Of a stretch of 64,000 nucleotides of DNA, positions 1 through 64,000 are shown piece after piece. The position numbers were made by a program, and so were the translations under genes. Source of the stretch: Gammaproteobacteria bacterium (GTDB taxonomy: Bacteria; Pseudomonadota; Gammaproteobacteria; Pseudomonadales; Azotimanducaceae); contig VXYL01000070.1 of the NCBI GenBank assembly GCA_009846005.1, positions 277,699 to 341,698 of the forward strand, read 5' to 3'. Under the pieces are notes generated by a model. The model saw only the letters and a list, made by a program, of their open reading frames with translations, was not told the DNA's origin and did not search any database. Within the stretch, counting starts at the first letter, position 1; the number at the start of each line of letters is the position of its first letter.

Positions 1-1127
1 CGGCAGAGCGTACGGAACGGTAGAACCCGAATCCCGTTCGACAGGTAGTCGCGCTCGCCGAGGTGTACCTGGTAGAAATCCGGGATGGCAGTTCTCTCGC
101 GGAAGTACCGGATCGCCTTGGTCGGGGACTGCTCGCCTGCCTCGCATTCCACGGCGAACAAGGGTTCGTTGTCCTCGATGACCACGAAGTCCACCTCTCG
201 GCCGTCGGTATCCCGGATGAAACGCAATTCCATGCGGTGTCCTTGCGTATCTTCCCGGCGATGGCAGTACTTCAGCAGGTGGCTGGCAACCAGATTCTCG
301 AAGCGGGCACCGCCTTCCGGTGTCTGCGACCAATCCCACAGATAGAGTTTGTTCTCCTTCTTGACGGCGCGGATCCGGGGTGGACCGAACGGCGGGATTC
401 GGAAGCAGACGTAGAGGTTCTCGAGAATTTCGATCCAGCGCGCCGCGGTCTCGTGAGCGACCTCTATGTCCTCCCGCACGCTTTGCACGGAGAGCGGCGA
501 GCCTACCCGTTCCGGCAGGGCGTCGACCAGAAGTTCCACCAACGCGACCTCGCGGACGTTCTCCAGGTCACGTAGATCCTCGTAGACCACGCGCGACAAA
601 CGCTCGCGCTGCCACCGGCGCCAGACCCGCACGTTGCCTGCCAGAAACGGTTCGGGGAACCCGCCGAACTTCAGCAGTTGTTCCATCGCGTCGGGAGAAT
701 CCACCCCCAGTTCGCCTAGCGTGAGGGGATGCAGCCGGTGGTGGTGGTAGCGGCCCTGCAACGAATCGCCGCCCTTGCGGTAGTGATCCAACCTGGCCGA
801 ACCCGTCACGAGTATCGAAACACGGTCTCCCTCGGTGTCGAAGAGCCCCTTGACCAGGTTCCGCCAGCGCGGGAACTTGTGAATCTCGTCAAGCACCACG
901 AGTTTCTGGCCTGCCGGCAACTCGCCGCGCTGGAGCACCGGGCGAACCTGCGGATCGTCCCAGTTCAGGTAGCCGGGGTGCCGCCGACCAACGGCGCCCA
1001 AGAGCGTGAGCGCCAAGGTGGTCTTGCCGACCTGCCTGGGCCCGCCAAGGAACACCATCTTGTCGTCGAGATCGCTCCTGATCGAACCCGCCAGATAGCG
1101 ATCAAGCCTGTTCGTCGACCCTGCCAT
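1..1127 (-). CDS. AAA+ ATPase, DUF4143-type ATP-binding protein (3' end beyond left edge)
   Basis: Absent from the ORF track because the ORF runs off the window. My reverse-complement translation from the ATG at 1127 reads MAGSTNRLDRYLAGSIRSDLDDKMVFLGGPRQVGKTTLAL (Walker A GPRQVGKT), then QKLVVLDEIHKFPRW (Walker B-like). It stays open in frame to base 1. Confidence 0.8.
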   Translation of the reverse strand, partial: MAGSTNRLDRYLAGSIRSDLDDKMVFLGGPRQVGKTTLALTLLGAVGRRHPGYLNWDDPQVRPVLQRGELPAGQKLVVLDEIHKFPRWRNLVKGLFDTEGDRVSILVTGSARLDHYRKGGDSLQGRYHHHRLHPLTLGELGVDSPDAMEQLLKFGGFPEPFLAGNVRVWRRWQRERLSRVVYEDLRDLENVREVALVELLVDALPERVGSPLSVQSVREDIEVAHETAARWIEILENLYVCFRIPPFGPPRIRAVKKENKLYLWDWSQTPEGGARFENLVASHLLKYCHRREDTQGHRMELRFIRDTDGREVDFVVIEDNEPLFAVECEAGEQSPTKAIRYFRERTAIPDFYQVHLGERDYLSNGIRVLPFRTLC

Positions 1128-1316
1128 GCACACGGTGCCGTCTTCGTGTTTAAAATCACGTTAACTCTAAAATACTCATGAGTGAAGTCGACTTTTTCTG
1201 AAATCAACCAGCTCTTCCGAACCGCCGTGGGCATCGCGTGCCGAGTCGGACGCAACATCGCGGCGTGTCATTATGCGAGACTCCCGCGTTTTGCACGTAC
1301 CGTCGGGGGAACATCC

Positions 1317-2795
1317 ATGGAAACCAAGCTGGTCTTGCATTCGCAGTTCCCCATCGGCGAGGTGAGCCCGTTGATCTTCGGCGGATTCCTAGAGCACCTC
1401 GGGCGGTCGATCTACACTGGCGTCTACGATCCGGATTCGGCCCATGCGGATGGCGAAGGCATGCGCCAGGACGTGATCGAGGCCTTACGCGAACTCGAGA
1501 TGACCATCGTCCGGTACCCGGGCGGAAACTTCGCCTCGGGCTACCACTGGCGCGACGGCGTGGGTCCGAGGGAATCGCGACCGACGGTCCGCGAACTGGC
1601 CTGGCAGTCGCTCGAGCCGAACACCTTCGGGACGGACGAGTTCGTGAACCTGTGCCGCAAGGTCGGCTGGCAACCGATGATCGCCGTCAATCTCGGCACG
1701 GGCTCACCGGAGGAGGCGCGGGATTGGGTCGAGTACTGCAACTCGCCGATCGGCACCCGATACGCAGACGAACGCGCCGCCAACGGCAGCGCCGATCCGT
1801 TCGACGTGCCGATCTGGTGCCTCGGCAACGAGATGGACGGCCCTTGGCAACTCGGCCACGTGCCCGCCGACCAGTACGGGATCCGCGCCCAACAAGCGGC
1901 CAAGATGATGAAGGACTGCGACCGGTCCATCGCCACCGTTGCCTGCGGCTCCTCCGGGAGCCAGATGCCCACGTTCCTGGAATGGGATCGCCAGGTGCTC
2001 GAACACCTCGGCGACCTCGCCGACTACGTGAGCCTGCACCGCTACGTCGGCAACCGCGACGGCAACAGTGTCGACTACCTCGCGATCTCGAACAGCATCG
2101 ACAGGCAGATCGAAGCCGTCGATGCCTGTACGCGCTTGGTCGCCGAGCAGCGGCGCGCTTCGAGCCGCGCCTGGCTCTGCTTCGACGAATGGAACGTCTG
2201 GTACCGCGCCCGGGGCCAGGGCGGCGGACGGGGAACTATCGCGCCCCCACTCCTGGAGGAACGCTACAACCTGGAGGACGCCCTCGTCGTCGCCATGTTC
2301 CTGATGAGCTTCATCCGCCACGCCGACTGCGTGAAGATCGCCAACCTCGCGCAGCTGGTGAACGTCATCGGTCCGGTGATGACCCGTGGCGACGAACTGT
2401 TCAAGCAGACTATCTTCCACGCCTTCCGGATGATCTCCTCCCGCAAGACCGGCGTATCGCTACGCGGCGCCGTCGTGGGCCCGCGTTACACCAGCGAGCG
2501 CTACGGCGAGGTGGCCTATCTAGACCACGCCGCCATGCTGGACGGCGACCGACTGCACGTGTTCGCGGTGAACCGAAGCCTCGACGAGGACCTGCGGCTA
2601 TCCGTCGAGCTGGACCGATCGATCGCGAAGGTGGTCGACGCCGAGATACTCCACGCCGAGTTGCAGGCCGAGAACGATTTCGATGCGCCCGACCGGGTTT
2701 CCTCGGCACCCTTCGACGGCTGGCTCGTTCAGGGTTCGGCCGAGGCGGTTCTGCCGCCGCACTCGTTTACGGCAACGACGTTTGCGCTGAGGTGA
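1317..2795 (+). CDS. abfA: alpha-L-arabinofuranosidase, glycoside hydrolase family 51
   Basis: GH51-typical motifs are present: GGFLEHLGRSIYTGVYDP, VRYPGGNFASGYHWRDGVGP and CLGNEMDGPWQLGH. I moved the start to the internal ATG at 1317 (METKLVLHSQFPIGE); the upstream 45 codons look non-coding. Confidence 0.85.
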   Translation: METKLVLHSQFPIGEVSPLIFGGFLEHLGRSIYTGVYDPDSAHADGEGMRQDVIEALRELEMTIVRYPGGNFASGYHWRDGVGPRESRPTVRELAWQSLEPNTFGTDEFVNLCRKVGWQPMIAVNLGTGSPEEARDWVEYCNSPIGTRYADERAANGSADPFDVPIWCLGNEMDGPWQLGHVPADQYGIRAQQAAKMMKDCDRSIATVACGSSGSQMPTFLEWDRQVLEHLGDLADYVSLHRYVGNRDGNSVDYLAISNSIDRQIEAVDACTRLVAEQRRASSRAWLCFDEWNVWYRARGQGGGRGTIAPPLLEERYNLEDALVVAMFLMSFIRHADCVKIANLAQLVNVIGPVMTRGDELFKQTIFHAFRMISSRKTGVSLRGAVVGPRYTSERYGEVAYLDHAAMLDGDRLHVFAVNRSLDEDLRLSVELDRSIAKVVDAEILHAELQAENDFDAPDRVSSAPFDGWLVQGSAEAVLPPHSFTATTFALR

Positions 2796-4164
2796 CGCGG
2801 ATCGCGCCACTGCACTGACGGTCGAGCCATGCGTCGTCGAGGTGTCCCGCTCGCCGGGTCCACCGTTGCTTCGCGACCTCCCGCGCCGCTTCGAAGTCCC
2901 CTGCACGTACGCACGCCGATACCGCGAGATCGATGTACACGTCGCGCTGCGCGTTGCTTCCTCCGAGCCGCGCCAAGTCCGGCAGTGTGCGCCGAATCAG
3001 GAGCGCGGCATCTTGGTACCGGCCCCCGCAATACGCCGCGATTCCCGAACAAAGGTCCGCGACCACGCCCCCCGAGGGCTGCTTGCCTTCGTCGAGCAGC
3101 GCCGCTACACCCTGTTCGAGGTTCGTCATCGCCTCGGGGTCTCCGACACCCCCATAGACCATGGCGAGGTGCGTGTTGACGAAAGGGATTCCGGGTTTCG
3201 AGAACCGCTCTTCGACTAGGCGAAGGACCTCTGCCCACTGTTGGGCCTCGAGGTCGCATCCGGCCAGCGAGGCACGGAGCAGAAACGATGCGCAATCGAT
3301 CACCGTGAACATGGGCAGGGTCTGCGACACGGCGGGTCGGATACTGTCCTTGTAGACTCCACGTGCGCGTTCAACATCGCCGCGCTGCAAGGCGAACAGC
3401 GCCTGATGCCACGCTAGGTGCGCGTGCAGAATGGCGCCGCGGTCGTAGCCGGGGAGCCACGCCTCGATGAACGCTTCGCCCTCTTCTGCAGCGCCCTGTT
3501 CGTAGTAGCCGTGGACCCGGCCATGGGCGGCGTTGGCGTTGTCGGGACGCAACGCCAGCGCCCGGTCAAGCATCGGGATTCCGTCGTCACTTCGCGCTGC
3601 CTCGACTAGCGCCCAGCCGTACGATGCGAGAAACCACCCGTCGTCCTGGCCGTAGGCATGCGCAACGGTTTCCAAGAGTTCGACCTGGCGCTCGCGGAAA
3701 TCCTTGAAGCCGCCGAAACCGAACAGCCCGTAGACGCCCAGCGCGAACGATAGCGGTACCGCATCGCGCGGATACGCTGCGGCGTGTTGGCGCACCGCAT
3801 CGAGCGCCGCCATCGATTCGCCGTGGAACACGAGGCAGATGATCTGGGCGTGACGGCGCTCGCGTTCCGGTAGATTCGCCGCGAGATCCCGGCCGCGCGC
3901 CGCGTAGTCCCGCGCCTGGGCGTTGTCGCCTTTGCCCGCCAAAGCCCGGGCCTTGGCGCAATGCCCCAAGGCGAACGTCGGGTCGAGGTCCAGGGCTTCG
4001 TCGATCAGGGTGCCACCACCCGGCTGCAGGGCGAACATCCTCTCAACCGCGTCGTCGTAGAGTTCGACGGCCCGTGCCGATTGCGACGTGATGCCTTGAC
4101 CGAAGCGATCCTGGTACATGGGTGGATACGATCGACTGACTGTTGTTGGCTCGAGCACTATCAT
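2767..4164 (-). CDS. TPR protein, TTC38-like family
   Basis: 465-aa ORF with helical-repeat composition. The N-terminus (ARAVELYDDAVERMFALQ..GGTLIDEALDLDPTFALGHCAKA) resembles the TTC38 family from memory. A GAGGG Shine-Dalgarno lies 6 nt before the ATG at 4164. Confidence 0.65.
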   Translation of the reverse strand: MIVLEPTTVSRSYPPMYQDRFGQGITSQSARAVELYDDAVERMFALQPGGGTLIDEALDLDPTFALGHCAKARALAGKGDNAQARDYAARGRDLAANLPERERRHAQIICLVFHGESMAALDAVRQHAAAYPRDAVPLSFALGVYGLFGFGGFKDFRERQVELLETVAHAYGQDDGWFLASYGWALVEAARSDDGIPMLDRALALRPDNANAAHGRVHGYYEQGAAEEGEAFIEAWLPGYDRGAILHAHLAWHQALFALQRGDVERARGVYKDSIRPAVSQTLPMFTVIDCASFLLRASLAGCDLEAQQWAEVLRLVEERFSKPGIPFVNTHLAMVYGGVGDPEAMTNLEQGVAALLDEGKQPSGGVVADLCSGIAAYCGGRYQDAALLIRRTLPDLARLGGSNAQRDVYIDLAVSACVRAGDFEAAREVAKQRWTRRAGHLDDAWLDRQCSGAIRVTSAQTSLP

Positions 4165-4195
4165 ACGTCGCCCTCAGATAGGCATCGGAACACCC

Positions 4196-4828
4196 ATGGC
4201 GAATCGCGCCGCCGAGGCGACCCGTCCGCATGCCGTTCTGCTCGATCTCGGCGGCGTCATCGTGGACATCGATCCTCTCGCATGCTTCGATTCCTGGGCG
4301 CAGGCAGCCGGTGTCGACGTCGGCGCAATCGCCCCCCGGTGGGCTGTCGACGACGCCTACAAGGCTTTCGAGGTGGGGGCGATCGACTTCGATGGATACC
4401 TTGACAGCCTGTCGAGACGTCTCGGCATATCCTTGACCCGCACCCAGTGGCAAACAGGCTGGAACGAATTGTTGCGCGACCTCTTCGAGGACGTTGCCCG
4501 GCTTCTGCCCCTGGTTGCGGCGGAGCTGCCGCTTTACGTCTTCTCGAACACGAACCCCGTGCACCAGGAAGCCTGGCTGTCGAGATTCGCCAGCGCGCTT
4601 ACCCCCATCCGGAAGATCTACACGTCCTGGGAAGTGGCCTTAAGGAAGCCGAACGTTGAGGCCTATCTCGCGGTCGCCGACGACATCGGCGTGGCGCCGA
4701 CCGACATCCTGTTCGTCGACGACAACGCGGAAAACGTGGCGGGAGGAAAGGCTGCGGGTCTCGACGCTCGCCTGGTTAGGACACCGGCGGAAACGGTCGC
4801 CCTTCTGCGCGGACTACTCGGCGAATGA
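4196..4828 (+). CDS. HAD-superfamily hydrolase
   Basis: Motif I is LLDLGGVIVDID, FSNTNPVH follows, and motif IV is FVDDNAENVAGGKAAGLDA. The start was trimmed to the ATG at 4196 so the DxG motif lies near the N-terminus. Confidence 0.75.
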   Translation: MANRAAEATRPHAVLLDLGGVIVDIDPLACFDSWAQAAGVDVGAIAPRWAVDDAYKAFEVGAIDFDGYLDSLSRRLGISLTRTQWQTGWNELLRDLFEDVARLLPLVAAELPLYVFSNTNPVHQEAWLSRFASALTPIRKIYTSWEVALRKPNVEAYLAVADDIGVAPTDILFVDDNAENVAGGKAAGLDARLVRTPAETVALLRGLLGE

Positions 4829-5299
4829 GATTGCCGCCGGCGAGATGAGGACGTTGAACTGTTCGCACCAGATCACGACCGAACCGAAGTCCGCCAGGTC
4901 TGTGCCCAGGGGAATCGGGTAGTTCTGGCTGCCGGCGAACGACTTCAAGCGCCCCAAGTCCACGAACATCGTCCGTTCGACCTCCGTGTCCGGCGTGACT
5001 TCGGACAACGGCACCAGGTAGACGTGGAACTTCGGTCCCGGTCCCACCTCGAAGTCCGGTTCCAAGCGAACGAGGTCGTCGTATAGGGTCGCCCGACCGC
5101 GCCCGTAGTGGATCGGGTCCGCGGGATTGGCGTGTATGAAGGTCGCATGCGCCACCGCCTCACGTTCCGTCTTGCCGACGAGCGGTTCGTTCACTTCCGG
5201 CGGCGGGAACAGGTAGGGGAACACCAGGATCCCCACCGCGAAACCGAAACCGGTGCCGAGAACCCCGCCCACCACGAAGCCGATGATTAGGCGTTGCAT
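4814..5299 (-). CDS. membrane-anchored DM13-domain protein
   Basis: The N-terminus MQRLIIGFVVGGVLGTGFGFAVGILVF is a TM anchor. The remainder (GRATLYDD..LRLEPDFEVGPGPKFHVYL..L KSFAGSQNYPIP) matches the DM13 pattern. The track ORF 4814..5527 overlaps the AKR gene, so I trimmed to the ATG at 5299. Confidence 0.6.
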   Translation of the reverse strand: MQRLIIGFVVGGVLGTGFGFAVGILVFPYLFPPPEVNEPLVGKTEREAVAHATFIHANPADPIHYGRGRATLYDDLVRLEPDFEVGPGPKFHVYLVPLSEVTPDTEVERTMFVDLGRLKSFAGSQNYPIPLGTDLADFGSVVIWCEQFNVLISPAAISFAE

Positions 5300-5301
5300 G
5301 T

Positions 5302-6306
5302 TCAGTCGATCGCCCGGGCAAGCTCCGCGCTGGCCAAGTCTCGCCAGAGCGCATCCGGTATCTCGGCGGCGAAGAGATCGAGGTTCGTCGCCACCTCGTC
5401 GATCGCCCTGACGCCGGGGATGACCGCCGCCACCGCCGGGTGCCGCAGCGGATACTGCAGCGCCGCAGAACGCGGGTCGACACCGTGGGACTCGCACATT
5501 CTGCGAATGGCCTGGGCTTTCTGCCACACCTGCTCCGGTGCCGGCTTGTAGTCGTAGGTGGCGAAACGCCGCTCGTCCGTCGCGAGTATCCCGGAGTTGT
5601 AGGGACCGCCGATGATGATCGACACCCTATGTTCGGCGCACTTGGGCAGGAACTCGTCCAGGGGTTCCTGTTCCAGAAGCGTGAAGCGGCCAGCCAGCAG
5701 GAAGCAGTCCACGTCCATGAGGTCCATCACCTCGCTGCACACCCGCCACTCGTTGACACCGAGTCCGATGGCGCGCACCACCCCTTGCTCGCGGAGTTCC
5801 CTCAATGCCGGCAGCGCACCGCTTTTCGCCGCCTCGAAGATTCCCGGCTGGGCGTCGCCGTGGGTCCAGATGTCGATGTCGTGGCAGAGCAGGATGTCCA
5901 CCCGGTCGAGACCGAGGCGCTCGAGGCTCGCCTCGAGGGAACACCGGACGGCATCGAAGGAATAGTCGTAGCGGATGGCAACCGGTTCGTTGTCCCGCAT
6001 CCCCTCGAAGCGCTCGCCCTCGGATTGCGGCACCAGCAATCGGCCTACCTTCGTTGACAGCACGAAGTCGTCCCGGGGTAGTTCACGCAACACCCGCCCG
6101 AGACGCTTCTCGCTCAGACCGTGGCCGTAGAGCGGTGCCGTGTCGAAGTAGCGGATGCCGCCTTCTCGGGCACGATGCATGATGGCGGCTGCCTGGTCGT
6201 CGGTGATGCGGTCCCCCACGGCACCGAGCGGTGCGCCGCCGAAGCTGAGCTCGGTGACCTCGATATCCGTGGCACCGATGTTGCGTCTGGGGATCATTGC
6301 GCGCAT
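5302..6306 (-). CDS. aldo/keto reductase (aldose/fucose dehydrogenase-like)
   Basis: AKR hallmarks are present: ELSFGGAPLG, IRYFDTAPLYGHGLSEKRLG and ILLCHDID. The exact start (6306 or 6297) is uncertain. Confidence 0.8.
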   Translation of the reverse strand: MRAMIPRRNIGATDIEVTELSFGGAPLGAVGDRITDDQAAAIMHRAREGGIRYFDTAPLYGHGLSEKRLGRVLRELPRDDFVLSTKVGRLLVPQSEGERFEGMRDNEPVAIRYDYSFDAVRCSLEASLERLGLDRVDILLCHDIDIWTHGDAQPGIFEAAKSGALPALRELREQGVVRAIGLGVNEWRVCSEVMDLMDVDCFLLAGRFTLLEQEPLDEFLPKCAEHRVSIIIGGPYNSGILATDERRFATYDYKPAPEQVWQKAQAIRRMCESHGVDPRSAALQYPLRHPAVAAVIPGVRAIDEVATNLDLFAAEIPDALWRDLASAELARAID

Positions 6307-6413
6307 CTCCCGATGATGACCAAGGAAGCATACGCGATCAGCGGTTGGGCGTTCGTTCACGGTTTCCTCATCCTGCAGGGGATCCCATGAGCTAACCTGT
6401 TCGCAAGCGCGCT

Positions 6414-8837
6414 ATGCTCAAGGCCATGGTGCAACGCACTCGACGCTGGCCGTCGTGGCCGGTCGCAATCTGCCTCGCCGGGTTGATTGGCGGCATCGAC
6501 GCGGCTGAACGTTCGATGACGGGCAGCGTTCTGCATCTCGGGGGCGGCACGGCGGCCGTCGACGCGCCACTCGCCATCCCCCGCTTCTCGGAAGCCGAGG
6601 CTGCCATCCGCCTCGACGGCACACTCGACGAACCGATATGGGCGCACGTGCCTGCCTACGACAGGATGACCCTCATCCGGCCCGACAAGGGTGGCACGGG
6701 CCGCTATCGGACGCAGACGTTCATCTTCCATACCGAACGTGGCATGTACTTCGGGGCCTGGAACGAGCAGCCAGCGGACTCGTTAACGCCAAGACTCGCC
6801 GGTCGCGACGGCTGGGGAACGGGCGACGCCTACCAGGTCATGATCGACAGCTCTGGGGACGGCCGCTACGGGTACTGGTTCATGGTAGTGCTCGGCGGCA
6901 CCCTTGCCGATGGTCACCTTATGCCCGAGCGCCGATTCAGCAGCAACTGGGACGGCCCCTGGCGTGGCGAAACTCGCGAAGCCGACGACGGCTGGACGGT
7001 GGAGATGTTCCTGCCATGGTCGATGATCGACATGCCCGCAACGGACGGGCCGCGGCAGATGGGGCTCTTGATCACCCGCGACCTCGCCTCGATCAACGAG
7101 CGTTGGGCATGGCCCGGCCTGTCGTGGATCCAGCCGAAGTTCATCTCGGCGTTCCAGCCGATGGTCTTCGAAGGGGTCGCGCCCCGTCAGCAGATCAGCG
7201 TCTTCCCCTACGCCACGGTCCTCGCCGACATCGCCCGCGACCACCGGGACCAGAAGGCCGGCGTCGACGTGTTCTGGCGACCATCCACGGCGTTCCTTCT
7301 CAATGCGGCGGTGAATCCCGATTTCGGCCAGGTCGAGGCCGACGACATCATCGTCAACCTCTCCGCCTACGAGACCTTCTTCGAGGAGAAGCGACTGTTC
7401 TTCACCGAGAACCAGGAGGTCTTCCGCGGCAGCACGTTCGGGCCGGACCTGCTTCACACCCGGCGCATCGGCTCGTCGGTCGGATCCCGCCGCGGCGGTC
7501 CTGACTTCGAGCCCGGTGTCGCCTTCGACCCCTACGACACCGGCAAACCCGTGGATCTCCTCTTCGCCGCCAAGGGCATCGGCCAACTCGGCAACTGGCG
7601 ATGGGGTGCGCTGGGCGTGGCCGAGGACGATACCCGGCTCGCGCTGCGCAACGCCGCCGGCAGCATCGACGCCGCGGGTCGAAGATTCGGCGTAATGCGT
7701 TGGCAGCATGAGAACACCGCCCGCGGTGCCCGTCGTGCCATCGGCTGGATGGGAACCGTCGTCGACCATCCGGCCCGGCGCGCCGTCACACACGGCATGG
7801 ACGGCCACTATCGAACCGTGGACGCGAAATGGACCTGGGATGGTCAGTTGTACTACAGCGATGTGCCGGACGGCACCGGAGCAGGGGGGCACGGCCAGGT
7901 GCGTTGGGCGCCTCGCCGGGGTGACTTGCACGTCCTGCGCGTGGACCACTACGACAATGAACTCGACCTTAACGACGCCGGCTTCATTTGGCGCAACGAC
8001 TACCGCGGTGTCTCGTACAGCTTCGACCGTCAAGACCATCAATCCGAACGGTTCCGCGAGGTGTATAGCCAGTTCTCGACGTTTGCCGACTTCAACGGCA
8101 GCGGCCGTCGGATCGGCAGCGTCGTCGACATCGCGCGACACTGGTCGTTCCAAAACAACACCCGCGCCACGCTGCGCGGCGTCTTCCGCCCCGGACACTG
8201 GGATGATCGAAACAGCCGCGGCAACGGCGACTACCGTGTCAAACGCCATGCCGGAGTCCTGGCTAGCTGGGGAAGCGACACGTCCAAGCGTCTCTACTCC
8301 TTCGTAGGCGGCCAAGCCCGCACCGAGCCCGAGGGGGGGTGGTTCTTCGAAGCGAATGTCGGTACGACGTGGCGACCCTTCCCCCGGCTCACGGTCTCCC
8401 CAGGGCTCATATACATCCATCGCGATGCCTGGGTGCTCTGGCAGCACGATCGCCGCTTCGAGGCATTCGAAACCGAGCAATGGTCGCCGCGCCTTCGCTT
8501 CGACGCGTTCTTCACCGCACGTCAGCAGTTGCGGATCCAGGTCGAATGGACAGGGCTCAAGGCACATGGGGCAAAGCGCTTGATGATCGCCCCGGGCGGC
8601 AACCTCGTGCCGAGCGGCATCGCAACGGATCGGTTCGCGATCAGCAGGATGACCGTGCAGGTCCGCTACCGCTGGCAGATCGCACCTCTCTCGGATCTCT
8701 TCGTGGTCTACAACCGCAACGCCTCGCTGTTCGAGTCGTCCACCGAAAGGAGCTTTCTCGATCTTCTGGACAGTGTCTTCGACGACCCGCAGCGCGAAGC
8801 CCTGCTCGTCAAGCTCCGCTACCGGTTCGGCCGGTGA
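6414..8837 (+). CDS. DUF5916 / CBM9-like domain outer-membrane protein
   Basis: 807 aa. There is an N-terminal signal-like segment, a CBM9-like IRLDGTLDEPIWAHVPAYDRMT and the DUF5916-type motif NPDFGQVEADDIIVNLSAYETFFEEKRLFFTEN. The C-terminal half is beta-rich. Confidence 0.7.
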   Translation: MLKAMVQRTRRWPSWPVAICLAGLIGGIDAAERSMTGSVLHLGGGTAAVDAPLAIPRFSEAEAAIRLDGTLDEPIWAHVPAYDRMTLIRPDKGGTGRYRTQTFIFHTERGMYFGAWNEQPADSLTPRLAGRDGWGTGDAYQVMIDSSGDGRYGYWFMVVLGGTLADGHLMPERRFSSNWDGPWRGETREADDGWTVEMFLPWSMIDMPATDGPRQMGLLITRDLASINERWAWPGLSWIQPKFISAFQPMVFEGVAPRQQISVFPYATVLADIARDHRDQKAGVDVFWRPSTAFLLNAAVNPDFGQVEADDIIVNLSAYETFFEEKRLFFTENQEVFRGSTFGPDLLHTRRIGSSVGSRRGGPDFEPGVAFDPYDTGKPVDLLFAAKGIGQLGNWRWGALGVAEDDTRLALRNAAGSIDAAGRRFGVMRWQHENTARGARRAIGWMGTVVDHPARRAVTHGMDGHYRTVDAKWTWDGQLYYSDVPDGTGAGGHGQVRWAPRRGDLHVLRVDHYDNELDLNDAGFIWRNDYRGVSYSFDRQDHQSERFREVYSQFSTFADFNGSGRRIGSVVDIARHWSFQNNTRATLRGVFRPGHWDDRNSRGNGDYRVKRHAGVLASWGSDTSKRLYSFVGGQARTEPEGGWFFEANVGTTWRPFPRLTVSPGLIYIHRDAWVLWQHDRRFEAFETEQWSPRLRFDAFFTARQQLRIQVEWTGLKAHGAKRLMIAPGGNLVPSGIATDRFAISRMTVQVRYRWQIAPLSDLFVVYNRNASLFESSTERSFLDLLDSVFDDPQREALLVKLRYRFGR

Positions 8838-8982
8838 ACCGCTTCTGCACGGCGGGTCCGGAGTGGTTAAGATAGGTGCGGGGAGATTCAGGCCGCAACG
8901 CTGGAGGCAACTCACGCAGCGGCCACCACGGAGTTGGCTCAGTGAGTTCGCTGCGCCCTCTAGCCAGTAAGAACGTTTAACG

Positions 8983-9222
8983 ATGCCCATAGGGCCGAAC
9001 GGCGAAAAAAGACCGCCAGCCGTGATTGCGAACGCGGTGATCAGCATGAGGATCGCCACCGGCGAGGCCAGTGAGACGATCGTCGAGACCGACGTCTCAC
9101 CACGAGTCAGCACCGCCGTTCCGGCCAGCGGACGACGTCCCAGCCGCATTACGATGCTCGCCGCCGTTGCCCGATGGGGCCCTCCACGACGTGACGCGAA
9201 CAGGGCGATCAGCAGTGCCTAG
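8983..9222 (+). CDS. small conserved hypothetical protein (GPNGEKRP..VI.NAV..MRIATGE family)
   Basis: The N-terminus MPIGPNGEKRPPAVIANAVISMRIATGE and the later AAVARWG resemble a short protein family I recall from plasmid and mobile contexts. This rests on memory only. Confidence 0.45.
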   Translation: MPIGPNGEKRPPAVIANAVISMRIATGEASETIVETDVSPRVSTAVPASGRRPSRITMLAAVARWGPPRRDANRAISSA

Positions 9223-9237
9223 CCCGCACCCCCCGAG

Positions 9238-9978
9238 TTGCAGATGAACCGTCTACCCACCGCCAAGCGCGCGGCGATCCTGCGCATGCTGGTGGAGGGA
9301 TCGTCGATGCGTTCGATTACCCGCGATGACGGCGTGAGCATCAACACCATCGCCAAGCTTCTCAACGATGCCGGCGACGCAGCGAAGGCTTTCCTCAACG
9401 AACACGTACGGCAGATACCCGATCGTCGCCGGATCGAGTGCAGCCAGACCTGGGCGTTCAGCCACTCGACGGCGGGATCACGCGGTGATCGGACCCGAGA
9501 CACCGACGACACGTGGACCTTCGCAGCGATCGACGCGGACAGCAAATTGATCGTGTCCTGCGAGGTGGGCGACAACAGCCAAACGACCACCGCCGCTTTC
9601 CTCGAGGACGTGCGACGAAGACTGAGCGAGACCCCCGTACTGTCGACCAACGGTCTCAAGGGGAACCACGATGTCGCGGACATTCGCATGGCCAAGCGTC
9701 CGAGGAGCGTCGACACGCCGAAATCGGATGGCAGCAGGCCGCAGATGCCCTCGAACACGGAGAAACGCCGGCTCGAGAAGCATGTCGCGATGATCAATCT
9801 CTACGCCTTCCACTACAACTATTGCCGAGTGCACCCGGCACTGGGCATGACGCCCGCGATGGCGGCGGGGCTCGACGACGACATGCGGGACATGACCTGG
9901 CTCGTCGACCTGATCGACAAGCGCGCGGGCAAACCCAACCGACCAAAGACCTACCGCAAGCGCGTCCATTCAAACTGA
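9238..9978 (+). mobile_element. IS1-like (HTH + DDE) transposase gene, probably degenerate
   Basis: The N-terminal HTH is MNRLPTAKRAAILRMLVEGSSMRSITRDDGVSINTIAKLL and the C-terminus is YNYCRVHPALGMTPAMAAGL, both typical of this transposase family. The ORF is only 246 aa. The expected CDEIW reads CSQTW, TTDGHKAY reads STNGLKGNH, and the segment that should carry the catalytic Glu appears deleted. I found no terminal inverted repeats. Confidence 0.6.
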
Positions 9979-9992
9979 GACACAGTCGGACA

Positions 9993-10021
9993 TTGTGTGC
10001 CGAGGGCGCTTGTTGTACGTT
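9993..10021 (+). promoter_or_regulatory. possible sigma70-type promoter for the RiPP precursor (TTGTGT-N17-TACGTT)
   Basis: The hexamers at 9993-9998 and 10016-10021 have 17-nt spacing and lie about 40 nt upstream of the precursor start. This is a weak match found by eye only. Confidence 0.2.
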
Positions 10022-10059
10022 GACCGATGCCTCTGCTGCTTCCGACAGGAGGTGCCGAA

Positions 10060-10371
10060 GTGAGAGCAACCGAAATACTGGAACTTTTGTTGTCGAGAGC
10101 GGGTGAAGATCCGGAGTTCAGATCCCGCCTGTTGTCCGAACCGGAAGCGACCCTCAAGGATGAGTACGGTTTCGCTGTCCCGGACGGGATGAAGCTCAAG
10201 GTCATCGAAGATTCGAAGACCACGGCCCATCTCGTGCTACCACCGAACCCGCAACTGACGATGGACGAAATGCGTGCCGTCAGCGGCGGGATCGGCGCAG
10301 TCGACGACAACAGCGCCGGAAGCAATTCCAGCGATACCGACTGGCAGAACCACCCGATCTTCCACGACTAA
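10060..10371 (+). CDS. NHLP (nitrile hydratase leader peptide) family RiPP precursor
   Basis: The leader VRATEILELLLSRAGEDPEFRSRLLSEPEATLKDEYGFAVPDGMKLKVIEDSKTTAHLVLPPNPQLTMDEMRAVSGG matches the NHLP leader pattern (AWeDpeFk..Ll.nP, LvLP.nP, ..eL..VaGG). An AGGAGG Shine-Dalgarno at 10047-10052 lies 7 nt before the GTG at 10060, so the track start at 10027 was trimmed. Confidence 0.85.
   Translation: MRATEILELLLSRAGEDPEFRSRLLSEPEATLKDEYGFAVPDGMKLKVIEDSKTTAHLVLPPNPQLTMDEMRAVSGGIGAVDDNSAGSNSSDTDWQNHPIFHD
10291..10368 (+). other. predicted core peptide IGAVDDNSAGSNSSDTDWQNHPIFHD (26 aa) after the double-glycine cleavage site
   Basis: The core follows the SGG motif that C39 peptidase-domain exporters recognise. 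It contains 5 Asp, 3 Asn, 4 Ser, 2 His, 1 Trp and 1 Pro, and has no Cys, Lys or Arg. Confidence 0.65.
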
Positions 10372-10454
10372 GGACGGGATCCGGCTTCACCGGTCGCGAC
10401 TGGCTACGTCCACCGGGCGTTGGTTTCGCTCGGATTGCCCGTGCCCGATGCCGA

Positions 10455-10480
10455 TTGACGATCGTTGCCGTGATCGTCAA
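10455..10480 (+). promoter_or_regulatory. stem-loop between precursor and export genes (possible processing or attenuation element)
   Basis: TTGACGATC-gttgccgt-GATCGTCAA forms a perfect 9-bp stem with an 8-nt loop. No U-tract follows it. Confidence 0.3.
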
Positions 10481-10631
10481 CATCGACCGACAACGCCGCT
10501 AGCGGCGCCTAGAAGACCGTCCGCCTCCTTGAACGCGTCCCATCGCAGGACCGGCGCTGTGCAACGCACGCCTCAACTGCGCATGCTGTTAGCCGCCGCC
10601 TCCACCCCGGCCACGCCGACCGCACTAACCC

Positions 10632-11279
10632 GTGCCCCGGTTTCCCTGGGTTAGGCCCCAACGTGCGCGTTCAACGCGCAAGCCCAACGCCGACTCGCCG
10701 GGCGCGTCGTCGAGCTACTACGGACTCCTTCCGAACCGGCTGTTCAATGACGAGGCCTCGAGGAATCGCGCCGAACTCGAGCCCATCGACAACCTGACGC
10801 GATCCACGACCCCGCATGCGGCGCATGTGACCATCGCCATTGGTGCGCTCGCAATCGCCGTCGCGGCATGGCTGACGCTGGGCCGTGTCGACCACAGCCT
10901 GTGGTTGACCGGCAAACTCGTCGACGCGGACGCAGCGACCGCAACGCAAGGCCTTCGCCCCGGGGACGTCATTCGGATCGAAACCGAGGTCCGTCCCCCC
11001 GATGTCGACCTGTTGCTTGCTGGCAGGAAAGTCCTCCTGTTCACAAGCACCTCGACCGACACGTTCGTGGCGGGAACGGTCCGCCACATCCACGTCCTAA
11101 CGCATGCGAGCCTCGATGGTCCCAACGCGACGGTTAGGCTCGACATCGAACACGACCCATCGTCGCCGCTCGTGCCGCCGGACTCCCACGACTACCGGCT
11201 GCGCATTCCCATCGGCACGCAGCGCCCGCTTGAGATGCTTCTCGGTTTCGCGAAGACACGGTCGGCCCGAGAGCCATGA
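10632..11279 (+). CDS. HlyD-family adaptor of the NHLP/bacteriocin export system, unusually short
   Basis: It has a single TM helix (VTIAIGALAIAVAAWLTLG), beta-rich lipoyl/barrel-like segments (GDVIRIE, VAGTVRHI) and a terminal GTQRPLEMLL resembling the HlyD C-terminus. Its stop overlaps the next start (ATGA at 11276-11279). The start (GTG at 10632) is uncertain. Confidence 0.55.
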   Translation: MPRFPWVRPQRARSTRKPNADSPGASSSYYGLLPNRLFNDEASRNRAELEPIDNLTRSTTPHAAHVTIAIGALAIAVAAWLTLGRVDHSLWLTGKLVDADAATATQGLRPGDVIRIETEVRPPDVDLLLAGRKVLLFTSTSTDTFVAGTVRHIHVLTHASLDGPNATVRLDIEHDPSSPLVPPDSHDYRLRIPIGTQRPLEMLLGFAKTRSAREP

Positions 11280-13474
11280 ACCCGGTGATCACCAAGCTTC
11301 GACGCCGGCTGCGCCCGATTCCGCGAACACCCCTGTTCCAGCAGATCCAGGCGAGCGAATGCGGCGCGGCCAGTCTCGGGATCCTCCTCGCCCACTTAGG
11401 TCGGTGGATTGGAATGAACGAACTCTGCAGAGCCTGCGGCGTGAGCCGGGATGGGTGTTCCGCGGCCGACATCCAACGCGCCGCCGCAGGCTACGGCGCC
11501 GAAGTCACGGGGTGGCAACGTTCGGGGGAGTACCTGAAGAAACTGGAAGCGCCAGCGATTCTGTTCTGGGAGTTCAATCACTTCCTGGTACTCGAGGGAT
11601 TCAAGAACAGCCGCTACTACATCAACGACCCGGCGAATGGCCGCTACTCGCTGGACGAGGCGACGTTCGCAGAGCGCTATATGGGCATCGTGCTGCTGGT
11701 GCGACCGGGTTCGGATTTCACGCCCTCGGAACGCCCGGCGAACCTCCGGTCCCGCCTGTTGCCCTGGCTGGGCGAACATCGCATCCAGATCGGCGTCGCA
11801 TTCGTCTTGGGTCTCTTGATGGCCGCTCCGATGCTGGCTCTGCCCGAGTTGCTTCGCTACTTCACCGACGCGGCCATCGGCAGCTCTCCCCCGTCGGTAA
11901 CGCTCGTGGTCGGCGGGACCGTCGGTATCGCCACAGTTATGTTCGGACTTCTCTGGCTACAACAGCGCGTCCTGCTCGCTGTTAGCGTGCGCATCGCGCT
12001 CGTGCAATCCGAACGGTTTCTGTCCGCCTTGCTGCGTCTGCCGATGGAATACTTCGCACAGCGATTCTCGGGGGAACTCGCCTCGCGTGCCCGCCTGCTG
12101 GACCGAATCGCCAACACGGCGACCACACGGTTGGCTCGACTTGCCATCGAATTGACCATGAGCCTCATATTCCTCGTCTGGATTGCCCTGCAGGACTCGG
12201 TACTCGCTGTAACGGCCGCTGTCGTGGCGATCCTGAACGTATTCGTCGTGCGTCTCGTCTACGATCGTTGCAGGCACGAAAACTACCGACTGCGTCGCAG
12301 TCAGAGCATGCTCTCCGGCATCGCGGCGACGGCGCTGAAAAACCTCGATACGCTTCGGGCATCCGGAACCGAGGGCGACTTCTTCACGCGCCTGTCCGGC
12401 TACCAGGCACTTGAACTGCGCTACCGCCTGCGATCGGCCGAACTCGGCGCTTTCACGAACGCGCTGCCGCCGTTCTTCCTCATGGTGGGAGGAGCGGTGG
12501 TGCTTGGGGTCGGGGGCATGCGCGTCATCTCCGGGGACATGTCGATTGGAGACGTCGTGGCAACCTACTTTGTCATCGGCAGCTTTTTGCTGCCGATCGG
12601 CAAGTATGTCGAGTCGACCGGACTCATCCAGATGTTGGAAGCCGATCTGCAGCGGGTTCAGGACATCCAGGACGCCGACCCCGGACCCGGTGCAGACACT
12701 CTCGAGACAGACGGGGCGAACCGTCTGTTCAGCATCGGTCGACGGGTCCGGCTCGCGGGTCGGCTGGAACTGCGCGATGTCACCTTCGGCTACCGGCTTC
12801 ACCACGACCCGATCATCGAGGGGTTCAACCTGACCCTCGAGCCAGGCCAGCGTGTGGCACTGGTCGGCCCGAGCGGGTCCGGCAAATCCACGATCGCGTC
12901 GCTAATCGCCGGCATCTATCGACCGTGGACCGGCCAGGTTCTGTTTGATGGCCATGAGCGCGACGAGATACCGCGCGAAGTCGCCATCGACTCGGTTGCC
13001 TATGTGAGCCAACGCGTCAATCTGTTCTCCGGCACGGTCCGCGAGAACCTCACCATGTGGAATCCCACGGTGCCGGACGCGCTGGTCGTCGATGCGGCCC
13101 ACGACGCGCAAATCCACGACGAGATCGCCCAACGGCCATTGGGCTACGACACGACGATCGAGGAAGGTGGCCAGAACTTCAGCGGCGGCCAACGTCAGCG
13201 TTTGGAGATCGCGCGCGCACTCGTGCCGCGACCGTCCTTGATCATCCTCGACGAGGCGACGAGCGATCTCGATGCCGCAGTGGAATCGCGCATCGACGAC
13301 TCGTTGCGCAGGCGCGGCTGCGCCTGCCTGATCGTGGCCCACCGGCTGAGCACGATCCGGGACAGCGACGAGATCCTCGTCTTGGATCAGGGCAGGACGG
13401 TTCAGCGCGGCCAACACGAAGAACTGATGCTCGACAAGGCCGGCATCTACCACGACCTCGTGACGTCCCAGTAG
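11276..13474 (+). CDS. NHLP-family bacteriocin export ABC transporter, C39 peptidase/permease/ATPase
   Basis: The C39 domain has a catalytic Cys (QASECGAASLGILLA), His (FWEFNHFLVLEG) and Asp (INDPANG). It is followed by a 6-TM ABC permease, Walker A GPSGSGKST, the signature FSGGQRQR and Walker B IILDEATS. Confidence 0.9.
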   Translation: MNPVITKLRRRLRPIPRTPLFQQIQASECGAASLGILLAHLGRWIGMNELCRACGVSRDGCSAADIQRAAAGYGAEVTGWQRSGEYLKKLEAPAILFWEFNHFLVLEGFKNSRYYINDPANGRYSLDEATFAERYMGIVLLVRPGSDFTPSERPANLRSRLLPWLGEHRIQIGVAFVLGLLMAAPMLALPELLRYFTDAAIGSSPPSVTLVVGGTVGIATVMFGLLWLQQRVLLAVSVRIALVQSERFLSALLRLPMEYFAQRFSGELASRARLLDRIANTATTRLARLAIELTMSLIFLVWIALQDSVLAVTAAVVAILNVFVVRLVYDRCRHENYRLRRSQSMLSGIAATALKNLDTLRASGTEGDFFTRLSGYQALELRYRLRSAELGAFTNALPPFFLMVGGAVVLGVGGMRVISGDMSIGDVVATYFVIGSFLLPIGKYVESTGLIQMLEADLQRVQDIQDADPGPGADTLETDGANRLFSIGRRVRLAGRLELRDVTFGYRLHHDPIIEGFNLTLEPGQRVALVGPSGSGKSTIASLIAGIYRPWTGQVLFDGHERDEIPREVAIDSVAYVSQRVNLFSGTVRENLTMWNPTVPDALVVDAAHDAQIHDEIAQRPLGYDTTIEEGGQNFSGGQRQRLEIARALVPRPSLIILDEATSDLDAAVESRIDDSLRRRGCACLIVAHRLSTIRDSDEILVLDQGRTVQRGQHEELMLDKAGIYHDLVTSQ

Positions 13475-13499
13475 GCGGACACCGGCGGATTCGGTCAAC

Positions 13500-16364
13500 A
13501 TGGGCAACATCGTAAGCCGAGACACACACCGCGCCGCGTTTCCGCTGGCCGGCGACAGTTCCGCTTGGCGCGTCGACTCGGGCGCCGTCGACGTGTTCTT
13601 CGTCCACGTCAACGACGGCATCGTCAACGCCCCCTACAAGCACGTCCTGCGCGCCGCAGAGGGGCAAGTGATCTTCGGCATCGACCCGTTGGACTTGGGC
13701 GACGACGGACAACTGGAGCTGTGGGCCAAGGGCCTGCCAGGCTTCTCCCTCCACGCCACGACGGTCGGCGAGCTAATCGACCGCGACGACGCCGTGGCCG
13801 CCCAGGTCGACCAGTGGATAACCAGCTTCACGGACTCGGTTGCCCGCGACATCATGCCCGTGCCTCGCGCGGATGCGTTCGTCTCACTCGGTCATGTTCC
13901 GGACCTTCAGGCCGTCAAGGTCGTATCCGCCCGGGGCGGCGTGGTGTGGTTGTCGGGGCTCAGGGCGGCTTCCTACCTCGGTTTGGTCGACGCCACCGAC
14001 CACGATGCCGATTGGCTCCCGTTGACCCTGCAAAGCTGGGTGACGGTGTCGGGATCCCAGGACACCGTCGTCGCGGCGTCGAGCGCGCAGCTACACGAGA
14101 GCGGAACGCTCGAAGAGGCTCTCGGCAAGTTCCACCGGCGCTTGCTCGACGCCGAGCGGGTCAACAGGCTGCTCGAGGTCGTCGACGAAGCCAATCTTCA
14201 GATGGACCGCTCCACGCGGCGGCGCGAAGACGAAGAGCAAGCCCGGGACGAACTCAAGCGCCTGTTCGAGCAAACCGACTCCGACGCTGCAATACCCGCG
14301 CTCCATGAAGCACTCAACGCAGTAGGGGCGTACGAGGGTTTCGAGTTTCAGTTCCCTGATCCCGACCCCGACGCCAGCCACGGCGATCCGGTTGTCGAAA
14401 TCGCGTTCAGTTCAAGGGTGCGGGCGCGCGCCGTCCGGCTCGACTCCGTGACCCGCTGGTGGTTCGGCGACAACAGCGCGCTACTCGGCTTCCACAGCGA
14501 GAGTGGATCCCCTATCGCACTCCTGCCCGGGCGTTTTGGGCGCTACCGCCTACGAGATCCCGCGACGCGCAAGACGACGACAGTGACCCGGGCCGTGGCG
14601 GGCAAGCTGCACAAGTATGCTTGGATGTTCATCCGCCCCCTCCCCGAACGACCGGTCAAGGCCAGAGATGCGCTGAAGCTGTTCGCGAACAAGACCGGCA
14701 GCGATTCGATCCGGTACGCGGTCAGCGGACTCATCGCCGGCCTGATCTCCTTTGCGCCGGCCGCCATGGTCGCCGTCATCGTGGATTGGCTGATACCGGC
14801 GCGAAGCGACGGCTTCCTCTACCTGGCCATGGCGACCCTGGTACTGCTCGCAGTCGCGGGATGCCTTGTCCAGCTGCGCCAGGGCACGACCTTGGTGCAC
14901 GTCGAAGGGCGCGGTGCCGCACGGCTAACGGCCGCCATCTGGGATCGCTTGCTGCGGCTCAAGCGCGACGATGTTCGCGGATTCAAGACCGGCGAGATCT
15001 CGCAACGGGCGTTCGTGGTCCAGGCACTGCGCGAGAACACCTCCGGCATCGTCTCCGGCACGCTCAGTTCGATTCTCTTCCTGCTGCCGATACTCGGCCT
15101 GCTGTTCCTCTACGATGCGACCCTGGCAACGACAAGCCTTGCCTTGGGAGTTCTCGGCCTCATCGTCGTCGCGAGCTTCGGGTTCCGCCAGGTCACGTGG
15201 CAGCGTCGATACCACGACGCGCAGCAGACCCTGGCGGGCGACATGTTCCAGTTCGTGAACGGCATCGAAAAGTTGCGGGCCACCGGCGCGGAGAGTTCCG
15301 TTTTCGCGTTCTGGGTGCGCGGCTATCTCGACAAGAAGCAAGCCGAGATCAAGGTAGAACGCTTGAACGCCCTGGCAACCGCCGTGACGGGATCGCTGCC
15401 GATGTTCGCCGCTGCCTGCCTATTCGCCGTCGTCTTGATGCGCCCGGACGGGCCCATAGAGCTTGGCGCATTCCTCGCCGTGTTCGCCGCTTCGATGACC
15501 TTCTTCAGCGCGATAACGCGAATGGGGGGCTCGGTCGGTGCCCTCGCTTCGCTGTTTCCCGCCTATCAGCAACTCAAGCCCCTGTTCGACCCGTCCCTCG
15601 AGGCCCGGACATCGGCAAGCGTCGCTCCCATCCGCCGAATCCAGGGGGAGGTGCGCCTTGACCATGTCACCTTCAGCTACGAGGAAGCCGGGCCCCAGGT
15701 ACTTCGCGATGTCTCGCTGCACGTCCGACCCGGCGAGTTCGTCGCCATCGTCGGCGAATCCGGGTCGGGAAAGAGCAGCCTGCTCCGTCTCATCCTGGGA
15801 TTGGAACGGCCCTCAACCGGCGCGGTGTACTTCGACGAACGAAACCTCCGCTACCTCGATGACCTCGCGCTACGCCGCCAGATCGGGGTCGTCATGCAGA
15901 ACGGCTCGCTGCAACCCGGGACGATCCTCCAGAACATCGTCGGAATCAACAGCGAGGCCACCCTGGAAGATGCCTGGTCCGCAGCGCGCAAGGCATCCCT
16001 GGCCGACGACATCCGGGCGATGGAGATGGGCATGCACACACCCGTCGGCGAACATTCAGGGCTGTTCTCGGGTGGCCAAGTACAGCGCATCCTCATCGCG
16101 GCGGCACTCGTGAGAGACCCGAGCATCATTCTGCTGGACGAGGCCACCAACTGGCTTGACAACAAGAGCCAGGCGGAGGTCATGCGCAGCATTGGTGAAA
16201 TCGCCGCAACCCGTATCGTCGTCGCACATCGGCTGTCCACAATCAAGAACGCCGACCGGATCTACGTCCTGTCACACGGCCGGGTCGTCCAATCGGGTAC
16301 GTTCACGGAACTCGCAGCGGCACCGGGAACGTTCCAGACCCTAATCGCCCGCCAAGTGACGTAG
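13500..16364 (+). CDS. NHLP-family bacteriocin export ABC transporter permease/ATPase with cNMP-binding-like N-terminal domain
   Basis: The N-terminus (WRVDSGAVDVFFVHVNDG..HVLRAAEGQVIFGI) is like the cyclic-nucleotide-binding-like domain of the second NHLP exporter subunit. The nucleotide-binding domain has GESGSGKSS, FSGGQVQR and ILLDEATN. Length is 954 aa. Confidence 0.85.
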   Translation: MGNIVSRDTHRAAFPLAGDSSAWRVDSGAVDVFFVHVNDGIVNAPYKHVLRAAEGQVIFGIDPLDLGDDGQLELWAKGLPGFSLHATTVGELIDRDDAVAAQVDQWITSFTDSVARDIMPVPRADAFVSLGHVPDLQAVKVVSARGGVVWLSGLRAASYLGLVDATDHDADWLPLTLQSWVTVSGSQDTVVAASSAQLHESGTLEEALGKFHRRLLDAERVNRLLEVVDEANLQMDRSTRRREDEEQARDELKRLFEQTDSDAAIPALHEALNAVGAYEGFEFQFPDPDPDASHGDPVVEIAFSSRVRARAVRLDSVTRWWFGDNSALLGFHSESGSPIALLPGRFGRYRLRDPATRKTTTVTRAVAGKLHKYAWMFIRPLPERPVKARDALKLFANKTGSDSIRYAVSGLIAGLISFAPAAMVAVIVDWLIPARSDGFLYLAMATLVLLAVAGCLVQLRQGTTLVHVEGRGAARLTAAIWDRLLRLKRDDVRGFKTGEISQRAFVVQALRENTSGIVSGTLSSILFLLPILGLLFLYDATLATTSLALGVLGLIVVASFGFRQVTWQRRYHDAQQTLAGDMFQFVNGIEKLRATGAESSVFAFWVRGYLDKKQAEIKVERLNALATAVTGSLPMFAAACLFAVVLMRPDGPIELGAFLAVFAASMTFFSAITRMGGSVGALASLFPAYQQLKPLFDPSLEARTSASVAPIRRIQGEVRLDHVTFSYEEAGPQVLRDVSLHVRPGEFVAIVGESGSGKSSLLRLILGLERPSTGAVYFDERNLRYLDDLALRRQIGVVMQNGSLQPGTILQNIVGINSEATLEDAWSAARKASLADDIRAMEMGMHTPVGEHSGLFSGGQVQRILIAAALVRDPSIILLDEATNWLDNKSQAEVMRSIGEIAATRIVVAHRLSTIKNADRIYVLSHGRVVQSGTFTELAAAPGTFQTLIARQVT

Positions 16365-16481
16365 GGGACAGGCTTGTCCCGTCCCGTGGCCAAGTGAGCC
16401 GCCTGTCCGGCCCGGGCGACCGCGGCTTCGGGCGCGTTGGGGTCGCCCCAATCGGTCCCTACGGTTCTTGTCCAGAAGACC

Positions 16482-17978
16482 TCAACGGGTTGCCGGGTGG
16501 AATGCCGACACGGCATCGTCCTTGATCAACTGCATGAGGAAAGCGTCGATGAACTCGTCCGGGTACCCATCGCGGCAGATCGCCTTGAGTTCCTCCACCG
16601 ACATCGAATCCGATCGGGCTAGTGCACTAATCAAGTCGAGACACCGAATGTCGAATCTCCGCTCCATGCCATTCGCCCTGAGCACGAAGGTGCCCTTGGC
16701 GAGGCACGTCTCGATCGCGGCGTGCCGCCGACCCTTGAGCGAGAGTCGAAATCCGTTCCATAGCGGCGACTTCCAAGGCTCAATATAGGTCGACAGCGAT
16801 GTCCGGCTCGCCTCCGTCCACGACGCCCTGATATCCGATTGGAATCGATCACCCAGATCGTCGACCAACTTTCCGCGAATCAACGCCACCAAGCGCTGGA
16901 AATAGTCCCTGCGGCTCGCCTCGTCCGCCGCCAAGGGCGTGTTCTTGCGAAACACCTCGTGGTCGAGAAGTGTGTTCTCGAGCCAGCGCATAACCCAGGT
17001 ACCTGTTACCGGCCGGGTGCTGAGCGTCAGATGAATGCTGCCCTTTCCGTCATCGACTTCGTCGACCCGGGCATCGTGCCACCATCCCCGTGGAACATAG
17101 AGCACGTCCCCCGCAGTCAACTTGCCCGACCAAACCGGTTCGTCGGGTCTGTCCAGATTGGGCCGGTTGTCCAGCTTCGTCGGAAGGTTCCGGGTCTCAC
17201 CGAAGAGGTGCCACCGCTTCTCCCCAACCGCTTGGATGACGTACACGTCGTGATCGTCCCAGTGCGTCGCGAAGCCTCGCGTCGATCGCCACGAGGCGTA
17301 CAGATTGACGTTCACGTAGGTCGCGAGACTTCGTTCGATTTCGTCCGACAGCCTGCGAATCGGCTCGTGGTAGTCATGAACCGCGTTGGCGATGAAAGTC
17401 GCGCCGCTGCGCAGTAGATTGGCCAGTTTCCGTGCGTCTACTCTCGATACAAACGGACCGGGCTGCCGGGTACCCAACCCGAGGTTGTCGATCTGAAAGA
17501 GGTCATCGGCGACCTCCACGCCGTCCATGACGACATGCAACTGCGGCGGCCGGAGATTGCGGTTGCAGATGGCATCGTTCAAATCATCCCAGGTGATCAA
17601 CCCGGCAAACCGATCATCCGGGCCTCGAAGAACCAACGGCCTCGGCTCGCGATACTGCTCGCGGTAGAAATCGGTGACGTCCAGCGGCGCAACAAGCCTT
17701 GCGAGTCCCTCCAAGCCGTCGCGATCGCAACCCCGGGCGTCGAGCTCGCCGACGCCTGGGCGCTTGGCTTCAGCCCGCTCAACGTCCCCGTCCCGCGCCG
17801 ATTCCAGTCGAATGCGCATGTTCGGGACATCCGCTCGCTTGGAAAGAAGACCGAGCACCGCCTCGTCGTGCCTTTCTTCCCGGCGGTGCACGTGATGGTC
17901 GACGGGTCCGGCGGAAGCGAGTTTCTTGCCCAGGAACATCTCGTGCGCCTTTGGTGTTCGGTCGGCCATGGCACTCAT
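16482..17978 (-). CDS. JmjC / cupin-4 Fe(II)- and 2-oxoglutarate-dependent oxygenase (RoxA/YcfD-like) with C-terminal winged-helix-like domain
   Basis: GFATHWDDHDVYVIQAVGEKRWHLF carries the HxD motif and LYVPRGWWHDARV the distal His, as in ribosomal oxygenases. The C-terminal ~120 aa is helical/wHTH-like. The N-terminal ~90 aa may be an over-extension; alternative in-frame Met codons exist. Confidence 0.8.
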   Translation of the reverse strand: MSAMADRTPKAHEMFLGKKLASAGPVDHHVHRREERHDEAVLGLLSKRADVPNMRIRLESARDGDVERAEAKRPGVGELDARGCDRDGLEGLARLVAPLDVTDFYREQYREPRPLVLRGPDDRFAGLITWDDLNDAICNRNLRPPQLHVVMDGVEVADDLFQIDNLGLGTRQPGPFVSRVDARKLANLLRSGATFIANAVHDYHEPIRRLSDEIERSLATYVNVNLYASWRSTRGFATHWDDHDVYVIQAVGEKRWHLFGETRNLPTKLDNRPNLDRPDEPVWSGKLTAGDVLYVPRGWWHDARVDEVDDGKGSIHLTLSTRPVTGTWVMRWLENTLLDHEVFRKNTPLAADEASRRDYFQRLVALIRGKLVDDLGDRFQSDIRASWTEASRTSLSTYIEPWKSPLWNGFRLSLKGRRHAAIETCLAKGTFVLRANGMERRFDIRCLDLISALARSDSMSVEELKAICRDGYPDEFIDAFLMQLIKDDAVSAFHPATR

Positions 17979-18095
17979 GCTGGATGCGCGGACTGCCCTC
18001 GATCATACCGCAGGCGAGAAACGGCGACGGCGATTGCGCCCCGTAGGGGACCGGCGTGTGCGGTCCCGGCGCAGATGCTGCTTCCCATGCAGACG

Positions 18096-19337
18096 CTACG
18101 CAACGACCGTCGGTCCGCCACCCTGCAAGACACGGTCGCGGTAGTCGTTGGGGTGTCTTCGGGCGTTGGCGTTGTGCTCCCGCCAGAGCGCCACGAACCA
18201 GTCGGGCACCTTTCGGTCACCGCATTGCGCCGCCAGGCGGTTCATGTAGTCCATCTGACCGTCCTCAAGTCGATGGAAATGGCGTTCCGCCACCCCCGCC
18301 GCCCGCAATGTGTCGATCTCGTCGCAATGCATCCGGCACCGGTCGGCAGGCGATGGCAGAGGAAAGCGGCAGGCGAGCGCACGCGCAAACCATCGCGCCT
18401 GGCGTTGGAACAGTGGGAACGGGACGACGCGGAACGGCAGGCCGATGAACGCAAGGGAGGGATCTTCGACGGCGACGACTTGCTGGTAGAGGCCCTTCAC
18501 CCAGTTGTCGCCGATCGAGACAACGTCGGAACCGAGAAACGGGAACCGGTACCAGTAGCCGGTACAGAACAGCATCGCGTCGACGTCGCGAATCCGCTCC
18601 GTGTTGGTCAGTACGGCGTCCGCACCCTCGAAATACGCTATGGGCGGACACCGCTTGATCCGCCCCGCCTGCTCCCCGAGCGGAGGTTGCTGGTCGAACA
18701 GCCTGCCTGAGAAGAACACCTCGGCGACACCCGCCAACTCGCGCGACAGGTCGCTCCCAGACACCGACGAACCGAGCACGACGACGCGCTGTCCCAGGAA
18801 GTCATCGGGTCGCCGGTAGTTGTGACTGTGCAGCGCCGTACCCGGAAAGTCCGCGAGTCCTCGGATCTCGGGTACCCTCGGTTCCGAGAAGTGTCCGTTG
18901 CACACGGCGACGGCATCGAACCGCTCGCCGTCGACGAGCCAGCCATCGTCCCGGGTCACCTGCCGTACCCGGTAACCCAGGCGCACCGCCTCGCCAATGC
19001 CGGTGTCGATGGCGAAGCGGCGCAGGTACTCGAGCACGCGTGCATGGTGGGGAAAGCGCGGCCAGTCGTCGCGTCCGCCACCGGCACCGTCGAAGGTGTA
19101 CCCCTCGAAGGCCATCAAATCCCTCGGCAGGTTGACGCGCATCGACGCGTATAGCGACGAGTGAATGCGTCGGCTCGGACGTTGTCCGAGCGGGTCGTCC
19201 TCGACGGCGTTCGTGTAGTTCCACAGTCCGCCTACCTGCGCGGACTGCTCGAATACCGTCGCGCGATGCCCTTCAACGACCAGTTCGTGAGCCGTGACAA
19301 GGCCCGCGGCACCGGCACCGATAACGGCGACATGCAC
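18096..19337 (-). CDS. flavin-containing monooxygenase (FMO-type, NADPH-dependent)
   Basis: The FAD fingerprint is VAVIGAGAAGL, GGLWNY follows, the FMO motif is FPGTALHSHNYRRPDDF, and the second Rossmann motif is VVVLGSSVSGSDL. Confidence 0.8.
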   Translation of the reverse strand: MHVAVIGAGAAGLVTAHELVVEGHRATVFEQSAQVGGLWNYTNAVEDDPLGQRPSRRIHSSLYASMRVNLPRDLMAFEGYTFDGAGGGRDDWPRFPHHARVLEYLRRFAIDTGIGEAVRLGYRVRQVTRDDGWLVDGERFDAVAVCNGHFSEPRVPEIRGLADFPGTALHSHNYRRPDDFLGQRVVVLGSSVSGSDLSRELAGVAEVFFSGRLFDQQPPLGEQAGRIKRCPPIAYFEGADAVLTNTERIRDVDAMLFCTGYWYRFPFLGSDVVSIGDNWVKGLYQQVVAVEDPSLAFIGLPFRVVPFPLFQRQARWFARALACRFPLPSPADRCRMHCDEIDTLRAAGVAERHFHRLEDGQMDYMNRLAAQCGDRKVPDWFVALWREHNANARRHPNDYRDRVLQGGGPTVVA

Positions 19338-19362
19338 CCGATGCTCCTATCGCCTGTACGCT

Positions 19363-20070
19363 CTACATCGTTCGCGTACGAAGGCCCTGGCTGACCCGGA
19401 TCTCCATGGTGTGTGCCGTCGCTGGCTGGGTCGCGAGGAATACCGCCGCGTCCGCGATGTCTTCAGCCTGGATGATCGAGTCCGGATCCTCGTTCGGGAA
19501 TCCCTCGCTACGCATCCTTGAGACCGTTGCGTCCGGCAGAATGACGTGGGAACGGATGCCCTGGTAGAGGTATTCGGCGACCAGCGTCTTGGTGAACCCC
19601 ATCACGCCGTGCTTCGAGGCGGCATAGGCGGAGCGATTGCGCGGGCCGACGACGCCGGCACCCGAAGAAATGTTGATGATGCAGCCGCTACGCTGGTCGA
19701 GCATTGACGGCAGCGCGTACTTGGTACACAGGAAGAGCCCGCGCAGGTTGACGTTCATGACGTGGTCCCAGTCCTCCACGGGCAACTCGTGAACCGGCAG
19801 TCGAGCAACCGCTCCGGCGTTGTTCACCAGGATGTCGATTCGACCGTGGGCATCGAGCGCCGCGTCGATCATGCTGCGGATGTCCGCTTCGTCCGCCACG
19901 TCGCAGGGTATGGCCAGCCCGCCGATCGCCTCGGCCACGGCATCGATCTCGTCGACGCTTCGCGCCGAGCAGACGACCGATGCGCCTTCCTTCGCGAACG
20001 CCTCCGCGATGGCCTTGCCGATGCCGCGTCCCGCGCCGGTGACGATTGCCACCTTGTCCCTAAGCTGCAT
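19363..20070 (-). CDS. SDR-family oxidoreductase
   Basis: Motifs present are TGAGRGIGKA, NNAG and YAASKHGV (YxxxK). Confidence 0.85.
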   Translation of the reverse strand: MQLRDKVAIVTGAGRGIGKAIAEAFAKEGASVVCSARSVDEIDAVAEAIGGLAIPCDVADEADIRSMIDAALDAHGRIDILVNNAGAVARLPVHELPVEDWDHVMNVNLRGLFLCTKYALPSMLDQRSGCIINISSGAGVVGPRNRSAYAASKHGVMGFTKTLVAEYLYQGIRSHVILPDATVSRMRSEGFPNEDPDSIIQAEDIADAAVFLATQPATAHTMEIRVSQGLRTRTM

Positions 20071-20160
20071 AGGTGAACTCCCACCTCAACCGAGCGCGCA
20101 GTTTGTGGACACCGCTCGCTGATGGCAAGCGGCCTGGCCGACCCGCGACCGCTTGCCGCC

Positions 20161-22500
20161 TCAGAACAGGGTCATCTGCTTGTCGTCGCCGATCACCCGA
20201 TCGAAATCCAGTCCCAATGCCGCGAGAACCGGTTCGGCAACCGGTCGGACCTGTTTGTCGAGGTAGTGTTCCCGGTCCGGTTCGTGGTCCAACGCGTCCA
20301 AGGGTTCCGGTCCGGCAACCGTGATCAGGTAGGCGATGACGCGGCCGGGTTCACTCGACTTGCGGGCCGCGGCGACATGGGGCGGGGTGTTGGCGGTATA
20401 CGCTGCCGGGTTCTTCCGCAAGCCCTTGCGGTAGACGAGCATGTCGTCCAATTCGCCGTTGCGCAACGCGGTCGCGACGCGCGCCAGGTAGTCCTCCACC
20501 GGCTCGCCCGCGAACAGCCGCTTGTAGAGTTCCCGCTGCACGTCCTTGGCGAGGTCCGTCCAATCGCGGCGAACGACTTCCATGCCCGTGAACTCCACGT
20601 CGGCATGGCCGTCGATCAATCCGGCGTAGCGCTTGCGGGCACCCGATGCACCGTGCCGTAAGGACGGCAGGAAGAGTTTCAGATAGAGCTTCTCGAACTC
20701 CATCTCCAAGCGGCTTTCGACCTGCCATTTGTCCCGGGTGTAGGCGGCGATGGCGCGGTTCAAGTCGCCCGCCAACCCGGATCCGGTCGTGCGCGCCTCT
20801 GCGGCGCTTAGGCCCGAACGAACGAAGACGCTGTCGGTGTCGCCGTAGAGCACATCGTATCCCTTCTCTTCGAACCAGGCCTTCGACCACTGCAGGAAGT
20901 GTCGGCCCATGCCGGTGACGGCATTGGCGATGGCGACGTTGTGGAACCGGCACGCCGGCGTACCCAGAACGCCGTAGAACGAGTTCATGAGGATCTTGAT
21001 GGCTTGTGAAGCCACCGCGTCACCTTGGCGTTTCGCTTCCTCGCGCTGGGGGAAGAGTTCGTCCAGCATGGTCGGCAGTATGGCCTCGTCGCGGCGAAAG
21101 GCGGCGTCCGGAGCAAGGCGGATCTCCGACTCCTCGTCGTCCGGGTTCGCCGAATACCCCAGCGGATCGATGTTGAAGGTGCGGATGACGCTCGGGTACA
21201 GGCTCTTGAAGTCGAACACCCAGACGTTCTCGTGGATGCCCGTGGTGGGCTCGAAGACATGCCCCCCGGCCTGATGCCGCGAAACCCGCGCGTCGTCCGA
21301 ACCCACGGTTGGGGCGACGATGCGCCGTCTGCGAAGCGCCGACAGGTAGCGGAAATCGAAGGACGCGATGCTCGCCGACACGCGATCCGGTGTCATCCCC
21401 GTGAGACGGCTGCGGGCCAACGCCAGGTTCACGAGATCGAGCCTGTCGACGATCTCGAGGGCGAGCCGGGCGTCGGTACGCGCGTACTCCGCAAAGGTCT
21501 CCAGATCGTCGCGGTACCGCCCCAGTATGTCCGCCGCCCGGTCGTCGCCGGCGCCCATCTCGACCTTGCCTTCGCCCAGCACCTCGGTGGCAACGGCGTT
21601 CAGCGAGTAGTCGTCGAAACGCATGAACGCGCCACGCACGAGGTCCATGCCGTCAAGCACCAGCCGACCGGGAATCGACGCTTGTCCGCTGCCGAAATAG
21701 CCCTGTGCCGAACGTAGGCGCACGGCGCCCGGTTCGCGGCCAAGATCAAGCGGCACGCGGACGCGTTTCGCGATCCGGTTCAGGACGTTTAGGTCGAAGT
21801 CGATGACGTTCCAGCCGGTCAGGATGTCGGGATCGGCCCCCTGGATCCGATCAACGAAGGCGTTGAGGGCAACACGTTCATCGGCACACGCAACGGCGCG
21901 GACGGGCATCTCCCGACCCTCGGGTTCAACGATGTAGACCTCGTCGATGCCCATGCCGTAGACGGCGATGGCAAGCAACCGCCTCGCCCGCGGGTCGGTC
22001 TCTATATCGAAGGACAGCACCGATGGCGTCAGCGCAACGGCAGCGGGACGCAACTCCGGGGCGTCGTAGACCCGCGCGATCCGCTCCCCCGGCTCGAATG
22101 CGCCGCGGATCTCACAGCCGCCGCGGATGTCGCGGTCGATCAGGTAGCGCACGGCAAAGCGAACGTCCGCTTCGAAAGTCGCCACGCCGTCGCGGTGAAG
22201 CCGTTCACGCAATGGCACGGTGTCCGCTGGCACAGCGACATCGACCCTGACGACCGTCTCGCCCGCAAAGGTCTTCTTGGCGGTCTCGAACTGGCGCGTG
22301 GCGCCAAGTCGATGTGCCCGTTCGGCATCACGTCGAAGAACGAAGAAGTGCGGGACCTGGCGGCGGTCGCGGACCAGGAACGTGCCGCCGTCCTCCAGCA
22401 CACCGAAGAGGTGAACGACCGGGACGCCGTTCTGAATGCGGTAGCTGGCCTGAAGGATGATACCGCGCGCCACTGCGGCGATTTCAGTGGCCTGCTCCAC
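20161..22500 (-). CDS. polB: DNA polymerase II (family B)
   Basis: Exonuclease motif I is LSFDIETD, the polymerase motifs are DFKSLYPSVI and YGDTDSVFV, and KILMNSFYGVLG is present. Length is 779 aa. Confidence 0.9.
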   Translation of the reverse strand: MEQATEIAAVARGIILQASYRIQNGVPVVHLFGVLEDGGTFLVRDRRQVPHFFVLRRDAERAHRLGATRQFETAKKTFAGETVVRVDVAVPADTVPLRERLHRDGVATFEADVRFAVRYLIDRDIRGGCEIRGAFEPGERIARVYDAPELRPAAVALTPSVLSFDIETDPRARRLLAIAVYGMGIDEVYIVEPEGREMPVRAVACADERVALNAFVDRIQGADPDILTGWNVIDFDLNVLNRIAKRVRVPLDLGREPGAVRLRSAQGYFGSGQASIPGRLVLDGMDLVRGAFMRFDDYSLNAVATEVLGEGKVEMGAGDDRAADILGRYRDDLETFAEYARTDARLALEIVDRLDLVNLALARSRLTGMTPDRVSASIASFDFRYLSALRRRRIVAPTVGSDDARVSRHQAGGHVFEPTTGIHENVWVFDFKSLYPSVIRTFNIDPLGYSANPDDEESEIRLAPDAAFRRDEAILPTMLDELFPQREEAKRQGDAVASQAIKILMNSFYGVLGTPACRFHNVAIANAVTGMGRHFLQWSKAWFEEKGYDVLYGDTDSVFVRSGLSAAEARTTGSGLAGDLNRAIAAYTRDKWQVESRLEMEFEKLYLKLFLPSLRHGASGARKRYAGLIDGHADVEFTGMEVVRRDWTDLAKDVQRELYKRLFAGEPVEDYLARVATALRNGELDDMLVYRKGLRKNPAAYTANTPPHVAAARKSSEPGRVIAYLITVAGPEPLDALDHEPDREHYLDKQVRPVAEPVLAALGLDFDRVIGDDKQMTLF

Positions 22501-22529
22501 GGCTACCGCACCGTCTTACAACCGGCGGC

Positions 22530-23312
22530 TCACCGCCACATGTGGGTGCCGCCGCATACGGCGATGGCCTGGCCGGTGATGTACGCGCTGGCCGGCGACG
22601 CCAGGAACACGGCGATGCCCTTTAGGTCCTCGGATTCCCCGAGCCTGCGCAGCGGCGTGTTGGTTTCGGCGTTGCGCTTGGCCTGGTCGTTGTCCCAAAG
22701 GGCGCGTGCGAAGTCCGTCTTGATGAGGCCCGGGCAGATGGCGTTGACGCGAACGCCGCTGGGGCCGTATTCCAGCGCGAGGTTGCGCACCAATGCGATG
22801 TCGGCGAGCTTCGAGATGGCGTAGGTGCCCAGCGTCAGCGACGGCGTGAACGCGCCCGTGCTGGAGGTGATCATCATCGAGCCGCCCCCGCTCGCCACCA
22901 TGTCCGACACCACCATCTGGGCGAGCCAATGATTGGAGCGGACGTTGGAACTCATGATCTTGTCGAACGCCGAATCCGGAATCTCGGACATCGGCCCGTA
23001 GAACGGGTTGATCCCGGCATTGGCGACGAGGATGTCGATGGGCCCGAGGCGGTCGCGGGTCTCGCCCACGAGGGCTTCAAGCTGGTCCTTGTAGCCGATG
23101 TTGCAGGCCAGCGGAACGGCCATCTCGTCGCCGCACTTCTCGTTGATCCCGTTGCAGGCGGCCTCGCACTGGTCGAGCTTGCGACTTGAGACGACAACCC
23201 GGGCGCCGTGCTCGGCAAGCCCCTCGGCCATGGCTAGCCCCATGCCCTTGGAAGCGCCGGTCAACAACGCGACCTTGCCGGTGAGATCGAAGAGGGAGGT
23301 TGCGACAGTCAT
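22530..23312 (-). CDS. SDR-family oxidoreductase
   Basis: Motifs present are TGASKGMGLA, ANAG and YAISKLAD (YxxxK). Confidence 0.85.
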   Translation of the reverse strand: MTVATSLFDLTGKVALLTGASKGMGLAMAEGLAEHGARVVVSSRKLDQCEAACNGINEKCGDEMAVPLACNIGYKDQLEALVGETRDRLGPIDILVANAGINPFYGPMSEIPDSAFDKIMSSNVRSNHWLAQMVVSDMVASGGGSMMITSSTGAFTPSLTLGTYAISKLADIALVRNLALEYGPSGVRVNAICPGLIKTDFARALWDNDQAKRNAETNTPLRRLGESEDLKGIAVFLASPASAYITGQAIAVCGGTHMWR

Positions 23313-23462
23313 CGGGAATTCCTATTGCAAGACCGGGCAAGCGTATCGGCTCCGGTTGCATAGCGCCAACCGGAAACCAACGGGCCCGTAGGCGACGGGC
23401 TCGTCCCGTCCCGTCGTTCTGGAGCCGACATGCCCGCCATGGGGGCACGCCGGGAGGTCGTC

Positions 23463-24629
23463 TCAGACCCCGTACAACGCCTTGACGTTGTCGCTGGTGA
23501 TCTTCGCGCGATCCGCGTCGGGAATCCCCTCGAACAACTCGTCGAGTACCTCGTTCGAGCAGGGCCAAGTGGAGTCGGTGTGCGGGTAGTCGGAGCCCCA
23601 CATGAGGTTGTCGACGCCAATCAATTGCCGCGTCGCGAGCGCCGGTCGGTCATCTTCGATGGTTGCGTAGAACTGGCGCTTCCACACCTCGTGGGGCGGC
23701 GTGCCGGTGAAGGGTTCGTCCATGTTGCGGCGTTCCCGCTGCAAGCCCTGGTCTACCCGGTCGAGCCAGTGTGCGATCCATCCGGCATTGAACTCGGCAA
23801 CGACGATCTTGAGGTTCGGGTGACGTTGGCAGACACCCCGGCACATGAATTCCACGATGGTGCGCTGCACCGTGCCCTGGGAGGCGGCGTAGTCCGCGAT
23901 GGCGTCGGGCCGCACCGGGCGTCGGCGCTGTTCCCGGGGAACATAGGCGTTCGTGCCGACGTGCATGGACAGCGGGAAACCGGCCTCTTCGGCCCGCGCG
24001 AAGACCGGTTCGTAGGCGTCGTCGAAGTACGGACGGTCGGCGGGGGACGTGCAGGGGATGCACCCGCCCTTGAAGCCCATCTTGATGACCCGGTCGATCT
24101 CCACCACGGCGGCTTCGGGATCCTGGACAGGGATGGCTGCCAAGCCGAACAGGCGTCCGCCGGAGGCCGTCGAGTAGTCGTGGAGCCAGTCGTTGTAGTT
24201 CTTCTGCAACGCAACGAGCAGGGGCGTGTTCTTTAGGCCGAACATGCCGAAGAACCCCGGGTAGAGGAACTCCGCCGCCAAGCCGTCGACATCCTGGTCC
24301 TCGTAGCGGTGGGCACCGTCCACCAAGCCCTTGCGCATGCCCGCATAGCCCTTGTTGAAGAGCGCGACCAACTCCGGGTCCTTCATGTGCGCAACGTCGG
24401 GCTTGTGGCCGGGCTTACGGGTGAGCGGCTCGTTGCGGGCGAGACGCGTGGCGGCCATGCCCATGCGCGCGACGCTGACTCCCCGCATGCCGTTCGCCGG
24501 GATCACAATGGCATCCACTTGGTCGCCAACGTCCATGATCCGCGGTGCCTGGTCGCCGAAACGGTCCGGGAGTCCCGTGAACACGTCGCGGCCTTCCACG
24601 ACGTGCGAGTCTGCCGAAATGGGTTTCAT
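23463..24629 (-). CDS. amidohydrolase-2 family protein (ACMSD-like metal-dependent hydrolase/decarboxylase)
   Basis: The N-terminus is ISADSHVVE (metal-binding HxH-type position) and the C-terminus is LMWGSDYPHTDSTWP, typical of the amidohydrolase_2 family. Confidence 0.75.
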   Translation of the reverse strand: MKPISADSHVVEGRDVFTGLPDRFGDQAPRIMDVGDQVDAIVIPANGMRGVSVARMGMAATRLARNEPLTRKPGHKPDVAHMKDPELVALFNKGYAGMRKGLVDGAHRYEDQDVDGLAAEFLYPGFFGMFGLKNTPLLVALQKNYNDWLHDYSTASGGRLFGLAAIPVQDPEAAVVEIDRVIKMGFKGGCIPCTSPADRPYFDDAYEPVFARAEEAGFPLSMHVGTNAYVPREQRRRPVRPDAIADYAASQGTVQRTIVEFMCRGVCQRHPNLKIVVAEFNAGWIAHWLDRVDQGLQRERRNMDEPFTGTPPHEVWKRQFYATIEDDRPALATRQLIGVDNLMWGSDYPHTDSTWPCSNEVLDELFEGIPDADRAKITSDNVKALYGV

Positions 24630-24926
24630 GGCGCCGCTCCTGAAGGACCTATTTCGATTCTACCCGCCCTCGACACATGGCGTCGGCCATGTCGCATCGC
24701 TCAGCTCACCGACCAGTCCTCGCAACGACGGTCTTCGATGAGTTCGAACCCCCGAGTGTTCGCTCAGGCAACCAGCCAAGTAAGCACTACCACAGCCGCG
24801 CCCATCTTCGGTAGCATCGACAGCTTGCCGCTGACCGCAAGGAGAGGGGTCTCGCCGGATGCAGCTAGTCACGCTGTAGCGACACACGTATCCGCGCGGC
24901 AAGTTGCCGACATCTTGGGGAGGTAG

Positions 24927-26024
24927 ATGGGCCGTTACATCCTGCGCAGGCTGACGCTGATCCTGCCGACGTTGTTCGGCATCCTGCTGCTCACCTTCAC
25001 CATCGCCCAGTTCGCGCCGGGCGGCCCCATCGAGCAGATCATCGCCAAGGCGACGATGGGCACGGTGTCCACGACCTCGAACTTCAGCGGCGGCGGCGGC
25101 GATTCGGGCGTCAGTTCGCAGGCCATGGACACGACGCTGACCGGCGGCGAGAACCTCGGCACCTACGGGCTGGATCCGGAACTCATCGCCGACCTCGAGA
25201 AGCAGTTCGGTTTCGACAAGCCGGTCCATGTGCGGTTCTTCACGATGGTGTGGAACTACGTGCGGCTCGACTTCGGGGAAAGCTACTTCCAGGATCGCCC
25301 CGTGTTCGATCTCGTCATCGAGCGCATGCCCGTGTCCATTTCCCTCGGCCTGTGGTCGCTGCTCATCATCTACGGAATATCGATCCCCCTAGGCGTCGCC
25401 AAAGCCGTTCGCGACGGTACGCCGTTCGACTTCTGGACCAGCACCGTGATATTCGTCGGCTACGCGATCCCCGGCTTCATCCTCGCGATCCTGCTGATCA
25501 TCCTGTTCGCCGGCGGGAACTATCTCGATATCTTCCCGCTACGCGGCCTGGTCTCCGAAAACTGGAGCGAACTTACCTGGTACGGCAAGATAGGGGACTA
25601 CTTCTGGCATCTCGCGATGCCGCTAGCCGCGCTCACCGTGGGCGGCTTCGCGACGCTGTCGATGCTTACGAAGAATTCATTCCTGGAGGAGATCAACAAG
25701 CAGTTCGTGCTGACCGCCCGCGCGAAGGGGTTAACCGAACGGCGCGTCCTCTACGGGCATGTATTCAGGAACGCCATGCTCATCGTCATCGCCGGGTTCC
25801 CGGGGGCGTTCGTCGGGATCTTCTTCTACGGCAGCGTCCTGGTCGAGGTGATCTTCTCTCTCGAGGGCATGGGCCTCCTATCCTACGACGCGCTCATTAA
25901 ACGGGACTACCCGATACTCTTCGGCACCCTGTTCATGTTCGGGCTGGTCGGTCTCGTCATGCACCTAGTCGGCGATCTCACCTACGTGCTCGTGGATCCC
26001 CGAATCGACTTCGAGACCCGCTAG
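24927..26024 (+). CDS. yejB: oligopeptide/microcin C-type ABC importer permease
   Basis: MGRYILRRLTLILPTLFGILLLTFTIAQFAPGGPIEQIIAK and the overall length match YejB. A GGAGG Shine-Dalgarno precedes the ATG. Confidence 0.8.
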   Translation: MGRYILRRLTLILPTLFGILLLTFTIAQFAPGGPIEQIIAKATMGTVSTTSNFSGGGGDSGVSSQAMDTTLTGGENLGTYGLDPELIADLEKQFGFDKPVHVRFFTMVWNYVRLDFGESYFQDRPVFDLVIERMPVSISLGLWSLLIIYGISIPLGVAKAVRDGTPFDFWTSTVIFVGYAIPGFILAILLIILFAGGNYLDIFPLRGLVSENWSELTWYGKIGDYFWHLAMPLAALTVGGFATLSMLTKNSFLEEINKQFVLTARAKGLTERRVLYGHVFRNAMLIVIAGFPGAFVGIFFYGSVLVEVIFSLEGMGLLSYDALIKRDYPILFGTLFMFGLVGLVMHLVGDLTYVLVDPRIDFETR

Positions 26025-26036
26025 GCCCGCGCCGAC

Positions 26037-27137
26037 ATGCACATCTCGCCCCTCAATCGCCGCCGGCTAAACAACTTCAAGGCCAACCGCCGGGGCTACT
26101 ACTCGATGTGGATATTCCTCGCGCTGTTCGTGACATCGCTGTTCGCGGAGTTCATCGCCAACGACAAACCCATCGTCGTCTACCTGAACGGCAAGTGGTT
26201 CTTCCCGGTCTACGAGTTCGTGACGGAAGCGGAACTCGGCGGCGAACTACCCATCGAGGCGGACTACGCGGACCCCTATGTTCAGAACCTCATCGAGACG
26301 GGCGACGGCTGGACGATCAATCCGCCTATTCCCTACAGCTACGACTCCATTGATCTATACATCGACAGTTCCGCACCCGCCCACCCCTCCGGCCAGCATT
26401 GGCTGGGCACGGACGACAGTGCCAAGGACACCCTCGGGCGGCTGATCTACGGGTTCCGCCTGTCCGTGCTGTTCGGCATCACGCTCACCTTCTTGAGTTC
26501 CTGCATCGGCATCGCCGTGGGTGCGCTGCAGGGCTACTTCGGCGGTCTGGTGGACCTAATCGGGCAGCGTCTGGTCGAGATCTGGAACTCGCTGCCGACC
26601 TTGCTCATCCTCATCATCATGGCGAGCATCTTCCAGCCGACCGTGTACCTGCTGCTGTTGATCCTGGTGTTCTTCAGTTGGATGGCACTGGTTTCGGTGG
26701 TGCGCGCGGAGTTCCTGCGCGCCCGCAACTTCGACTATGTGCGCGCGGCCCGCTCCCTCGGCGTGTCCAACCTCACCATCATGCGCCGCCACGTTCTGCC
26801 CAACGCCATGGTGGCGACCCTGACTTTCGTGCCGTTCATCCTGAGCGGCGCGGTAACGACACTGACGGCGTTGGATTTCCTCGGCTTCGGTCTGCCCGCC
26901 GGGTCGCCGTCTCTGGGCGAACTGCTCGCACAGGGCAAGAACAACGTCCACGCACCTTGGCTTGGACTCACCGGGTTCTTCACGCTGGCGATTCTCTTGA
27001 CGCTGTTGATCTTCGTGGGCGAGGCGGCACGGGACGCCCTAGACCCCCGGCGAACGATGAGTGATCCGCTGGCGATCGGCGCCACCCCGGCAACTGCCGA
27101 TGCCAGGGACACCGCAGAGGCGTCCACCGCTGACTAG
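26037..27137 (+). CDS. yejE: oligopeptide/microcin C-type ABC importer permease
   Basis: NRRRLNNFKANRRGYYSMWIF, HWLGTDDSAKDTLGRLIYG and the EAA-loop region RAARSLGVSNLTIMRRHVLPN are typical of YejE. Confidence 0.8.
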   Translation: MHISPLNRRRLNNFKANRRGYYSMWIFLALFVTSLFAEFIANDKPIVVYLNGKWFFPVYEFVTEAELGGELPIEADYADPYVQNLIETGDGWTINPPIPYSYDSIDLYIDSSAPAHPSGQHWLGTDDSAKDTLGRLIYGFRLSVLFGITLTFLSSCIGIAVGALQGYFGGLVDLIGQRLVEIWNSLPTLLILIIMASIFQPTVYLLLLILVFFSWMALVSVVRAEFLRARNFDYVRAARSLGVSNLTIMRRHVLPNAMVATLTFVPFILSGAVTTLTALDFLGFGLPAGSPSLGELLAQGKNNVHAPWLGLTGFFTLAILLTLLIFVGEAARDALDPRRTMSDPLAIGATPATADARDTAEASTAD

Positions 27138-27164
27138 CGTTGCCGCCGTAGGAACGACGGGGCG

Positions 27165-28025
27165 CTAGTCGGACACGCGCGCCAGCATTTCCACGAGACC
27201 CGTCAGACGAATGCCAAGCGCTTCGGCGCCGGGTTGCGGGTCGATGTCGTCGTCGTGATCCAAGACGCCGAGCATGGCTCGCGTCAGCGGGGGATTGGCG
27301 CCGAGGCGTTCCAGCATCCAGGCCAAGGCGTAGCCCAACCCCAATGGCAACGACACGACCCGGGTTCCAACGGCAGAGGCCAAGGCAATGAGTTCCCGAC
27401 GGGTCAATGACCGCGGTCCGGCCAACTCCAAGACGCCGAGGGGCACGCCGGGAGCGAGTCCCGTCAGAATGGCGTCAACGACATCGCCCGCGTAGATCGG
27501 CTGTTCCAGGCTCGACGCCCGGAATTCGAAAGCGATTCGGCGGCTGGCCTTGGCGAGCAGCGCGGCGCTCGCGTAGTCGCCTTCGCCGAGGACCATGGGA
27601 ACCCGGATCACCAAGCTCGGGATCGCCGAGCCCAGGAGGATCGTCTCCGCCCGGGCCTTGGAGGCGAGGCATGCATTGGTTGAGTCTTCGTCCGCGCCGA
27701 GAATTGACAGGTAGACAATGCGCCTGATGCCTGCGTCCGATGCCGCCCGGAGCAGGTTGCGGCTCGCATCCTCGTGCGCAGCGGCATAGGTCGCGCTATC
27801 GCTTTCCTTGATGATCCCGACGAGATGGGCAACGGCGGAGCAACCGGCGCACGCACGCCTTAAGGCCTCCACGTCCGCATAGTCGACGATGCACACGTCG
27901 CCGTGGCCCGCAAGCGTCGCGGCTGCCGCTTCCGAGCGAACCATCGCTCGGGTCGGCACAGTCAGTTCCTCGAGTAGCCGGCGCCCAAGGTGGCCATTCG
28001 CGCCGGTGACGAGGACACGTTCCAC
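27165..28025 (-). CDS. NAD(P)H-binding (NmrA/atypical SDR-like) protein
   Basis: The N-terminus VLVTGANGHLGRRL is a Rossmann motif. The start is GTG. Length is 286 aa. Confidence 0.7.
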   Translation of the reverse strand: MERVLVTGANGHLGRRLLEELTVPTRAMVRSEAAAATLAGHGDVCIVDYADVEALRRACAGCSAVAHLVGIIKESDSATYAAAHEDASRNLLRAASDAGIRRIVYLSILGADEDSTNACLASKARAETILLGSAIPSLVIRVPMVLGEGDYASAALLAKASRRIAFEFRASSLEQPIYAGDVVDAILTGLAPGVPLGVLELAGPRSLTRRELIALASAVGTRVVSLPLGLGYALAWMLERLGANPPLTRAMLGVLDHDDDIDPQPGAEALGIRLTGLVEMLARVSD

Positions 28026-28031
28026 CGGATT

Positions 28032-28943
28032 TCAGTGCGCACGGATTTCCGCGATGCGCGCGATGCACCTCTCGTCGAGATTCTTGGCTTGTTCGACGAA
28101 GCCGCGTTTGGCAGCAGCGCTGGCGGTCTTGTCGGAAGCGCGGTACAGAAGCCGCGCCAACGCCCGGTAGTCCACGGCGAGTTCGCGCGCCGGGCGCGGG
28201 TCGACCGGACCCGGGTACTCCGCCGCGGCGAGACGCTGGAAGAAATCCCCAGCACGCTCCCGGCACTCGCCCCACACCACCGCATTCCACCAGTTGCCGT
28301 GATCGTCCCCATGTCCCGAATCGAGCCCGGCGATCCAGTTTTCGTACGCCTGGCTTCCGGTGCCGTAGGTTTCCCAGGCGAATTGATCGGGGCAACGCCA
28401 GAAGTCCGCGGCAAAGTCCAGCGCCGAAGCGGTTGCCGTGGACTCGGAACGCCGCTTGCAGGGTTCGAGTTTGAAGAAAGCGACAGGCGGTGACTGGACG
28501 AATTCCTGCCAGGTTCCGAAGCTCAACCGCCGTGGCGTGCTGTCGACGACGCCCTCGCCCCAAGGCTGGGAAAGGTCGAAACCCGCATCGTCGTAGCCAA
28601 GCACGAGTTGATGATCGAGGCTCAGCGACGAACAGACGCTGCCCTGATCCAACTCGGCGCGGACCCGCGCCTCTAGTTCCCCCTTGTCCGCTGCGGGAGC
28701 CGCCGCCACCAACATCCCCAACTGCTCCATGCGAATGCCGAGGTTCGGGAGCAAATCGCGGAATCGTTCCTGGTTCCAGCAGTACGGGCCGCTCGGACAC
28801 AACTCCGGGTGAATGTTGATCACGAAAGCATGCCCTGACAGGACGAACGTTTCCGCGGGCGCGGTGTCTATGCCGTAGTAGTCAAGGGCGCCTTTGACTA
28901 CCCCTACCAAGCTGGTGTCGTAAGGGGGTTGAGTGAGATTCAT
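28032..28943 (-). CDS. hypothetical protein
   Basis: The codon usage looks coding, with non-Arg-rich composition from MNLTQPPYDTSLVGVVKGALDYYG onward. The track ORF 28032..29252 has an Arg/Ala-rich extension that overlaps the divergent lipoprotein gene. I do not recognise a family. Confidence 0.5.
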   Translation of the reverse strand: MNLTQPPYDTSLVGVVKGALDYYGIDTAPAETFVLSGHAFVINIHPELCPSGPYCWNQERFRDLLPNLGIRMEQLGMLVAAAPAADKGELEARVRAELDQGSVCSSLSLDHQLVLGYDDAGFDLSQPWGEGVVDSTPRRLSFGTWQEFVQSPPVAFFKLEPCKRRSESTATASALDFAADFWRCPDQFAWETYGTGSQAYENWIAGLDSGHGDDHGNWWNAVVWGECRERAGDFFQRLAAAEYPGPVDPRPARELAVDYRALARLLYRASDKTASAAAKRGFVEQAKNLDERCIARIAEIRAH

Positions 28944-29082
28944 GTTCTTCAAGGGGCAGGTCCTTCCTCGTTGCTTGGCGAAGTGGACGCAACCGGTCGA
29001 TCTCGCCAACAGCGCGTCACCGGATTCAAGAAAAAGACGACAATCGCGTAGCATACCGCTGTTCGGTCTTCGGGGGGCCGCA

Positions 29083-29553
29083 ATGGCCTTGGGTAAAGAG
29101 CGGAGCGCACCCCTGCGCTGCCTGTCCTTGGCGTTCCTCGCCGCGCTTGCCGCGGCGGGGTGCGAGCCCACGTTTGTGTTCGCCGGAGGCGAGCTTGCAG
29201 GCACGGAACAGCCCCTGCCGCCGAGTTGGGATTTCAGCACGGACGTCGACACCGTGCAGATCGAGACCCGACCCGCCGACCCTTACTCCGTGAATGTCTG
29301 GGGCGTCAGCTTGGATCGGCACTTCTACGTTGCCGCTTCCGATGCCGAGGATGCGACATGGGCGCGAGCCATCGAAACCGAACCGCGGGTGCGCCTGCGC
29401 ATCGGAAACGACATCTACCGCATGCTCGCCACGCGCACCGACGACCCGGCAGAACTGGCCGACGTCACCGACGCCTACCTCGACAAGTATGGCGGCGAGC
29501 GGGAACGCAGCTTCATCCGCCACGCCTGGGTATACCGGCTCGAATCCCGATGA
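29083..29553 (+). CDS. hypothetical lipoprotein
   Basis: MALGKERSAPLRCLSLAFLAALAAAGC contains a lipobox (AAGC). The stop overlaps the next gene's ATG (ATGA at 29550-29553). Confidence 0.6.
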   Translation: MALGKERSAPLRCLSLAFLAALAAAGCEPTFVFAGGELAGTEQPLPPSWDFSTDVDTVQIETRPADPYSVNVWGVSLDRHFYVAASDAEDATWARAIETEPRVRLRIGNDIYRMLATRTDDPAELADVTDAYLDKYGGERERSFIRHAWVYRLESR

Positions 29554-30143
29554 ACGAATCCGGCGTCGGCGACTCGGCTCCCGCCACCAAGCCGCGCTGG
29601 TTGACCATCGCGAACGTCATCTCGTTGGCACGACTCGCTGCCACCCCCTTCTCGCTTGCCGCCGTCCTGCACGGCAACTGGCAGCTCGCCGGGACGATCT
29701 TCGCCGGTGCGGTGGCGAGTGACTTTCTCGACGGCATAATCGCCCGTCGGCGGGGCACGGTCTCCTCCCTCGGCGGGGTTCTCGACCACACCGCCGACGC
29801 CGTGTTCGTCGCGGTGACGCTTTGGGGCATTGCGTATCTCGAAGTCGGCACTGGGGCGGATGTCGTTCCCGGCATTCTCCCGTGGTTCATCGCCCTAGCG
29901 TTCCTGCAGTACTTTCTCGACTCCAAGGCGCTAGCCGGCCAGCCTCTGCGCACCAGTCGGCTTGGCCGCGCCAACGGCATCGCCTACTACGTGGTCGCCG
30001 GCACTGTGATCGGAAAGAACGCCCTGGGTCTCGACTGGCTGCCGGGCGAGGCCATCTACTGGGCGGCATTGCTGGTCCTGGTGTCGACCCTGGTCTCCAT
30101 GTTCGATCGCCTCCGGGCCCTCACCAGACTTCGAACGGACTGA
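29550..30143 (+). CDS. CDP-alcohol phosphatidyltransferase family protein
   Basis: SDFLDGIIARRRGTVSSLGGVLDHTADAVF matches the signature DG(x)2AR(x)8G(x)3D(x)3D. The protein is multi-TM. Confidence 0.8.
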   Translation: MNESGVGDSAPATKPRWLTIANVISLARLAATPFSLAAVLHGNWQLAGTIFAGAVASDFLDGIIARRRGTVSSLGGVLDHTADAVFVAVTLWGIAYLEVGTGADVVPGILPWFIALAFLQYFLDSKALAGQPLRTSRLGRANGIAYYVVAGTVIGKNALGLDWLPGEAIYWAALLVLVSTLVSMFDRLRALTRLRTD

Positions 30144-30224
30144 GCCGGCGCCAAGCACGAGTTGAATCGCCAGCCGCCGGCGGTCCATGCTTATCGGTTT
30201 GAGACGCACGAGCCTGCAGCAACC

Positions 30225-30545
30225 ATGATCCTGAGCACCACTTCCAACATCGAAGGCAAGACCATCGGCGACTATCGCGGCATCGTCACCGGTGAAGCCA
30301 TCATCGGCGCCAACATCTTCCGCGACTTCTTCGCGGGCATTCGGGACATCGTCGGTGGCCGGTCCGGCGCCTATGAAAAGGAACTGCAAAAGGCGCGGGA
30401 GATCGCCTTCGAAGAGATGACCGTGGCCGCGCAGCGTCTCGGCGCCCAAGCCGTGGTCGGCATCGACCTCGACTACGAAGTCGTTGGCCAAGGCGGCAGC
30501 ATGCTCATGGTCGCGGCGAGCGGCACGGCGGTCACGCTCCGCTAA
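30225..30545 (+). CDS. ybjQ: YbjQ/UPF0145 family protein
   Basis: [54 protein letters not shown] is a very close match to the family pattern. The start was trimmed to the ATG at 30225. Confidence 0.85.
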
Positions 30546-30583
30546 CGACCGCCGGACGTCGGCAATCCGGCATCGAGGGAACC

Positions 30584-32461
30584 GTGACGCCCGGAGACCT
30601 GGCCTATACGACGCCTGACCGCCTGCTGCGGGACTTCGCAAGCCGTGGTCTCGTCGCGTTGGCACCCGAGACTCTCGGCATCCCGGGCGAGATCCACGAG
30701 GCGATCTACGAGAAGGAACGCGAGGCGTTCAACGCCGGTCGCTACATCACCGCCTCGCTGATTCCCGAGATTCTCGATGTCATCGGCTCGCCGGGTGTCG
30801 TCGCCGCCTGCGACGCCCTGGTCGGGAGGAACTGGGCCATCGTGCCGTTCACGCACAATACGCCGTTCCCGAGCGGTTCCCGCGACCAGCACTGGCACAA
30901 GGACGACAACGGACCCTACAACCTGCGAAAGCACCGTCACCATCAGGCCATCCAGATCGAGATGCTCTACTACCCGCAGGCGGTGAATGACGACAACGGC
31001 CCCACCGCGGTCATTCCCTATTCCCAGTACTGGACGTTCAACCACGAGGAGAACCACGACAACTTCGCCGGCGCTGACCACTTGGATTTCGGCTACCAGG
31101 TTGGGGGGATGGAACGCCTTCCAGTAAGCGGGCCGAACTCCACCTACGACGTCGAAGATGTGGTCAACCGCCGAACGGCGCACGACATCCGCATGCGGGA
31201 CGCCGTGGCGAATACCGGCTGGCCGCTGGTTGTGCCGTTCGAAGCGTCGCCGCTCAAGGCCGGCAGCGTGGTGCTCTACTCGCACAACCTTTTCCACCGG
31301 GGCAACCATCGCCGGGACGATTGGCGGACGTGGAAGGGGACACCCCGGTTCATGTGGCGGTTCTGGCTGTACCGGACCACCGACCCCGATGGCGAAGCGC
31401 CGGAGGAGGTCGATTGGCGCGCATTGGGTATCGACGACATGACCCGCGTAGACCTGACCCAGGCACCGGACGATGCCACCGTCCTGTGGCGGCACCATCA
31501 TCATTGGCTGCACACCGGCCGGCCGCCAAGACGCAGCGCCGGTCGACACCGGAATCCGAACGGACTTGCCGCAGAGCTGTATGCGACGGGCGAAGCAGCG
31601 GAAACGAATCGGATCGGCGCCGCCTACAAGCTCGCATCCAGCGGAGACGACTCCGCGCTGCGTCTGCTGGGTGAGGCGCTAGTCGACGAACGCGAAAGTG
31701 TGCGCCGCGCCGCCACCTACGGCCTGGTAGCACTCGGCTCGGAGGCGGCGGACGCGTTCCTCGACGCTACCGAATCGGCGGTCAAGTGGGTCCGCAAGGC
31801 CGGTGTCTACGGTCTGGGAGATGTCGCTCCGCTCACCGCCCAAGTTCTCGACGCGGTGGCCGATCGGCTTGCCAACGATCCATCCGTCTACGTCCGATCC
31901 GTGGCGGCGAACGCACTGGGATGTTTGGGTCGCCGGGCCGTCGCCTCGGGCATTGGCCAAGACCTTGTTCCGCAATGCGTCAACGCACTCGTGGAATCAC
32001 TAGGGCGTGAGGGGAACCGGCTAGGCATGAACATCGCCCAGGACCGCAGCATCAAGTTCGTGCGACCCACCGACGAATGCGATGTCTGCGAGGGCATCGG
32101 CATCAACTACGGCACCGAACGGTTCAAGCGCGTGCGTTCGGCGGTGCGCGAGAACGCGCTGACTTCCATGGTCGTCCTGTGCTCGCACGGCGCTGCGCTC
32201 CTCGGGGAGGAACTCAAGCCAACCGTCGCGGCGCTGGCCGATGTCGTGCGAACCGACGAGAACGTGTTCAGCGTCGGCCTGGCCCTCGACTCGCTGAATC
32301 GCTTGGCAAACATCGGAAAGGGTCCGGTCACTGGCATCCGCGCAACGCTGCTCGGACTGCTCGAGGCCATGCCCATCCATAGCTGGGAACCGCTCGTGCG
32401 CAGCGGCCTCGACCCGTCGGTCGTTCGGGAGTTCAGTCAGGCCGAAATCGAGCGTCCCTAG
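30584..32461 (+). CDS. PhyH-like Fe(II)/2OG oxygenase fused to C-terminal HEAT-like repeats
   Basis: The N-terminal half has HWHKDD (HxD) and LYSHNLFHRGNH (distal His). The C-terminal ~270 aa has repeated HEAT/PBS-lyase-type units: VRRAATYGLVALG, VRKAGVYGLGDV, VYVRSVAANALGCLG and VRENALTSMVVL. Confidence 0.7.
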   Translation: MTPGDLAYTTPDRLLRDFASRGLVALAPETLGIPGEIHEAIYEKEREAFNAGRYITASLIPEILDVIGSPGVVAACDALVGRNWAIVPFTHNTPFPSGSRDQHWHKDDNGPYNLRKHRHHQAIQIEMLYYPQAVNDDNGPTAVIPYSQYWTFNHEENHDNFAGADHLDFGYQVGGMERLPVSGPNSTYDVEDVVNRRTAHDIRMRDAVANTGWPLVVPFEASPLKAGSVVLYSHNLFHRGNHRRDDWRTWKGTPRFMWRFWLYRTTDPDGEAPEEVDWRALGIDDMTRVDLTQAPDDATVLWRHHHHWLHTGRPPRRSAGRHRNPNGLAAELYATGEAAETNRIGAAYKLASSGDDSALRLLGEALVDERESVRRAATYGLVALGSEAADAFLDATESAVKWVRKAGVYGLGDVAPLTAQVLDAVADRLANDPSVYVRSVAANALGCLGRRAVASGIGQDLVPQCVNALVESLGREGNRLGMNIAQDRSIKFVRPTDECDVCEGIGINYGTERFKRVRSAVRENALTSMVVLCSHGAALLGEELKPTVAALADVVRTDENVFSVGLALDSLNRLANIGKGPVTGIRATLLGLLEAMPIHSWEPLVRSGLDPSVVREFSQAEIERP

Positions 32462-32509
32462 CTTGGACATCGCCTGAAGCATCGTCAGTCAGGATGGTCC
32501 AATGGCCAT

Positions 32510-32695
32510 CTATTCCGCTGATCGTGGCAGGCGGATCTTCTCCCGCACTTGGTCCGCCGGCGTGAGCCGTCCCTCGGCGACGTGCCGCCTACCCAAGACG
32601 AGGATGTTGAGCAGAGCAAGCACCTCTTCCGTCTTCTCATACGACTCGGTGTTTTGGGGGACGATCTCAGCTTCGCCACTCTGAATATTGGCCAT
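32510..32695 (-). CDS. small hypothetical protein, weak antitoxin-like C-terminus
   Basis: 61 aa. EEVLALLNILVLGRRHVAEGRLTPADQV resembles the ..L..l..g..d...Gr.. tail seen in some type II antitoxins. No toxin partner is adjacent. Confidence 0.3.
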   Translation of the reverse strand: MANIQSGEAEIVPQNTESYEKTEEVLALLNILVLGRRHVAEGRLTPADQVREKIRLPRSAE

Positions 32696-32730
32696 CGGTT
32701 CATCGACCTCCTAGCTGACTAACTCCATGG

Positions 32731-33729
32731 TCACCCGAACAACTCCCGGTTCGCCCGGGGCAGGAACATCACGCCGATCGTCGCGTTGAACACCACGAAG
32801 AAGGTGTGCATGACGAGGCTGAAGGCGGCGACCTCCGGGTAGTCGGGGAACAGCACGGTCCACAGCACCAGCGCGCCGGCATGGAACGGCAGCGGCAGGG
32901 CGGCCGCCAGGAAGATCACCGGCAGGAACGCCAGCATCTGTCCTAGGCTCACCTCGACTTGGAAGAGATCCAGGGCGAAGGTGTAGACGATGACCGCCCC
33001 GATCAGGTTCGGTGCCTTGAATAGCACGATCAGGAAGTAGTGGACGGGGCGGGCTTGCCGGAACGCCGTCAGGATGGGCTTCTCCCGCAAGCCGCCCTCG
33101 CCGGTACGGAAATACGCGATATGCAGCGGCAGGTAGACAAACGCGAAGATCATGACGGCGGGAAGAATGATGTCGAGCGGCCACGTCGTGGATGCCTCCA
33201 CCACCAAGTGGAAATTCAGGGCGACGCCGATGGCGGAGAACAGCAATAGCTGGAAGATCTCCATCAGCCCCAGCAGGATCATGCTGGACAGCGCCCGCCA
33301 GCCCGGCACCTTGTGGTGACGCAGAAGGTAGAGCGTCATCGCGCCTTTGCCCACCTGCTCGTTGACCAATGACAGGATGTAGGCGCTGGCGCGGATCGGC
33401 AGCATGCTCGTGAACTTCAACTGCGGCGCGTTGAACCAGCGCACGACGCGCCAAGTGACGTGGCTGTCCACGAGGAAGAAGAACACCGAATAGGGAATCA
33501 TCAGCGCGAGCCAGAACAGCCAGTCGGCATCGCCGAAGAACTCGACGAGGTATTGCCAGGCGTTGAGCTCTTTGCGCGCTGCAGCCTCCCCGATCTTGGT
33601 GTAGACGAGATAGAAACAGCCGGCGGCCAGGATCCAGGTGGCGATGCGGAACAGGATGGACCACGGCGACTTTCCGCGCTCCGGAGAGGCCGCGGGCGGT
33701 TCGTCGATGGAGGACGTCTCCTCGCTCAT
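32731..33729 (-). CDS. flippase-like / LPG-synthase-TM (UPF0104) family membrane protein
   Basis: 332 aa with about 8 predicted TM helices and Trp/Phe-rich loops. Its start overlaps the stop of the upstream GNAT gene by 4 nt. Confidence 0.55.
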   Translation of the reverse strand: MSEETSSIDEPPAASPERGKSPWSILFRIATWILAAGCFYLVYTKIGEAAARKELNAWQYLVEFFGDADWLFWLALMIPYSVFFFLVDSHVTWRVVRWFNAPQLKFTSMLPIRASAYILSLVNEQVGKGAMTLYLLRHHKVPGWRALSSMILLGLMEIFQLLLFSAIGVALNFHLVVEASTTWPLDIILPAVMIFAFVYLPLHIAYFRTGEGGLREKPILTAFRQARPVHYFLIVLFKAPNLIGAVIVYTFALDLFQVEVSLGQMLAFLPVIFLAAALPLPFHAGALVLWTVLFPDYPEVAAFSLVMHTFFVVFNATIGVMFLPRANRELFG

Positions 33730-34346
33730 TTCCTCACCAGTATCGTCATGGCGTAGTCGCCGCGCTTCTCAAATCCCAACTTCTGGTAGACGTGGATGGC
33801 CTGTGCTTCCGCCGGGCTGCCGGTCCTGACGTGCAGGAACGGCACGCAACCGGCGCGTTGCTGTCGCCGGACGATCTCCAACACCAGAGCCTGGGCGAAA
33901 CCGCGGCCGGTATACCCTTCGTCGGTACACACAGCGCTCACCTCGCGATAGCCCTCGAAGCAGATCCGCTCGCCGGCCATGGCGACCAGCCTTCCATCCC
34001 GTATGACGCCTATGTAGTCGCCCAGTCGATTGGTGCGGATCTCGAACGGACCCGGATCCGTTGCCCGCGCCAGTTGGAGCATTTCCCCCGCCCGGGCATC
34101 CGCGAGTTCAATCCAATCGATCTCTGCCTCGACGACAGGCGCCTCGGGGCACACCCACTGCGAAAGCGGTGCCATAGCCGCCAGTCGCCAAAGGTCGCCA
34201 GGCACTTCGCCCGGCGCGAATACCGCGACGAATCGCCCGGGGTCGACGAAGCCCGCGAGTTCAACCAGGGCTTCGGTACTTTGATCCGCGACCGCCGCAA
34301 TCGGCGAGATATCGGGTAGGTAGCGCGCCGCCCGCTCGCCGACCAT
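33726..34346 (-). CDS. GNAT-family N-acetyltransferase
   Basis: The acetyl-CoA motif is VCTDEGYTGRGFAQALVLEI, and HVYQKLGFEK follows. This is the minimal ORF from the ATG at 34346. A conserved-looking NPAWHALSGGQ lies upstream with no ATG/GTG/TTG before the aldolase stop, so the true start may be a non-canonical CTG at 34436. Confidence 0.7.
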   Translation of the reverse strand: MVGERAARYLPDISPIAAVADQSTEALVELAGFVDPGRFVAVFAPGEVPGDLWRLAAMAPLSQWVCPEAPVVEAEIDWIELADARAGEMLQLARATDPGPFEIRTNRLGDYIGVIRDGRLVAMAGERICFEGYREVSAVCTDEGYTGRGFAQALVLEIVRRQQRAGCVPFLHVRTGSPAEAQAIHVYQKLGFEKRGDYAMTILVRK

Positions 34347-34432
34347 GCCAAAAGCGCGCTGTCCCCCGCTTAGCGCGTGCCAGGCCGGATTGTCGAGTTC
34401 GCGCAAGGCTTGCCACCCAATCAGTCCGACGG

Positions 34433-35266
34433 TCAGCGCTCGGCCATGAGTTCGGCAGCGCGTTCCTTGAGTTGCGGCGTACCGCCGCTGATGCGCACTC
34501 CCTCCGCCAGCTTGGCGGCAAGGTTCTCCTCCGTGACGCTGTCCAGAAAGGCAATGCCGGCGGACTTGCAGGCATCGAAAACGCGTTCCCTTGCAGCCTG
34601 CATTTCGGGGCGCTCGAAATCCTCCCGCTCGCCGCGGAAGCCGTGCGACATCGACATGTCCGCCGGACCCCATTCGGCGAACGCGACCCCCGGGACCGCA
34701 GTGGTCAGATAAGCGTTTTCCAAGGCCCGACGATTCTCGATCTTGAGGCCAAGGAGCAGTTCGCCGTCCGGGTTCAGCGGCCAAGGATCCGCACGTTCCA
34801 GATACTCGGCCGGGGAAACTCCCCAGATGGCGCTGGCGACCCCTTGACCACCGGAGCCGCGCGTGCCGCCCCGGAAGGTATAGCGCATCGCCTCCGCGAC
34901 CGCGGCAACGGCGTCGGGGATTTCCGCGTGGCAGAGCAGGAAACCGTGTATGCCCAGCGTCAGTAGCTGTCGGATCTGCCAGGCGTTCGCATGGACGATG
35001 TCGACATTGCGGCCCTCGAACGGCAGTTCCACCAGTACCGCCGGCGTCGGTGTGCGCACCGAGGCCATGCCTTTCATGAACTGATCGAGGCCCGCCAAGT
35101 CCAGCGGGCCGTGCTCCATGCCGATATTGAGGTAGTCCGCCCAGGTCGCCGCCGCCGCGACGCCCGCTTCGAAGCCGAGTTCGGCACCGGCGTGGTTGCC
35201 GACATAGAACGCTGGCTCGTCATTGGCCAGGCGGCGGATGGCGCTGTTGAGGCGATCGGCCATCAC
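34433..35266 (-). CDS. HpcH/HpaI-family aldolase
   Basis: 277 aa. The N-terminal LNSAIRRL..EPAFYVG, and later LDLAGLDQF, are as in HpcH/HpaI class II aldolases. The start overlaps the upstream gene by 4 nt. Confidence 0.7.
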   Translation of the reverse strand: MMADRLNSAIRRLANDEPAFYVGNHAGAELGFEAGVAAAATWADYLNIGMEHGPLDLAGLDQFMKGMASVRTPTPAVLVELPFEGRNVDIVHANAWQIRQLLTLGIHGFLLCHAEIPDAVAAVAEAMRYTFRGGTRGSGGQGVASAIWGVSPAEYLERADPWPLNPDGELLLGLKIENRRALENAYLTTAVPGVAFAEWGPADMSMSHGFRGEREDFERPEMQAARERVFDACKSAGIAFLDSVTEENLAAKLAEGVRISGGTPQLKERAAELMAER

Positions 35267-36453
35267 GCCAGCGCCTGGTAGACGAGGGTCTTCAACTCCC
35301 GCCGTATCGGGTAGGCAGAGGACGGCAGAAGCTGGGTCGTGAAGATCACGATCAAGTCCTCCACCGGATCCACCCAGAAGTACGTGCTCGCGGCGCCGCC
35401 CCAGGCGAAATCGCCGGCCGAGTCCAGCACGCTCGCTGCCGCCGGGTCGACCACCACGGAAAAGCCGAGGCCGAACCCGATGCCCTCGTAGGACGTCTCG
35501 CTGAATACCGGCTGACCCATGGCAGCGAGGTCGCAGTTTCCGGGCAGGTGGTTCATGGTCATGTACTCCACCGTCTTACGGCCCAGCAGTCGCACGTTGC
35601 CAAGCTCGCCCTTGCCGAGCAGCATGCGTGCGAAGCGGTGGTAGTCGTCGATCGTGCCCACCATCCCGCCGCCGCCGGAGAAGAATGTCGGCCGCGTGTG
35701 GTAGCGCGAGCCCTCGGGATCGTCCTGCAACCGGTAGGCACCCGGCCCGGTGTGCTGATAGCAAGCCGCCAGACGATCCGCGCCCCCGGGCTGAACGTGG
35801 AACCCAGAGTCCTTCATGCCCAACGGACCGGTGATGCGGTCCGCCACGAACTCGTCGAGCGCCTGGCCCGAGAAATGCTCCACCAGATGGCCGCAAACGT
35901 CCGTGGAGACCCCGTAGTTCCATTGCGTTCCGGGCGAGAACTTGAGAGGAATCTTCGCAAGCTTCGAAACCATGTCCGCCAAGGTGCCGTTCCCGGTGAC
36001 CTGCTCTCGCCGGTACATCGCGTCCACCGGATGCTCGTTCATGAAACCGCACGTCAGCCCGGACGTATGGGTGAGGAGGTGCTTGATCGTCATCGGCGCG
36101 TCCGGCGCCACGGTCACGTACTGCTCTTCGCTGCCGCGATCGAAGACGCCGAGGTCGGCCCAGGACTCGATGTGTTTGGCGACGGGATCGTCAAGCTGAA
36201 AAAGCCCTTCCTCGTAGAGCATCATCAAGGCGGAACTCGTGATCGGCTTGGTCATCGAATAGAGCCGCAGGACCGTGTCCCGGGTCATCGCTCGGTTGCG
36301 TTCAACGTCCGCGAATCCCGATTGGTGGTAGAAGGCTTCCTCGCCCCCACGGGAGACCAGACACATCGCCCCGGGGTAGCGGCCACCCTCGACGTACCGG
36401 TCGATATGGGCCGCGATGCGGGCAAGCCTTTCCAGCAGAAACCCCTGTGCCAT
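35263..36453 (-). CDS. serine hydrolase, beta-lactamase/esterase (class C-like) family
   Basis: The SxxK motif is YSMTKPITS, and YGVSTD (YxN-like) is present. Length is 396 aa. Confidence 0.8.
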   Translation of the reverse strand: MAQGFLLERLARIAAHIDRYVEGGRYPGAMCLVSRGGEEAFYHQSGFADVERNRAMTRDTVLRLYSMTKPITSSALMMLYEEGLFQLDDPVAKHIESWADLGVFDRGSEEQYVTVAPDAPMTIKHLLTHTSGLTCGFMNEHPVDAMYRREQVTGNGTLADMVSKLAKIPLKFSPGTQWNYGVSTDVCGHLVEHFSGQALDEFVADRITGPLGMKDSGFHVQPGGADRLAACYQHTGPGAYRLQDDPEGSRYHTRPTFFSGGGGMVGTIDDYHRFARMLLGKGELGNVRLLGRKTVEYMTMNHLPGNCDLAAMGQPVFSETSYEGIGFGLGFSVVVDPAAASVLDSAGDFAWGGAASTYFWVDPVEDLIVIFTTQLLPSSAYPIRRELKTLVYQALA

Positions 36454-36630
36454 CAGTGCGCTAGTTCCCCGTCATCCCCCAGACCTCAGCCAGCATACCC
36501 GACTCGCGGCGGACCGGGGGATGGCTTAGCATCTCCCGTATGCTTGACTGCGGCAAAGGGCTCCCACTCGAATCAAGTCTCGATGCCGTAGTATCGCTAT
36601 CGCTCGTCGGGCTCGAGTGCCGCCGCTAGG

Positions 36631-37488
36631 ATGTCCGTCCGAAGCCGTCTGCGTGCCGCCATCGACGCTCGCGAGGTCGTCTTTGCGCCCCTGGCCCTCG
36701 ACGCACTCACCGCGCGAATCGCCGAGCAGGCGGGCTTCCAGGCTGTCTACCTGAGCGGAGGGGCACTCGGCTACACCCACGCCGTGAGCGAGGCGCTACT
36801 CACCCTCGACGAACTCGTACACGCCACGCGTCGTGTGGTGGCCCGTTCCGACGTCGCCGTGATCGCCGACGCGGGCGTGGGCTTCGGCGATGCGGTGCAC
36901 ATGACCCGGACGATCCGGGAGATCGAGGCCGCGGGGGCGGCCGCCGTGGAAATCGAGGATCAAGTCGCGCCGAAGCGGGTCAGCCACCACCGGGGCATCG
37001 AGCACCTCCTTGCACCGGAAGAAATGGCGGCCAAGGTTGAGCACGCCGTCCGCTCCCGCGACGACCGCGATTTCCTGGTCATTGCCCGCACCGGCGCAGT
37101 GAAGAACGAGTCCTTCGAGGACGCTGTTCGACGGGCTAACCTCTACCGCGATGCCGGCGCGGACCTGCTGATGCTCATGCCCAGGGCGGACGAGCAGTGG
37201 GCCCAGGCACCGAGACGCATCGACGGTCCATTGGCCACCATCAGTTCCCTAGACACTCGCCGGGCCGATGCCTGGCGGGACCTGGGCTGGAGCCTGGTCG
37301 TCGACCCGTTCACCACCCAGGCAGTCGTCGTCGACGCTTTGCGGACCCTCTACGGGCGATTCATGGCGGAAGGCCAGACAGGAACCGACCGGCATCGGAT
37401 TCTCGAGACCTATCGGACGCTCTCCGACCTAGCCGGCTTTGCACCGCTCTACGCCATCGAAGACGCCACAACCGAACGCACGCCATGA
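36631..37488 (+). CDS. isocitrate lyase/PEP mutase superfamily enzyme
   Basis: PLALDALTARIAEQAGFQAVYLSG, DADAGVGFGD-type (IADAGVGFGDA) and VEIEDQVAPKR are typical of this family. Confidence 0.8.
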   Translation: MSVRSRLRAAIDAREVVFAPLALDALTARIAEQAGFQAVYLSGGALGYTHAVSEALLTLDELVHATRRVVARSDVAVIADAGVGFGDAVHMTRTIREIEAAGAAAVEIEDQVAPKRVSHHRGIEHLLAPEEMAAKVEHAVRSRDDRDFLVIARTGAVKNESFEDAVRRANLYRDAGADLLMLMPRADEQWAQAPRRIDGPLATISSLDTRRADAWRDLGWSLVVDPFTTQAVVVDALRTLYGRFMAEGQTGTDRHRILETYRTLSDLAGFAPLYAIEDATTERTP

Positions 37489-38306
37489 TCAAACCTATGT
37501 GCGCGCTCGCGTGGTGCGTGTCCTCGATCACTTCGCCAGCCCTCGCCGCTTCGGAGAATGGCCAGGAACCAAGCCTCGAGCCCACTGTGCGGCAGCTCGA
37601 GAACGCGACACCCAAACGCGTCCTCTTCGTTGGCAACAGCTACCTGTACTACAACGACAGCTTGCACAATCACGTGAAACGGATCGCCGAGGAGATCGGT
37701 CCGTTCGGTCCCGGCGAATACCAGTACAAGTCCGCAACGATCAGCGGCTCTCGTCTGTCCCACCACGACGTCGACGGACTGCTCGAGCCGGGCCGGCTCG
37801 GAATCGACGAGCCGTTCGAGTTGGTGATCCTACAGGGCGGAAGCCGGGAAGTGCTGACGCCGTGCGCCCGTGCGGAATTCCATGCCAAAGCCATTGAACT
37901 GAACCGCAGGATCCGCGCCACGGGTGCCGAAGTCGCCCTCTACATGATCCACGCCTACGTGGAACCGCACGCCCTGTACGACCCCGGGATGTTCGACAAG
38001 ATCCAGCGTTCCTACATGCCCGCCGGCAACGAAATCGGGGCGCTGGTTGTCCCGGTCGGCCTCGCCTTCGAGCGCGCCTACCGCGCGCGCCCGGAGGTCC
38101 CGCTGCACGAGACCTTTGACGGCACCCATCCCAACATGTTCGGCACCTATTTGGCGGCATGTGTCGTGTATCAGAGCATCTACGGGCAGTCGGTCGTCGG
38201 CATCGAATACGACTATTTCGGCGAAGTACCCGAGGAAACGGCGAAGTTCCTGCGGCGTATAGCCGACGAGACGGTTCGCGAGTTCTTCGGACGCGACCAA
38301 CCGTAG
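37485..38306 (+). CDS. secreted SGNH/GDSL-like hydrolase-fold protein
   Basis: The signal peptide is MIKPMCALAWCVSSITSPALA, VLFVGNSYLYYND is block I-like, and DGTHPN is block V-like (DxxH). The start overlaps the upstream stop (ATGA). Confidence 0.6.
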   Translation: MIKPMCALAWCVSSITSPALAASENGQEPSLEPTVRQLENATPKRVLFVGNSYLYYNDSLHNHVKRIAEEIGPFGPGEYQYKSATISGSRLSHHDVDGLLEPGRLGIDEPFELVILQGGSREVLTPCARAEFHAKAIELNRRIRATGAEVALYMIHAYVEPHALYDPGMFDKIQRSYMPAGNEIGALVVPVGLAFERAYRARPEVPLHETFDGTHPNMFGTYLAACVVYQSIYGQSVVGIEYDYFGEVPEETAKFLRRIADETVREFFGRDQP

Positions 38307-38345
38307 CCCAGTCGAGCGGGGTCGGCGCCCGGCGGAAGTGGTAAG

Positions 38346-39539
38346 GTGTCGGCCACCGGGGAGACTGAAACCATGCAAGAGACCGCCGAGGCGATGCGAC
38401 CATCGGTCGCGGAACACGCGGCCGCCATGGCCGACTACATCCGCGAAGGCGAGCGCCGGGCGGAACAGATTAGCAACCGGGGTCCCATCCGCTTCTCGAA
38501 GGGGTATGCCCTCGCCGAGGAAATCCTATCCGCTTACTGGGAACACGGTTTCTACGTGTTCGAAAACGTGATCGATGAACGCGAGATCGTCGAACTGCGC
38601 GCCGACATGGCGCGGATGCTCGAACGCGCGCCTGTCCGCCGCGGGGCGGAAGTGGACGCGGCAGGCCGTCCGGCGTTAGGTATCGGTTTCAAGAGGCCCG
38701 CGTTCACGTTCATCAGGCCACTGAGCGACCCGGTGGGCGGCACGAGCCAGTTGGGTGGCCGACACCCGTCCAAGATGGTCGAACCCGACCCCGGCGAGAG
38801 TGCGCCGGAAGAGGTGTTGCACATGGCCTACGGGATGTGCCAGCACATGGAATCCGGGTTGCGGCTGTACGGACATCCGAAGCTTCTCGCCATCGCCGAG
38901 AACATCAACGGCCCCGACTTCACGCCGTTCAACGACGCGATCTTCATCAAGCAACCCGGCCTCGGTGGTTCCGTCGCATGGCACCAGGACGGAATCACGC
39001 ACTGGAAATCGCCAAACTGGAACGAGGGTATCCACGGCTTCAACTTCCAGGTACAGCTCTATCCGACGACGCCCGGCAATTGCCTGTGGGTCATGCCGGG
39101 CACCCACAAGAAGGGCAGACTCGACATCAAGGCGTTGGTCGAGAAGAACGGCGGCTCGGAGCGTCTCCCCGGCGCGGTGCCGCTGGTGTGCAAACCGGGC
39201 GACGTCACAATGGTGAACCGCCAGACCCTGCATTGCTCGTTCGCCAATACGTCGCCCGACCTGCGCGTCTCCCTGACCTTCGGCTTTCACCGACGGACAT
39301 CCGTCCTCGGTGCCAAGGGCGGGCTCGGTACCGAGGAAACCGTCGTCTACGACGAGCAGCGGATCTTCGACCGTTCGGCGGTCATCGCCGTCGGCATCGA
39401 CGCCAGAAGGCAACGATTCCGCGACGAGGAACCGTACCGTTACCAGCCCTTTGCCGGTCTGGAGGGCGACTACCGCTGGAGCCCCGAAACCTACGAACGC
39501 GTCATCCGCGACTACAACACGAAAGACCTCGGCATCTGA
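38346..39539 (+). CDS. phytanoyl-CoA dioxygenase (PhyH) family Fe(II)/2OG oxygenase
   Basis: VAWHQDGITHW carries the HxD motif. The overall PhyH-like pattern is present, and MVNRQTLHCSFAN carries the distal His. The start is either GTG at 38346 or ATG at 38373. Confidence 0.75.
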   Translation: MSATGETETMQETAEAMRPSVAEHAAAMADYIREGERRAEQISNRGPIRFSKGYALAEEILSAYWEHGFYVFENVIDEREIVELRADMARMLERAPVRRGAEVDAAGRPALGIGFKRPAFTFIRPLSDPVGGTSQLGGRHPSKMVEPDPGESAPEEVLHMAYGMCQHMESGLRLYGHPKLLAIAENINGPDFTPFNDAIFIKQPGLGGSVAWHQDGITHWKSPNWNEGIHGFNFQVQLYPTTPGNCLWVMPGTHKKGRLDIKALVEKNGGSERLPGAVPLVCKPGDVTMVNRQTLHCSFANTSPDLRVSLTFGFHRRTSVLGAKGGLGTEETVVYDEQRIFDRSAVIAVGIDARRQRFRDEEPYRYQPFAGLEGDYRWSPETYERVIRDYNTKDLGI

Positions 39540-39621
39540 CCAACGTCGTCGCGACCGACGACATTGCACGGGGTCACGCTACAATGCCGCCTTAGCCAAT
39601 CGTCCCCGATCCGGATCCACA

Positions 39622-40839
39622 ATGGCCATTGAAATCCGCCAAGCGACCGCCGATGAAATGGCGGAGTTCGGCATTCTAGGCGGCTACGTCTACGGCGGCG
39701 CGTTCGGGGACGGTCCCGACAACCTGATCGCCAGGGTGACACGGCCCGAGTGGACGCTTTGCGCGTTCGACGACGGCAAACTGGCGACGAGTTTCTCGAC
39801 CATCCCGTTTACGATGCGCGCCAATGGCATCGCCATGCCCCTGGCGGGCGTGTCCACGGTGGGTACGCAACCCGAGTATCGGCGCCAAGGCTTGGTGCGC
39901 CGCATCCACACCAAGGCGCTCGAGCATATGCGCGATGCCGGACAGCCCGTCGCGGCATTGTGGGCATCCCAAGCCGCGATCTATCAACGCTACGGCTACG
40001 CGATGTCGACCGTCCTGCGGAGCTATGCCGTCGACACCGTGGACATCCGATTCCACGACGGCGACGACGGCTCCGGTCGCGTCGAGCGAGTCGGCCTTGA
40101 TGACGGCTACGACACCATCAAAGCGCTCTACATCGAGTTCATCGCCGATCGGATGTGCAACATACATCGCGCCAAAGACCTATGGCTCAACAACGTTCTG
40201 GATACCGAGGAGGAGGACGGGCCCATTTGGGTTGCGGTCTGCCACGGCCGCGACGGGCACCCCAGGGGCTACGTCGTCTACACGCTGCGCGCCGACAAGG
40301 TGGACCATCCGTCCCGCGGCCAGGAGCTTCGAGTTCGCGAACTGGTCTGGCTCGACCAGGACGCCTACCGTTCGTTGTGGAGTTTCATCGCCAGCCACGA
40401 CCTCGTCGGCCGGGTCACCTGGAACGCCGCGCCCGCAGACGATCCCGCATTCGAGTTCTTCTACGAGCCCCGTCTGCTCAATGCCCGGGATCACGAAGGC
40501 GCATGGTTCCGGGTCGTCGACGCCGCCAACGCGCTCGCCGGGCGCGGCTACGACGTCACGACGGATCTCGCCATCGGCATCGAGCCCGACGCACTGACGC
40601 CATGGAACGACGGTGTGTGGCGACTTGAGACCAGTACGGAAGGAGCCCATGCACGTCCCATCAACGAGACGCCGGACATTCGCCTCAATGCCAAGTCGTT
40701 GACGTCGTTGTTCACCGGCTTCCGATCCGCCACGCAGCTTGCCAACTGGGGGTTGCTGGACGGCGACCGGGACGCGGTGGTGCGGGCCGATGCGATGTTC
40801 CGTACCCGCCACGCGCCGCATTGCCCCGATCACTTCTAA
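39622..40839 (+). CDS. GNAT acetyltransferase, Eis-like (GNAT + SCP2-like C-terminus)
   Basis: MAIEIRQATADEMAEF..., VGTQPEYRRQGLVRRI (acetyl-CoA motif) and the ~400 aa length are typical of Eis-type proteins. The track's N-terminal extension was trimmed. Confidence 0.75.
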   Translation: MAIEIRQATADEMAEFGILGGYVYGGAFGDGPDNLIARVTRPEWTLCAFDDGKLATSFSTIPFTMRANGIAMPLAGVSTVGTQPEYRRQGLVRRIHTKALEHMRDAGQPVAALWASQAAIYQRYGYAMSTVLRSYAVDTVDIRFHDGDDGSGRVERVGLDDGYDTIKALYIEFIADRMCNIHRAKDLWLNNVLDTEEEDGPIWVAVCHGRDGHPRGYVVYTLRADKVDHPSRGQELRVRELVWLDQDAYRSLWSFIASHDLVGRVTWNAAPADDPAFEFFYEPRLLNARDHEGAWFRVVDAANALAGRGYDVTTDLAIGIEPDALTPWNDGVWRLETSTEGAHARPINETPDIRLNAKSLTSLFTGFRSATQLANWGLLDGDRDAVVRADAMFRTRHAPHCPDHF

Positions 40840-40878
40840 CCCTCACGGGTATTCGCCTCCCCGAACATCAACCAACTT

Positions 40879-41610
40879 GTGACGCACGAGCGCCAAGTGA
40901 ACGCAAAGACGCTCAAACAACACTACGAGTCCGAGCTCGAGGCCAGATCCCGCCCGGGCGGCGGTGACAAGCGCCACGGTCGGCGGATGTTCCGCGCCAT
41001 GCTCAAGGCGTCCCAGGCGCTGCCGCCTTGCGAGCTAGACGCACAGGGATCGGTGTGGGTCTGGTCGGATCTGCACCTCGGTCACGACAACATCATCCGC
41101 TACACGAACCGTCCATTCGCCGATTCCCGCGCCATGGATTCGGCCCTCTACGACAACTGGGCGACGACGGTCGGGTGCGACGACGAAATCATCTTCGTCG
41201 GCGACCTCGCCATGCGCGCTGCCGTCGGCCCGCATACCTGGCAGCGCATCCGGGACGGCCGGGGGGCGAAGAAGCGCCTCGTGATCGGCAACCATGACCT
41301 TACCGGGTCGGGGAGTCTGCGCGTCGACGGGTTCAATGAGATCGGCGCGGTGTTGTTCGCGGACGGCGATCCGCCTCTCGTGTTCACGCACATACCATTG
41401 ACCCGGGTACCGGACGGTTGCGTGAACGTCCACGGACACACCCACAACGAGCCACCGCGCGCATCGAGGCATATCAACGTCTCGGTGGAGCAACTCGACT
41501 ACCGCCCCGTCGCGCTGCCGCGCCTCGGCGCCTTGGCGCGATGCCTCCTTGCAGGGCGCTATCCCGACGGCGCGACCACGCTGGAGCGGCTGAAGGCGAT
41601 CGGGTCGTGA
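40879..41610 (+). CDS. metallophosphoesterase
   Basis: Motifs present are VWSDLHLGH, VGDL, GNHD and VHGHTHN. The start is uncertain (GTG at 40879). Confidence 0.75.
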   Translation: MTHERQVNAKTLKQHYESELEARSRPGGGDKRHGRRMFRAMLKASQALPPCELDAQGSVWVWSDLHLGHDNIIRYTNRPFADSRAMDSALYDNWATTVGCDDEIIFVGDLAMRAAVGPHTWQRIRDGRGAKKRLVIGNHDLTGSGSLRVDGFNEIGAVLFADGDPPLVFTHIPLTRVPDGCVNVHGHTHNEPPRASRHINVSVEQLDYRPVALPRLGALARCLLAGRYPDGATTLERLKAIGS

Positions 41611-41637
41611 GCGCAGCCGGCGGCCATTGGCCACCGA

Positions 41638-42057
41638 TCAGTAGTCGTCCGGCGGCTTGCGCTGCCTCTTGACCTCGCCACGGTGCCGTTTGTCCGAGCG
41701 CCGTTTCGCCTTCTGCGACGACGACACCCGCGTCGGGACACGCGGTTTCGGAGTCTCCCGCGCAGCCGCGATCAGGGTGCCAAGACGTTCTAGCGCATCA
41801 GCCCGATTACGCGCCTGGGTTCGATGTTTCTCGGCGACGATCAATATCTCGCCGGCACCGGTCAATCGACTGCCGGCCAGCCGTTCGAGGCGCTGCCGAA
41901 CGCCCTGCTCGAGACCCGCCTGCTCGAGGTCGAGACGGCACTCCGCCGCAGTTGCGACCTTGTTCACGTTCTGTCCGCCCGGACCGGAGGCGCGCACGAA
42001 GTTCCAAGTCATCGCCGATTCCGGAATCGCCACGCCGCCGACTTCGATGGTTGCCAT
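41638..42057 (-). CDS. arfB: alternative ribosome-rescue factor / peptidyl-tRNA hydrolase ArfB
   Basis: The GGQ motif is in ASGPGGQNVNKVATA. The C-terminal tail is basic. Length is 139 aa. Confidence 0.9.
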   Translation of the reverse strand: MATIEVGGVAIPESAMTWNFVRASGPGGQNVNKVATAAECRLDLEQAGLEQGVRQRLERLAGSRLTGAGEILIVAEKHRTQARNRADALERLGTLIAAARETPKPRVPTRVSSSQKAKRRSDKRHRGEVKRQRKPPDDY

Positions 42058-42268
42058 CGCGTGATCTTCTCAACCTGGACAGCCGCGAGCGCGAGGTTAA
42101 GCCACCAAGCGCGGCCGGTCCATGCGGTGTCGGTGCGGCAGGTTGCATCGCCTACCGCTGTTCACCTACCGTTCGCACCGTAGCGGTACGACCGGAGCGC
42201 AGACGATGTCCGGTGTCGAAGCGATCCGCCCCGTGGACCGGATTGATCTCCTGGAACCACGCCAGACC

Positions 42269-43168
42269 ATGACGATATGCGGTCGCTTCCGCACGCGAGT
42301 GGCGGTGTGGACCGGCATCGCCCTGATCGGTGCTGCGGACATCACGATCGGGCAAACGGTCGTCGACGTGCCGTTGATGCGCGGGGCGGGACACCCGACC
42401 CAGCAAGGGTTCGTCCGGGTCACGGCAGTCGCGACGGGAACCATAGCGATCAATGCCTGGAACGACGCCGGGGAGGCCGCGTCCGCGTCTCTGTCCGTGG
42501 AAGGCGGCAGAACCGTCCACTTCAACTCCGACGACCTCGAGTTCGGCAACCAAGCCAAGGGGATTCCTGCTGGCCTTGGATCGGGCTTCGGCGACTCGTT
42601 TGTCCAGCTAAAGGCCGACTTCGAGTTTGTCGCCACCTCCTATGTGCGAACCGGCGACGGCTTCCTCACTGCTATGGGGAACATCCTCGTACCCGTCGAC
42701 GGGGATGCGTTCGGCACCGCATGCGTGTACGAAGCAAACATCTTCAACCCGGCGTCGAACACTGACCAGGTCAGCAGCCTGCGCATCGTCGAGCGGGCGG
42801 GCGACGACACGGCGGTCAACATCTATGGCGTCGATGACCACGGCATCACCCATGGTCCCGTGGGACTCACCGTGCGGGCGAACGGCGCTCGCACGGTGAC
42901 GTCCCAACAGTTGGAGCACGGTGACCCCAGCCTGACCGACACGCTGCCGGATGGTGCCGGAAAGTGGCGGCTTGCCATCGCTACGGACGGTGCCATCGTC
43001 GTCATGAACCTGCTGCAATCGCCCACTGGCCACCTTTCCAACCTCGGTCCGGTGGTCTTGTCCATGGATAGCGATTCCGACGACCTCGAAACCCCGCGAG
43101 GATGTACCGGCGCACCCCCTCACCGCCTAGTCGCCCGTCCCGGGCCGTCCGCCGGCAACCTGCGCTGA
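42269..43168 (+). CDS. secreted hypothetical protein with two tandem ~105-aa beta-rich modules
   Basis: The signal-like N-terminus is MTICGRFRTRVAVWTGIALIGAA. An internal repeat is visible by eye; see the findings. The start could also be 42206 or 42122. Confidence 0.5.
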   Translation: MTICGRFRTRVAVWTGIALIGAADITIGQTVVDVPLMRGAGHPTQQGFVRVTAVATGTIAINAWNDAGEAASASLSVEGGRTVHFNSDDLEFGNQAKGIPAGLGSGFGDSFVQLKADFEFVATSYVRTGDGFLTAMGNILVPVDGDAFGTACVYEANIFNPASNTDQVSSLRIVERAGDDTAVNIYGVDDHGITHGPVGLTVRANGARTVTSQQLEHGDPSLTDTLPDGAGKWRLAIATDGAIVVMNLLQSPTGHLSNLGPVVLSMDSDSDDLETPRGCTGAPPHRLVARPGPSAGNLR

Positions 43169-43178
43169 GGAGGCAACC

Positions 43179-43712
43179 GTGCGCTCGCATAAGACATGGC
43201 CCGCCGCAGCGATCATGCTCTTGGCCGCATGGGGGAACGCCCAAGACGACGACAGAGCACCGGTGATCGTCGACGGTCCCCGGGGTCCGGTCACGGTCTT
43301 GCCCCGCCTGGAGGCAGCGGGTCCGGAATCCATCGCGGCAGGCGATGTCCGCATCGAGATGTCGCTGGAAGCCGGGTTCCGGGTCTACCGGGCCCACCAG
43401 GACGGGCACACCCGTACGGTGTACGAGCCCGTGGGCACTCCCGGGCGACGTTACGCCTACGACGCGGCGGCGAGAAGATTCGAGGAAGTGTCGTCCACCC
43501 TGCGCGTGCGCCTCAGCGACGACGCAGACCTCGGCCGCGTAGCTGCCTCCGCCGGCGCCCTCCGGGCAAAGGACTATCCAGCCCTGGGCTGGGCCCTGCT
43601 GCAGCTTCCTCCGGAGTCCAACCCCGCGACGGTGGCAAAGACGCTGTTACGAGATTCGGTTGTCGTCAGTGCGGAAGTCACTCTCAAGGGTCCGATCCGT
43701 GTTCCTCAATAA
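43179..43712 (+). CDS. secreted hypothetical protein, C-terminal part prodomain (I9)-like
   Basis: The signal peptide is MRSHKTWPAAAIMLLAAWGNAQ. The C-terminus LRVRLSDDADLGRVAASAGALRAKDYPALGWALLQL..VAKTLLRDSVVVSAEV has the alternating pattern of subtilase propeptides. This is a weak, by-eye call. Confidence 0.45.
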   Translation: MRSHKTWPAAAIMLLAAWGNAQDDDRAPVIVDGPRGPVTVLPRLEAAGPESIAAGDVRIEMSLEAGFRVYRAHQDGHTRTVYEPVGTPGRRYAYDAAARRFEEVSSTLRVRLSDDADLGRVAASAGALRAKDYPALGWALLQLPPESNPATVAKTLLRDSVVVSAEVTLKGPIRVPQ

Positions 43713-43769
43713 CGATCGCCGGTTGGCCGTGCTCGCCGTTTCCCGCACCGACCGGTATTCCCGTTCCCG

Positions 43770-45842
43770 ATGATCACGTCCCTGCTCTGCCTGTTCCTCG
43801 CGGTGGGTTGCGGACCGGACGCGAAGCAGTCGATGGCGCCGGATCTCATCGTGTTCGCTGGCGACGCCCCGGTTCATGCCGATCGCATCGAGCTGCCGGT
43901 CTCGATCATCAACTGGGGCGCGGTACCGTCGTCGACTACGCAACTTCACGTCTACATCAACGAGCGACCGATCTGGAACGACTCGACCACGAGGACGCTT
44001 CTGGACGCCGAGGTGCCGCCGCTGGATCCGAAGACCTCCATTCGATTCGAGGTCGAAATCGCCCTCGATGAGCTCGAGCCGGACAGCCACTACTACCTGT
44101 TGCTGATCGCCGACGCTCTAGAGGACGAACGCAACGGCAGGAACCGGGACTACTCGGGCTTCTCCGTCGACGAGGAGGGCAAGCTCATCATGGGCTGTGA
44201 CCCGTCGGCGCCCCACGACGGCCGTGACGGGGCAACCGACCCCTTGTTCGACGAACAGTGGCACCTCGAGAACACCGGCCAGCGAGCGTATGCGGCAATC
44301 CGTGCTTCGGTGGGCGAGGATCTCCGAATGACGAACGTCTTGTCGTCCGGAACGCCGACCGGTGCTGGCGTGCGGATCGCAGTCGTGGACACGGGCATGG
44401 AACTCTGCCACCCCGACTTGGCCGCGAACGTGGAAACGGACGCTTCCTACAACTTCAACGCCAACGACTGGCACAACGCCGAGCCGGCAGAACCTTACCT
44501 GCCCTGGGCCACGGGCGACCACGGAACGTCCGTGGCGGGGATAGCGGCGGCAGCCGCATACAACGGAACCGGCGGCCGAGGCGTCGCGCCGGGCGCGGTT
44601 CTGCGGAGCTACAACATGCTGGCGGCCGTGGAGTCCGAAGGTGCGTACTACGACTCCCTGGGCGGGAGCGAGACCGACCCGGATTCGACCCTCGTGGACA
44701 TCTTCAACATGAGCTTCGGCACCTTGCCCGGGGAATTCGGTGTCGATCCCAACGAAGACCAACTGCTCCGCCACGGCGTCACCAATCTACGCAACGGCCG
44801 CGGAGCGCTCTACGTCAAGTCCGCCGGGAATGCCTTCAACGGCTGCGGATCCATTCGCCGCCCCGCCAACGCTCGCATAGGCTGCAGCAGTTCGAACAGC
44901 GCGTCGTCGCATCACTCCCCATATCTCATCATGGTCGGCGCCTTCGACGCCCAAGGAACGCGGGCAAGCTATTCCTCCGCAGGCTCCAACCTATGGATCA
45001 GCGCCCCGGCCGGCGAATTCGGTTACAACTTCGGTGCCATCATCACCACGGATCAGGTGGGTTCGGACCGGGGCTACCACGTGATCGCGAACTACGGCGT
45101 CCCGCCCGACGATGTCGACAATCCGCACGGCAACTACGTGAGTACCTTCACGGGCACATCGGCCGCCGCTCCCAACGCCAGCGGTGCCATCGCACTGATG
45201 CTCGAAGCCCAGCCCGACCTGACCTGGCGTGACGTCAAGTACATTCTCGCCAAGACCGCCCGGCAGATCGATGCAGACATCGAATCGGTGCAATACCTGG
45301 TGGGCGGTACCGTCTATACCGCACAGCTTCCGTGGATCGCGAACGCCGCCGGCTACCGCTTCCACAACTGGTATGGATTCGGCGCGGTGGCGGTGGACGC
45401 CGCCCTTGAACTCGTTGCCGGCCACACCCCCGACGCTCTCGGCGCGTTCGTGGAGATGGAAACGGCGCCCATGGCCGACGTGGTTTCGATTCCAGACAAC
45501 GACGGTGCCGGGATTGCTCAAACGCTTACCGTCGAAGGCGCCGCTGACGACGCCAACATCGAGGCCGTCACCCTGCATGTCGACATCACGCATCCGCAAA
45601 CCAACGATCTCGCGATCCACCTCACCTCGCCCTCGGGAACCGAGAGCATCCTGAACCCCATCTTCAACGACGCTCTGGCCGGCAACGCCGACCTGGCCTG
45701 GGACCTCCTGAGCAACGCCTTCTACGGCGAGTCGCCGAACGGCGACTGGACGATGCAAGTCGTGGATGCAGCACCGGAGGACGAGGGCACGCTCAATGAG
45801 TGGAGTCTCACCTTCGCCTTGGGGACGCATCCGGGGTCCTGA
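43770..45842 (+). CDS. S8 serine peptidase, kexin/furin-like, with C-terminal proprotein-convertase P-domain; lipoprotein
   Basis: The lipobox is LFLAVGC. The kexin-like entry is DPLFDEQWHLENTGQ. The catalytic residues lie in VAVVDTGM (Asp), DHGTSVAG (His) and GTSAAAPNASG (Ser). The P-domain reads VTLHVDITHPQTNDLAIHLTSPSGTESIL..NGDWTMQVVD..EGTLNEWSLTF. Confidence 0.85.
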   Translation: MITSLLCLFLAVGCGPDAKQSMAPDLIVFAGDAPVHADRIELPVSIINWGAVPSSTTQLHVYINERPIWNDSTTRTLLDAEVPPLDPKTSIRFEVEIALDELEPDSHYYLLLIADALEDERNGRNRDYSGFSVDEEGKLIMGCDPSAPHDGRDGATDPLFDEQWHLENTGQRAYAAIRASVGEDLRMTNVLSSGTPTGAGVRIAVVDTGMELCHPDLAANVETDASYNFNANDWHNAEPAEPYLPWATGDHGTSVAGIAAAAAYNGTGGRGVAPGAVLRSYNMLAAVESEGAYYDSLGGSETDPDSTLVDIFNMSFGTLPGEFGVDPNEDQLLRHGVTNLRNGRGALYVKSAGNAFNGCGSIRRPANARIGCSSSNSASSHHSPYLIMVGAFDAQGTRASYSSAGSNLWISAPAGEFGYNFGAIITTDQVGSDRGYHVIANYGVPPDDVDNPHGNYVSTFTGTSAAAPNASGAIALMLEAQPDLTWRDVKYILAKTARQIDADIESVQYLVGGTVYTAQLPWIANAAGYRFHNWYGFGAVAVDAALELVAGHTPDALGAFVEMETAPMADVVSIPDNDGAGIAQTLTVEGAADDANIEAVTLHVDITHPQTNDLAIHLTSPSGTESILNPIFNDALAGNADLAWDLLSNAFYGESPNGDWTMQVVDAAPEDEGTLNEWSLTFALGTHPGS

Positions 45843-45905
45843 CCCCAACGCGTCCACGGCAGGTCTTTCCGATTACGCTCGCTCTTCACCCGAAGGAATG
45901 ACGAC

Positions 45906-46661
45906 ATGCTCAGCACCCAAGACATCGAGCACTACCACACAGACGGCTACGTGATCCCGGACTTCCGGCTGGACGACGCGGTGCTCGACGACATCCGCGC
46001 CAATCACGACGCCCTGCTGGCCAAGCACCCAGAGTTCGCAGACTACTGTCCCGCCGTGCTCGCGTTCGATACCGGTTTCCTGAACATCGCCCGCATTCCC
46101 GCGATTCTCGATATGGTCGAGCAACTCATCGGTCCAGACTTCGCGCTGTGGAACTCGAGCTTCTTCGCCAAACCTGCCCGCTTCGGCACCAAGACACCGT
46201 GGCATCAGGACGGCGAGTATTGGCCCATCCGCCCGCTCGCGACCTGCTCGGTCTGGATTGCCGTCGACGAGTCGACGACGCACAACGGCTGTCTGCGCGT
46301 GGTTCCCGGTTCGCATCGCCGCCGTGAACTCCGCCAGCACGACTTCAACGGCGCCGAGGGTTTGAGCCTGCCGCTGGAACTTCGTGCCGAGGAGTTCGAC
46401 GAGGACTCGGCGCGGGACATCGCACTCGAAGCCGGGCAAGTCTCTCTGCACGACATCTTCCTGATCCACGGCTCGGAGCCAAACCGTTCCGACGCACCCC
46501 GGCGCGGCATGACGCTACGCTACATGCCTACGACGTCCGTGTATCGACGAGACCTCGCCGACGGTCGACGTGGAGGCCCGCTAGCCATGTCGGAGCGCAC
46601 CCTCTACCTCATGAGGGGAATCGACCGATCGGGAGAAAACGACTTTCGGATGCGTTCCTGA
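45906..46661 (+). CDS. phytanoyl-CoA dioxygenase (PhyH) family Fe(II)/2OG oxygenase
   Basis: The N-terminus is MLSTQDIEHYHTDGYVI, PWHQDGEYWP carries the HxD motif, and IHGSEPNRS carries the distal His. Confidence 0.8.
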   Translation: MLSTQDIEHYHTDGYVIPDFRLDDAVLDDIRANHDALLAKHPEFADYCPAVLAFDTGFLNIARIPAILDMVEQLIGPDFALWNSSFFAKPARFGTKTPWHQDGEYWPIRPLATCSVWIAVDESTTHNGCLRVVPGSHRRRELRQHDFNGAEGLSLPLELRAEEFDEDSARDIALEAGQVSLHDIFLIHGSEPNRSDAPRRGMTLRYMPTTSVYRRDLADGRRGGPLAMSERTLYLMRGIDRSGENDFRMRS

Positions 46662-46664
46662 CCG

Positions 46665-46964
46665 TTACAGGAGCCTGGGTTCCACCATCACGGGGCAGCG
46701 CTTGCTGAGCTCCCGGACAATGTCCTTGGACGTTTCGCGCAGCCGGCGGCGCACCGCTTGCTGAGCCTGGGTACCCTGGGCGTGCTTCGCCGCCTCCGCC
46801 ATGGCGTCCTCCACCGTCTCGTCAAAAGCCGCGAGGCGGCTCATCAACTCGTCGCAGGACATGGTTCGATAGTCCTCCGGACGTTGACCTTCGGAGCGGT
46901 TCATGCAGCCGCCCAACGCGATCACGCAAGCGGCAGCTAGCAACGCACCGCGCACAGGCGTCAT
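46665..46964 (-). CDS. small lipoprotein
   Basis: MTPVRGALLAAACVIALGGC contains a lipobox. The start overlaps the upstream stop (ATGA at 46961-46964). Length is 99 aa. Confidence 0.6.
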   Translation of the reverse strand: MTPVRGALLAAACVIALGGCMNRSEGQRPEDYRTMSCDELMSRLAAFDETVEDAMAEAAKHAQGTQAQQAVRRRLRETSKDIVRELSKRCPVMVEPRLL

Positions 46965-49318
46965 TCCACGGTCGTCTCGTAGCGAACGCCATCCGGCACC
47001 GGGACGGGTTGGCGTACCGTCACGCCGTGGTCGTCGACGGTCTTCTGCGACGAATCCACTGCGACGAAAGACGTGTAGTTCGACACCAACTGGTAGCGCA
47101 GCGCGGTGTTGCGGATGGCGTCGCCAAGCTCGCCGTAGGGATCGCCAACCCAGGTCTGGCGGTTGGCCAGATCGGCGATGCGCAGCCGGGCCCACACCTT
47201 GGCGATGGATGAACCGGCGTTGCCTTGCCTGCCGTCCTCGATCATGAGTGTACGTCGTTCGCCGCCGGCGGCGCCGCGCACCCGAACGGTCTTCGGATCT
47301 CCGGTAAACTTGCCGGTGACAACAAGCGGCCGCCCGACGAACAGATCGGGCAGCTTCGGCGGATAGACGTCCGTCACCGCCATGCCACCCCAATCGACAT
47401 CCACGTCGGTAAGCGCCGGACGGCTGACGCGCGCAAAGAAATCGTCCATGACGTCCCGGGCCGAATCGTTCAGGCCGATATAGGCGACCACGCCGCGCCC
47501 CGCGTCCGCCATGCGTTCCATCAGGTAGCGGTTCACCGAGTTGCCGATGCCGAAACTGAAGATTCGCGATGCGCCGATGCGGCCGAGCACGGCAGCGAGG
47601 ATATCCCGTTCATTGCCGATGTAGCCGTCGGTCATGAACGTCACGAACCGGAACCGCGACGGGTCGTGCGGGAAGTTGAGCGCCGCATTGACACCGTTGA
47701 TCATCTCCGTTCCGCCGTTTGCGCGGAGCGCAGACACGTAGTGGCGCGCCTTGGTCAGGTTTCGCTCGGTCGCCCGCACGGGCTTCGTCCCGAACTGGCT
47801 CGCGGCGTCGGAAAACCGGATGACCTGGAAGGTATCGGCAGGACCGAGTCGATCCAACGCAACCATAACCGCGTCCTTGGCCTGCCGTAGCGGTTGTCCC
47901 TGCATCGAGCCCGAACAGTCGATGACGAAGACCATCTCCATGGCCTGGCGGGGAACCAGCGTCGAGTTACTGGGCGGGATGACCATCAGCGTGAAATGGC
48001 CGTCGCCCGTTGCGGGATCCCGGTGCGTCAACAGGTTCGATTTCAGTCGTTCACCGGCGACCCGGAAATCGAGTACGAAGTCCCGGTTGGGTATGGTGGA
48101 CTCGTTCTTGAGCTTGACCGCGGCCGTGCGTTCGTTGCCGCGCGATACGTCGACGGCATGGGACGCTTTCACCTCCTCGATTTCGACGCCGGCGTCGACG
48201 CGTACGTTGATGCTGATGTCATGCCCGGAGCGCTCTTCGGGACGCAGGTACTCCACCGCCGTGCGGGTTGCGCTCGCGCCGTCGCCGCGGGGCACGGCAT
48301 CGATCGGATCGGGGTATCCGGGTGGGTTGTAGCGTGGACCAACCACGGTCGGGAACACGAACGAGTACCAACCGTCTCGGTAGGCCAGGGTGTGAAAGTA
48401 GGTGATGTCGATGTCGATGGCCTTGCCGGGCTCGATGTTGGCAACCTTCTGTTCGAAGATGTTGGGTCGGCGCTGGACGAGCAGGCTGGCCTTGTAGCCC
48501 TGCCGGCGGGCCTCCTTGTAGATGGCCTCAGCCTCCTTCTTTTCGCGCAGGATGCCCCGGATCGTGCGGTCGCCGATAACCATCAGGAACTCGCTGACCG
48601 CGGCCTTTTCGGGCAGCGGGAACACGTACACGGCCTCGATTTTGGTGTCGTAGGGGTTCTCGTAGGCCTGTTTGACGTTGACGGTGCCGATGTAGCCGCT
48701 CACGGCGGCATCGACAGCGGTGTGCTTCAAGGGCAGCGGTATGTAGCGGATGCGATCCGGCTTGCCCGGGGAGGGAAAGCCCACCAACATCGCCCCGGAA
48801 CCCGGCGCCTGTCGCATGTCCACGGCTATGCTGCCCGCTTCCGGACGAGACGGCGATGGTCGCGCGCCCTCGAACCTCAGTTCGGTGTCCTGCGGCGGCT
48901 GTCCTAGCCTCCGCAGACTTCGCGCCCGCACGACTACCCGTTCCGTCCTGGCATCGCTGGTATGGCCAACCGCTTTTTCCAACGCGGTTCGGCCCTCGGC
49001 CTGGTCTTCGAACTCGCCCGGGCTCGGCAGATCGAAGTTGTCCCTGCGAATGAACGAGCCGGTGACGAGGACGTCCTCGACTTGCTCGGCAACGGCAGCG
49101 TCGGGAGCCGGTTTGGCGATGATCCAAAGTTCCGGTTCCAACGCCGCAGGGCTGGCCTTCGCTGGCGGGCTCGGTAGGGGTGCGGGAACTGCTGCGGGTG
49201 ATGCTGGCTCGGGCTGCGCGATGTCGGTCGAACTGCACGAAACGACCGCGACCGACGCCGCGAACACCAGACCTGCGGCCCAGACACCGAGCGACGTGTT
49301 GAGAAGGGGACGTTTCAT
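46961..49318 (-). CDS. VIT + von Willebrand factor A domain lipoprotein
   Basis: The signal/lipobox is MKRPLLNTSLGVWAAGLVFAASVAVVSC. The VIT domain reads LKHTAVDAAVSGYIGTVNVKQAYENP...VYVFPLPEKAAVSEF. The vWA MIDAS motif is VFVIDCSGSM. The track ORF (to 49789) has a spurious Arg-rich extension. Confidence 0.85.
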   Translation of the reverse strand: MKRPLLNTSLGVWAAGLVFAASVAVVSCSSTDIAQPEPASPAAVPAPLPSPPAKASPAALEPELWIIAKPAPDAAVAEQVEDVLVTGSFIRRDNFDLPSPGEFEDQAEGRTALEKAVGHTSDARTERVVVRARSLRRLGQPPQDTELRFEGARPSPSRPEAGSIAVDMRQAPGSGAMLVGFPSPGKPDRIRYIPLPLKHTAVDAAVSGYIGTVNVKQAYENPYDTKIEAVYVFPLPEKAAVSEFLMVIGDRTIRGILREKKEAEAIYKEARRQGYKASLLVQRRPNIFEQKVANIEPGKAIDIDITYFHTLAYRDGWYSFVFPTVVGPRYNPPGYPDPIDAVPRGDGASATRTAVEYLRPEERSGHDISINVRVDAGVEIEEVKASHAVDVSRGNERTAAVKLKNESTIPNRDFVLDFRVAGERLKSNLLTHRDPATGDGHFTLMVIPPSNSTLVPRQAMEMVFVIDCSGSMQGQPLRQAKDAVMVALDRLGPADTFQVIRFSDAASQFGTKPVRATERNLTKARHYVSALRANGGTEMINGVNAALNFPHDPSRFRFVTFMTDGYIGNERDILAAVLGRIGASRIFSFGIGNSVNRYLMERMADAGRGVVAYIGLNDSARDVMDDFFARVSRPALTDVDVDWGGMAVTDVYPPKLPDLFVGRPLVVTGKFTGDPKTVRVRGAAGGERRTLMIEDGRQGNAGSSIAKVWARLRIADLANRQTWVGDPYGELGDAIRNTALRYQLVSNYTSFVAVDSSQKTVDDHGVTVRQPVPVPDGVRYETTVE

Positions 49319-49773
49319 GATGATTCTCTCGTTTGCGTTTCTTCCAAGCTGACTGATGCGGCTTCGATGGTCCGGCCGTCCGCAGTGTTGGCCGCCACCA
49401 GTTCGAGCTCGAGATCGGCATCGCCTTCGATCATCAGATGAAGCGTGGCGACGCGAATGCGGCCGGATGGCAACGCGCTCTCCTCGGCAAGGGAATAGTC
49501 GGCGACGATGATGCGATCCGCTTCGCCCCGGTTGACCGCCTCGCGGTCGTAGTAGGGTGCCCGCCCGAACACGTCGCTGCCGCCGTTCTCGACACCCACG
49601 ACGGTCATCCCGGCGTTGCGGTCCTTCAATTCGAACTGCCATGCCGCCACGGGTTCGGGGCTGTCGAGGAAGACGTCGACCGGCACAAACCGTATTTTGG
49701 CCTCGCCGACCGCGACGACCGAGACGAAACCCGCGACCGCGACGGCAAGCACCCGCCAACCAATCCCCGTCAT
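49315..49773 (-). CDS. secreted hypothetical protein, cohesin-like beta-sandwich pattern
   Basis: It has an N-terminal TM/signal segment (WRVLAVAVAGFVSVVAV), then AAWQFELKDRNAGMTVVGVENG...GRIRVATLHLMIEG, reminiscent of cohesin modules (by eye). It has 4-nt overlaps with both neighbours. Confidence 0.45.
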   Translation of the reverse strand: MTGIGWRVLAVAVAGFVSVVAVGEAKIRFVPVDVFLDSPEPVAAWQFELKDRNAGMTVVGVENGGSDVFGRAPYYDREAVNRGEADRIIVADYSLAEESALPSGRIRVATLHLMIEGDADLELELVAANTADGRTIEAASVSLEETQTRESS

Positions 49774-50168
49774 CGCCTGCCTCCGGCATTCAGGGCGACC
49801 ACGCGCATGGCAAAGGCATCAAGATCCGCTTGCGCGACGCCGGCTCGTTCGGCGCGTGCGAGCGCGAGCACGTCGGCGATGTCGACTCGTCCGGAACCGT
49901 CCACGTCCGCGTAGAGCACGTCGGCGTCGCCGGATGGCGGACCGGTCATCTGCACCGCCAGCACCGCGACCAGCGCAACCGAAGCGGCCAATGCCCAACC
50001 GCCGTGCCGTTTCCATGTCCCTCGGCGCGAACCGAAATGCCTGGCCGCCATGTCCGCGAGCGCCCGGTCGACCTTCGCGGTAATGACAGGGGGCGCCGCG
50101 TCGGCGGCCTTCAGCGCTCGGATCAAGCCTTCGGGAAGTTCCTCGCTATTGACGTTCTGATCGGGCAC
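49770..50168 (-). CDS. anti-sigma-factor-like single-pass membrane protein with a dockerin/EF-hand-like repeat
   Basis: It lies directly downstream of the ECF sigma gene. The TM helix is GGWALAASVALVAVLAV. The extracytoplasmic DVDGSGRVDIADVLALA matches the dockerin Ca-binding repeat pattern. Confidence 0.5.
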   Translation of the reverse strand: MPDQNVNSEELPEGLIRALKAADAAPPVITAKVDRALADMAARHFGSRRGTWKRHGGWALAASVALVAVLAVQMTGPPSGDADVLYADVDGSGRVDIADVLALARAERAGVAQADLDAFAMRVVALNAGGRR

Positions 50169-50213
50169 GTTCCTCTCTCCTTGGTCGTTTAGCGCGCCAG
50201 CGGCGCAAAAGGT

Positions 50214-50786
50214 TCAATCGTCGTTGAAATTCTTGGCGAACTCCGACGCCTTGAGCCTTGCGATGCCGAGATGCAGGCGCGATTTGACGGTCCCAAGCGC
50301 GATGTCGAGCACCGCCGCGATCTCCTGCAGCGACAGATCGTCCACGAACCGCAGCTCGAGCACCTCGCGCTGGCCCGTTGGCAGCACTGCGAGCACACGC
50401 CGAATGTCGCGGCTGTCGACGAGGTCCGGCCCTGGGAGGTCGTCCGGCCCGACATCCTCCGCTGTCGGGAAGCGACCCGATTTCCGCAACGCGGTGATCG
50501 CGTTGTTCTTGGCGACGGGGTAAAGAAAGGTGGTGAGCTTCGCGGTGAGCTCGACACCCTCACCGGTCGGGGGAAACCGGCGGAGCAGGTACGCGAACGT
50601 CTCTTGAAGCACATCGAGCGCGGTGTCCGTATCGGGCACGAAGCGCAGCGCGACACGCAAGACGTAGTCTCTGTGTCGACGGTAGAGCGCCTCGAAAGCG
50701 TCCGCCGCCTCGGCGGCATCACCGCTGTTGCACACCGCCACCAGTGCTTCGTCGCTGCGCGGGTCCTGGCGGCGAAGGCGGGCCAT
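50214..50786 (-). CDS. ECF-type sigma-70 family RNA polymerase sigma factor
   Basis: Region 2 reads YRRHRDYVLRVALRFVPDTDTALDVLQETF. Region 4 reads REVLELRFVDDLSLQEIAAVLDIALGTVKSRL. The start was trimmed to the ATG at 50786 to avoid overlapping the upstream PhyH gene. Confidence 0.85.
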   Translation of the reverse strand: MARLRRQDPRSDEALVAVCNSGDAAEAADAFEALYRRHRDYVLRVALRFVPDTDTALDVLQETFAYLLRRFPPTGEGVELTAKLTTFLYPVAKNNAITALRKSGRFPTAEDVGPDDLPGPDLVDSRDIRRVLAVLPTGQREVLELRFVDDLSLQEIAAVLDIALGTVKSRLHLGIARLKASEFAKNFNDD

Positions 50787-50802
50787 TGTCAGGACGGCGA
50801 CG

Positions 50803-51579
50803 TCATCCCGAGGATGCGCATCGCGCCATCTCCGCCTCAAACGAGATCGCTTCGCCGTACTCCCGCTCACCGCCGGTGGCGCCCGCTCCCGTCACGTGGA
50901 CATGCTGCCAGCGTTCGCCGGCACGCATCGTCTCGCCGGCGTAGTCCAGGTTCACAAAGTGAACGCCCACGCCGGCGCGGCCCCTCGGCGTTGGGTTCGA
51001 CCCGGTGGCGTGGGGCGTACCGAAGCAGAAGAACACCACGCCGCCCGCCTCGAGTTCGCAGTGAACGGCCCTAGATTCGTCCAGGTAGGTACGAATGTGA
51101 TGGTCGCTGTCGGGGTCGCGTTCGTGCAGGAGTTCGCGCTCGTAGACGCCGGGGATCACCTTGAGCGTGCCGTTCTCCCTGGTCGCGTCGTCGATGGCGA
51201 TCCACATGGCGCAGCCGCGTATCGGTTGGGGAATGCGGAAGTAGGCGTTGTCGGTGTGCCAGTTCGTGCCCATGCCGTCCCCGGCCGGCTTGTAGAACAT
51301 CTGATCGAGGATCTTGACTACCGGGTCGCCGAGCAACGCGGATACCGCCTGCACCACATCGGGATGGAACGGCAAGGCCCGGAAAAGGCGGCTGTGCGGC
51401 CACAACGGTATGAGCTGTAGGTTTCGCTTTGCATCCGCGATCGACACGTCGCGGGGCAGGCCCGCCGTCACCCAACGGTCCACTTCCTGCTTCAAAGCCG
51501 CCGCTTGTGCCGGTGCGAAGAAGCCGGGAACGGTGGTATAACCCGCGTCTTTGTACTGGCTAACGTGGTCGGGAGTCAT
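50803..51579 (-). CDS. phytanoyl-CoA dioxygenase (PhyH) family Fe(II)/2OG oxygenase
   Basis: The N-terminus is MTPDHVSQYKDAGYTTVPGFF, NWHTDNAYF carries the HxD motif, and FGTPHATGSN carries the distal His. The track extension was trimmed. Confidence 0.8.
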   Translation of the reverse strand: MTPDHVSQYKDAGYTTVPGFFAPAQAAALKQEVDRWVTAGLPRDVSIADAKRNLQLIPLWPHSRLFRALPFHPDVVQAVSALLGDPVVKILDQMFYKPAGDGMGTNWHTDNAYFRIPQPIRGCAMWIAIDDATRENGTLKVIPGVYERELLHERDPDSDHHIRTYLDESRAVHCELEAGGVVFFCFGTPHATGSNPTPRGRAGVGVHFVNLDYAGETMRAGERWQHVHVTGAGATGGEREYGEAISFEAEMARCASSG

Positions 51580-51636
51580 CGTTCGCTCGGTGTAGAGACG
51601 CGAGGGAGCATAGACCGAACGCTTGAGGGGGGCATC

Positions 51637-52536
51637 ATGAGCGAGTTCGAGAACAGCGAGTTCCAAGGCAAGGTGGCCGCAGTGACGGGCGCAGGAGGCG
51701 GCATCGGTCGCTGTCACGCCATCGAATTCGCAAAGCGCGGCGCAAAAGTCGTCGTCAACGACCTAGGCGGTTCCGTCGACGGCACCGGGGCCGGTGACGC
51801 TGCCGATGCCGTCGTCGCGGAGATACGGGAATTGGGGGGCGATGCCGTCGCCAACAAGGCTTCGGTTGCCGACCGGGACGGTGCCAAGACCATCGTTGAC
51901 GACGCCGTCGAGCGTTTCGGTCGCATCGACATCCTGGTGAACAACGCCGGCATCCTGCGCGACCGTACGTTCAAGAACATGACCCTGGATGAATTCGACC
52001 TGGTCATGCAGGTTCACCTCACCGGCACCGCCTACGTCACACACGCCGCCTGGCCGCACATGTACGAACAGAACTACGGTCGCATCGTCTTCACGAGCTC
52101 CGGCTCCGGCATCTTCGGCAACTTCGGCCAATCCAACTACGGCGCGGCCAAGATGGGCATGCTGGGGCTCGCCAACGTCCTCGCCCTCGAGGGGGCAAAC
52201 CACAACGTCCGGGTCAACGTGCTCGGTCCAGGGGCCGCGACGCGAATGACCAACACCGTCCCGGGACGCGACGAGGACATTGGCGACCCGGATCCCATGC
52301 GGCACCCGGCCCTGGTGAGTCCCGCCGTGTTGTTCATGTGCAGCGAGGACGCCCCCAACGGCGCGGTCATCCACGCCTCCGGCGGCAACTACAGCAAGAG
52401 CGAGGTCTGGGTCAACGACCCGGTGCAGCTCGGTGCCGGTGCCACCTACGAGGATCTACTGCCGCACGCCGACAAGCTGATGGATATGTCGAACGCGCAT
52501 CCGCGTGCACCCCGCACACCGCGCCGCAGATCGTAG
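51637..52536 (+). CDS. SDR-family oxidoreductase (MFE-2 / 3-hydroxyacyl-CoA dehydrogenase-like)
   Basis: VTGAGGGIGRCHAIEFAKRGAKVVVNDLGGSVDGTG is characteristic of the MFE-2-type SDR N-terminus. NNAG and YGAAKMG (YxxxK) are also present. Confidence 0.8.
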   Translation: MSEFENSEFQGKVAAVTGAGGGIGRCHAIEFAKRGAKVVVNDLGGSVDGTGAGDAADAVVAEIRELGGDAVANKASVADRDGAKTIVDDAVERFGRIDILVNNAGILRDRTFKNMTLDEFDLVMQVHLTGTAYVTHAAWPHMYEQNYGRIVFTSSGSGIFGNFGQSNYGAAKMGMLGLANVLALEGANHNVRVNVLGPGAATRMTNTVPGRDEDIGDPDPMRHPALVSPAVLFMCSEDAPNGAVIHASGGNYSKSEVWVNDPVQLGAGATYEDLLPHADKLMDMSNAHPRAPRTPRRRS

Positions 52537-52548
52537 GGGCAAGGCTAT

Positions 52549-52565
52549 CGCGCCGGTAGGGCGCG
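52549..52565. terminator. GC-only hairpin between convergent genes (possible bidirectional terminator)
   Basis: CGCGCC-ggtag-GGCGCG forms a 6-bp stem. There is no clear U-tract. Confidence 0.2.
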
Positions 52566-52599
52566 CCCTCGCCCGCATTGATACAAAGAAGACACCTCG

Positions 52600-53355
52600 T
52601 TAGCGCTGCGTTGCGGCAGGGTCGCCGCGCACCGACTTCAACCGAGCAAGCAGCACCGGCCACTCTTCCTCCACAGGCACACCACGCTCCTCGGCAAGCT
52701 GAATGGCGGACCCGAGACTCGCGATGCCGCCTTCCAAGTCGTTGAGCTCGACCTGGATTCGGGACAGGAAGAGGTAGTCCTTCGGGCCTGTATCCGGGGC
52801 GGTGCCGATCCACGTTTGCATCGAGGACAGCGCGCGCCGGAACCACCGCTGGGCGTCTTCATCCCAAAGTTGCCGCTCGCCCTGTCCATAGTAGAGCCGG
52901 GCAAGCTGACGATGCGCCGCCAAGCCCATCGACGCCGGAGTCGCAGGTATGTTGAGCAGGCGTTCGTAGTGCCGGATGGCCTTCTCGGGTTGACCGGCTT
53001 GACTGTAGGCAAACGCCAGCGTGCTTTGCACGTGGGCGAAATCCCGGGCGCTCCTAGCCACGCGCAGGCTCTCTAGCAGCGCCGCGCCCTCCTTGTACTC
53101 GCCCTTCTCGATGAGTTCGTCGACGCGGCGCAGTTTCCTGCGCAGCGTTCGCTCGCGCTGCTCTTCGGGCGTCAGTGATTTGTACGTCCGCGCGTCTGGC
53201 ACGGTTTCGCCGACGCCGGGTCGCAAATACCTCTGGTCGTACTCCTGCAGTCCGTCGTCGCCCCTCGTTTGCCGCCCCTGACAAAGACCCGGTTCCGCCA
53301 GGACGCCGGCAAACAGGACGACCCCGCTAACAATACAGGTCACTCGGGCACTCAT
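52600..53355 (-). CDS. secreted TPR-repeat protein
   Basis: It has a signal-like N-terminus (VTCIVSGVVLFAGVLA) and TPR-like helical repeats (AYSQAGQPEKAIRHYERLL, LARLYYGQGE). It is the last gene of the BlaI/BlaR1/TonB string. Confidence 0.6.
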   Translation of the reverse strand: MSARVTCIVSGVVLFAGVLAEPGLCQGRQTRGDDGLQEYDQRYLRPGVGETVPDARTYKSLTPEEQRERTLRRKLRRVDELIEKGEYKEGAALLESLRVARSARDFAHVQSTLAFAYSQAGQPEKAIRHYERLLNIPATPASMGLAAHRQLARLYYGQGERQLWDEDAQRWFRRALSSMQTWIGTAPDTGPKDYLFLSRIQVELNDLEGGIASLGSAIQLAEERGVPVEEEWPVLLARLKSVRGDPAATQR

Positions 53356-53515
53356 CGCGAAATCTCCCCATTCCGCGGCGCTGACGTGCCAACGGTATCA
53401 CAGAGCCAAGCGCTGGCATCGACGGCCGCCCGTGTTCGTTCCAAGAAGGTCTCGCGGTCGGCACGGGCGGCCACAAGGGCCGCCCCTACGGCGCCGTGCC
53501 GGCGGCGGAGCCTTG

Positions 53516-54217
53516 CTAGTCCTCCATCTCGAACACAACGCGGGTGCGCACGCCGGAGACCGCCACGGGTTTCCCATCCGTCACCTTCGGCTTGTATTTG
53601 AACTTCAAAACGGCGCTCACCGCGGCACGTTCGAAGAACCCGGGCGGGTCGGCGACGAGCACCACCGGATTGCGCACCGCCCCCGTTTCGGTGACCACGA
53701 ACTCCACCAGGACGTAGCCCTCGATGCCCCTCGTGAGTGCTCTGCGCGGGTAGATCGGCTGCACCCGAACGATAGGCAGGTAGGTGCCATCGTCGATGTA
53801 GGTATGGAGGCCCTGCTGGGGTTCCGGCGTCGGTTCCGGTACCTCCCAGATGCCAATGGTGTGGCCGTCAGGGTCCGGGTCGATTGGGGGCAACGGCGGC
53901 GGCGGTTCGTCAGGCGGCCGCGGCGGTTCCGGTCTGGGTGGGTCGAGGACGATCTCGCGTTCCTCCACCAAGCGGACGAAGTCGATCACCTCGCCTGTCA
54001 CACCGGCGTCTTCGGCTGGCATCGGGTCGGCGATAACCGAACGCATCAACATCAACAGTCCGATGGTCGAGGCGGTGCCTAGCAACATGGCGGATGTGTA
54101 ACGAAGCAGCATCTTGAACTCTCCTGTCGGGTTTCGGCTAGCAGCGACGTCTTCACGCTGCCCAAAGATGCGGCCCATCAAGTCGTTGGCGGCGGCCTTC
54201 ATTGTTGGCATTGTCAA
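53516..54217 (-). CDS. tonB: energy transducer TonB-family protein
   Basis: It has an N-terminal TM helix (AMLLGTASTIGLLMLM), a Pro-rich spacer (PPRPEPPRPPDEPPPPLPPIDPDPD) and a TonB_C domain (VRVQPIYPRRALTRGIEGYVLVEFVVTETGAVRNPVV..FKYKPK). Confidence 0.85.
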   Translation of the reverse strand: MTMPTMKAAANDLMGRIFGQREDVAASRNPTGEFKMLLRYTSAMLLGTASTIGLLMLMRSVIADPMPAEDAGVTGEVIDFVRLVEEREIVLDPPRPEPPRPPDEPPPPLPPIDPDPDGHTIGIWEVPEPTPEPQQGLHTYIDDGTYLPIVRVQPIYPRRALTRGIEGYVLVEFVVTETGAVRNPVVLVADPPGFFERAAVSAVLKFKYKPKVTDGKPVAVSGVRTRVVFEMED

Positions 54218-54386
54218 AAAAAGCTGGCGCCCCGGGGTCCGAAGACCACCGGAGCACCAGCCAGGCCGCTCGGTTGTCCGCGCAGAACACGCGGTAGGGA
54301 AAGCGCTCTACGGGTGCTGGCACATACGAAACCGTACGGCGGCTGGAGGGCCGTCGGGTACGCAATTCGGCTCCTCGTGAAGGAAC

Positions 54387-55139
54387 TCATTCGTCGGAAA
54401 TCTCGAAGGCCACGCGATTGCGCACGCCAGCGGTTGCAACCGCCTTGCCGTCGACGGTCCGGGGCTTGTACTTGAACTTCGCCACGGCCTTGAGGGCGGC
54501 TTGCTCGAACACGCCGCTCGGTTGCGCCTCCAACACCACGGCGTCGCGGACGGCGCCCGTCTCGGTCACCACGAACTCGAGTAGGACGTGACCCTCGATC
54601 CCCTCCTTGATGGCGTGGCCGGGGTAGACCGGCGCCACCTTCACGATCGGAAGTCCGATGTCGCCCACGGCTTCCTTGTGCCGTTTTTCTTGCGTCTCGG
54701 AGGACGGTTCCTCGGCATCGGATATCGCGAAGGCGATGCGATTGCGCACGCCAGCGGTTGCAACCGGTTCGCCGTCGACGATCCGGGGTTTGTATTTGAA
54801 CTTCAACGCGGCCTTGATGGCGGCTCGTTCGAACACGCCGCTCGGTTTCGCCTCCAAGACCGCGACATCGCGGACAGCGCCGGTTTCCGTCACCACGAAC
54901 TCGAGCAGGACGTGACCCTCGATCCCCTCTTTGATGGCACGGTCGGGATAGACCGGCGCCACCTTGACGATCGGAAGGCCGATGTCACCCTGGACGTGCG
55001 GCCGCGATTTAGCCTTGGTCTCCGAGGACAGTCTCTCGTCTCCGTGGTTTTCGCTGGCTGGCGGCACCGCGCCAATCGACAGTGCCGTCATCAACAGCGC
55101 GATCGCGGCGAGTGGTTTCGGATCGATGCGTCGGGACAT
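54387..55139 (-). CDS. periplasmic protein with two tandem TonB C-terminal domains
   Basis: The signal peptide is MSRRIDPKPLAAIALLMTALSIGA. It is followed by two near-identical units, DIGLPIVKVAPVYP..AIKEGIEGHVLLEFVVTETGAVRD..LKFKYKPR. There is no Pro-rich spacer and no TM anchor of the TonB type. Confidence 0.8.
   Translation of the reverse strand: MSRRIDPKPLAAIALLMTALSIGAVPPASENHGDERLSSETKAKSRPHVQGDIGLPIVKVAPVYPDRAIKEGIEGHVLLEFVVTETGAVRDVAVLEAKPSGVFERAAIKAALKFKYKPRIVDGEPVATAGVRNRIAFAISDAEEPSSETQEKRHKEAVGDIGLPIVKVAPVYPGHAIKEGIEGHVLLEFVVTETGAVRDAVVLEAQPSGVFEQAALKAVAKFKYKPRTVDGKAVATAGVRNRVAFEISDE
54400..54992. repeat. tandem direct duplication, period 324 bp (two TonB_C-coding units, roughly 85% identical by eye)
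   Basis: GCGATTGCGCACGCCAGCGGTTGCAACC occurs at 54414 and again at 54738. The flanking ~270 bp align colinearly. A more diverged third copy lies at about 55180-55450, at the 3' end of the BlaR1-like gene. Confidence 0.8.
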
Positions 55140-55176
55140 TGGCTTCTCCTTGGGCTTCTCTCGCAACGGGGGTGTC

Positions 55177-56901
55177 TTAGTCGTGCGAAAACTCGAAGAT
55201 GACGCGATTGCGAACGCCGGTAACCTCAACGGCCTCGCCTTGCACCACCTTGGGCTTGTATCTGAAACGCGACACCGCGGTCACTGCGGCGCGATCGAAG
55301 ACACCGGGCGGTTCGGCTTCGAGAACGACGGGATCACGCACGGCCCCCGTCGTCGTTACGGCGAACTCGAGGAGCACATGGCCTTGCAGGTTCCTTTCGA
55401 GCGCATACCTCGGATAGGTCGGCGCGACCTTGATGAGCGGCAGAAACTCATCGGTCTCGATCACCGGTTCGGCCAGGTCGGGATCCACGATCTTCGTAGA
55501 CACCTTCGGTATGGGCGGCTCCAAATCTCCACCCAGTTCTGGCCACTCCACGCCCGGCGGCGCAAGGTTCGGCGGCGGAACCAAGGGGGCGTGCGACCTA
55601 GGCGGGCGATCTGTTTCCGGCAGGGCGAAGTCGAAGCGACGAACGATGCGGCTCGGCGGGTTTGGCGAACCGGCTCTCTCGAGCTCGTGGCTCGGTACGT
55701 ACTCGCGCCGGGCGACCGAGCGCAGGGCCGCTTCGTCGAACACGCCCGGCGGGTCGCTTGCCACCACTACGGGTCGTACCACGCGGCCATCGCGTGACAC
55801 CGCGTACTCGACGACAACGTGACCCTCGATGCCGTCGCTGATCGCCCGCCCCGGGTAAATCGTCAGCGGTGCATGCTTTACGGCACGATCTTCCCCCAAG
55901 GCGCGCTCCCGCACCTCCGGCAGACCGAGTTTCGGTTCAAAGGTCAGGGTCCGTAGTCCGGTGTAGTCGGCCAACGGCGCGACCGGCACGGCTTCATGGG
56001 CTTCGAACTCGACGCTGGTGAACAACAATGCGACGCCCAATCCGCCGACGAGGCCCCAGTAGACGCCGCCGACATCGAGCTGGCGTTCGCGACTGCCCAG
56101 GAAGCGCTGGAAACGCAGGACGAGGCCGGTGCCCGCCAACGTGGCCACGAAGGAAGGCTCCTGCTCGGATCGGGCGGCGCACAGGACGCCATCTAAGTAG
56201 TCTGCGCAACTCGGCAGGATCTCCGCCGCCCGGTCGTCGCAGCTCTGTTCCATGGCACCCGCGTACTGTTGACGCAGCAGGGACACCCAAGGCGCGAACC
56301 AGTACCAGTTCAGCACCAGTCCCAGTCCGAACAGGCAAAGGTCGTCGCGCCGCGCCAGATGCACGAACTCGTGGGCCAGCACCGCGCGCACGGCGCGAGG
56401 TTCCCAGTCCCTGGCGTCGGACTGCAGGACGATCCGATTGCCCGCCAGGGTCGAAGAGCACGAATTCGGACCGAGATGCACCCGGTAGGGGCGGTGGAAC
56501 GCCAGCCGCTTGGCAACGATCCCGGCCTCCTTGAGGATTCGAGGATCGTCCACCGTCGGCAGGGCGGCGAGCTCACGCCGAGTCTCCAACAGACGGACAA
56601 AGGCCCGTAGGTTCAATACCAGGGCACCGACAGCCCAGACGACGATCAGCCACACCGGGATCGGTACGCTGCCCGCCAAAGACAGCAGCTTCAGGACCTC
56701 GAACGGCGCCGTCCAATGCCAGCCGCTCGTCAGGGCAAGCGTGAACGGCAAGGCGGTCAGCATCAACCCGGCGACTAGCGTGTAGGCGCGGCGGGTCACC
56801 GGGTTGCTTCGGAAAGCGACGAAAGCGAATGCGCTCAACAACGCGGAGCACAAGACGAGCTGAACGATCCAGCGGGCGTCGATGTGCACGACGTCGGTCA
56901 T
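55177..56901 (-). CDS. BlaR1/MecR1-type M56 metallopeptidase signal transducer with two C-terminal TonB_C domains instead of a penicillin-binding sensor
   Basis: It has four N-terminal TM helices and the zinc motif VLAHEFVHLARRDD (HExxH). Two TonB_C-like units follow (LTIYPGRAISDGIEGHVVVEYAV and LIKVAPTYPRYALERNLQGHVLLEFAV). The start overlaps the blaI-like stop by 4 nt. Confidence 0.8.
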   Translation of the reverse strand: MTDVVHIDARWIVQLVLCSALLSAFAFVAFRSNPVTRRAYTLVAGLMLTALPFTLALTSGWHWTAPFEVLKLLSLAGSVPIPVWLIVVWAVGALVLNLRAFVRLLETRRELAALPTVDDPRILKEAGIVAKRLAFHRPYRVHLGPNSCSSTLAGNRIVLQSDARDWEPRAVRAVLAHEFVHLARRDDLCLFGLGLVLNWYWFAPWVSLLRQQYAGAMEQSCDDRAAEILPSCADYLDGVLCAARSEQEPSFVATLAGTGLVLRFQRFLGSRERQLDVGGVYWGLVGGLGVALLFTSVEFEAHEAVPVAPLADYTGLRTLTFEPKLGLPEVRERALGEDRAVKHAPLTIYPGRAISDGIEGHVVVEYAVSRDGRVVRPVVVASDPPGVFDEAALRSVARREYVPSHELERAGSPNPPSRIVRRFDFALPETDRPPRSHAPLVPPPNLAPPGVEWPELGGDLEPPIPKVSTKIVDPDLAEPVIETDEFLPLIKVAPTYPRYALERNLQGHVLLEFAVTTTGAVRDPVVLEAEPPGVFDRAAVTAVSRFRYKPKVVQGEAVEVTGVRNRVIFEFSHD

Positions 56902-57278
56902 GACCTGGGAGCCTTGAGCTTCTCGAGGCTGGCCTGGATCCGCGCCAACTCTTCGTCGGTGAGGTTGCGCTCGTTGCCGAGGAGTCCCACGACCGCGTCG
57001 GCTGCTGAACCGTCGAAGAACGTGTTGACCACCCGCTGCAGGGCGCTGCGCCGGGCCCGATTGCGCGCCAGCACCGGCCGGTAGACGTAGCGGGTGCCCT
57101 CTTCGCGGTAGGAAGCATGGCCCTTGTCGAGCAGCTTGCGCATGAGTGCGCGGACGGCCGAGTAGCTCGGCGCATTGGGGAGGGCGCGACGCACCTCGCC
57201 GACGGATGCTTCTCCGCGTTCGTAGAGAACATCCATGATTTGCCGTTCCCGGCGCGTTAGGTGTACGTGGTCATCCAT
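56898..57278 (-). CDS. BlaI/MecI/CopY-family transcriptional repressor
   Basis: LTRRERQIMDVLYERGEASVGEVRRALPNAPSYSAVRALMRKLLDKGH is a winged helix of the BlaI family. Length is 126 aa. Confidence 0.85.
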   Translation of the reverse strand: MDDHVHLTRRERQIMDVLYERGEASVGEVRRALPNAPSYSAVRALMRKLLDKGHASYREEGTRYVYRPVLARNRARRSALQRVVNTFFDGSAADAVVGLLGNERNLTDEELARIQASLEKLKAPRS

Positions 57279-57295
57279 GGGGAATTGCTAATTTT

Positions 57296-57313
57296 GCAGC
57301 ATATATATGCTGC
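57296..57313. promoter_or_regulatory. perfect 18-bp palindrome GCAGCATATATATGCTGC, candidate BlaI-family operator
   Basis: It lies 18-35 nt upstream of the blaI-like ATG (57278) and sits inside the only markedly AT-rich stretch I noticed in the window. Confidence 0.5.
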
Positions 57314-57408
57314 TTATTTAGCACTCTGTCGGCGCGGAACGAAAGGGCGTCGTTAGACGGATTTGCTCTAAACGAGATCGAATTAAGACCAGGCGGGCTG
57401 GTAGAGCC

Positions 57409-60051
57409 TCAATCCGGCATCGCCTTGTCCAGGTCTAGACCGGCCGAACTGGCGTACGCCGTCGCGTCCTTTACCGTCCCCTTGTTGGCCTGTGCGAGCG
57501 TCGACAACGCCGAGAACACGATCCACTCCTTCGACACCTCGAAGTAGCCGCGCAGCGCTTCCCTGGACTCCGACAAGCCGTAGCCGTCGGTGCCAAGTAC
57601 CGTGTAGGCGCCGGGAAACCAACGCGCGATCGAAAGCGGCAGCGCCTTCATGTAGTCCGACGCGGCAACGAACACGCCGTTCTCGCCTGCGAGCAGCGTC
57701 TCGACGTAGGGTCGCTCATCCGATCCGCCAGCGGCGAGCAACTGGGCGCGCTCGGCGGCAACGCCCTGGCGAGCCAGTTCCGTGTAGCTGGTGACACTCC
57801 AGACGTTGACGCGCTTGCCCATTGCTCGCAATGCCGCGGCCGCCGCGAGCACCTCGGTCATGATGGCGCCGCTGCCGAGCAGGTTCACCGACGCCCGCGT
57901 CGAACGCTCTAGCGCGTACATGCCGCGCACGATGCCGTCCGCCGCGCCGGCCGGCATCGGCGGCATGACGTAGTTCTGGTTGGTTAGCGTCAGGTAGTAG
58001 AAGACGTCTTCCCGAGCCTCGTACATGCGCCGGATGCCGTCCCGTACGATGACGGCGAGTTCGAACGCGAACGCCGGGTCGTAGCTGACCAGGTTCGGCA
58101 CCGTGGCCGCCATCAGGTGCGAATGCCCGTCCTGGTGCTGCACGCCTTCCCCGTTCAGCGTGGTGCGCCCCGACGTGCCACCCAACAGAAATCCCTTGCA
58201 CATCATGTCGCCGCAGGACCAGATCATGTCGCCGACGCGCTGGAAGCCGAAGATCGAATAGAAGATGTAGAAGGGCACCATCGGCAGACCGTAGTTCGCA
58301 TACGCGGTCCCGGCGGCCAGGAACGACGCGATGGCACCGGTTTCGCAGATGCCCTCCTGGAGAATCTGGCCGTCCTCCGCCTCCCGGTACGGCGCGATGG
58401 TGCCGGCATCCACGGGCTTGTAGTGCTGGCCGGCGGGTGAATAGATGCCTGCCTGGGGGAACAACCCGTCCATCCCGAACGTGCGCGCCTCGTCGGGCAC
58501 GATGGGCACGATGAACTTGCCGATACTCTTCTCGCGTAGGAGCTTCTGCAGCATCCGCACCATGGCCATGGTGGTGGAAACCGCGCGCCCTCGGGAGCCG
58601 TCGAGCATCTCCTGGAAGAACTCGAGCGGCGGCGGCGACAAGGTCGGGCAGCTCACCTCACGCTTCGGAATCGGCCCGCCCAGCGCGTCCCGGCGCGCCT
58701 TCATGTAGCGCACCTCCTCGCTCGAGTTCGGCGGGCGGTAGAACTCGGCGCGCTCGATCGCATCGCCGTTGAGAGGGATGCGCAGTCGTTCCGCAAGCGC
58801 CCGTCGTTCCGACGGGTTCAAGTGCTTCTTCTGGTGCACCGTATTGCGACCCTCGATCTCCGGCCCCAAGCCGTAGCCTTTCACGGTCTTCAGAAGCAGT
58901 ACTACGGGCTTGCCGGTGACCTCCTCCGCCTCCTTGAAGGCCGCGAAGATCTTCTTGTGGTCGTGGCCGCCGCGTTTGATGGAGCGGATCTCCTCGTCCG
59001 TGAGTGCGCTCATCAGATCCTTCAACGGCTGGTTGTTCTCCACCCAGTGTTCGCGAACGACGTCTCCGGGCGACACGGTGTACATCTGGTAGTCGCCGTC
59101 CACGGCCTGCTCCATGCGGGCCTGCAGGATGCCTTCGACGTCCCGCTGTAGGAGGACGTCCCAGCCGCTGCCCCAGATCACCTTGATGACGTGCCAGTCG
59201 GCACCCCGGAACGCCCGTTCCAACTCCTGGATGATCTTGCCGTTGCCGCGCACCGGGCCATCCAAGCGCTGCAGGTTGCAGTTCACCGCGAGGACGATGT
59301 TGTCGAGTTGCTCCCGCGCCGCGATGGCGATGGTGCCGAGCACTTCCGGCTCGTCCGACTCGCCATCGCCGATGAACGCCCAGATCTTGCCGCCGTTGTC
59401 CGCCTTCAAGCCCCGGTGTTCAAGGTACTTGGCGAAACGCGCCTGGTAGATCGCGCTCGGCGTCGACAGGCCCATGCTGGCGCAGGGCATCTGCCAGAAA
59501 TGCGGTAGGCGGCGCGGATGCGGATACGACGGCAGGCCACCGCCTTCGGCCAATTCCCGACGGAAGTTCTTGAGTTCCGTCTCCGACAGCCGGCCCTCCA
59601 AGAAGGCGCGGGCGTAGATTCCCGGCGCCGTGTGCGCCTGGAAGTGGACCTGGTCGCCGCCATAGGTATCGCTTCGGGATCGGAAGACATGGTTGAGCCC
59701 CACTTCCATCATCGTCGACGCCGAGAGATACGTGGCGATGTGGCCCCCGACGCCGGAGCCGCTGTCGTAGGCCTGGAGCACCATCGCGGCGGCGTTCCAG
59801 CGCAGGACGTCCTCGATGCGGCTCTCCAGCTCGATGTCCCCCGGGTAGGGGGGTTGGTCGGTCAACGGGATGGTGTTCTTGTAGGGCGTGTTGAGCGCCG
59901 CGTCGGTGAGCACGATGCCCTTCTGGGAGAGTTCATGCTGCAGGCGCGCAAGCAGAGCCTTGGCATCGTCGCTGCCGCGCTCGTCGAGAACGCCGGCCAA
60001 GGCCTCGACCCACTCCTGCTGCTCGAGTTCCCAGTCGGCGGAGGATTCCAT
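57409..60051 (-). CDS. aceE: pyruvate dehydrogenase E1 component (homodimeric type)
   Basis: About 880 aa from MESSADWELEQQEWVEAL. The ThDP motif region is GDGESDEPE. The overall match to AceE is strong. The track extension to 60180 was trimmed. Confidence 0.9.
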   Translation of the reverse strand: MESSADWELEQQEWVEALAGVLDERGSDDAKALLARLQHELSQKGIVLTDAALNTPYKNTIPLTDQPPYPGDIELESRIEDVLRWNAAAMVLQAYDSGSGVGGHIATYLSASTMMEVGLNHVFRSRSDTYGGDQVHFQAHTAPGIYARAFLEGRLSETELKNFRRELAEGGGLPSYPHPRRLPHFWQMPCASMGLSTPSAIYQARFAKYLEHRGLKADNGGKIWAFIGDGESDEPEVLGTIAIAAREQLDNIVLAVNCNLQRLDGPVRGNGKIIQELERAFRGADWHVIKVIWGSGWDVLLQRDVEGILQARMEQAVDGDYQMYTVSPGDVVREHWVENNQPLKDLMSALTDEEIRSIKRGGHDHKKIFAAFKEAEEVTGKPVVLLLKTVKGYGLGPEIEGRNTVHQKKHLNPSERRALAERLRIPLNGDAIERAEFYRPPNSSEEVRYMKARRDALGGPIPKREVSCPTLSPPPLEFFQEMLDGSRGRAVSTTMAMVRMLQKLLREKSIGKFIVPIVPDEARTFGMDGLFPQAGIYSPAGQHYKPVDAGTIAPYREAEDGQILQEGICETGAIASFLAAGTAYANYGLPMVPFYIFYSIFGFQRVGDMIWSCGDMMCKGFLLGGTSGRTTLNGEGVQHQDGHSHLMAATVPNLVSYDPAFAFELAVIVRDGIRRMYEAREDVFYYLTLTNQNYVMPPMPAGAADGIVRGMYALERSTRASVNLLGSGAIMTEVLAAAAALRAMGKRVNVWSVTSYTELARQGVAAERAQLLAAGGSDERPYVETLLAGENGVFVAASDYMKALPLSIARWFPGAYTVLGTDGYGLSESREALRGYFEVSKEWIVFSALSTLAQANKGTVKDATAYASSAGLDLDKAMPD

Positions 60052-60128
60052 TAGCTGCGGTTCCGCCAAGATCCTTGTTCCGTGCCTGTCCGACTCAACG
60101 AGAATACCGGCATTGACGGGTAGGTTGT

Positions 60129-62387
60129 ATGCTTCGGCGGTTTTCCGGCGGACCGGTGGCGGACAGGAACGTGCAGACAATAAAGCAGGTTATTCGGCGG
60201 TTGGCTATTGGTGCGGCAATTGCCGGCATTGCCGGATGCGGACCGACGCCAGCCGAAAAGGCAGCATCGCGAGTGGAAGCCATCCGCGCCGCCACCGGGT
60301 CCGTCGCCGCCGACCGTGTCGTCGCGGCCAATACCGAGCCTGGCAACTGGCTGACCCACGGCCGGACCTACGATGAACAACGTCACAGTCCCTTGGCGGA
60401 CATCAACGCAGACAATGTCGCAGGCCTTGGCCTCGCCTGGTACTGGGACACCGGCGATACCCGCGGCCTCGAAGCAACGCCCATCGTCGTCGACGGCGTC
60501 GTCTTCACGACCGGCACCTGGAGCCGCGTCTACGCCAACGACGGGCGTACCGGCGAACTCATCTGGCGATACGACCCGGAGGTACCCAAGGCCTGGGGCA
60601 AATACGCCTGCTGCGACGTCGTCAACCGCGGTGTCGCTGTTTGGAAGGGTCGGGTGTTCGTCGGCACCCTCGATGGCCGCCTTGTCGCCCTCGACGCAGG
60701 CACCGGCGAGGTGGTCTGGGAAACGCTGACCATCGACCCCGAACGCCCCTATACCATCACCGGCGCGCCCCGGGTCGTGAAGGACCTGGTGGTGATCGGC
60801 AACGGCGGCGGCGAGTACGGCGTGCGCGGCTACGTGACGGCCTATGACTGGAAAACCGGCGAGGAGCGCTGGCGTTTCTGGACCGTCCCGGGGGATCCGT
60901 CGCAGCCTTTCGAAAGTCCCGCAATGGAGCTCGCGGCCGAGACCTGGAGCGGCGGCAATTGGTGGGAAATCGGCGGCGGCGGAACGGCGTGGGACTCCAT
61001 GGCGTTCGATCCCGAACTCAACCTGCTCTACGTCGGCGTCGGCAACGGCACGCCCTGGAACCGGGACCTGCGCAGTCCCGGCGGCGGCGACAACCTGTTT
61101 CTCGCTTCCATCGTCGCTCTGAATCCAAACGACGGGTCCCTCGTCTGGTACTACCAAACGACACCTGGAGAGACGTGGGACTATACGGCGACGCAGCAAA
61201 TGATACTTGCCGACATCGAAATCGCCGGCACTTTGCGCAAGGTCATCATGCAGGCGCCCAAGAACGGGTTCTTCTACGTGCTGGACCGGACCAACGGCGA
61301 GTTCATCTCCGCCGAACCCTACGTACCCGTCAACTGGGCGACCCACATCGACCCCGAGACCGGCCGCCCGGTCGAGATTCCCGAAGCGCGCCACCCAGAA
61401 GGCACGGCATTGGTCTACCCGTCCGCCCACGGCGGCCACAACTGGCACCCCATGGCCTACAACCCCGCCACGGGGTACGTCTACATCCCGGCCATCGAGA
61501 TGGCCTTCCCGTATGCCAAGAAGCCCGATTTCGAATACCAGCCCGGCGCCTTCAACTCCGGCATCGACCTGACCCCCCTGCTGCCGCCGAAGACCGTCGA
61601 GGCGCGCGCCGCCATGTTCGAGTCGATGAAGGGTCACCTAGCGGCGTGGGATCCCGTCGCGCAGAAGGAAGCCTGGCGCGTGCAGCATCCGAGCACGTGG
61701 AACGGCGGCGTACTGACCACCGCCGGGAACCTCGTCTTCCAGGGGCGATCCGACGGCTATTTCGCCGCCTACGCCGCCGATACCGGTGAACTCAAGTGGG
61801 AGACGCCCGTGCATACGGGCATCGTCGCCGCGCCGGTCAGCTACGTCATCGACGGCGAACAGTACGTCGCGGTCATTGCGGGTTGGGGCGGATCGTTCAC
61901 GCTATTCACCGGCGCACCGCGGCACAAGGGCAATCTCCTCTCCGAGGGGCGCTTGCTGGCCTTCAAGCTTGGCGGCGAAGCCCAGTTGCCGGAACCCCAC
62001 GTCACCTACGTGAACATCCCCGAACCGCCGGAGATCGAACTCAGCGAAGCCGAACTCGCCCAGGGCGAGATGCTCTACCACACCTGGTGCTCGTCCTGCC
62101 ACGGCTCGGACGTCCATTCGGGAAGCTCCGTACCCGACCTGAAATACCTGCCTGCCGCCGCACACTCGCGCTGGGACGTGATCGTCCGCGAGGGCGCCTA
62201 CGAGACGGTCGGCATGCCGGGTTTCAAGGAGATCTTGAGCGAAGCGGAGTCCCACCTCGTGCACGGCTACGTCGTCAACCGAGCCAAGGCCGCGATCGCC
62301 GAGTGCATGAGCGACTACCCGGAGCAATATCCGGAGGTGTTCGGCACGGCTTGCACGAAGCGGGTGGTCGCCGCCACAGAGCCTTAG
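60129..62387 (+). CDS. PQQ-dependent dehydrogenase, methanol/ethanol family, with C-terminal cytochrome c domain (quinohemoprotein)
   Basis: The PQQ beta-propeller W-motifs are present, along with YDEQRHSPL, the adjacent-Cys pair KYACCDVVNRG and the C-terminal haem site CSSCHG. The N-terminus has a lipobox-like IAGIAGC. Confidence 0.85.
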   Translation: MLRRFSGGPVADRNVQTIKQVIRRLAIGAAIAGIAGCGPTPAEKAASRVEAIRAATGSVAADRVVAANTEPGNWLTHGRTYDEQRHSPLADINADNVAGLGLAWYWDTGDTRGLEATPIVVDGVVFTTGTWSRVYANDGRTGELIWRYDPEVPKAWGKYACCDVVNRGVAVWKGRVFVGTLDGRLVALDAGTGEVVWETLTIDPERPYTITGAPRVVKDLVVIGNGGGEYGVRGYVTAYDWKTGEERWRFWTVPGDPSQPFESPAMELAAETWSGGNWWEIGGGGTAWDSMAFDPELNLLYVGVGNGTPWNRDLRSPGGGDNLFLASIVALNPNDGSLVWYYQTTPGETWDYTATQQMILADIEIAGTLRKVIMQAPKNGFFYVLDRTNGEFISAEPYVPVNWATHIDPETGRPVEIPEARHPEGTALVYPSAHGGHNWHPMAYNPATGYVYIPAIEMAFPYAKKPDFEYQPGAFNSGIDLTPLLPPKTVEARAAMFESMKGHLAAWDPVAQKEAWRVQHPSTWNGGVLTTAGNLVFQGRSDGYFAAYAADTGELKWETPVHTGIVAAPVSYVIDGEQYVAVIAGWGGSFTLFTGAPRHKGNLLSEGRLLAFKLGGEAQLPEPHVTYVNIPEPPEIELSEAELAQGEMLYHTWCSSCHGSDVHSGSSVPDLKYLPAAAHSRWDVIVREGAYETVGMPGFKEILSEAESHLVHGYVVNRAKAAIAECMSDYPEQYPEVFGTACTKRVVAATEP

Positions 62388-62459
62388 CAACGCTGGACAG
62401 CCGGACCCAGCACGCCGGACATAGGGGACTCGCTCAGCTACTCGTTCACTTGTGTACGA

Positions 62460-63308
62460 TTGCCCGCCATGGCGGGAGGAGACTGGAGCCGAGCGGAGGT
62501 GGAAGCCGCTGTTCAGGACTACCTAGACATGCTCGCGCTCGAACGATCCGGCAAGCCGTACACGAAGAAAGAACACAATCGGGTGCTGCGCCGACGACTG
62601 CAAGGCCGGTCCCACGGCTCGGTCGAGTTCAAACACCAGAACATCAGCGCGGTTCTCGCCGGCATGGGACTACCCTACATCGACGGCTACAAGCCGAGAG
62701 GCAACGTCCAAGCGTTGCTGCGCGAGGTGGTTGGCGAGCGCGTTTCGCCACTGATCGACGAATTGACTCGCGAGGTCTCGACGCCGCAGGAGGCGTTGAC
62801 CGTAGCCGACATCCTGTCCATTCAGGTCGAGCCCCCCAAGAACAGATTGGCCGTGGCAGAGGAACCCGCCGAGTACGTCTTATCGAGACGCAGCCCGAAG
62901 CCGTTCAACTACGTCCAACAGGAAGCAGCGAACAAATCCCTCGGCGATGCCGGCGAGGCCTTGATCATGGTCTACGAGCGAACCCGGCTTGAGCGGGCCG
63001 GCAAGGATCATCTGGCACGAAACGTGGAGCAGGTCTCCAAGACCGTCGGGGACCACCTCGGTTACGACATCCATTCGTACGAAGAGACCGGCCGGGACCG
63101 CTTCGTCGAAGTGAAGACCACCCGTTACGGGAAACGCACGCCGTTCTACATCAGCGCCGGCGAGATTCGATTCTCCAAGGCCAACAGCGACGCCTACCAG
63201 CTCTACCGGGTCTTCGAGTTCCGCGAACGCCCGAAGCTGTTTACGCTACCGGGCGATGTCGAAGGGCATGTGACGTTGCGAGCCACCAACTACCGGGCGC
63301 ATTTTTGA
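62460..63308 (+). CDS. DUF3883 (restriction-endonuclease-like fold) domain protein
   Basis: The C-terminal half GDAGEALIMVYERTRLERAG...GYDIHSYEETGRDRFVEVKTT...FYISAGEIRFS...YQLYRVFEF matches the DUF3883 pattern (E..D..EVK core). The N-terminal ~90 aa is a separate small domain. Confidence 0.7.
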   Translation: MPAMAGGDWSRAEVEAAVQDYLDMLALERSGKPYTKKEHNRVLRRRLQGRSHGSVEFKHQNISAVLAGMGLPYIDGYKPRGNVQALLREVVGERVSPLIDELTREVSTPQEALTVADILSIQVEPPKNRLAVAEEPAEYVLSRRSPKPFNYVQQEAANKSLGDAGEALIMVYERTRLERAGKDHLARNVEQVSKTVGDHLGYDIHSYEETGRDRFVEVKTTRYGKRTPFYISAGEIRFSKANSDAYQLYRVFEFRERPKLFTLPGDVEGHVTLRATNYRAHF

Positions 63309-63330
63309 CTCACAAGCCAGTGGCACCTCA

Positions 63331-63795
63331 TCAGGACCTGAGCCCAGCAAGAATCGCCTGTGCAGTGCTGTTCGGTGTTGCGAAGGGATTGACCACTCGC
63401 ACATCTCCAAGTGCTTGACCGTGTTGGAGGTCTTCCGTTAGGAGCGCGATACAGCCGCTAGACTGCGCGGCCGCGACGATCAAGGCATCCCACCACGACA
63501 GCAGGTACCGTTGCTGGTTGACCCACGCGCGTTCCATGATGGCCAGATCAATCGCAATCGGTTGCCACGATGCAAGGTCGCGCACAATCTCCCGCGCTTC
63601 CGGATCAGCCGTCGGCGGTTGCACCTTTCGAGTGAGCGTGACAAAGAGCTCCTGAAGCACCTGATAGCTGACGCGGGCCGCCCGCTCGTGCACCAACGTA
63701 CTCAGCCACTCGTCCGCCCGCGATTGTTTGGCCGGATCAGTACTGTCGTGCCGGTAGACCAGGACGTTCGTGTCAACGAAGACCGGGGCGGTCAT
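63331..63795 (-). CDS. vapC: PIN-domain toxin, VapC-like
   Basis: The first acidic residue is in VFVDTNVLVY and the later one in LLTEDLQHG. Length is 154 aa. It overlaps the upstream antitoxin gene by 23 nt. Confidence 0.8.
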   Translation of the reverse strand: MTAPVFVDTNVLVYRHDSTDPAKQSRADEWLSTLVHERAARVSYQVLQELFVTLTRKVQPPTADPEAREIVRDLASWQPIAIDLAIMERAWVNQQRYLLSWWDALIVAAAQSSGCIALLTEDLQHGQALGDVRVVNPFATPNSTAQAILAGLRS

Positions 63796-64000
63796 GCAAT
63801 TCGTCCCGGGTGGGCTTACGGTCTTCGACCCAGGTCAGTTCCCGGGGGGCTCTCGAGAAGAAGCGTTCCATCGCCGCGTCGTAGGCATCCTCTCGCCGGC
63901 GCATGCCTTCAAGCACGTCGGCAAGCCATTTGGACACGCTATGATCCTGTTCGGCCGCCCGGACTCTCACCCAGCGCGCGACGTCGTCAGGCAACGCTAC
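63773..64000 (-). CDS. vapB: VapB-type antitoxin (ribbon-helix-helix-like), 5' end beyond right edge
   Basis: LPDDVARWVRVRAAEQDHSVSKWLADVLEG is an RHH-type pattern. The reading frame stays open to base 64000. Confidence 0.6.
   Translation of the reverse strand, partial: VALPDDVARWVRVRAAEQDHSVSKWLADVLEGMRRREDAYDAAMERFFSRAPRELTWVEDRKPTRDELHDRPGLR

Follow-up and report, generated by a model that had tools for sequence, protein, structure and literature searches.

A compact NHLP-leader peptide locus carrying a ROX-type JmjC oxygenase as its candidate modifying enzyme

The locus of interest lies at positions 10,060–17,978 of the window, by which we mean the whole 64-kb stretch of gammaproteobacterial DNA that was analysed. 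It comprises a precursor gene, three export genes and, on the opposite strand, an oxygenase gene. The features of the locus and its immediate surroundings are listed below (coordinates are window positions).

9238–9978, + strand: conserved HTH-containing gene (246 aa), directly upstream of the precursor gene; weak IS1-transposase and HTH matches
10060–10371, + strand: precursor gene, 103 aa from a GTG start; 77-aa NHLP leader ending in SGG, then a 26-aa core
10291–10368, + strand: core peptide region, 26 aa, IGAVDDNSAGSNSSDTDWQNHPIFHD; from comparison of 20 orthologous precursors and the cores of related loci
10632–11279, + strand: shortened HlyD-like membrane adaptor, 215 aa, one transmembrane helix; homology via a protein of related locus L039
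11276–13474, + strand: C39-peptidase ABC exporter (ABC1); Peptidase_C39 (1.6e-27), ABC_membrane and ABC_tran domains; related to TIGR03796
13500–16364, + strand: second ABC exporter subunit (ABC2), 954 aa, with an N-terminal extension of ~390 aa; related to TIGR03797
16482–17978, − strand: ROX-type JmjC Fe(II)/2-oxoglutarate oxygenase, 498 aa, PF08007; proposed peptide-modifying enzyme
16485–16781, − strand: C-terminal winged-helix/RRE-like domain of the oxygenase (residues 400–498; predicted fold)
18096–19337, − strand: FMO-like flavin monooxygenase (Pfam FMO-like, 1.5e-44), head-to-tail upstream of the JmjC gene with a gap of 117 nt
19363–20070, − strand: SDR (adh_short, 6.9e-58), 25 nt from the FMO gene

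Nearly all of the features described in a first-pass annotation of the window were found where it had placed them; two of its labels, HlyD-like for the adaptor and cNMP-like for the second ABC exporter, proved weaker. Its NHLP-leader precursor is among those that hold: the product of 10060–10371 matches TIGR03793 at 62.8 bits (cut-off 50.9), covering model positions 3–77 of 77. An alternative in-frame ATG at 10027 would yield a 114-aa precursor. The GTG start is supported by an AGGAGG box 7 nt upstream, and the majority of 22 close homologues are annotated from the same start. The leader/core boundary reads ...MRAVSGG/IGAV..., a double-glycine-type site ahead of a short C-terminal core, and 69 related precursors have GG, GA or AG at the corresponding cleavage position.

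The core consists of (i) a variable spacer rich in G, S, T and D, and (ii) a conserved 12-mer, D[TS]D[WY][QT][NQD]HPIF[HR]D, which includes two conserved His residues. In 20 orthologous precursors, down to ~70% precursor identity, the C-terminal 12-mer is kept and the spacer varies. The core contains no Cys, as had been claimed from its sequence, and Cys is present in only 9 of 69 related cores. Cores in related loci are acidic and rich in Trp/Tyr.

The export genes lie in the order adaptor, ABC1, ABC2. The earlier reading of 10632–11279 as a HlyD-like adaptor holds indirectly: no Pfam or NCBIfam model (TIGR03794 included) matches the protein, even at E ≤ 10, but it aligns with a 325-aa homologue from L039 (28% identity over 127 aa, spanning the N-terminus, the transmembrane helix and the start of the barrel), which in turn matches TIGR03794 (NHLM_micro_HlyD) at 2.5e-24, below the cut-off. 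Judged by this intermediate, the sole basis of the label, the protein is a strongly shortened HlyD-like one; homologues occupy the equivalent position in 22 loci. The adaptor and ABC1 genes share the previously noted ATGA overlap (4 nt, 11276–11279). ABC1 has the full domain set expected of the C39-ABC exporter it was said to be, and would cut the leader after GG and then export the peptide. It matches TIGR03796 at 2.4e-243 (809.5 bits; cut-off 853.3), and ABC2 matches TIGR03797 at 5.6e-202 (672.9 bits; cut-off 709.4). On these profile scores, both are close relatives of the two families—the best matches by a wide margin—and not certified equivalogs. The N-terminal region of ABC2 is conserved in related loci; its first ~270 aa gave no cNMP or other Pfam match at E ≤ 10, such that the exporter stands and the cNMP-like label is not confirmed.

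Synteny comparison revealed the same five genes (precursor, adaptor, ABC1, ABC2 and oxygenase), in the same order, across related assemblies; the arrangement is therefore not one of chance. Comparison with four orthologous loci indicates purifying selection on all five, with dN/dS values of 0.11–0.49 overall (precursor 0.11–0.24, adaptor 0.31–0.49, oxygenase 0.15–0.22). The window's nearest relatives are MAGs of uncultured Pseudomonadales/Gammaproteobacteria.

Pfam scans of the 47 large ORFs in the 64-kb window found no gene for YcaO, LanM/LanC, radical-SAM or MNIO enzymes, bearing out the earlier statement that no known maturase is encoded there. Two established assignments were rejected on these grounds. 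Firstly, a proteusin would need a radical-SAM epimerase and/or C-methyltransferase, and no Radical_SAM match occurs among the 47 ORFs. Secondly, a lanthipeptide or TOMM (azole) product on an NHLP or Nif11 leader is at odds with the lack of LanM, LanC and YcaO domains in the window and with a core devoid of Cys.

The enzyme adjoining the export genes is the oxygenase, whose 3' end lies 117 nt from the exporter stop codon. It had been described as a 498-aa JmjC/cupin-4 protein with an intact HxD...H triad, and the description stands: it matches PF08007 (JmjC_2) at 1.2e-24 (86.7 bits; cut-off 22), and also Cupin_8, with no family name from NCBIfam. Of the triad H239/D241/H301, D241 and H301 do not vary among 36 homologues; conservation of H239, and likewise of K254, is 90% or higher. 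In a profile search against the PDB, these four residues align with the NO66 motifs HYDD, GRK and H. K254 is likely the 2OG-binding residue; it aligns with a Lys that we take to be the 2OG-binding Lys of the NO66 structures. The same search gave NO66 as a match at 5.6e-26, together with MINA53, YxbC and YcfD. A structural model of the oxygenase (pLDDT 80.8) was matched by Foldseek to NO66/MINA53 at E of about 1e-22 over 440–480 columns (about 460), with TM-scores of 0.51–0.60, covering all three domains of the ROX architecture: the JmjC domain, a helical dimerisation domain and a C-terminal winged helix.

The last of these had been noted previously as winged-helix-like, and Foldseek comparison of the domain model (pLDDT 90.8) agrees, placing it as winged-helix/RRE-like. 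Its predicted order is four beta strands followed by three helices; the reference RRE fold (PqqD-like) has three beta strands, then three helices. The top match is the C-terminal domain of MINA53, and the neighbours include the RREs of TruD, LynD, ThcOx, PqqD, McbB, PbtF, TbiB1, TbtB and CteB. These RRE matches have probabilities of 0.96–1.0 but E-values of just 1e-3 to 0.4, which is statistically weak; against stand-alone chains, the target-normalised TM-scores are 0.57–0.61. The same domain occurs in ribosomal oxygenases and is hence not specific to RiPP enzymes. As large folded domains, NHLP leaders may moreover dispense with an RRE-type interaction (PMC12537861).

The first-pass annotation had tied the oxygenase to the NHLP locus and proposed a gene-neighbourhood comparison as a check. 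In that comparison, 28 of 29 informative loci (each with a JmjC protein sharing 36% identity or more with that of the window) have an NHLP (26) or Nif11-type (2) precursor within 10 kb of the JmjC gene, and so the tie is not refuted. The loci come from Acidobacteriota (Vicinamibacterales), Alpha- and Gammaproteobacteria, Arenicellales, Binatia and Spirochaetia, and differ in gene order and flanks; some hold many precursor genes (12–13 in L034). The JmjC gene lies a median of 477 nt from the nearest precursor. The convergent orientation that had been counted against the link is true of the window clade and specific to it, the two genes lying on the same strand in 20 of the 29 loci. In two Vicinamibacterales loci (L007 and L013), the JmjC gene overlaps ABC2 by 4 nt, giving an operon of precursor, adaptor, ABC1, ABC2 and JmjC. 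Because the pairing recurs in several bacterial phyla, we regard the link as real and, on this gene-neighbourhood evidence, the oxygenase as functionally tied to the NHLP locus. The same linkage argues against a ribosomal protein as the substrate.

In the window itself, the JmjC gene may share a transcript with FMO and SDR rather than with the exporter operon. The FMO and SDR genes are conserved only within the window clade and do not belong to the families common to loci of other phyla; they may be co-transcribed, additional tailoring enzymes, or mere neighbours. Upstream of the precursor, the product of 9238–9978 may be a regulator. An active mobile element is disfavoured because the gene is syntenic in every member of the clade.

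Which residue would the oxygenase modify? Asp, Asn and His had been named as expected targets; comparative evidence favours Asp, and speaks against His, which occurs in only 26 of 69 NHLP-linked cores (neither His nor Arg is a common feature). Asp makes up 14.9% of core residues and is found in 62 of the 69 cores. Where JmjC is the only enzyme of the locus, 5 of 9 cores contain D[STAN]D (1.2 expected). Distant homologues of the oxygenase (27–35% identity; 44 informative loci) extend the pattern: in 34 of the 44 loci, an Asp-rich repeat ORF (DADGTD, DSDGSD and similar) ends immediately upstream on the same strand, and the Kitasatospora homologues are preceded by a 46-aa ORF ending in TDTND. Because distant homologues sit behind Asp-rich repeat peptides, Asp beta-hydroxylation is our best guess for the chemistry, drawn from comparison of sequences.

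Taking these results together, we favour the reading that positions 10,060–17,978 constitute a compact, functional RiPP gene cluster of a family without prior characterisation (probability roughly 0.6). That the window JmjC enzyme modifies the window precursor we hold to be quite likely; given that it does, Asp hydroxylation is an even bet. The proposed pathway is as follows: (i) the ROX-type JmjC enzyme would bind the 103-aa precursor, probably aided by its RRE-like winged-helix domain; (ii) it would oxidise the core motif D-T-D-W-Q-N-H-P-I-F-H-D, most likely by hydroxylating the beta carbon of one Asp, or of both, in D-[TS]-D (+16 or +32 Da); (iii) the C39-peptidase ABC transporter would cut behind SGG; and (iv) the C39-ABC transporter, ABC2 and the shortened HlyD-like adaptor would together export the modified peptide. 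As a guess, the product would be acidic and possibly metal-binding.

A larger claim can be set beside this reading: that ROX-type JmjC oxygenases form a RiPP class of their own with two arms, the JmjC enzyme alone being class-defining in the window clade and the product being poly-hydroxy-Asp or Asp-Trp cross-linked. We put this forward tentatively, at clearly less than even odds. If true, one arm would comprise NHLP/Nif11-led acidic Trp/Tyr cores in Proteobacteria, Acidobacteriota, Binatia and Spirochaetia, often with two further enzymes, one of them terpene-cyclase-like; the other would comprise Asp-rich DxDG[ST]D repeat peptides in Pyrinomonadaceae and relatives. The window product would then be, to give one example, a metal-binding peptide made by sponge symbionts.

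Among the alternatives, the one that survives best keeps the linkage and changes the chemistry: hydroxylation of Trp/Tyr, a cross-link from Trp/Tyr to the C-beta of Asp/Asn, or hydroxylation of His as by NO66/MINA53. Trp or Tyr is more universal than Asp in the NHLP-linked cores (68 versus 62 of 69). Trp accounts for 8.6% of core residues and is the last residue in 30 of the 69 cores (6.8 ± 2.5 in shuffles), and an [DN][WY] adjacency occurs in 44 of 69, compared with 30.3 ± 3.6 expected and a maximum of 42–43 in 1000 shuffles. From this near-universality, over-representation and C-terminal placement, an aromatic residue could be the target or a cross-link partner; the Nif11-type precursors beside homologues, moreover, all end in ...G(G/N)W. 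Precedents exist in CzlI, which hydroxylates an aromatic residue (PMC11575548), and in an aKG-dependent enzyme reported in 2025 to join Cys to Tyr in a RiPP (Xia et al., according to PMC12636437). Against an aromatic target, Trp is mostly missing from the Asp-rich peptides beside distant homologues (0 or 1 in the ORFs scored), and Trp enrichment is strongest where two companion families, F3 and F6, are also present, such that Trp may be their target instead; a cross-link of the reported type is inapplicable to a core without Cys. For His, the two conserved residues of the window clade and the His-hydroxylating closest solved relatives are set against its scarcity in cores at large. We consider this family of alternatives rather unlikely, at about one chance in five.

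Less probable again—improbable, in our estimate—is that the window is a reduced remnant of a system of precursors, F3, F6, JmjC and exporters, in which the class-defining step is gone, leaving the JmjC enzyme as an accessory and the peptide either to be exported in a partly modified state or to serve a different, simpler role. Among related loci, 25 contain F3 (a conserved family) and 18 contain F6 (terpene-cyclase-like), both often in multiple copies interleaved with the precursors, for which reason the JmjC enzyme may be accessory and the window clade a reduced form. Loss is made plausible by a neighbour-joining tree in which the window clade groups with a Vicinamibacterales clade that has both families. 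The oxygenase had been noted as the only abutting enzyme; a role as sole maturase would fit no more than the window clade and several further lineages, since most related loci add F3/F6. However, JmjC-only loci are spread over three or more separate lineages (the window clade, Arenicellales loci L035 and L036, and L019), F3 and F6 are found nowhere in the 64-kb window, and both the purifying selection on the five genes and the retention of the core 12-mer in 20 orthologues run counter to decay; nor would loss of F3/F6 render the remaining system inactive.

A merely coincidental neighbourhood—JmjC as a housekeeping RoxA/YcfD-like enzyme or a partner of FMO/SDR, with the peptide exported unmodified like a double-glycine bacteriocin—has in its favour the ribosomal oxygenases as closest solved relatives, the convergent orientation in the window and the conservation of the whole neighbourhood within the clade, but is very improbable given that the JmjC gene stays close to precursors in unrelated phyla whose flanks and gene orders differ, that YcfD-type matches are weak (about 1e-10, versus 1e-26 for NO66) and NCBIfam names no family, and that the clade is rare for a housekeeping gene (about 17 of 505 representatives at E ≤ 1e-30 exceed 240 bits). 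Within the window clade, where the entire neighbourhood is conserved, synteny is uninformative.

The reading of the locus as a compact RiPP cluster with an oxygenase as candidate modifying enzyme invites comparison with known systems. The earlier proposal of a candidate new RiPP class retains its value in that the JmjC/NHLP pairing is a good genome-mining lead, but its novelty was overstated, since JmjC RiPP hydroxylases and NHLP/cupin-4 clusters have already been described. The accompanying statement that JmjC enzymes had not been reported as RiPP maturases is outdated: CzlI (curacozole) was described in 2024 as a JmjC Phe hydroxylase (PMC11575548), BipG/BpmG/PbsQ (biphenomycin-like peptides) in 2025 as JmjC Orn hydroxylases (PMC12707348, PMC12257519), and RRE-JmjC(PF08007) fusions have been noted in RiPP-like contexts (PMC12710340). 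In the accessible literature, we found no characterisation of the window JmjC subfamily, its chemistry or its product. Like the predicted window enzyme, CzlI and BipG/BpmG/PbsQ are Fe(II)/2OG JmjC/cupin proteins in RiPP clusters that hydroxylate precursor side chains in a manner dependent on flanking sequence; the best structural match of CzlI is YxbC (1VRB; PMC11575548), which is also among the matches of the window oxygenase. They differ in acting as late accessory steps beside YcaO/cyclodehydratase or MNIO and B12-rSAM enzymes, whereas the window has no known maturase, and in targeting Phe or Orn in short-leader, non-NHLP precursors. The full three-domain ROX architecture of the window oxygenase also sets it apart from these enzymes as described.

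The ROX enzymes (NO66/RIOX1, MINA53/RIOX2 and YcfD/RoxA) are the best sequence and fold matches, sharing the JmjC, dimerisation and winged-helix domains, the HxD...H triad and the aligned Lys. Identity is only 16–20%, however. The ROX substrates are ribosomal proteins, hydroxylated at C-3 of His or Arg, and the ROX genes are not clustered with precursors or exporters; window-type cores share neither His nor Arg. The NHLP/Nif11 systems (proteusins, prochlorosins and TOMM-type), which Haft et al. reportedly described in 2010 together with the TIGR03794/03796/03797 export set, have in common with the window the leader family, the GG motif, and the C39-ABC, second ABC and adaptor genes in the same order. 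They rely on radical-SAM epimerases/methyltransferases, LanM or YcaO, none of which the window has; the window differs further in its Cys-free core, in an adaptor of half the usual length with no TIGR03794 match, and in ABC proteins that fall just under the cut-offs.

Clusters combining NHLP with cupin-4 were recorded by bioinformatics from sponge microbiomes in 2022 (Loureiro et al., PMC9426513), and are probably of the same kind as the window cluster; that mention is a single sentence, in which cores, distribution, enzyme subfamily and chemistry are not covered. The aKG-dependent macrocyclase of Xia et al. (2025, JACS 147:26693) is likewise an aKG enzyme acting on a RiPP, with chemistry other than hydroxylation, and PMC12710340 cites it together with 'JmjC bacterial homologs in RiPP-like genomic contexts'. 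The cross-link it is described as forming is between Cys and Tyr (PMC12636437), and the window core lacks Cys.

The chemistry proposed for the window, Asp beta-hydroxylation, is itself established in RiPPs through the Fe/2OG enzymes CinX/DurX, CanE and SmaO and the HExxH-type YhhC/BpmH. These enzymes apparently belong to other folds or families, not being stated to be JmjC/ROX, and are accessory in lanthipeptide, lasso peptide, graspetide and triceptide clusters. The Asp that SmaO hydroxylates lies within DGDG, in a precursor with a GG leader (PMC12186529); this motif resembles both the D-x-D-G-[ST]-D repeats of the distant-homologue loci and the D-T-D element of the window core.

The locus at window positions 10060–17978 consists of five genes. 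All five had been named in the first-pass annotation, and open reading frame (ORF) listing and profile searches recover each of them:

GTG 10060 (or ATG 10027) to 10371: NHLP precursor (TIGR03793, 62.8 bits against a curated cut-off of 50.9)
10632–11279: adaptor of 215 aa, HlyD-like through homology to a protein of locus L039
11276–13474: C39-ABC exporter with Peptidase_C39, ABC_membrane and ABC_tran domains (TIGR03796, 809.5 bits against a cut-off of 853.3)
13500–16364: second ABC exporter, ABC2 (TIGR03797, 672.9 bits against a cut-off of 709.4)
16482–17978, minus strand: JmjC oxygenase (PF08007, JmjC_2, 1.2e-24)

An AGGAGG box lies 7 nt 5' of position 10060. The precursor leader terminates in SGG and is followed by a 26-residue core, IGAVDDNSAGSNSSDTDWQNHPIFHD, from which the earlier statement that the core is free of Cys can be read directly. 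The ATGA overlap between the adaptor and C39-ABC genes is also real. The description of the adaptor as HlyD-like holds only indirectly: alone, the protein has no family match in profile searches, but its homology to a 325-aa protein from L039 (L numbers denote individual loci around JmjC homologues in other genomes) extends across the N-terminus, TM helix and first barrel strands. Since the L039 protein matches the NHLP HlyD model TIGR03794 at 2.5e-24, the adaptor is read as a shortened HlyD-like protein. The proposed 'cNMP-like' N-terminus of ABC2, on the other hand, finds no Pfam support even at E ≤ 10.

The absence of a known maturase from the 64-kb window was examined by choosing 47 non-overlapping ORFs by length and GC3, and scanning all of them against Pfam; no YcaO, LanM/LanC, radical-SAM or MNIO gene was found among them. 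The overall observation—an NHLP locus with exporters and a JmjC gene, but no known maturase—is thus confirmed by ORF, profile and Pfam scans. Searching the window for Rfam families and tRNAs gave no hit. Several other genes in the window are of interest in their own right:

8983–9222, plus strand: 79-aa ORF
9238–9978, plus strand: 246-aa gene with an N-terminal HTH and weak IS1-transposase similarity
18096–19337, minus strand: FMO-like flavin monooxygenase
19363–20070, minus strand: SDR
30584–32461: PhyH-domain gene
42122–46661, plus strand: two unknown ORFs (348 and 177 aa), a subtilase with a proprotein-convertase P-domain (43770–45842) and a PhyH dioxygenase (45906–46661)
53516–57278, minus strand: BlaI-like repressor (56898–57278), BlaR1-type M56–TonB_C fusion (55177–56901) and then two further TonB_C-domain genes, an unusual sensor/TonB arrangement

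The two PhyH-domain genes, 14 and 28 kb from the locus, were rejected as distal partners, being not orthologous to a PhyH-like gene that adjoins an NHLP precursor in a Vicinamibacterales genome: one matches it at 27% over 113 aa (E = 3e-4) and the other not at all, a sequence similarity at superfamily level only. The FMO and SDR genes are arranged head-to-tail on the upstream side of the JmjC gene, 117 nt separating JmjC from FMO and 25 nt FMO from SDR, and this arrangement is kept in all members of the window clade (close relatives having the same five genes in the same order). They could be co-transcribed with the JmjC gene and act on the peptide; neither is among the gene families common to related loci of other phyla. 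A promoter/terminator scan of positions 9000–20500 gave no promoter-like site, and terminator-like sites at chance level, and so is uninformative on co-transcription. In the clade members examined, the 246-aa HTH gene and its preceding ORF occupy the same place 5' of the precursor; this constant position is unlike that of a mobile IS copy, and a role for the gene as domesticated regulator of the locus is possible.

That the locus might be a decayed fragment had been named in the first-pass annotation as a refuting outcome. Three lines of evidence leave this scenario unsupported: (i) dN/dS, computed against four orthologous loci, is low (precursor, 0.11–0.24; JmjC, 0.15–0.22; ABC proteins, 0.11–0.19; adaptor, 0.31–0.49), (ii) a Gly/Ser/Thr/Asp spacer that differs between 20 orthologous precursors (70–98% identical) comes after the GG site, and the C-terminal 12-mer beyond it, D[TS]D[WY][QT][NQD]HPIF[HR]D, is almost invariant, and (iii) the three of these 20 whose surroundings were inspected show the same gene order and no canonical maturase. 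In L005, a 59%-identical relative, the exporter genes are apparently fragmented (L005:13366–17209). The contig belongs to a low-coverage long-read assembly ('4x' in its name), where decay is no more probable an explanation than frameshifts from assembly, and the fragmentation was not counted as decay.

We turn to the oxygenase itself. Aligning 36 homologues shows no variation at D241 or H301, and conservation of at least 90% at H239 and K254. Among PDB sequences, a profile search matches NO66 (5.6e-26), MINA53, YxbC/1VRB and YcfD, and the AlphaFold model (pLDDT 80.8) aligns with NO66/MINA53 over ~460 columns that span the JmjC, dimerisation and C-terminal domains. As judged from the model and these matches, the protein is a ribosomal-oxygenase-type (ROX; cupin-4) enzyme. 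Modelled separately, the C-terminal 99 residues (pLDDT 90.8) fold into four strands and then three helices. The first PDB neighbour of this segment is the MINA53 C-terminal domain, after which comes a series of bona fide RiPP recognition elements (RREs): TruD, LynD, ThcOx, PqqD, McbB, PbtF, TbiB1 (leader-bound), TbtB and CteB, matched with high probabilities but weak E-values. Given these structural neighbours, the earlier 'winged-helix/RRE-like' reading of the modelled domain is reasonable; the domain is a ROX-family inheritance rather than specific to RiPP enzymes.

A protein search returned a family of ~490-aa JmjC homologues. Relatives of 54–84% identity share their entire neighbourhood with the window, and their synteny is therefore uninformative. 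A 40%-identical homologue is found amid unrelated flanks in a 6.5-Mb Vicinamibacterales genome, where a PhyH-like gene, NHLP precursor, small adaptor, C39-ABC, ABC2 and JmjC form an operon on one strand, the ABC2 stop being overlapped by the JmjC start. A scan of one genome per species gave 79 loci, whose six-frame ORFs were queried with the proteins of the window and an HMM derived from the precursor hits. In 30 of these loci the homologue reaches 36% identity or more; a contig end truncates one of the 30, leaving 29 informative.

NHLP precursors lie within 10 kb of the JmjC gene at 26 of the 29 loci, and two more (L015 and L017) carry Nif11-type precursors with TldD/PmbA peptidases; L030 contains nothing but an ABC2-like exporter and unknown genes. 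The outcome named in the first-pass annotation as refuting, that JmjC orthologues are not syntenic with precursors, is contradicted by precursors within 10 kb at 28/29 loci. The loci belong to Pseudomonadales and other Gammaproteobacteria, Arenicellales, Alphaproteobacteria, Vicinamibacterales, Binatia and Spirochaetia. Several precursors per locus are common (12–13 in L034), and the nearest is on the JmjC strand in 20/29 loci, at a median distance of 477 nt. The convergent orientation that had been counted against the oxygenase is thus peculiar to the window clade. A reverse query with the precursor returned 22 matches, all in the window clade; such a search needs shared words, and its result is no measure of the fraction of NHLP loci having a JmjC gene. 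Taken together, the gene neighbourhoods strongly support the view that oxygenase and peptide locus are functionally linked. The family is of moderate size: at E ≤ 1e-30 it comprises 505 representatives of clusters at 50% identity, of which ~17 score high enough for the NHLP-linked clade.

Two further observations concern these neighbourhoods. Firstly, Nif11-type precursors adjoin JmjC homologues in two alphaproteobacterial genomes (L088:6805–7164 and 14647–15021; L089:8371–8712, 8772–9110 and 2083–2433), with TldD/PmbA peptidase pairs nearby; their cores after GG are hydrophobic and Gly/Ala-rich, and all terminate in GDGGW, GDGNW or EDSNW. Secondly, some genomes hold two JmjC copies or two separate JmjC–precursor loci (L029:5–1549 and 9617–11257; L018 with L020; L035 with L036), which suggests diversification of the system inside one organism.

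All-against-all clustering, after GC3-based gene picking in these high-GC genomes, revealed two conserved families, F3 and F6, that accompany JmjC in most related loci. F3 (~375 aa; 25 loci) often occurs in 2–4 copies interleaved with precursor genes (e.g., L013:12595–13671; L024:8077–9201 and 11242–12405; up to four matches per locus in L034), and has no Pfam, NCBIfam or PDB match. The profile of F6 (~335 aa; 18 loci; e.g., L028:18479–19483, L024:18734–19750, L013:11543–12571) matches the squalene-hopene cyclase QW-repeat region at 3.6e-8, and also a 365-aa chain deposited as squalene-hopene/tetraprenyl-beta-curcumene cyclase (8paj). It is intriguing that a protein resembling a terpene cyclase or prenyltransferase adjoins Trp-terminated RiPP cores. 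Both families are absent from the window, the window clade, L019, L035 and L036. A neighbour-joining tree unites the precursor-linked JmjC proteins (≥36% identical) in a single clade, within which the window clade groups with L035/L036 and Vicinamibacterales; because the latter have F3 and F6, loss of both families in the window clade is possible.

To predict the chemistry, 69 non-redundant cores from linked loci were compared, with 1000 within-core shuffles as the reference where shuffle values are given. Asp makes up 14.9% and Trp 8.6% of core residues; His occurs in 26/69 cores and Cys in 9/69. Trp or Tyr is present in 68/69, 30/69 end in Trp (shuffles, 6.8 ± 2.5), and [DN][WY] adjacency occurs in 44/69 (shuffles, ~30 ± 3.6; maximum of 1000, 42–43). 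A serious rival to Asp chemistry is that the oxygenase instead performs Trp/Tyr oxidation or forms an Asp/Asn–Trp cross-link. In JmjC-only loci, which represent at least three lineages, cores stay acidic and contain Trp or Tyr, and D[STAN]D is seen in 5/9 against 1.2 expected; the window core has D-[ST]-D within its conserved SDTDW. Peptides next to the enzymes of the entire family share Asp in a D-x-D or D-[ST]-D setting, which makes Asp beta-hydroxylation the most economical prediction and, from these sequence patterns, our leading guess. Modification would be expected within DTDWQNHPIFHD of the core.

Asp-rich peptides also accompany more distant JmjC homologues (~400 aa, 27–35% identity), found mostly in Pyrinomonadaceae and other Acidobacteriota at loci where NHLP genes are absent. 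In 34/44 informative loci, an Asp-rich repeat ORF lies upstream on the same strand, usually ending within ~100 nt of the JmjC gene (e.g., L091:7612–8004; L050:6225–6629; L068:9620–9988; L040–L087 set). These ORFs contain 35–45% Asp per 40-aa window, in units such as DADGTD, DSDGSD and DTDGTD, and in 20 loci a G-L-L-L-S-V-E-P-L motif is found near the N-terminus. Kitasatospora homologues come after a 46-aa ORF terminating in ...TDTND. The arrangement looks like a second, unannotated peptide–enzyme pairing.

Should the JmjC enzyme modify the precursor, it would be the first case found of a ROX-type JmjC protein as sole RiPP maturase, and an NHLP family having none of the usual enzymes would for the first time have a chemistry assigned to it. 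The locus is a well-supported and easily testable genome-mining lead: with one precursor, one enzyme and a commercial LahT150-type protease for leader removal, the small system is directly testable in E. coli, and the 69 distinct cores provide a ready-made substrate panel. Two unknown partner enzyme families emerge from the comparison, and the 505 representatives at E ≤ 1e-30, many adjoining Asp-rich repeat peptides, indicate a much larger unexplored group. The producers are apparently bacteria of marine and soil habitats that have not been cultured, so the products are otherwise inaccessible.

Our literature search found no paper combining 'NHLP' with 'JmjC', and no description of this JmjC clade or its core motif, of NHLP/Nif11 pairing with the clade as only recognisable maturase, or of the F3/F6 partners or the Asp-repeat arm. 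Related elements have been reported: Loureiro et al. 2022 note NHLP and cupin-4 gene clusters in sponge microbiomes (PMC9426513), and Bregman et al. 2025 PF08007 fused with RRE-like domains, with bacterial homologues in RiPP-like contexts (PMC12710340). The earlier view of JmjC proteins as an unprecedented type of RiPP enzyme is out of date; they are already established tailoring enzymes, as shown by CzlI, which hydroxylates Phe in curacozole biosynthesis (PMC11575548), and by BipG/BpmG and PbsQ, which hydroxylate ornithine in biphenomycin-type peptides (PMC12707348, PMC12257519). The aKG-dependent enzyme of Xia et al. 2025 forms, according to the account in PMC12636437, a Cys–Tyr cross-link, a chemistry inapplicable to the Cys-free core of the window. 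Fe/2OG-dependent Asp beta-hydroxylation has been reported in RiPPs for CinX/DurX, CanE and SmaO, and also for HExxH enzymes (PMC12186529).

Follow-up and report, generated by a model that had tools for sequence, protein, structure and literature searches.

Gene content of the locus

The window (the whole stretch of DNA that was analysed, 64,000 nucleotides) carries a cassette made up of a peptide precursor gene, a short HlyD-like gene, two ABC transporter genes (ABC1, with a C39 domain, and ABC2) and a gene for a JmjC oxygenase. The precursor gene (10060–10371, + strand) translates into 103 amino acids followed by the stop, starts with the GTG at 10060 and has, 7 nt 5' of this codon, an AGGAGG that reads as a Shine-Dalgarno-like site (10047–10052, + strand). 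Its residues 1–77 (10060–10290, + strand) are an NHLP leader that ends in V-S-G-G (residues 74–77, with the SGG at 10282–10290). The match to TIGR03793 reached 63.2 bits, above the cut-off of 50.9 (E 1.5e-17, model positions 3–77 of 77), confirming the original prediction that the gene codes for a precursor of NHLP type cleaved at a double glycine. We found 22 homologues of the precursor with identities of 67–98%; the reading frame was intact in all of them, and S75, G76 and G77 at the end of the leader were invariant in the alignment. The precursor is a member of the NHLP leader family and its Gly-Gly site is conserved, the leader having a dN/dS of 0.14. No second precursor was found in the window. 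Promoter and terminator signals near the precursor gene and near the JmjC gene did not exceed the shuffled expectation, and the window had no match in Rfam.

The three export genes follow on the same strand. The first one (10632–11279, + strand) codes for a short HlyD-like membrane-fusion protein with one predicted membrane helix; its longest ORF has 215 aa, although the true start is possibly later, and its stop overlaps the start of ABC1 (ATGA). The protein is shortened to about half the usual length and had no Pfam or NCBIfam match, TIGR03794 included. Its relatives detected by phmmer occupy the same position in other loci and some of them, of 302 aa, carry PF13437 (HlyD_3). ABC1 (11276–13474, + strand) comprises a C39 double-glycine peptidase, a permease and an ATPase, and its best match was TIGR03796 with 809.5 bits, under the equivalog cut-off of 853.3. 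The N-terminal domain matched LahT150 (PDB 6MPZ) with 114 bits, and the C39 motifs aligned to those of LahT150 with the Cys (ECGAASL), the His (NHFLVL) and the Asp (NDPA), so that the peptidase triad is intact as judged from these residues. ABC2 (13500–16364, + strand) is a permease/ATPase devoid of peptidase domain, best matched by TIGR03797 with 672.9 bits (cut-off 709.4) over residues 267–953, while its N-terminal extension of ~266 aa had no Pfam match. Cleavage at the Gly-Gly site and export of the peptide would be the task of these proteins.

The core peptide

The core (IGAVDDNSAGSNSSDTDWQNHPIFHD, residues 78–103, window positions 10291–10368 by translation) contains 5 Asp, 3 Asn, 4 Ser, 2 His, 1 Trp and 1 Pro, and neither Cys nor Lys nor Arg; its sequence, coordinates and residue counts had all been given correctly. 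The net charge is -5, and Gly, Pro and Ser are present. With the window's own proteins as background, the probability of finding no C, K or R in 26 residues is 0.035, that of at least 5 Asp 0.033 and that of at least 8 Asp plus Asn 0.0025, i.e., as a single sequence the core is mildly unusual against those proteins. The composition goes nevertheless beyond chance because the absence of Cys, the net acidity and the C-terminal 12 residues are conserved. Cys was found in 0 of the 22 cores of close homologues, and the distinct cores of the window's own lineage were all net negative (9/9, mean -5). The original prediction had described the core as Cys-free, Lys/Arg-free and acidic, and of these traits the lack of Cys and the acidity hold in the homologues but the lack of basic residues does not, since 15 of the 22 have one core Arg in the alignment count, either as FRD replacing FHD or in the spacer described below.

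Class II double-glycine bacteriocins have a short leader (about 15–30 aa) and a cationic amphipathic core, whereas here the leader is a 77-aa NHLP domain and the core has a charge of -5. The earlier view that a pore-forming bacteriocin was unlikely agrees with this core, which is strongly negative, contains Gly and Pro and is non-amphipathic.

Two parts can be told apart in the core by their rates of change. The first is a variable hydrophilic spacer, IGAVDDNSAGSNSS (residues 78–91, 10291–10332, + strand), that has accumulated substitutions and indels between homologues and evolves fast and almost neutrally (dN/dS 0.79). The second, at the C-terminus, is a module under conservation, DTDWQNHPIFHD (residues 92–103, 10333–10368, + strand), with a dN/dS of 0.31, synonymous changes being present. 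The module follows the pattern D-x-D-[WY]-x-x-H-P-I-F-[HR]-D, and D92, D94, H98, P99, I100, F101 and D103 were invariant in the 22 homologues. A second lineage, with only about 43% identity both overall and in the leader, retains ...WQ[DE]HPIFHD. His98 is replaced by Asn in one relative (P0241) and stands opposite Ala in the aligned Vicinamibacterales cores. From its residues, the conserved W-Q-x-H-P-I-F-H-D looks like an aromatic/Pro module and not like an obvious chelating array. A metagenome scan with a DNA pattern for WQ[NDEK]HPIFHD had as its sole match one more representative of the lineage to which the window belongs. We take the acidic tail of 26 residues to be the functional end of a genuine precursor that is kept by selection and probably gives rise to a secreted peptide, and the C-terminal module is probably the bioactive and modified part of it.

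The JmjC oxygenase

The last gene of the cassette (16482–17978, - strand) codes for a 498 aa Fe(II)/2-oxoglutarate oxygenase of the JmjC, ribosomal-oxygenase type. It matched PF08007 (JmjC_2) with 86.7 bits (threshold 22) and, in profile searches, NO66, MINA53, YxbC and YcfD. The predicted metal triad H239, D241 and H301 (H-x-D...H) showed no variation among 24 homologues and corresponds in the alignment to the triad of NO66. The AF2 model (mean pLDDT 73.8) was matched to NO66 by Foldseek with 1.7e-21 over ~460 columns and a TM of ~0.45–0.49, and has a predicted build of three domains, i.e., JmjC, a helical middle domain and a winged helix. The C-terminal winged-helix or RRE-like domain (residues 398–498, 16485–16787, - strand), recognised by Foldseek, was modelled with a pLDDT of 91.7 and has predicted strands at 14–17, 24–28, 33–38 and 41–46, then helices at 47–58, 64–70 and 77–89. 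Its Foldseek matches were the winged-helix domains of MINA53, NO66 and YcfD and also the RREs of TruD, LynD, PqqD, ThcOx, TbtB, PbtF, TbiB1, McbB and MibB, with TM of 0.5–0.65 and marginal E values (1e-3 to 0.1) in the case of TruD, LynD, PqqD, PbtF, TbiB1 and McbB. The analysis shows the fold of the oxygenase, its predicted metal triad and an RRE-like domain. The original prediction had considered metal binding especially for a hydroxylated peptide, and an oxygenase of this type in a conserved cassette provides a concrete basis for that condition. No second JmjC gene was found in the window. Here the ABC genes and the JmjC gene run towards each other and are not co-transcribed, a point that we count against the oxygenase model presented below.

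Recurrence of the cassette

We found the identical cassette order in an unrelated Vicinamibacterales genome of 6.7 Mb, where the start of the JmjC gene overlaps the stop of ABC2, and repeated in further Vicinamibacterales loci. The same order appears in the second lineage with HPIFHD, in two loci (L092 and L093) that have the JmjC gene (40% identity) directly 3' of ABC2. In two other loci of this lineage (L089 and L091) the motif and all three genes for export are retained, but there is no JmjC gene within 10 kb, so the oxygenase may be dispensable, encoded elsewhere or unneeded for the function of the motif. Among the closer relatives of the JmjC protein (300–400 bits), 32 of 36 loci, belonging to several phyla, had NHLP precursors at 10 kb or less, with a median distance of 396 nt, as against 2 of 39 loci for the more distant relatives. 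The JmjC gene is the sole enzyme gene common to the cassettes of unrelated genomes. The cassette recurs across phyla, and the gene set is found in many sponge-symbiont and soil bacteria. The papers searched contained no description of it.

Several other genes were considered and discarded. The genes for an FMO (18096–19337) and an SDR (19363–20070) are absent from the most divergent genome of the lineage (L005) and from all other lineages; both are confined to the window's own lineage, as are the DUF5916 gene and the IS-like gene. All genomes of the lineage have the IS-like ORF (9238–9978) in this place, and we rejected it as a recent insertion disrupting the cluster. A family of ~375 aa proteins (F1_378), with no Pfam, NCBIfam or PDB sequence match, accompanies JmjC and NHLP genes in 26 of 40 loci and is not a component of the window, where it is not encoded. 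Besides, a Pfam/NCBIfam scan found no YcaO, LanM or radical-SAM among the larger ORFs of the window.

NHLP cores close to JmjC relatives

The core had been called atypical for NHLP products, which is right in comparison with the characterised products only. Actually, 17 of the 26 nearest NHLP representatives (single-domain proteins with a complete core, from a library of 1.84 billion proteins) have Cys-free cores of aromatic/acidic type. Next to the JmjC relatives 87 of 97 distinct cores were Cys-free, and those found near the closer relatives were mostly Cys-free and rich in Trp and Asp, with an aromatic residue near the C-terminus. The last four residues contained an aromatic in all the own-lineage cores (9/9, shuffled mean 2.6) and in 82 of 97 cores of other lineages (shuffled mean 53.3), with none of 2000 shuffles reaching the observed count, and adjacencies of aromatic and Asp/Asn residues near the C-terminus amounted to 161 versus 121 ± 9 in shuffles; as cores within one locus are paralogues, these statistics are not independent counts. 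The Vicinamibacterales cores that have the same cassette are more Asp-rich still (e.g., GEDDNDRWNN...DANDYDE), and a few related loci have cores with Cys and Tyr, e.g., GCDGSTDYAWDC.

A model for the cassette

We favour a model, that we consider reasonably probable, in which the cassette produces an exported peptide (a RiPP) guided by its leader and modified by the oxygenase. The precursor (10060–10371) would be the source of a ribosomally made, exported peptide in which the 77-residue NHLP leader serves as the handle and the core consists of a disposable hydrophilic spacer followed by the C-terminal module D-x-D-W/Y-x-x-H-P-I-F-H/R-D. The JmjC oxygenase would hold the precursor before export, probably through its C-terminal RRE-like winged-helix domain, and would oxidise one residue of the module. 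The likeliest reaction would be the C-hydroxylation of a side chain, as in the structural relatives NO66, MINA53 and YcfD, with the aromatic W95 and F101, Pro99 or the flanking Asp, Asn or His as candidate sites. The C39 domain of ABC1 would then cleave after Gly-Gly, and ABC1, ABC2 and the short HlyD-like protein would export the anionic peptide of ~26 residues from the cytoplasm, where it could serve as a signal, a metal binder or an antagonist once outside.

That the oxygenase acts on the window peptide, and with what kind of modification and at which site, we infer; hydroxylation is the most likely type and a cross-link is possible. No single core residue stands out as the target. His98, that would be the site by analogy with NO66 and MINA53, is weakened as a candidate by the change to Asn in P0241 and by the aligned Ala of Vicinamibacterales. 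To our knowledge binding of NHLP leaders, which are large folded domains, by an RRE-like fold is not known, and this also counts against the model, as do the loci L089 and L091, the scores of ABC1 and ABC2 under their equivalog cut-offs and the truncated HlyD-like protein. The association of PF08007 JmjC homologues with RiPP-like contexts has been noted independently (Bregman et al., 2025; PMC12710340).

A broader reading, which we put forward only tentatively, is that NHLP precursors and ribosomal-oxygenase JmjC proteins bearing an RRE-like domain make up together a distinct, so far uncharacterised class of RiPPs. Sponge symbionts and Acidobacteria of soil would commonly possess this class, a single locus having as many as 18 precursors, and its oxygenase would introduce a modification of a new kind at an aromatic/Asp motif close to the C-terminus. 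The window lineage would represent the minimal form, in which the oxygenase is the sole enzyme, and the product would be a negatively charged peptide, hydroxylated or cross-linked, that may play a part in symbiosis.

Alternative explanations

The peptide could also be an unmodified double-glycine peptide, a signal or competition factor in which WQxHPIFHD acts as it is, e.g., by receptor binding, the JmjC protein having another substrate or being optional. L089 and L091, that keep the motif together with HlyD-like, ABC1 and ABC2 genes and have no JmjC gene within 10 kb, are consistent with this, as are the opposite strand of the JmjC gene in the window and the action of the closest solved oxygenase structures on ribosomal proteins. 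We regard it nevertheless as unlikely, given that NHLP precursors appear in 32 of the 36 closer JmjC loci, often a few hundred bases away and in some cases with the stop codon of one gene overlapping the start of the next, that cassettes of unrelated genomes have no enzyme gene in common other than JmjC, and that the RRE-like domain, as modelled, would suit the handling of peptide precursors.

Less likely again is that the oxygenase makes, in place of a hydroxyl, an oxidative cross-link (a macrocycle) that joins the aromatic residue close to the C-terminus to a side chain nearby. A 2OG-dependent enzyme that cross-links Cys and Tyr has been reported in a RiPP, according to what is given of it in PMC12636437 (Xia et al., 2025; cited by PMC12710340). 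The signature of the family, a near-C-terminal aromatic with adjacent Asp/Asn (161 versus 121 ± 9), and the few related loci with Cys and Tyr cores point in the same direction, but the window core has no Cys and the nearest solved relatives of the oxygenase are all hydroxylases.

The idea of the original prediction, a ribosomal metal-binding peptide in which beta-hydroxy-Asp or His and carboxylates bind Fe3+, Ca2+ or Cu2+, now seems improbable and, like the signalling role proposed beside it, is speculative. It had been linked to conservation of the D, N, S and H positions of the core, which proved partial: within the lineage D92, D94, D103 and H98 do not vary, but most Asp, Asn and Ser lie in the nearly neutral spacer, from which the siderophore-like look mainly comes, and His98 varies across lineages. 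A core of charge -5 and rich in Asp, Asn and His, the conserved acidity, the even higher Asp content of the Vicinamibacterales cores with the same cassette and the presence of a protein hydroxylase in the cassette would all suit metal binding; against it, the conserved module is aromatic/Pro-rich, no gene for a TonB-dependent receptor or for uptake travels with the cassette across lineages or appeared among the flanking ORFs scanned, and no Fur-box-like site was found in the window at up to 3 mismatches, this last being a weak test.

Finally, a chance ORF or a gene decaying beside a transposase-like gene is very improbable, because in spite of the IS1-like ORF directly upstream of the precursor and of the hypervariable first half of the core, variation that had been proposed as a sign of decay, the frame is intact in all homologues with dN/dS of 0.14 in the leader and 0.31 at the C-terminus, and the IS-like ORF is itself conserved in place in every lineage genome.

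Comparison with known systems

RiPP precursors that have an NHLP leader and are exported by NHLM-type proteins were reportedly described by Haft and colleagues in 2010. The window shares with these NHLP/NHLM systems the leader family and the Gly-Gly site and, going by the best matches, probably also the pair of ABC proteins (one of them with a C39 peptidase) and the HlyD-type partner. It differs from them in that no YcaO, LanM or radical-SAM was seen in its larger ORFs, the core is acidic and lacks Cys, the HlyD-like protein has roughly half the usual length and both ABC proteins fall just below the equivalog cut-offs. The srp proteusins of sponge microbiomes have NHLP precursors with an LCCCW core, YcaO azolines and a terminal Trp that is brominated (bioRxiv 10.1101/2023.06.09.544420). 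As in that system, sponge symbionts from several phyla often have NHLP precursors and a C-terminal aromatic is key, but here a JmjC oxygenase takes the place of YcaO and halogenase, there is no Cys and the core motif is another one.

The oxygenase resembles NO66, MINA53 and YcfD in its JmjC barrel, helical middle domain, C-terminal winged helix and H-x-D...H triad. Unlike them (~19% identity) it has ~90 additional residues at the N-terminus, for which the model is of low confidence, and its genomic partners are a peptide precursor and an exporter instead of a ribosomal protein; because of this genomic context its substrate would be the peptide precursor rather than a ribosomal protein. BipG, an ornithine hydroxylase of biphenomycin (PMC12707348), and CzlI, that converts Phe to Tyr in curacozole (PMC11575548), are JmjC enzymes that hydroxylate RiPP precursors. 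The likeness to both, drawn from their descriptions, is in the Fe/2OG JmjC type, theirs acting on ribosomal precursor peptides; like CzlI, the window oxygenase resembles YxbC of B. subtilis. Unlike BipG and CzlI, which are accessories beside class-defining enzymes, it is encoded by the only enzyme gene of its cassette. In the same way, a 2OG-dependent dioxygenase is the main RiPP-modifying enzyme in the Cys-Tyr macrocyclisation of Xia et al. (JACS 2025, doi 10.1021/jacs.5c07332), which Bregman et al. (PMC12710340) cite in the context of bacterial PF08007 homologues. By comparison with this system, the window core differs in having neither Cys nor Tyr.

Significance

If the oxygenase really modifies these peptides, the cassette is a minimal and tractable entry point with one precursor, one enzyme and one exporter. 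The model, if true, would give access to an extensive family of peptides made by ribosomes, undescribed in the papers searched, that ranges over Gammaproteobacteria, Alphaproteobacteria, Acidobacteriota, Binatia and Spirochaetia, with many sponge symbionts among them. The known chemistry of the ribosomal-oxygenase JmjC proteins would then reach beyond ribosomal proteins to natural products that are secreted, and the winged-helix domain would gain a function in binding leaders. As to genome mining, NHLP cores that lack Cys and are rich in Trp and Asp are of a frequent type and no oddity, and PF08007 adjoining TIGR03793 provides a handle to search for them.

A conserved precursor with a two-part core

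The precursor is encoded by an ORF of 103 codons (10060–10371, forward strand) with a GTG start and an AGGAGG seven bases upstream of it. Its N-terminal 77 residues, the leader, matched TIGR03793 with 63.2 bits (cut-off 50.9) and, weakly, Pfam NHase_alpha. The family model thus places the protein among the NHLP precursors. The core (residues 78–103; 10291–10368, forward strand) reads IGAVDDNSAGSNSSDTDWQNHPIFHD, and its translation agreed exactly with the composition given in the original prediction. Measured against the amino-acid usage of the window's own proteins this composition is only mildly unusual, with P = 0.035 for zero Cys, Lys and Arg in 26 residues and P = 0.0025 for Asp plus Asn at 8 of 26. 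One sequence alone is insufficient for the claim of an acidic, Cys-free core, which is carried by the comparative data.

A protein search gave 22 homologues (67–98% identity), named as coming from gammaproteobacterial MAGs; related loci have isolate names from sponge metagenomes (IRC1_bin, COS4_bin and RHO1_bin, among others). In the alignment of the 22, the leader and the S-G-G site were highly conserved and the spacer, i.e., the first 14 core residues, varied in sequence and length yet was always rich in Gly, Ser, Thr, Asp and Asn. The last 12 residues were nearly fixed, with D92, D94, H98, P99, I100, F101 and D103 invariant, W95 changed to Tyr in some homologues and H102 to Arg in some. In a codon-level comparison of nine genes, dN/dS was lowest in the leader (0.14), higher in the C-terminal 12 residues (0.31) and highest in the spacer (0.79). 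Synonymous changes are present within the C-terminal module. These results indicate that the gene is under purifying selection. A decaying gene, which the original prediction had tied to a hypervariable core, is not what we found, hypervariability being confined to the spacer half. Of the Asp, Asn, Ser and His positions that the original prediction wished to see checked for conservation, D92, D94, H98 and D103 are invariant in the 22, while the Asp/Asn/Ser-rich spacer evolves almost neutrally. Cys was present in 0 of 22 homologues and the distinct lineage cores were all net negative, but 15 of the 22 carry one Arg, so that being free of Lys and Arg is not a family property.

At E ≤ 1e-3, a profile search over 1.84 billion representative proteins brought up 4672 that are NHLP-like. 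P0101 and its relatives P0239–P0241, from genomes with a G+C of about 50%, are only ~43% identical to the window precursor, and their cores end in ...NWQEHPIFHD, ...SWQDHPIFHD or ...NWQDHPIFHD, with His98 replaced by Asn in one member. The C-terminal nonapeptide is thus better conserved than the leader, which points to it as the functional end of the peptide. The cores from Vicinamibacterales (...RWNNAPQWWDANDYDE) were aligned by MAFFT with W, N, P, an aromatic residue and D at W95, N97, P99, F101 and D103, a suggestive shared pattern over a short stretch. Many of the top profile matches in the representative library were proteins of 170–400 aa in which a single core is preceded by two to four NHLP-like domains in tandem (P0089, P0093 and P0097, for example, P0089 having four repeats and a Gly/Tyr-rich tail).

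Gene content of the cassette

Downstream of the precursor and on the same strand are a HlyD-like ORF (10632–11279; 215 aa, one membrane helix), the C39-peptidase ABC transporter ABC1 (11276–13474; best match TIGR03796), whose start codon overlaps the stop of the HlyD-like ORF, and a second ABC protein, ABC2 (13500–16364; best match TIGR03797). Convergent to them lies the gene of a JmjC_2/Cupin_8 protein of 498 aa (16482–17978, reverse strand), adjoined by an FMO-like flavin monooxygenase (18096–19337, reverse) and, on that side, an SDR (19363–20070, reverse), with a family-B DNA polymerase further along. Upstream of the precursor are a 79-aa ORF (8983–9222, forward), a 246-aa IS1-like ORF (9238–9978, forward) and a DUF5916 protein. 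In the window's own lineage synteny extends over all of this region and so cannot delimit a cluster.

JmjC homologues with 36–44% identity occur in unrelated genomes, and these distant relatives were used to delimit the cassette. Scanning one genome per GTDB species gave at least 513 JmjC relatives, of which 78 loci were kept, and an HMM of the leader, made from the 22 homologues, detected 130 NHLP precursors in 47 of all the fetched loci. A precursor was found within 10 kb in 32 of the 36 loci with closer JmjC relatives (300–400 bits; median distance 396 nt) and in 2 of the 39 with more distant ones. The ABC pair and the short HlyD-like gene also recurred with the JmjC gene. On a 6.7-Mb Vicinamibacterales chromosome a single strand carries an NHLP precursor (core SWANDRGEDDRDHRNNAPQWWDANDYDE, Cys-free and acidic), a 204-aa protein, a C39-ABC, ABC2 and JmjC, the ABC2 stop being overlapped by the JmjC start. 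Two loci of the second HPIFHD lineage, L092 and L093, carry the short HlyD, ABC1, ABC2 and JmjC genes in divergent orientation to the precursor; JmjC is 40% identical there and truncated where the contig ends. This recurrence across distant loci indicates that precursor, short HlyD-like protein, ABC1, ABC2 and JmjC form the functional unit.

Two of the four exceptions, L009 (a Thalassobaculaceae MAG) and its duplicate L019, instead have Nif11-like double-glycine precursors that end in ...GGGGW or ...DGGW. In L009 (6805–7164 and 14647–15021) their cores are long and Gly/Ala-rich, and TldD/PmbA and an outer-membrane efflux protein are also encoded there.

FMO, SDR, the IS-like ORF and DUF5916 were ruled out as cassette members, as they do not recur with the JmjC gene in distant loci. 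FMO and SDR adjoin JmjC in most genomes of the lineage but are missing from its most divergent one (L005) and from other lineages; they may be extras of this lineage or neighbours with no connection to the cassette. The 246-aa ORF matched an IS1-family transposase weakly (35.9 bits, cut-off 100), and together with the 79-aa ORF it is kept at the identical position in every lineage genome (e.g., L090, 76–81% identity). This suggests a long-established gene pair that has been maintained, and perhaps domesticated or given a regulatory role, and not an insertion of recent date.

Core signature of the JmjC-linked precursors

Among 97 distinct cores of other lineages, 87 were Cys-free, 95 contained Trp, 67 were net negative and 78 had Asp or Asn adjoining an aromatic residue; Trp made up 9% of their residues (1.7% in the window's proteins) and Asp 13.8%, figures that include paralogues (up to 18 precursors in L035) and describe a trend, not independent events. 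An aromatic residue lay within the last four positions in 82 of the 97 and in 9 of 9 own-lineage cores, against shuffled means of 53.3 and 2.6, the observed count being reached in 0 of 2000 shuffles. The window peptide, with F101 at position −3 and D-W at 94–95, fits this family signature, and it shares its strong acidity mainly with the sub-group from Vicinamibacterales, where the genes stand in the same order.

Three loci from Binatia and Gammaproteobacteria MAGs (L035, L038 and L043) had 12–18 NHLP precursor genes each and one or two JmjC genes. Their cores are short, diverse and Trp/Asp-rich (e.g., GDWNITSDW, FERHEGFYNINW, RGSGNDEAITFWDDF), a layout that resembles the combinatorial arrangement of prochlorosins. 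Some other JmjC-linked cores (L025, L026, L033 and L041) contain Cys and Tyr (GCDGSTDYAWDC; ITCRRKSIWTEERVCTRDVADYNNSWGGSNW) and could be linked to the reported Cys-Tyr cross-link formed by a 2OG enzyme (Xia et al. 2025, as described in PMC12636437). In 26 of 40 JmjC loci an unannotated family of ~375 aa is interleaved with the precursors (L010:12478–13608, L036:11960–13096, three copies in L035, and others). It is absent from the window and had no sequence match in Pfam, NCBIfam or PDB; from its invariant Glu/Asp, Arg/Lys and Tyr pattern it is a candidate ABBA-type prenyltransferase acting on Trp.

The JmjC oxygenase and the nature of the product

A profile of 24 JmjC homologues matched NO66, MINA53, B. 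subtilis YxbC and YcfD in the PDB. The structure modelled by AlphaFold2 for the window's enzyme (mean pLDDT 73.8) aligned to NO66 with E = 1.7e-21 over about 460 columns, a match that takes in the full ribosomal-oxygenase architecture. H239, D241 and H301 (full-ORF numbering) are invariant and align to the NO66 metal triad. Between 2OG halogenases and hydroxylases, it is the carboxylate ligand that marks a hydroxylase-type centre, and its presence here argues for this type and against a halogenase. The C-terminal 101 residues, modelled alone (pLDDT 91.7), form strands followed by three helices. Foldseek matched them to the winged-helix domains of MINA53, NO66 and YcfD and also, with TM-scores of 0.5–0.65 and marginal E-values, to bona fide RiPP recognition elements (RREs), those of TruD, LynD, PqqD, ThcOx, TbtB, PbtF, TbiB1, McbB and MibB. 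In line with this, Bregman et al. (2025; PMC12710340) remark that PF08007 proteins can carry RRE-like folds and have bacterial homologues in RiPP-like contexts. JmjC enzymes that hydroxylate RiPP precursors have been described, BipG (PMC12707348) and CzlI (PMC11575548).

On balance, we think it rather probable that the peptide is exported and is modified by the JmjC oxygenase of the cassette. Our confidence is no higher mainly because of L089 and L091, second-lineage loci in which the HPIFHD motif and all three export genes are retained but ABC2 is followed by an enoyl-CoA hydratase gene and no JmjC gene lies within 10 kb (the L089 assembly has many frameshifts; L091 is clean). Either these genomes encode JmjC at another place or the peptide does not need it to function. 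A gene for a TauD-family Fe/2OG dioxygenase is syntenic in L089, L091, L092 and L093, at about 3.5 kb downstream of the precursor, and so is present in both loci without JmjC.

That the product binds metals, as originally proposed, is possible but not favoured. The conserved net acidity, the Asp-rich Vicinamibacterales cores and the hydroxylase within the cassette are in its favour; however, the conserved module is aromatic and Pro-rich, the Asp/Asn/Ser-rich part evolves almost neutrally and His98 is not kept across lineages. Besides, the cassette is not accompanied across lineages by any receptor or uptake gene, none was found among the flanking ORFs scanned, and the window has no Fur-box-like site.

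Predicted export and relation to known systems

The N-terminal domain of ABC1 matched the LahT150 double-glycine protease (PDB 6MPZ) with 114 bits, the Cys, His and Asp motifs being aligned. Other loci have 302-aa HlyD_3 proteins in the place of the 215-aa ORF, which is a shortened relative of them; in the window and related cassettes this partner has just ~165–220 aa. The long helical hairpin of HlyD normally reaches the outer-membrane channel. The short partner seems to be without it, so export may end in the periplasm or take another route. The unexplained N-terminal extension of ABC2 (13500–14300, ~266 aa) had no Pfam match; its length is conserved in related cassettes (ABC2 proteins of 953–981 aa).

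The system would operate as a leader-guided RiPP pathway does, with export by a PCAT. It differs from the known NHLP products (TOMMs, lanthipeptides and polytheonamide-type proteusins) in its Cys-free, acidic core and in having a JmjC protein of ribosomal-oxygenase type as sole cassette enzyme. The same features separate it from the srp peptides of sponges, NHLP precursors with an LCCCW core, a YcaO and a Trp brominase (bioRxiv 10.1101/2023.06.09.544420). Full-text literature searches found no description of the cassette, apart from the passing mention in PMC12710340 and the possibly related Cys-Tyr cross-link study.

The rest of the window (30584–32461, 38346–39539, 43770–45842 and 46961–49789) contains genes for a VIT-VWA protein, for a subtilase that has a P-domain of the proprotein-convertase type and for two dioxygenases of PhyH type, of which one is fused to HEAT repeats. 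In L004 and L007 the syntenic region is bordered by ankyrin-repeat genes. Such eukaryote-like gene content fits an origin from a sponge symbiont.
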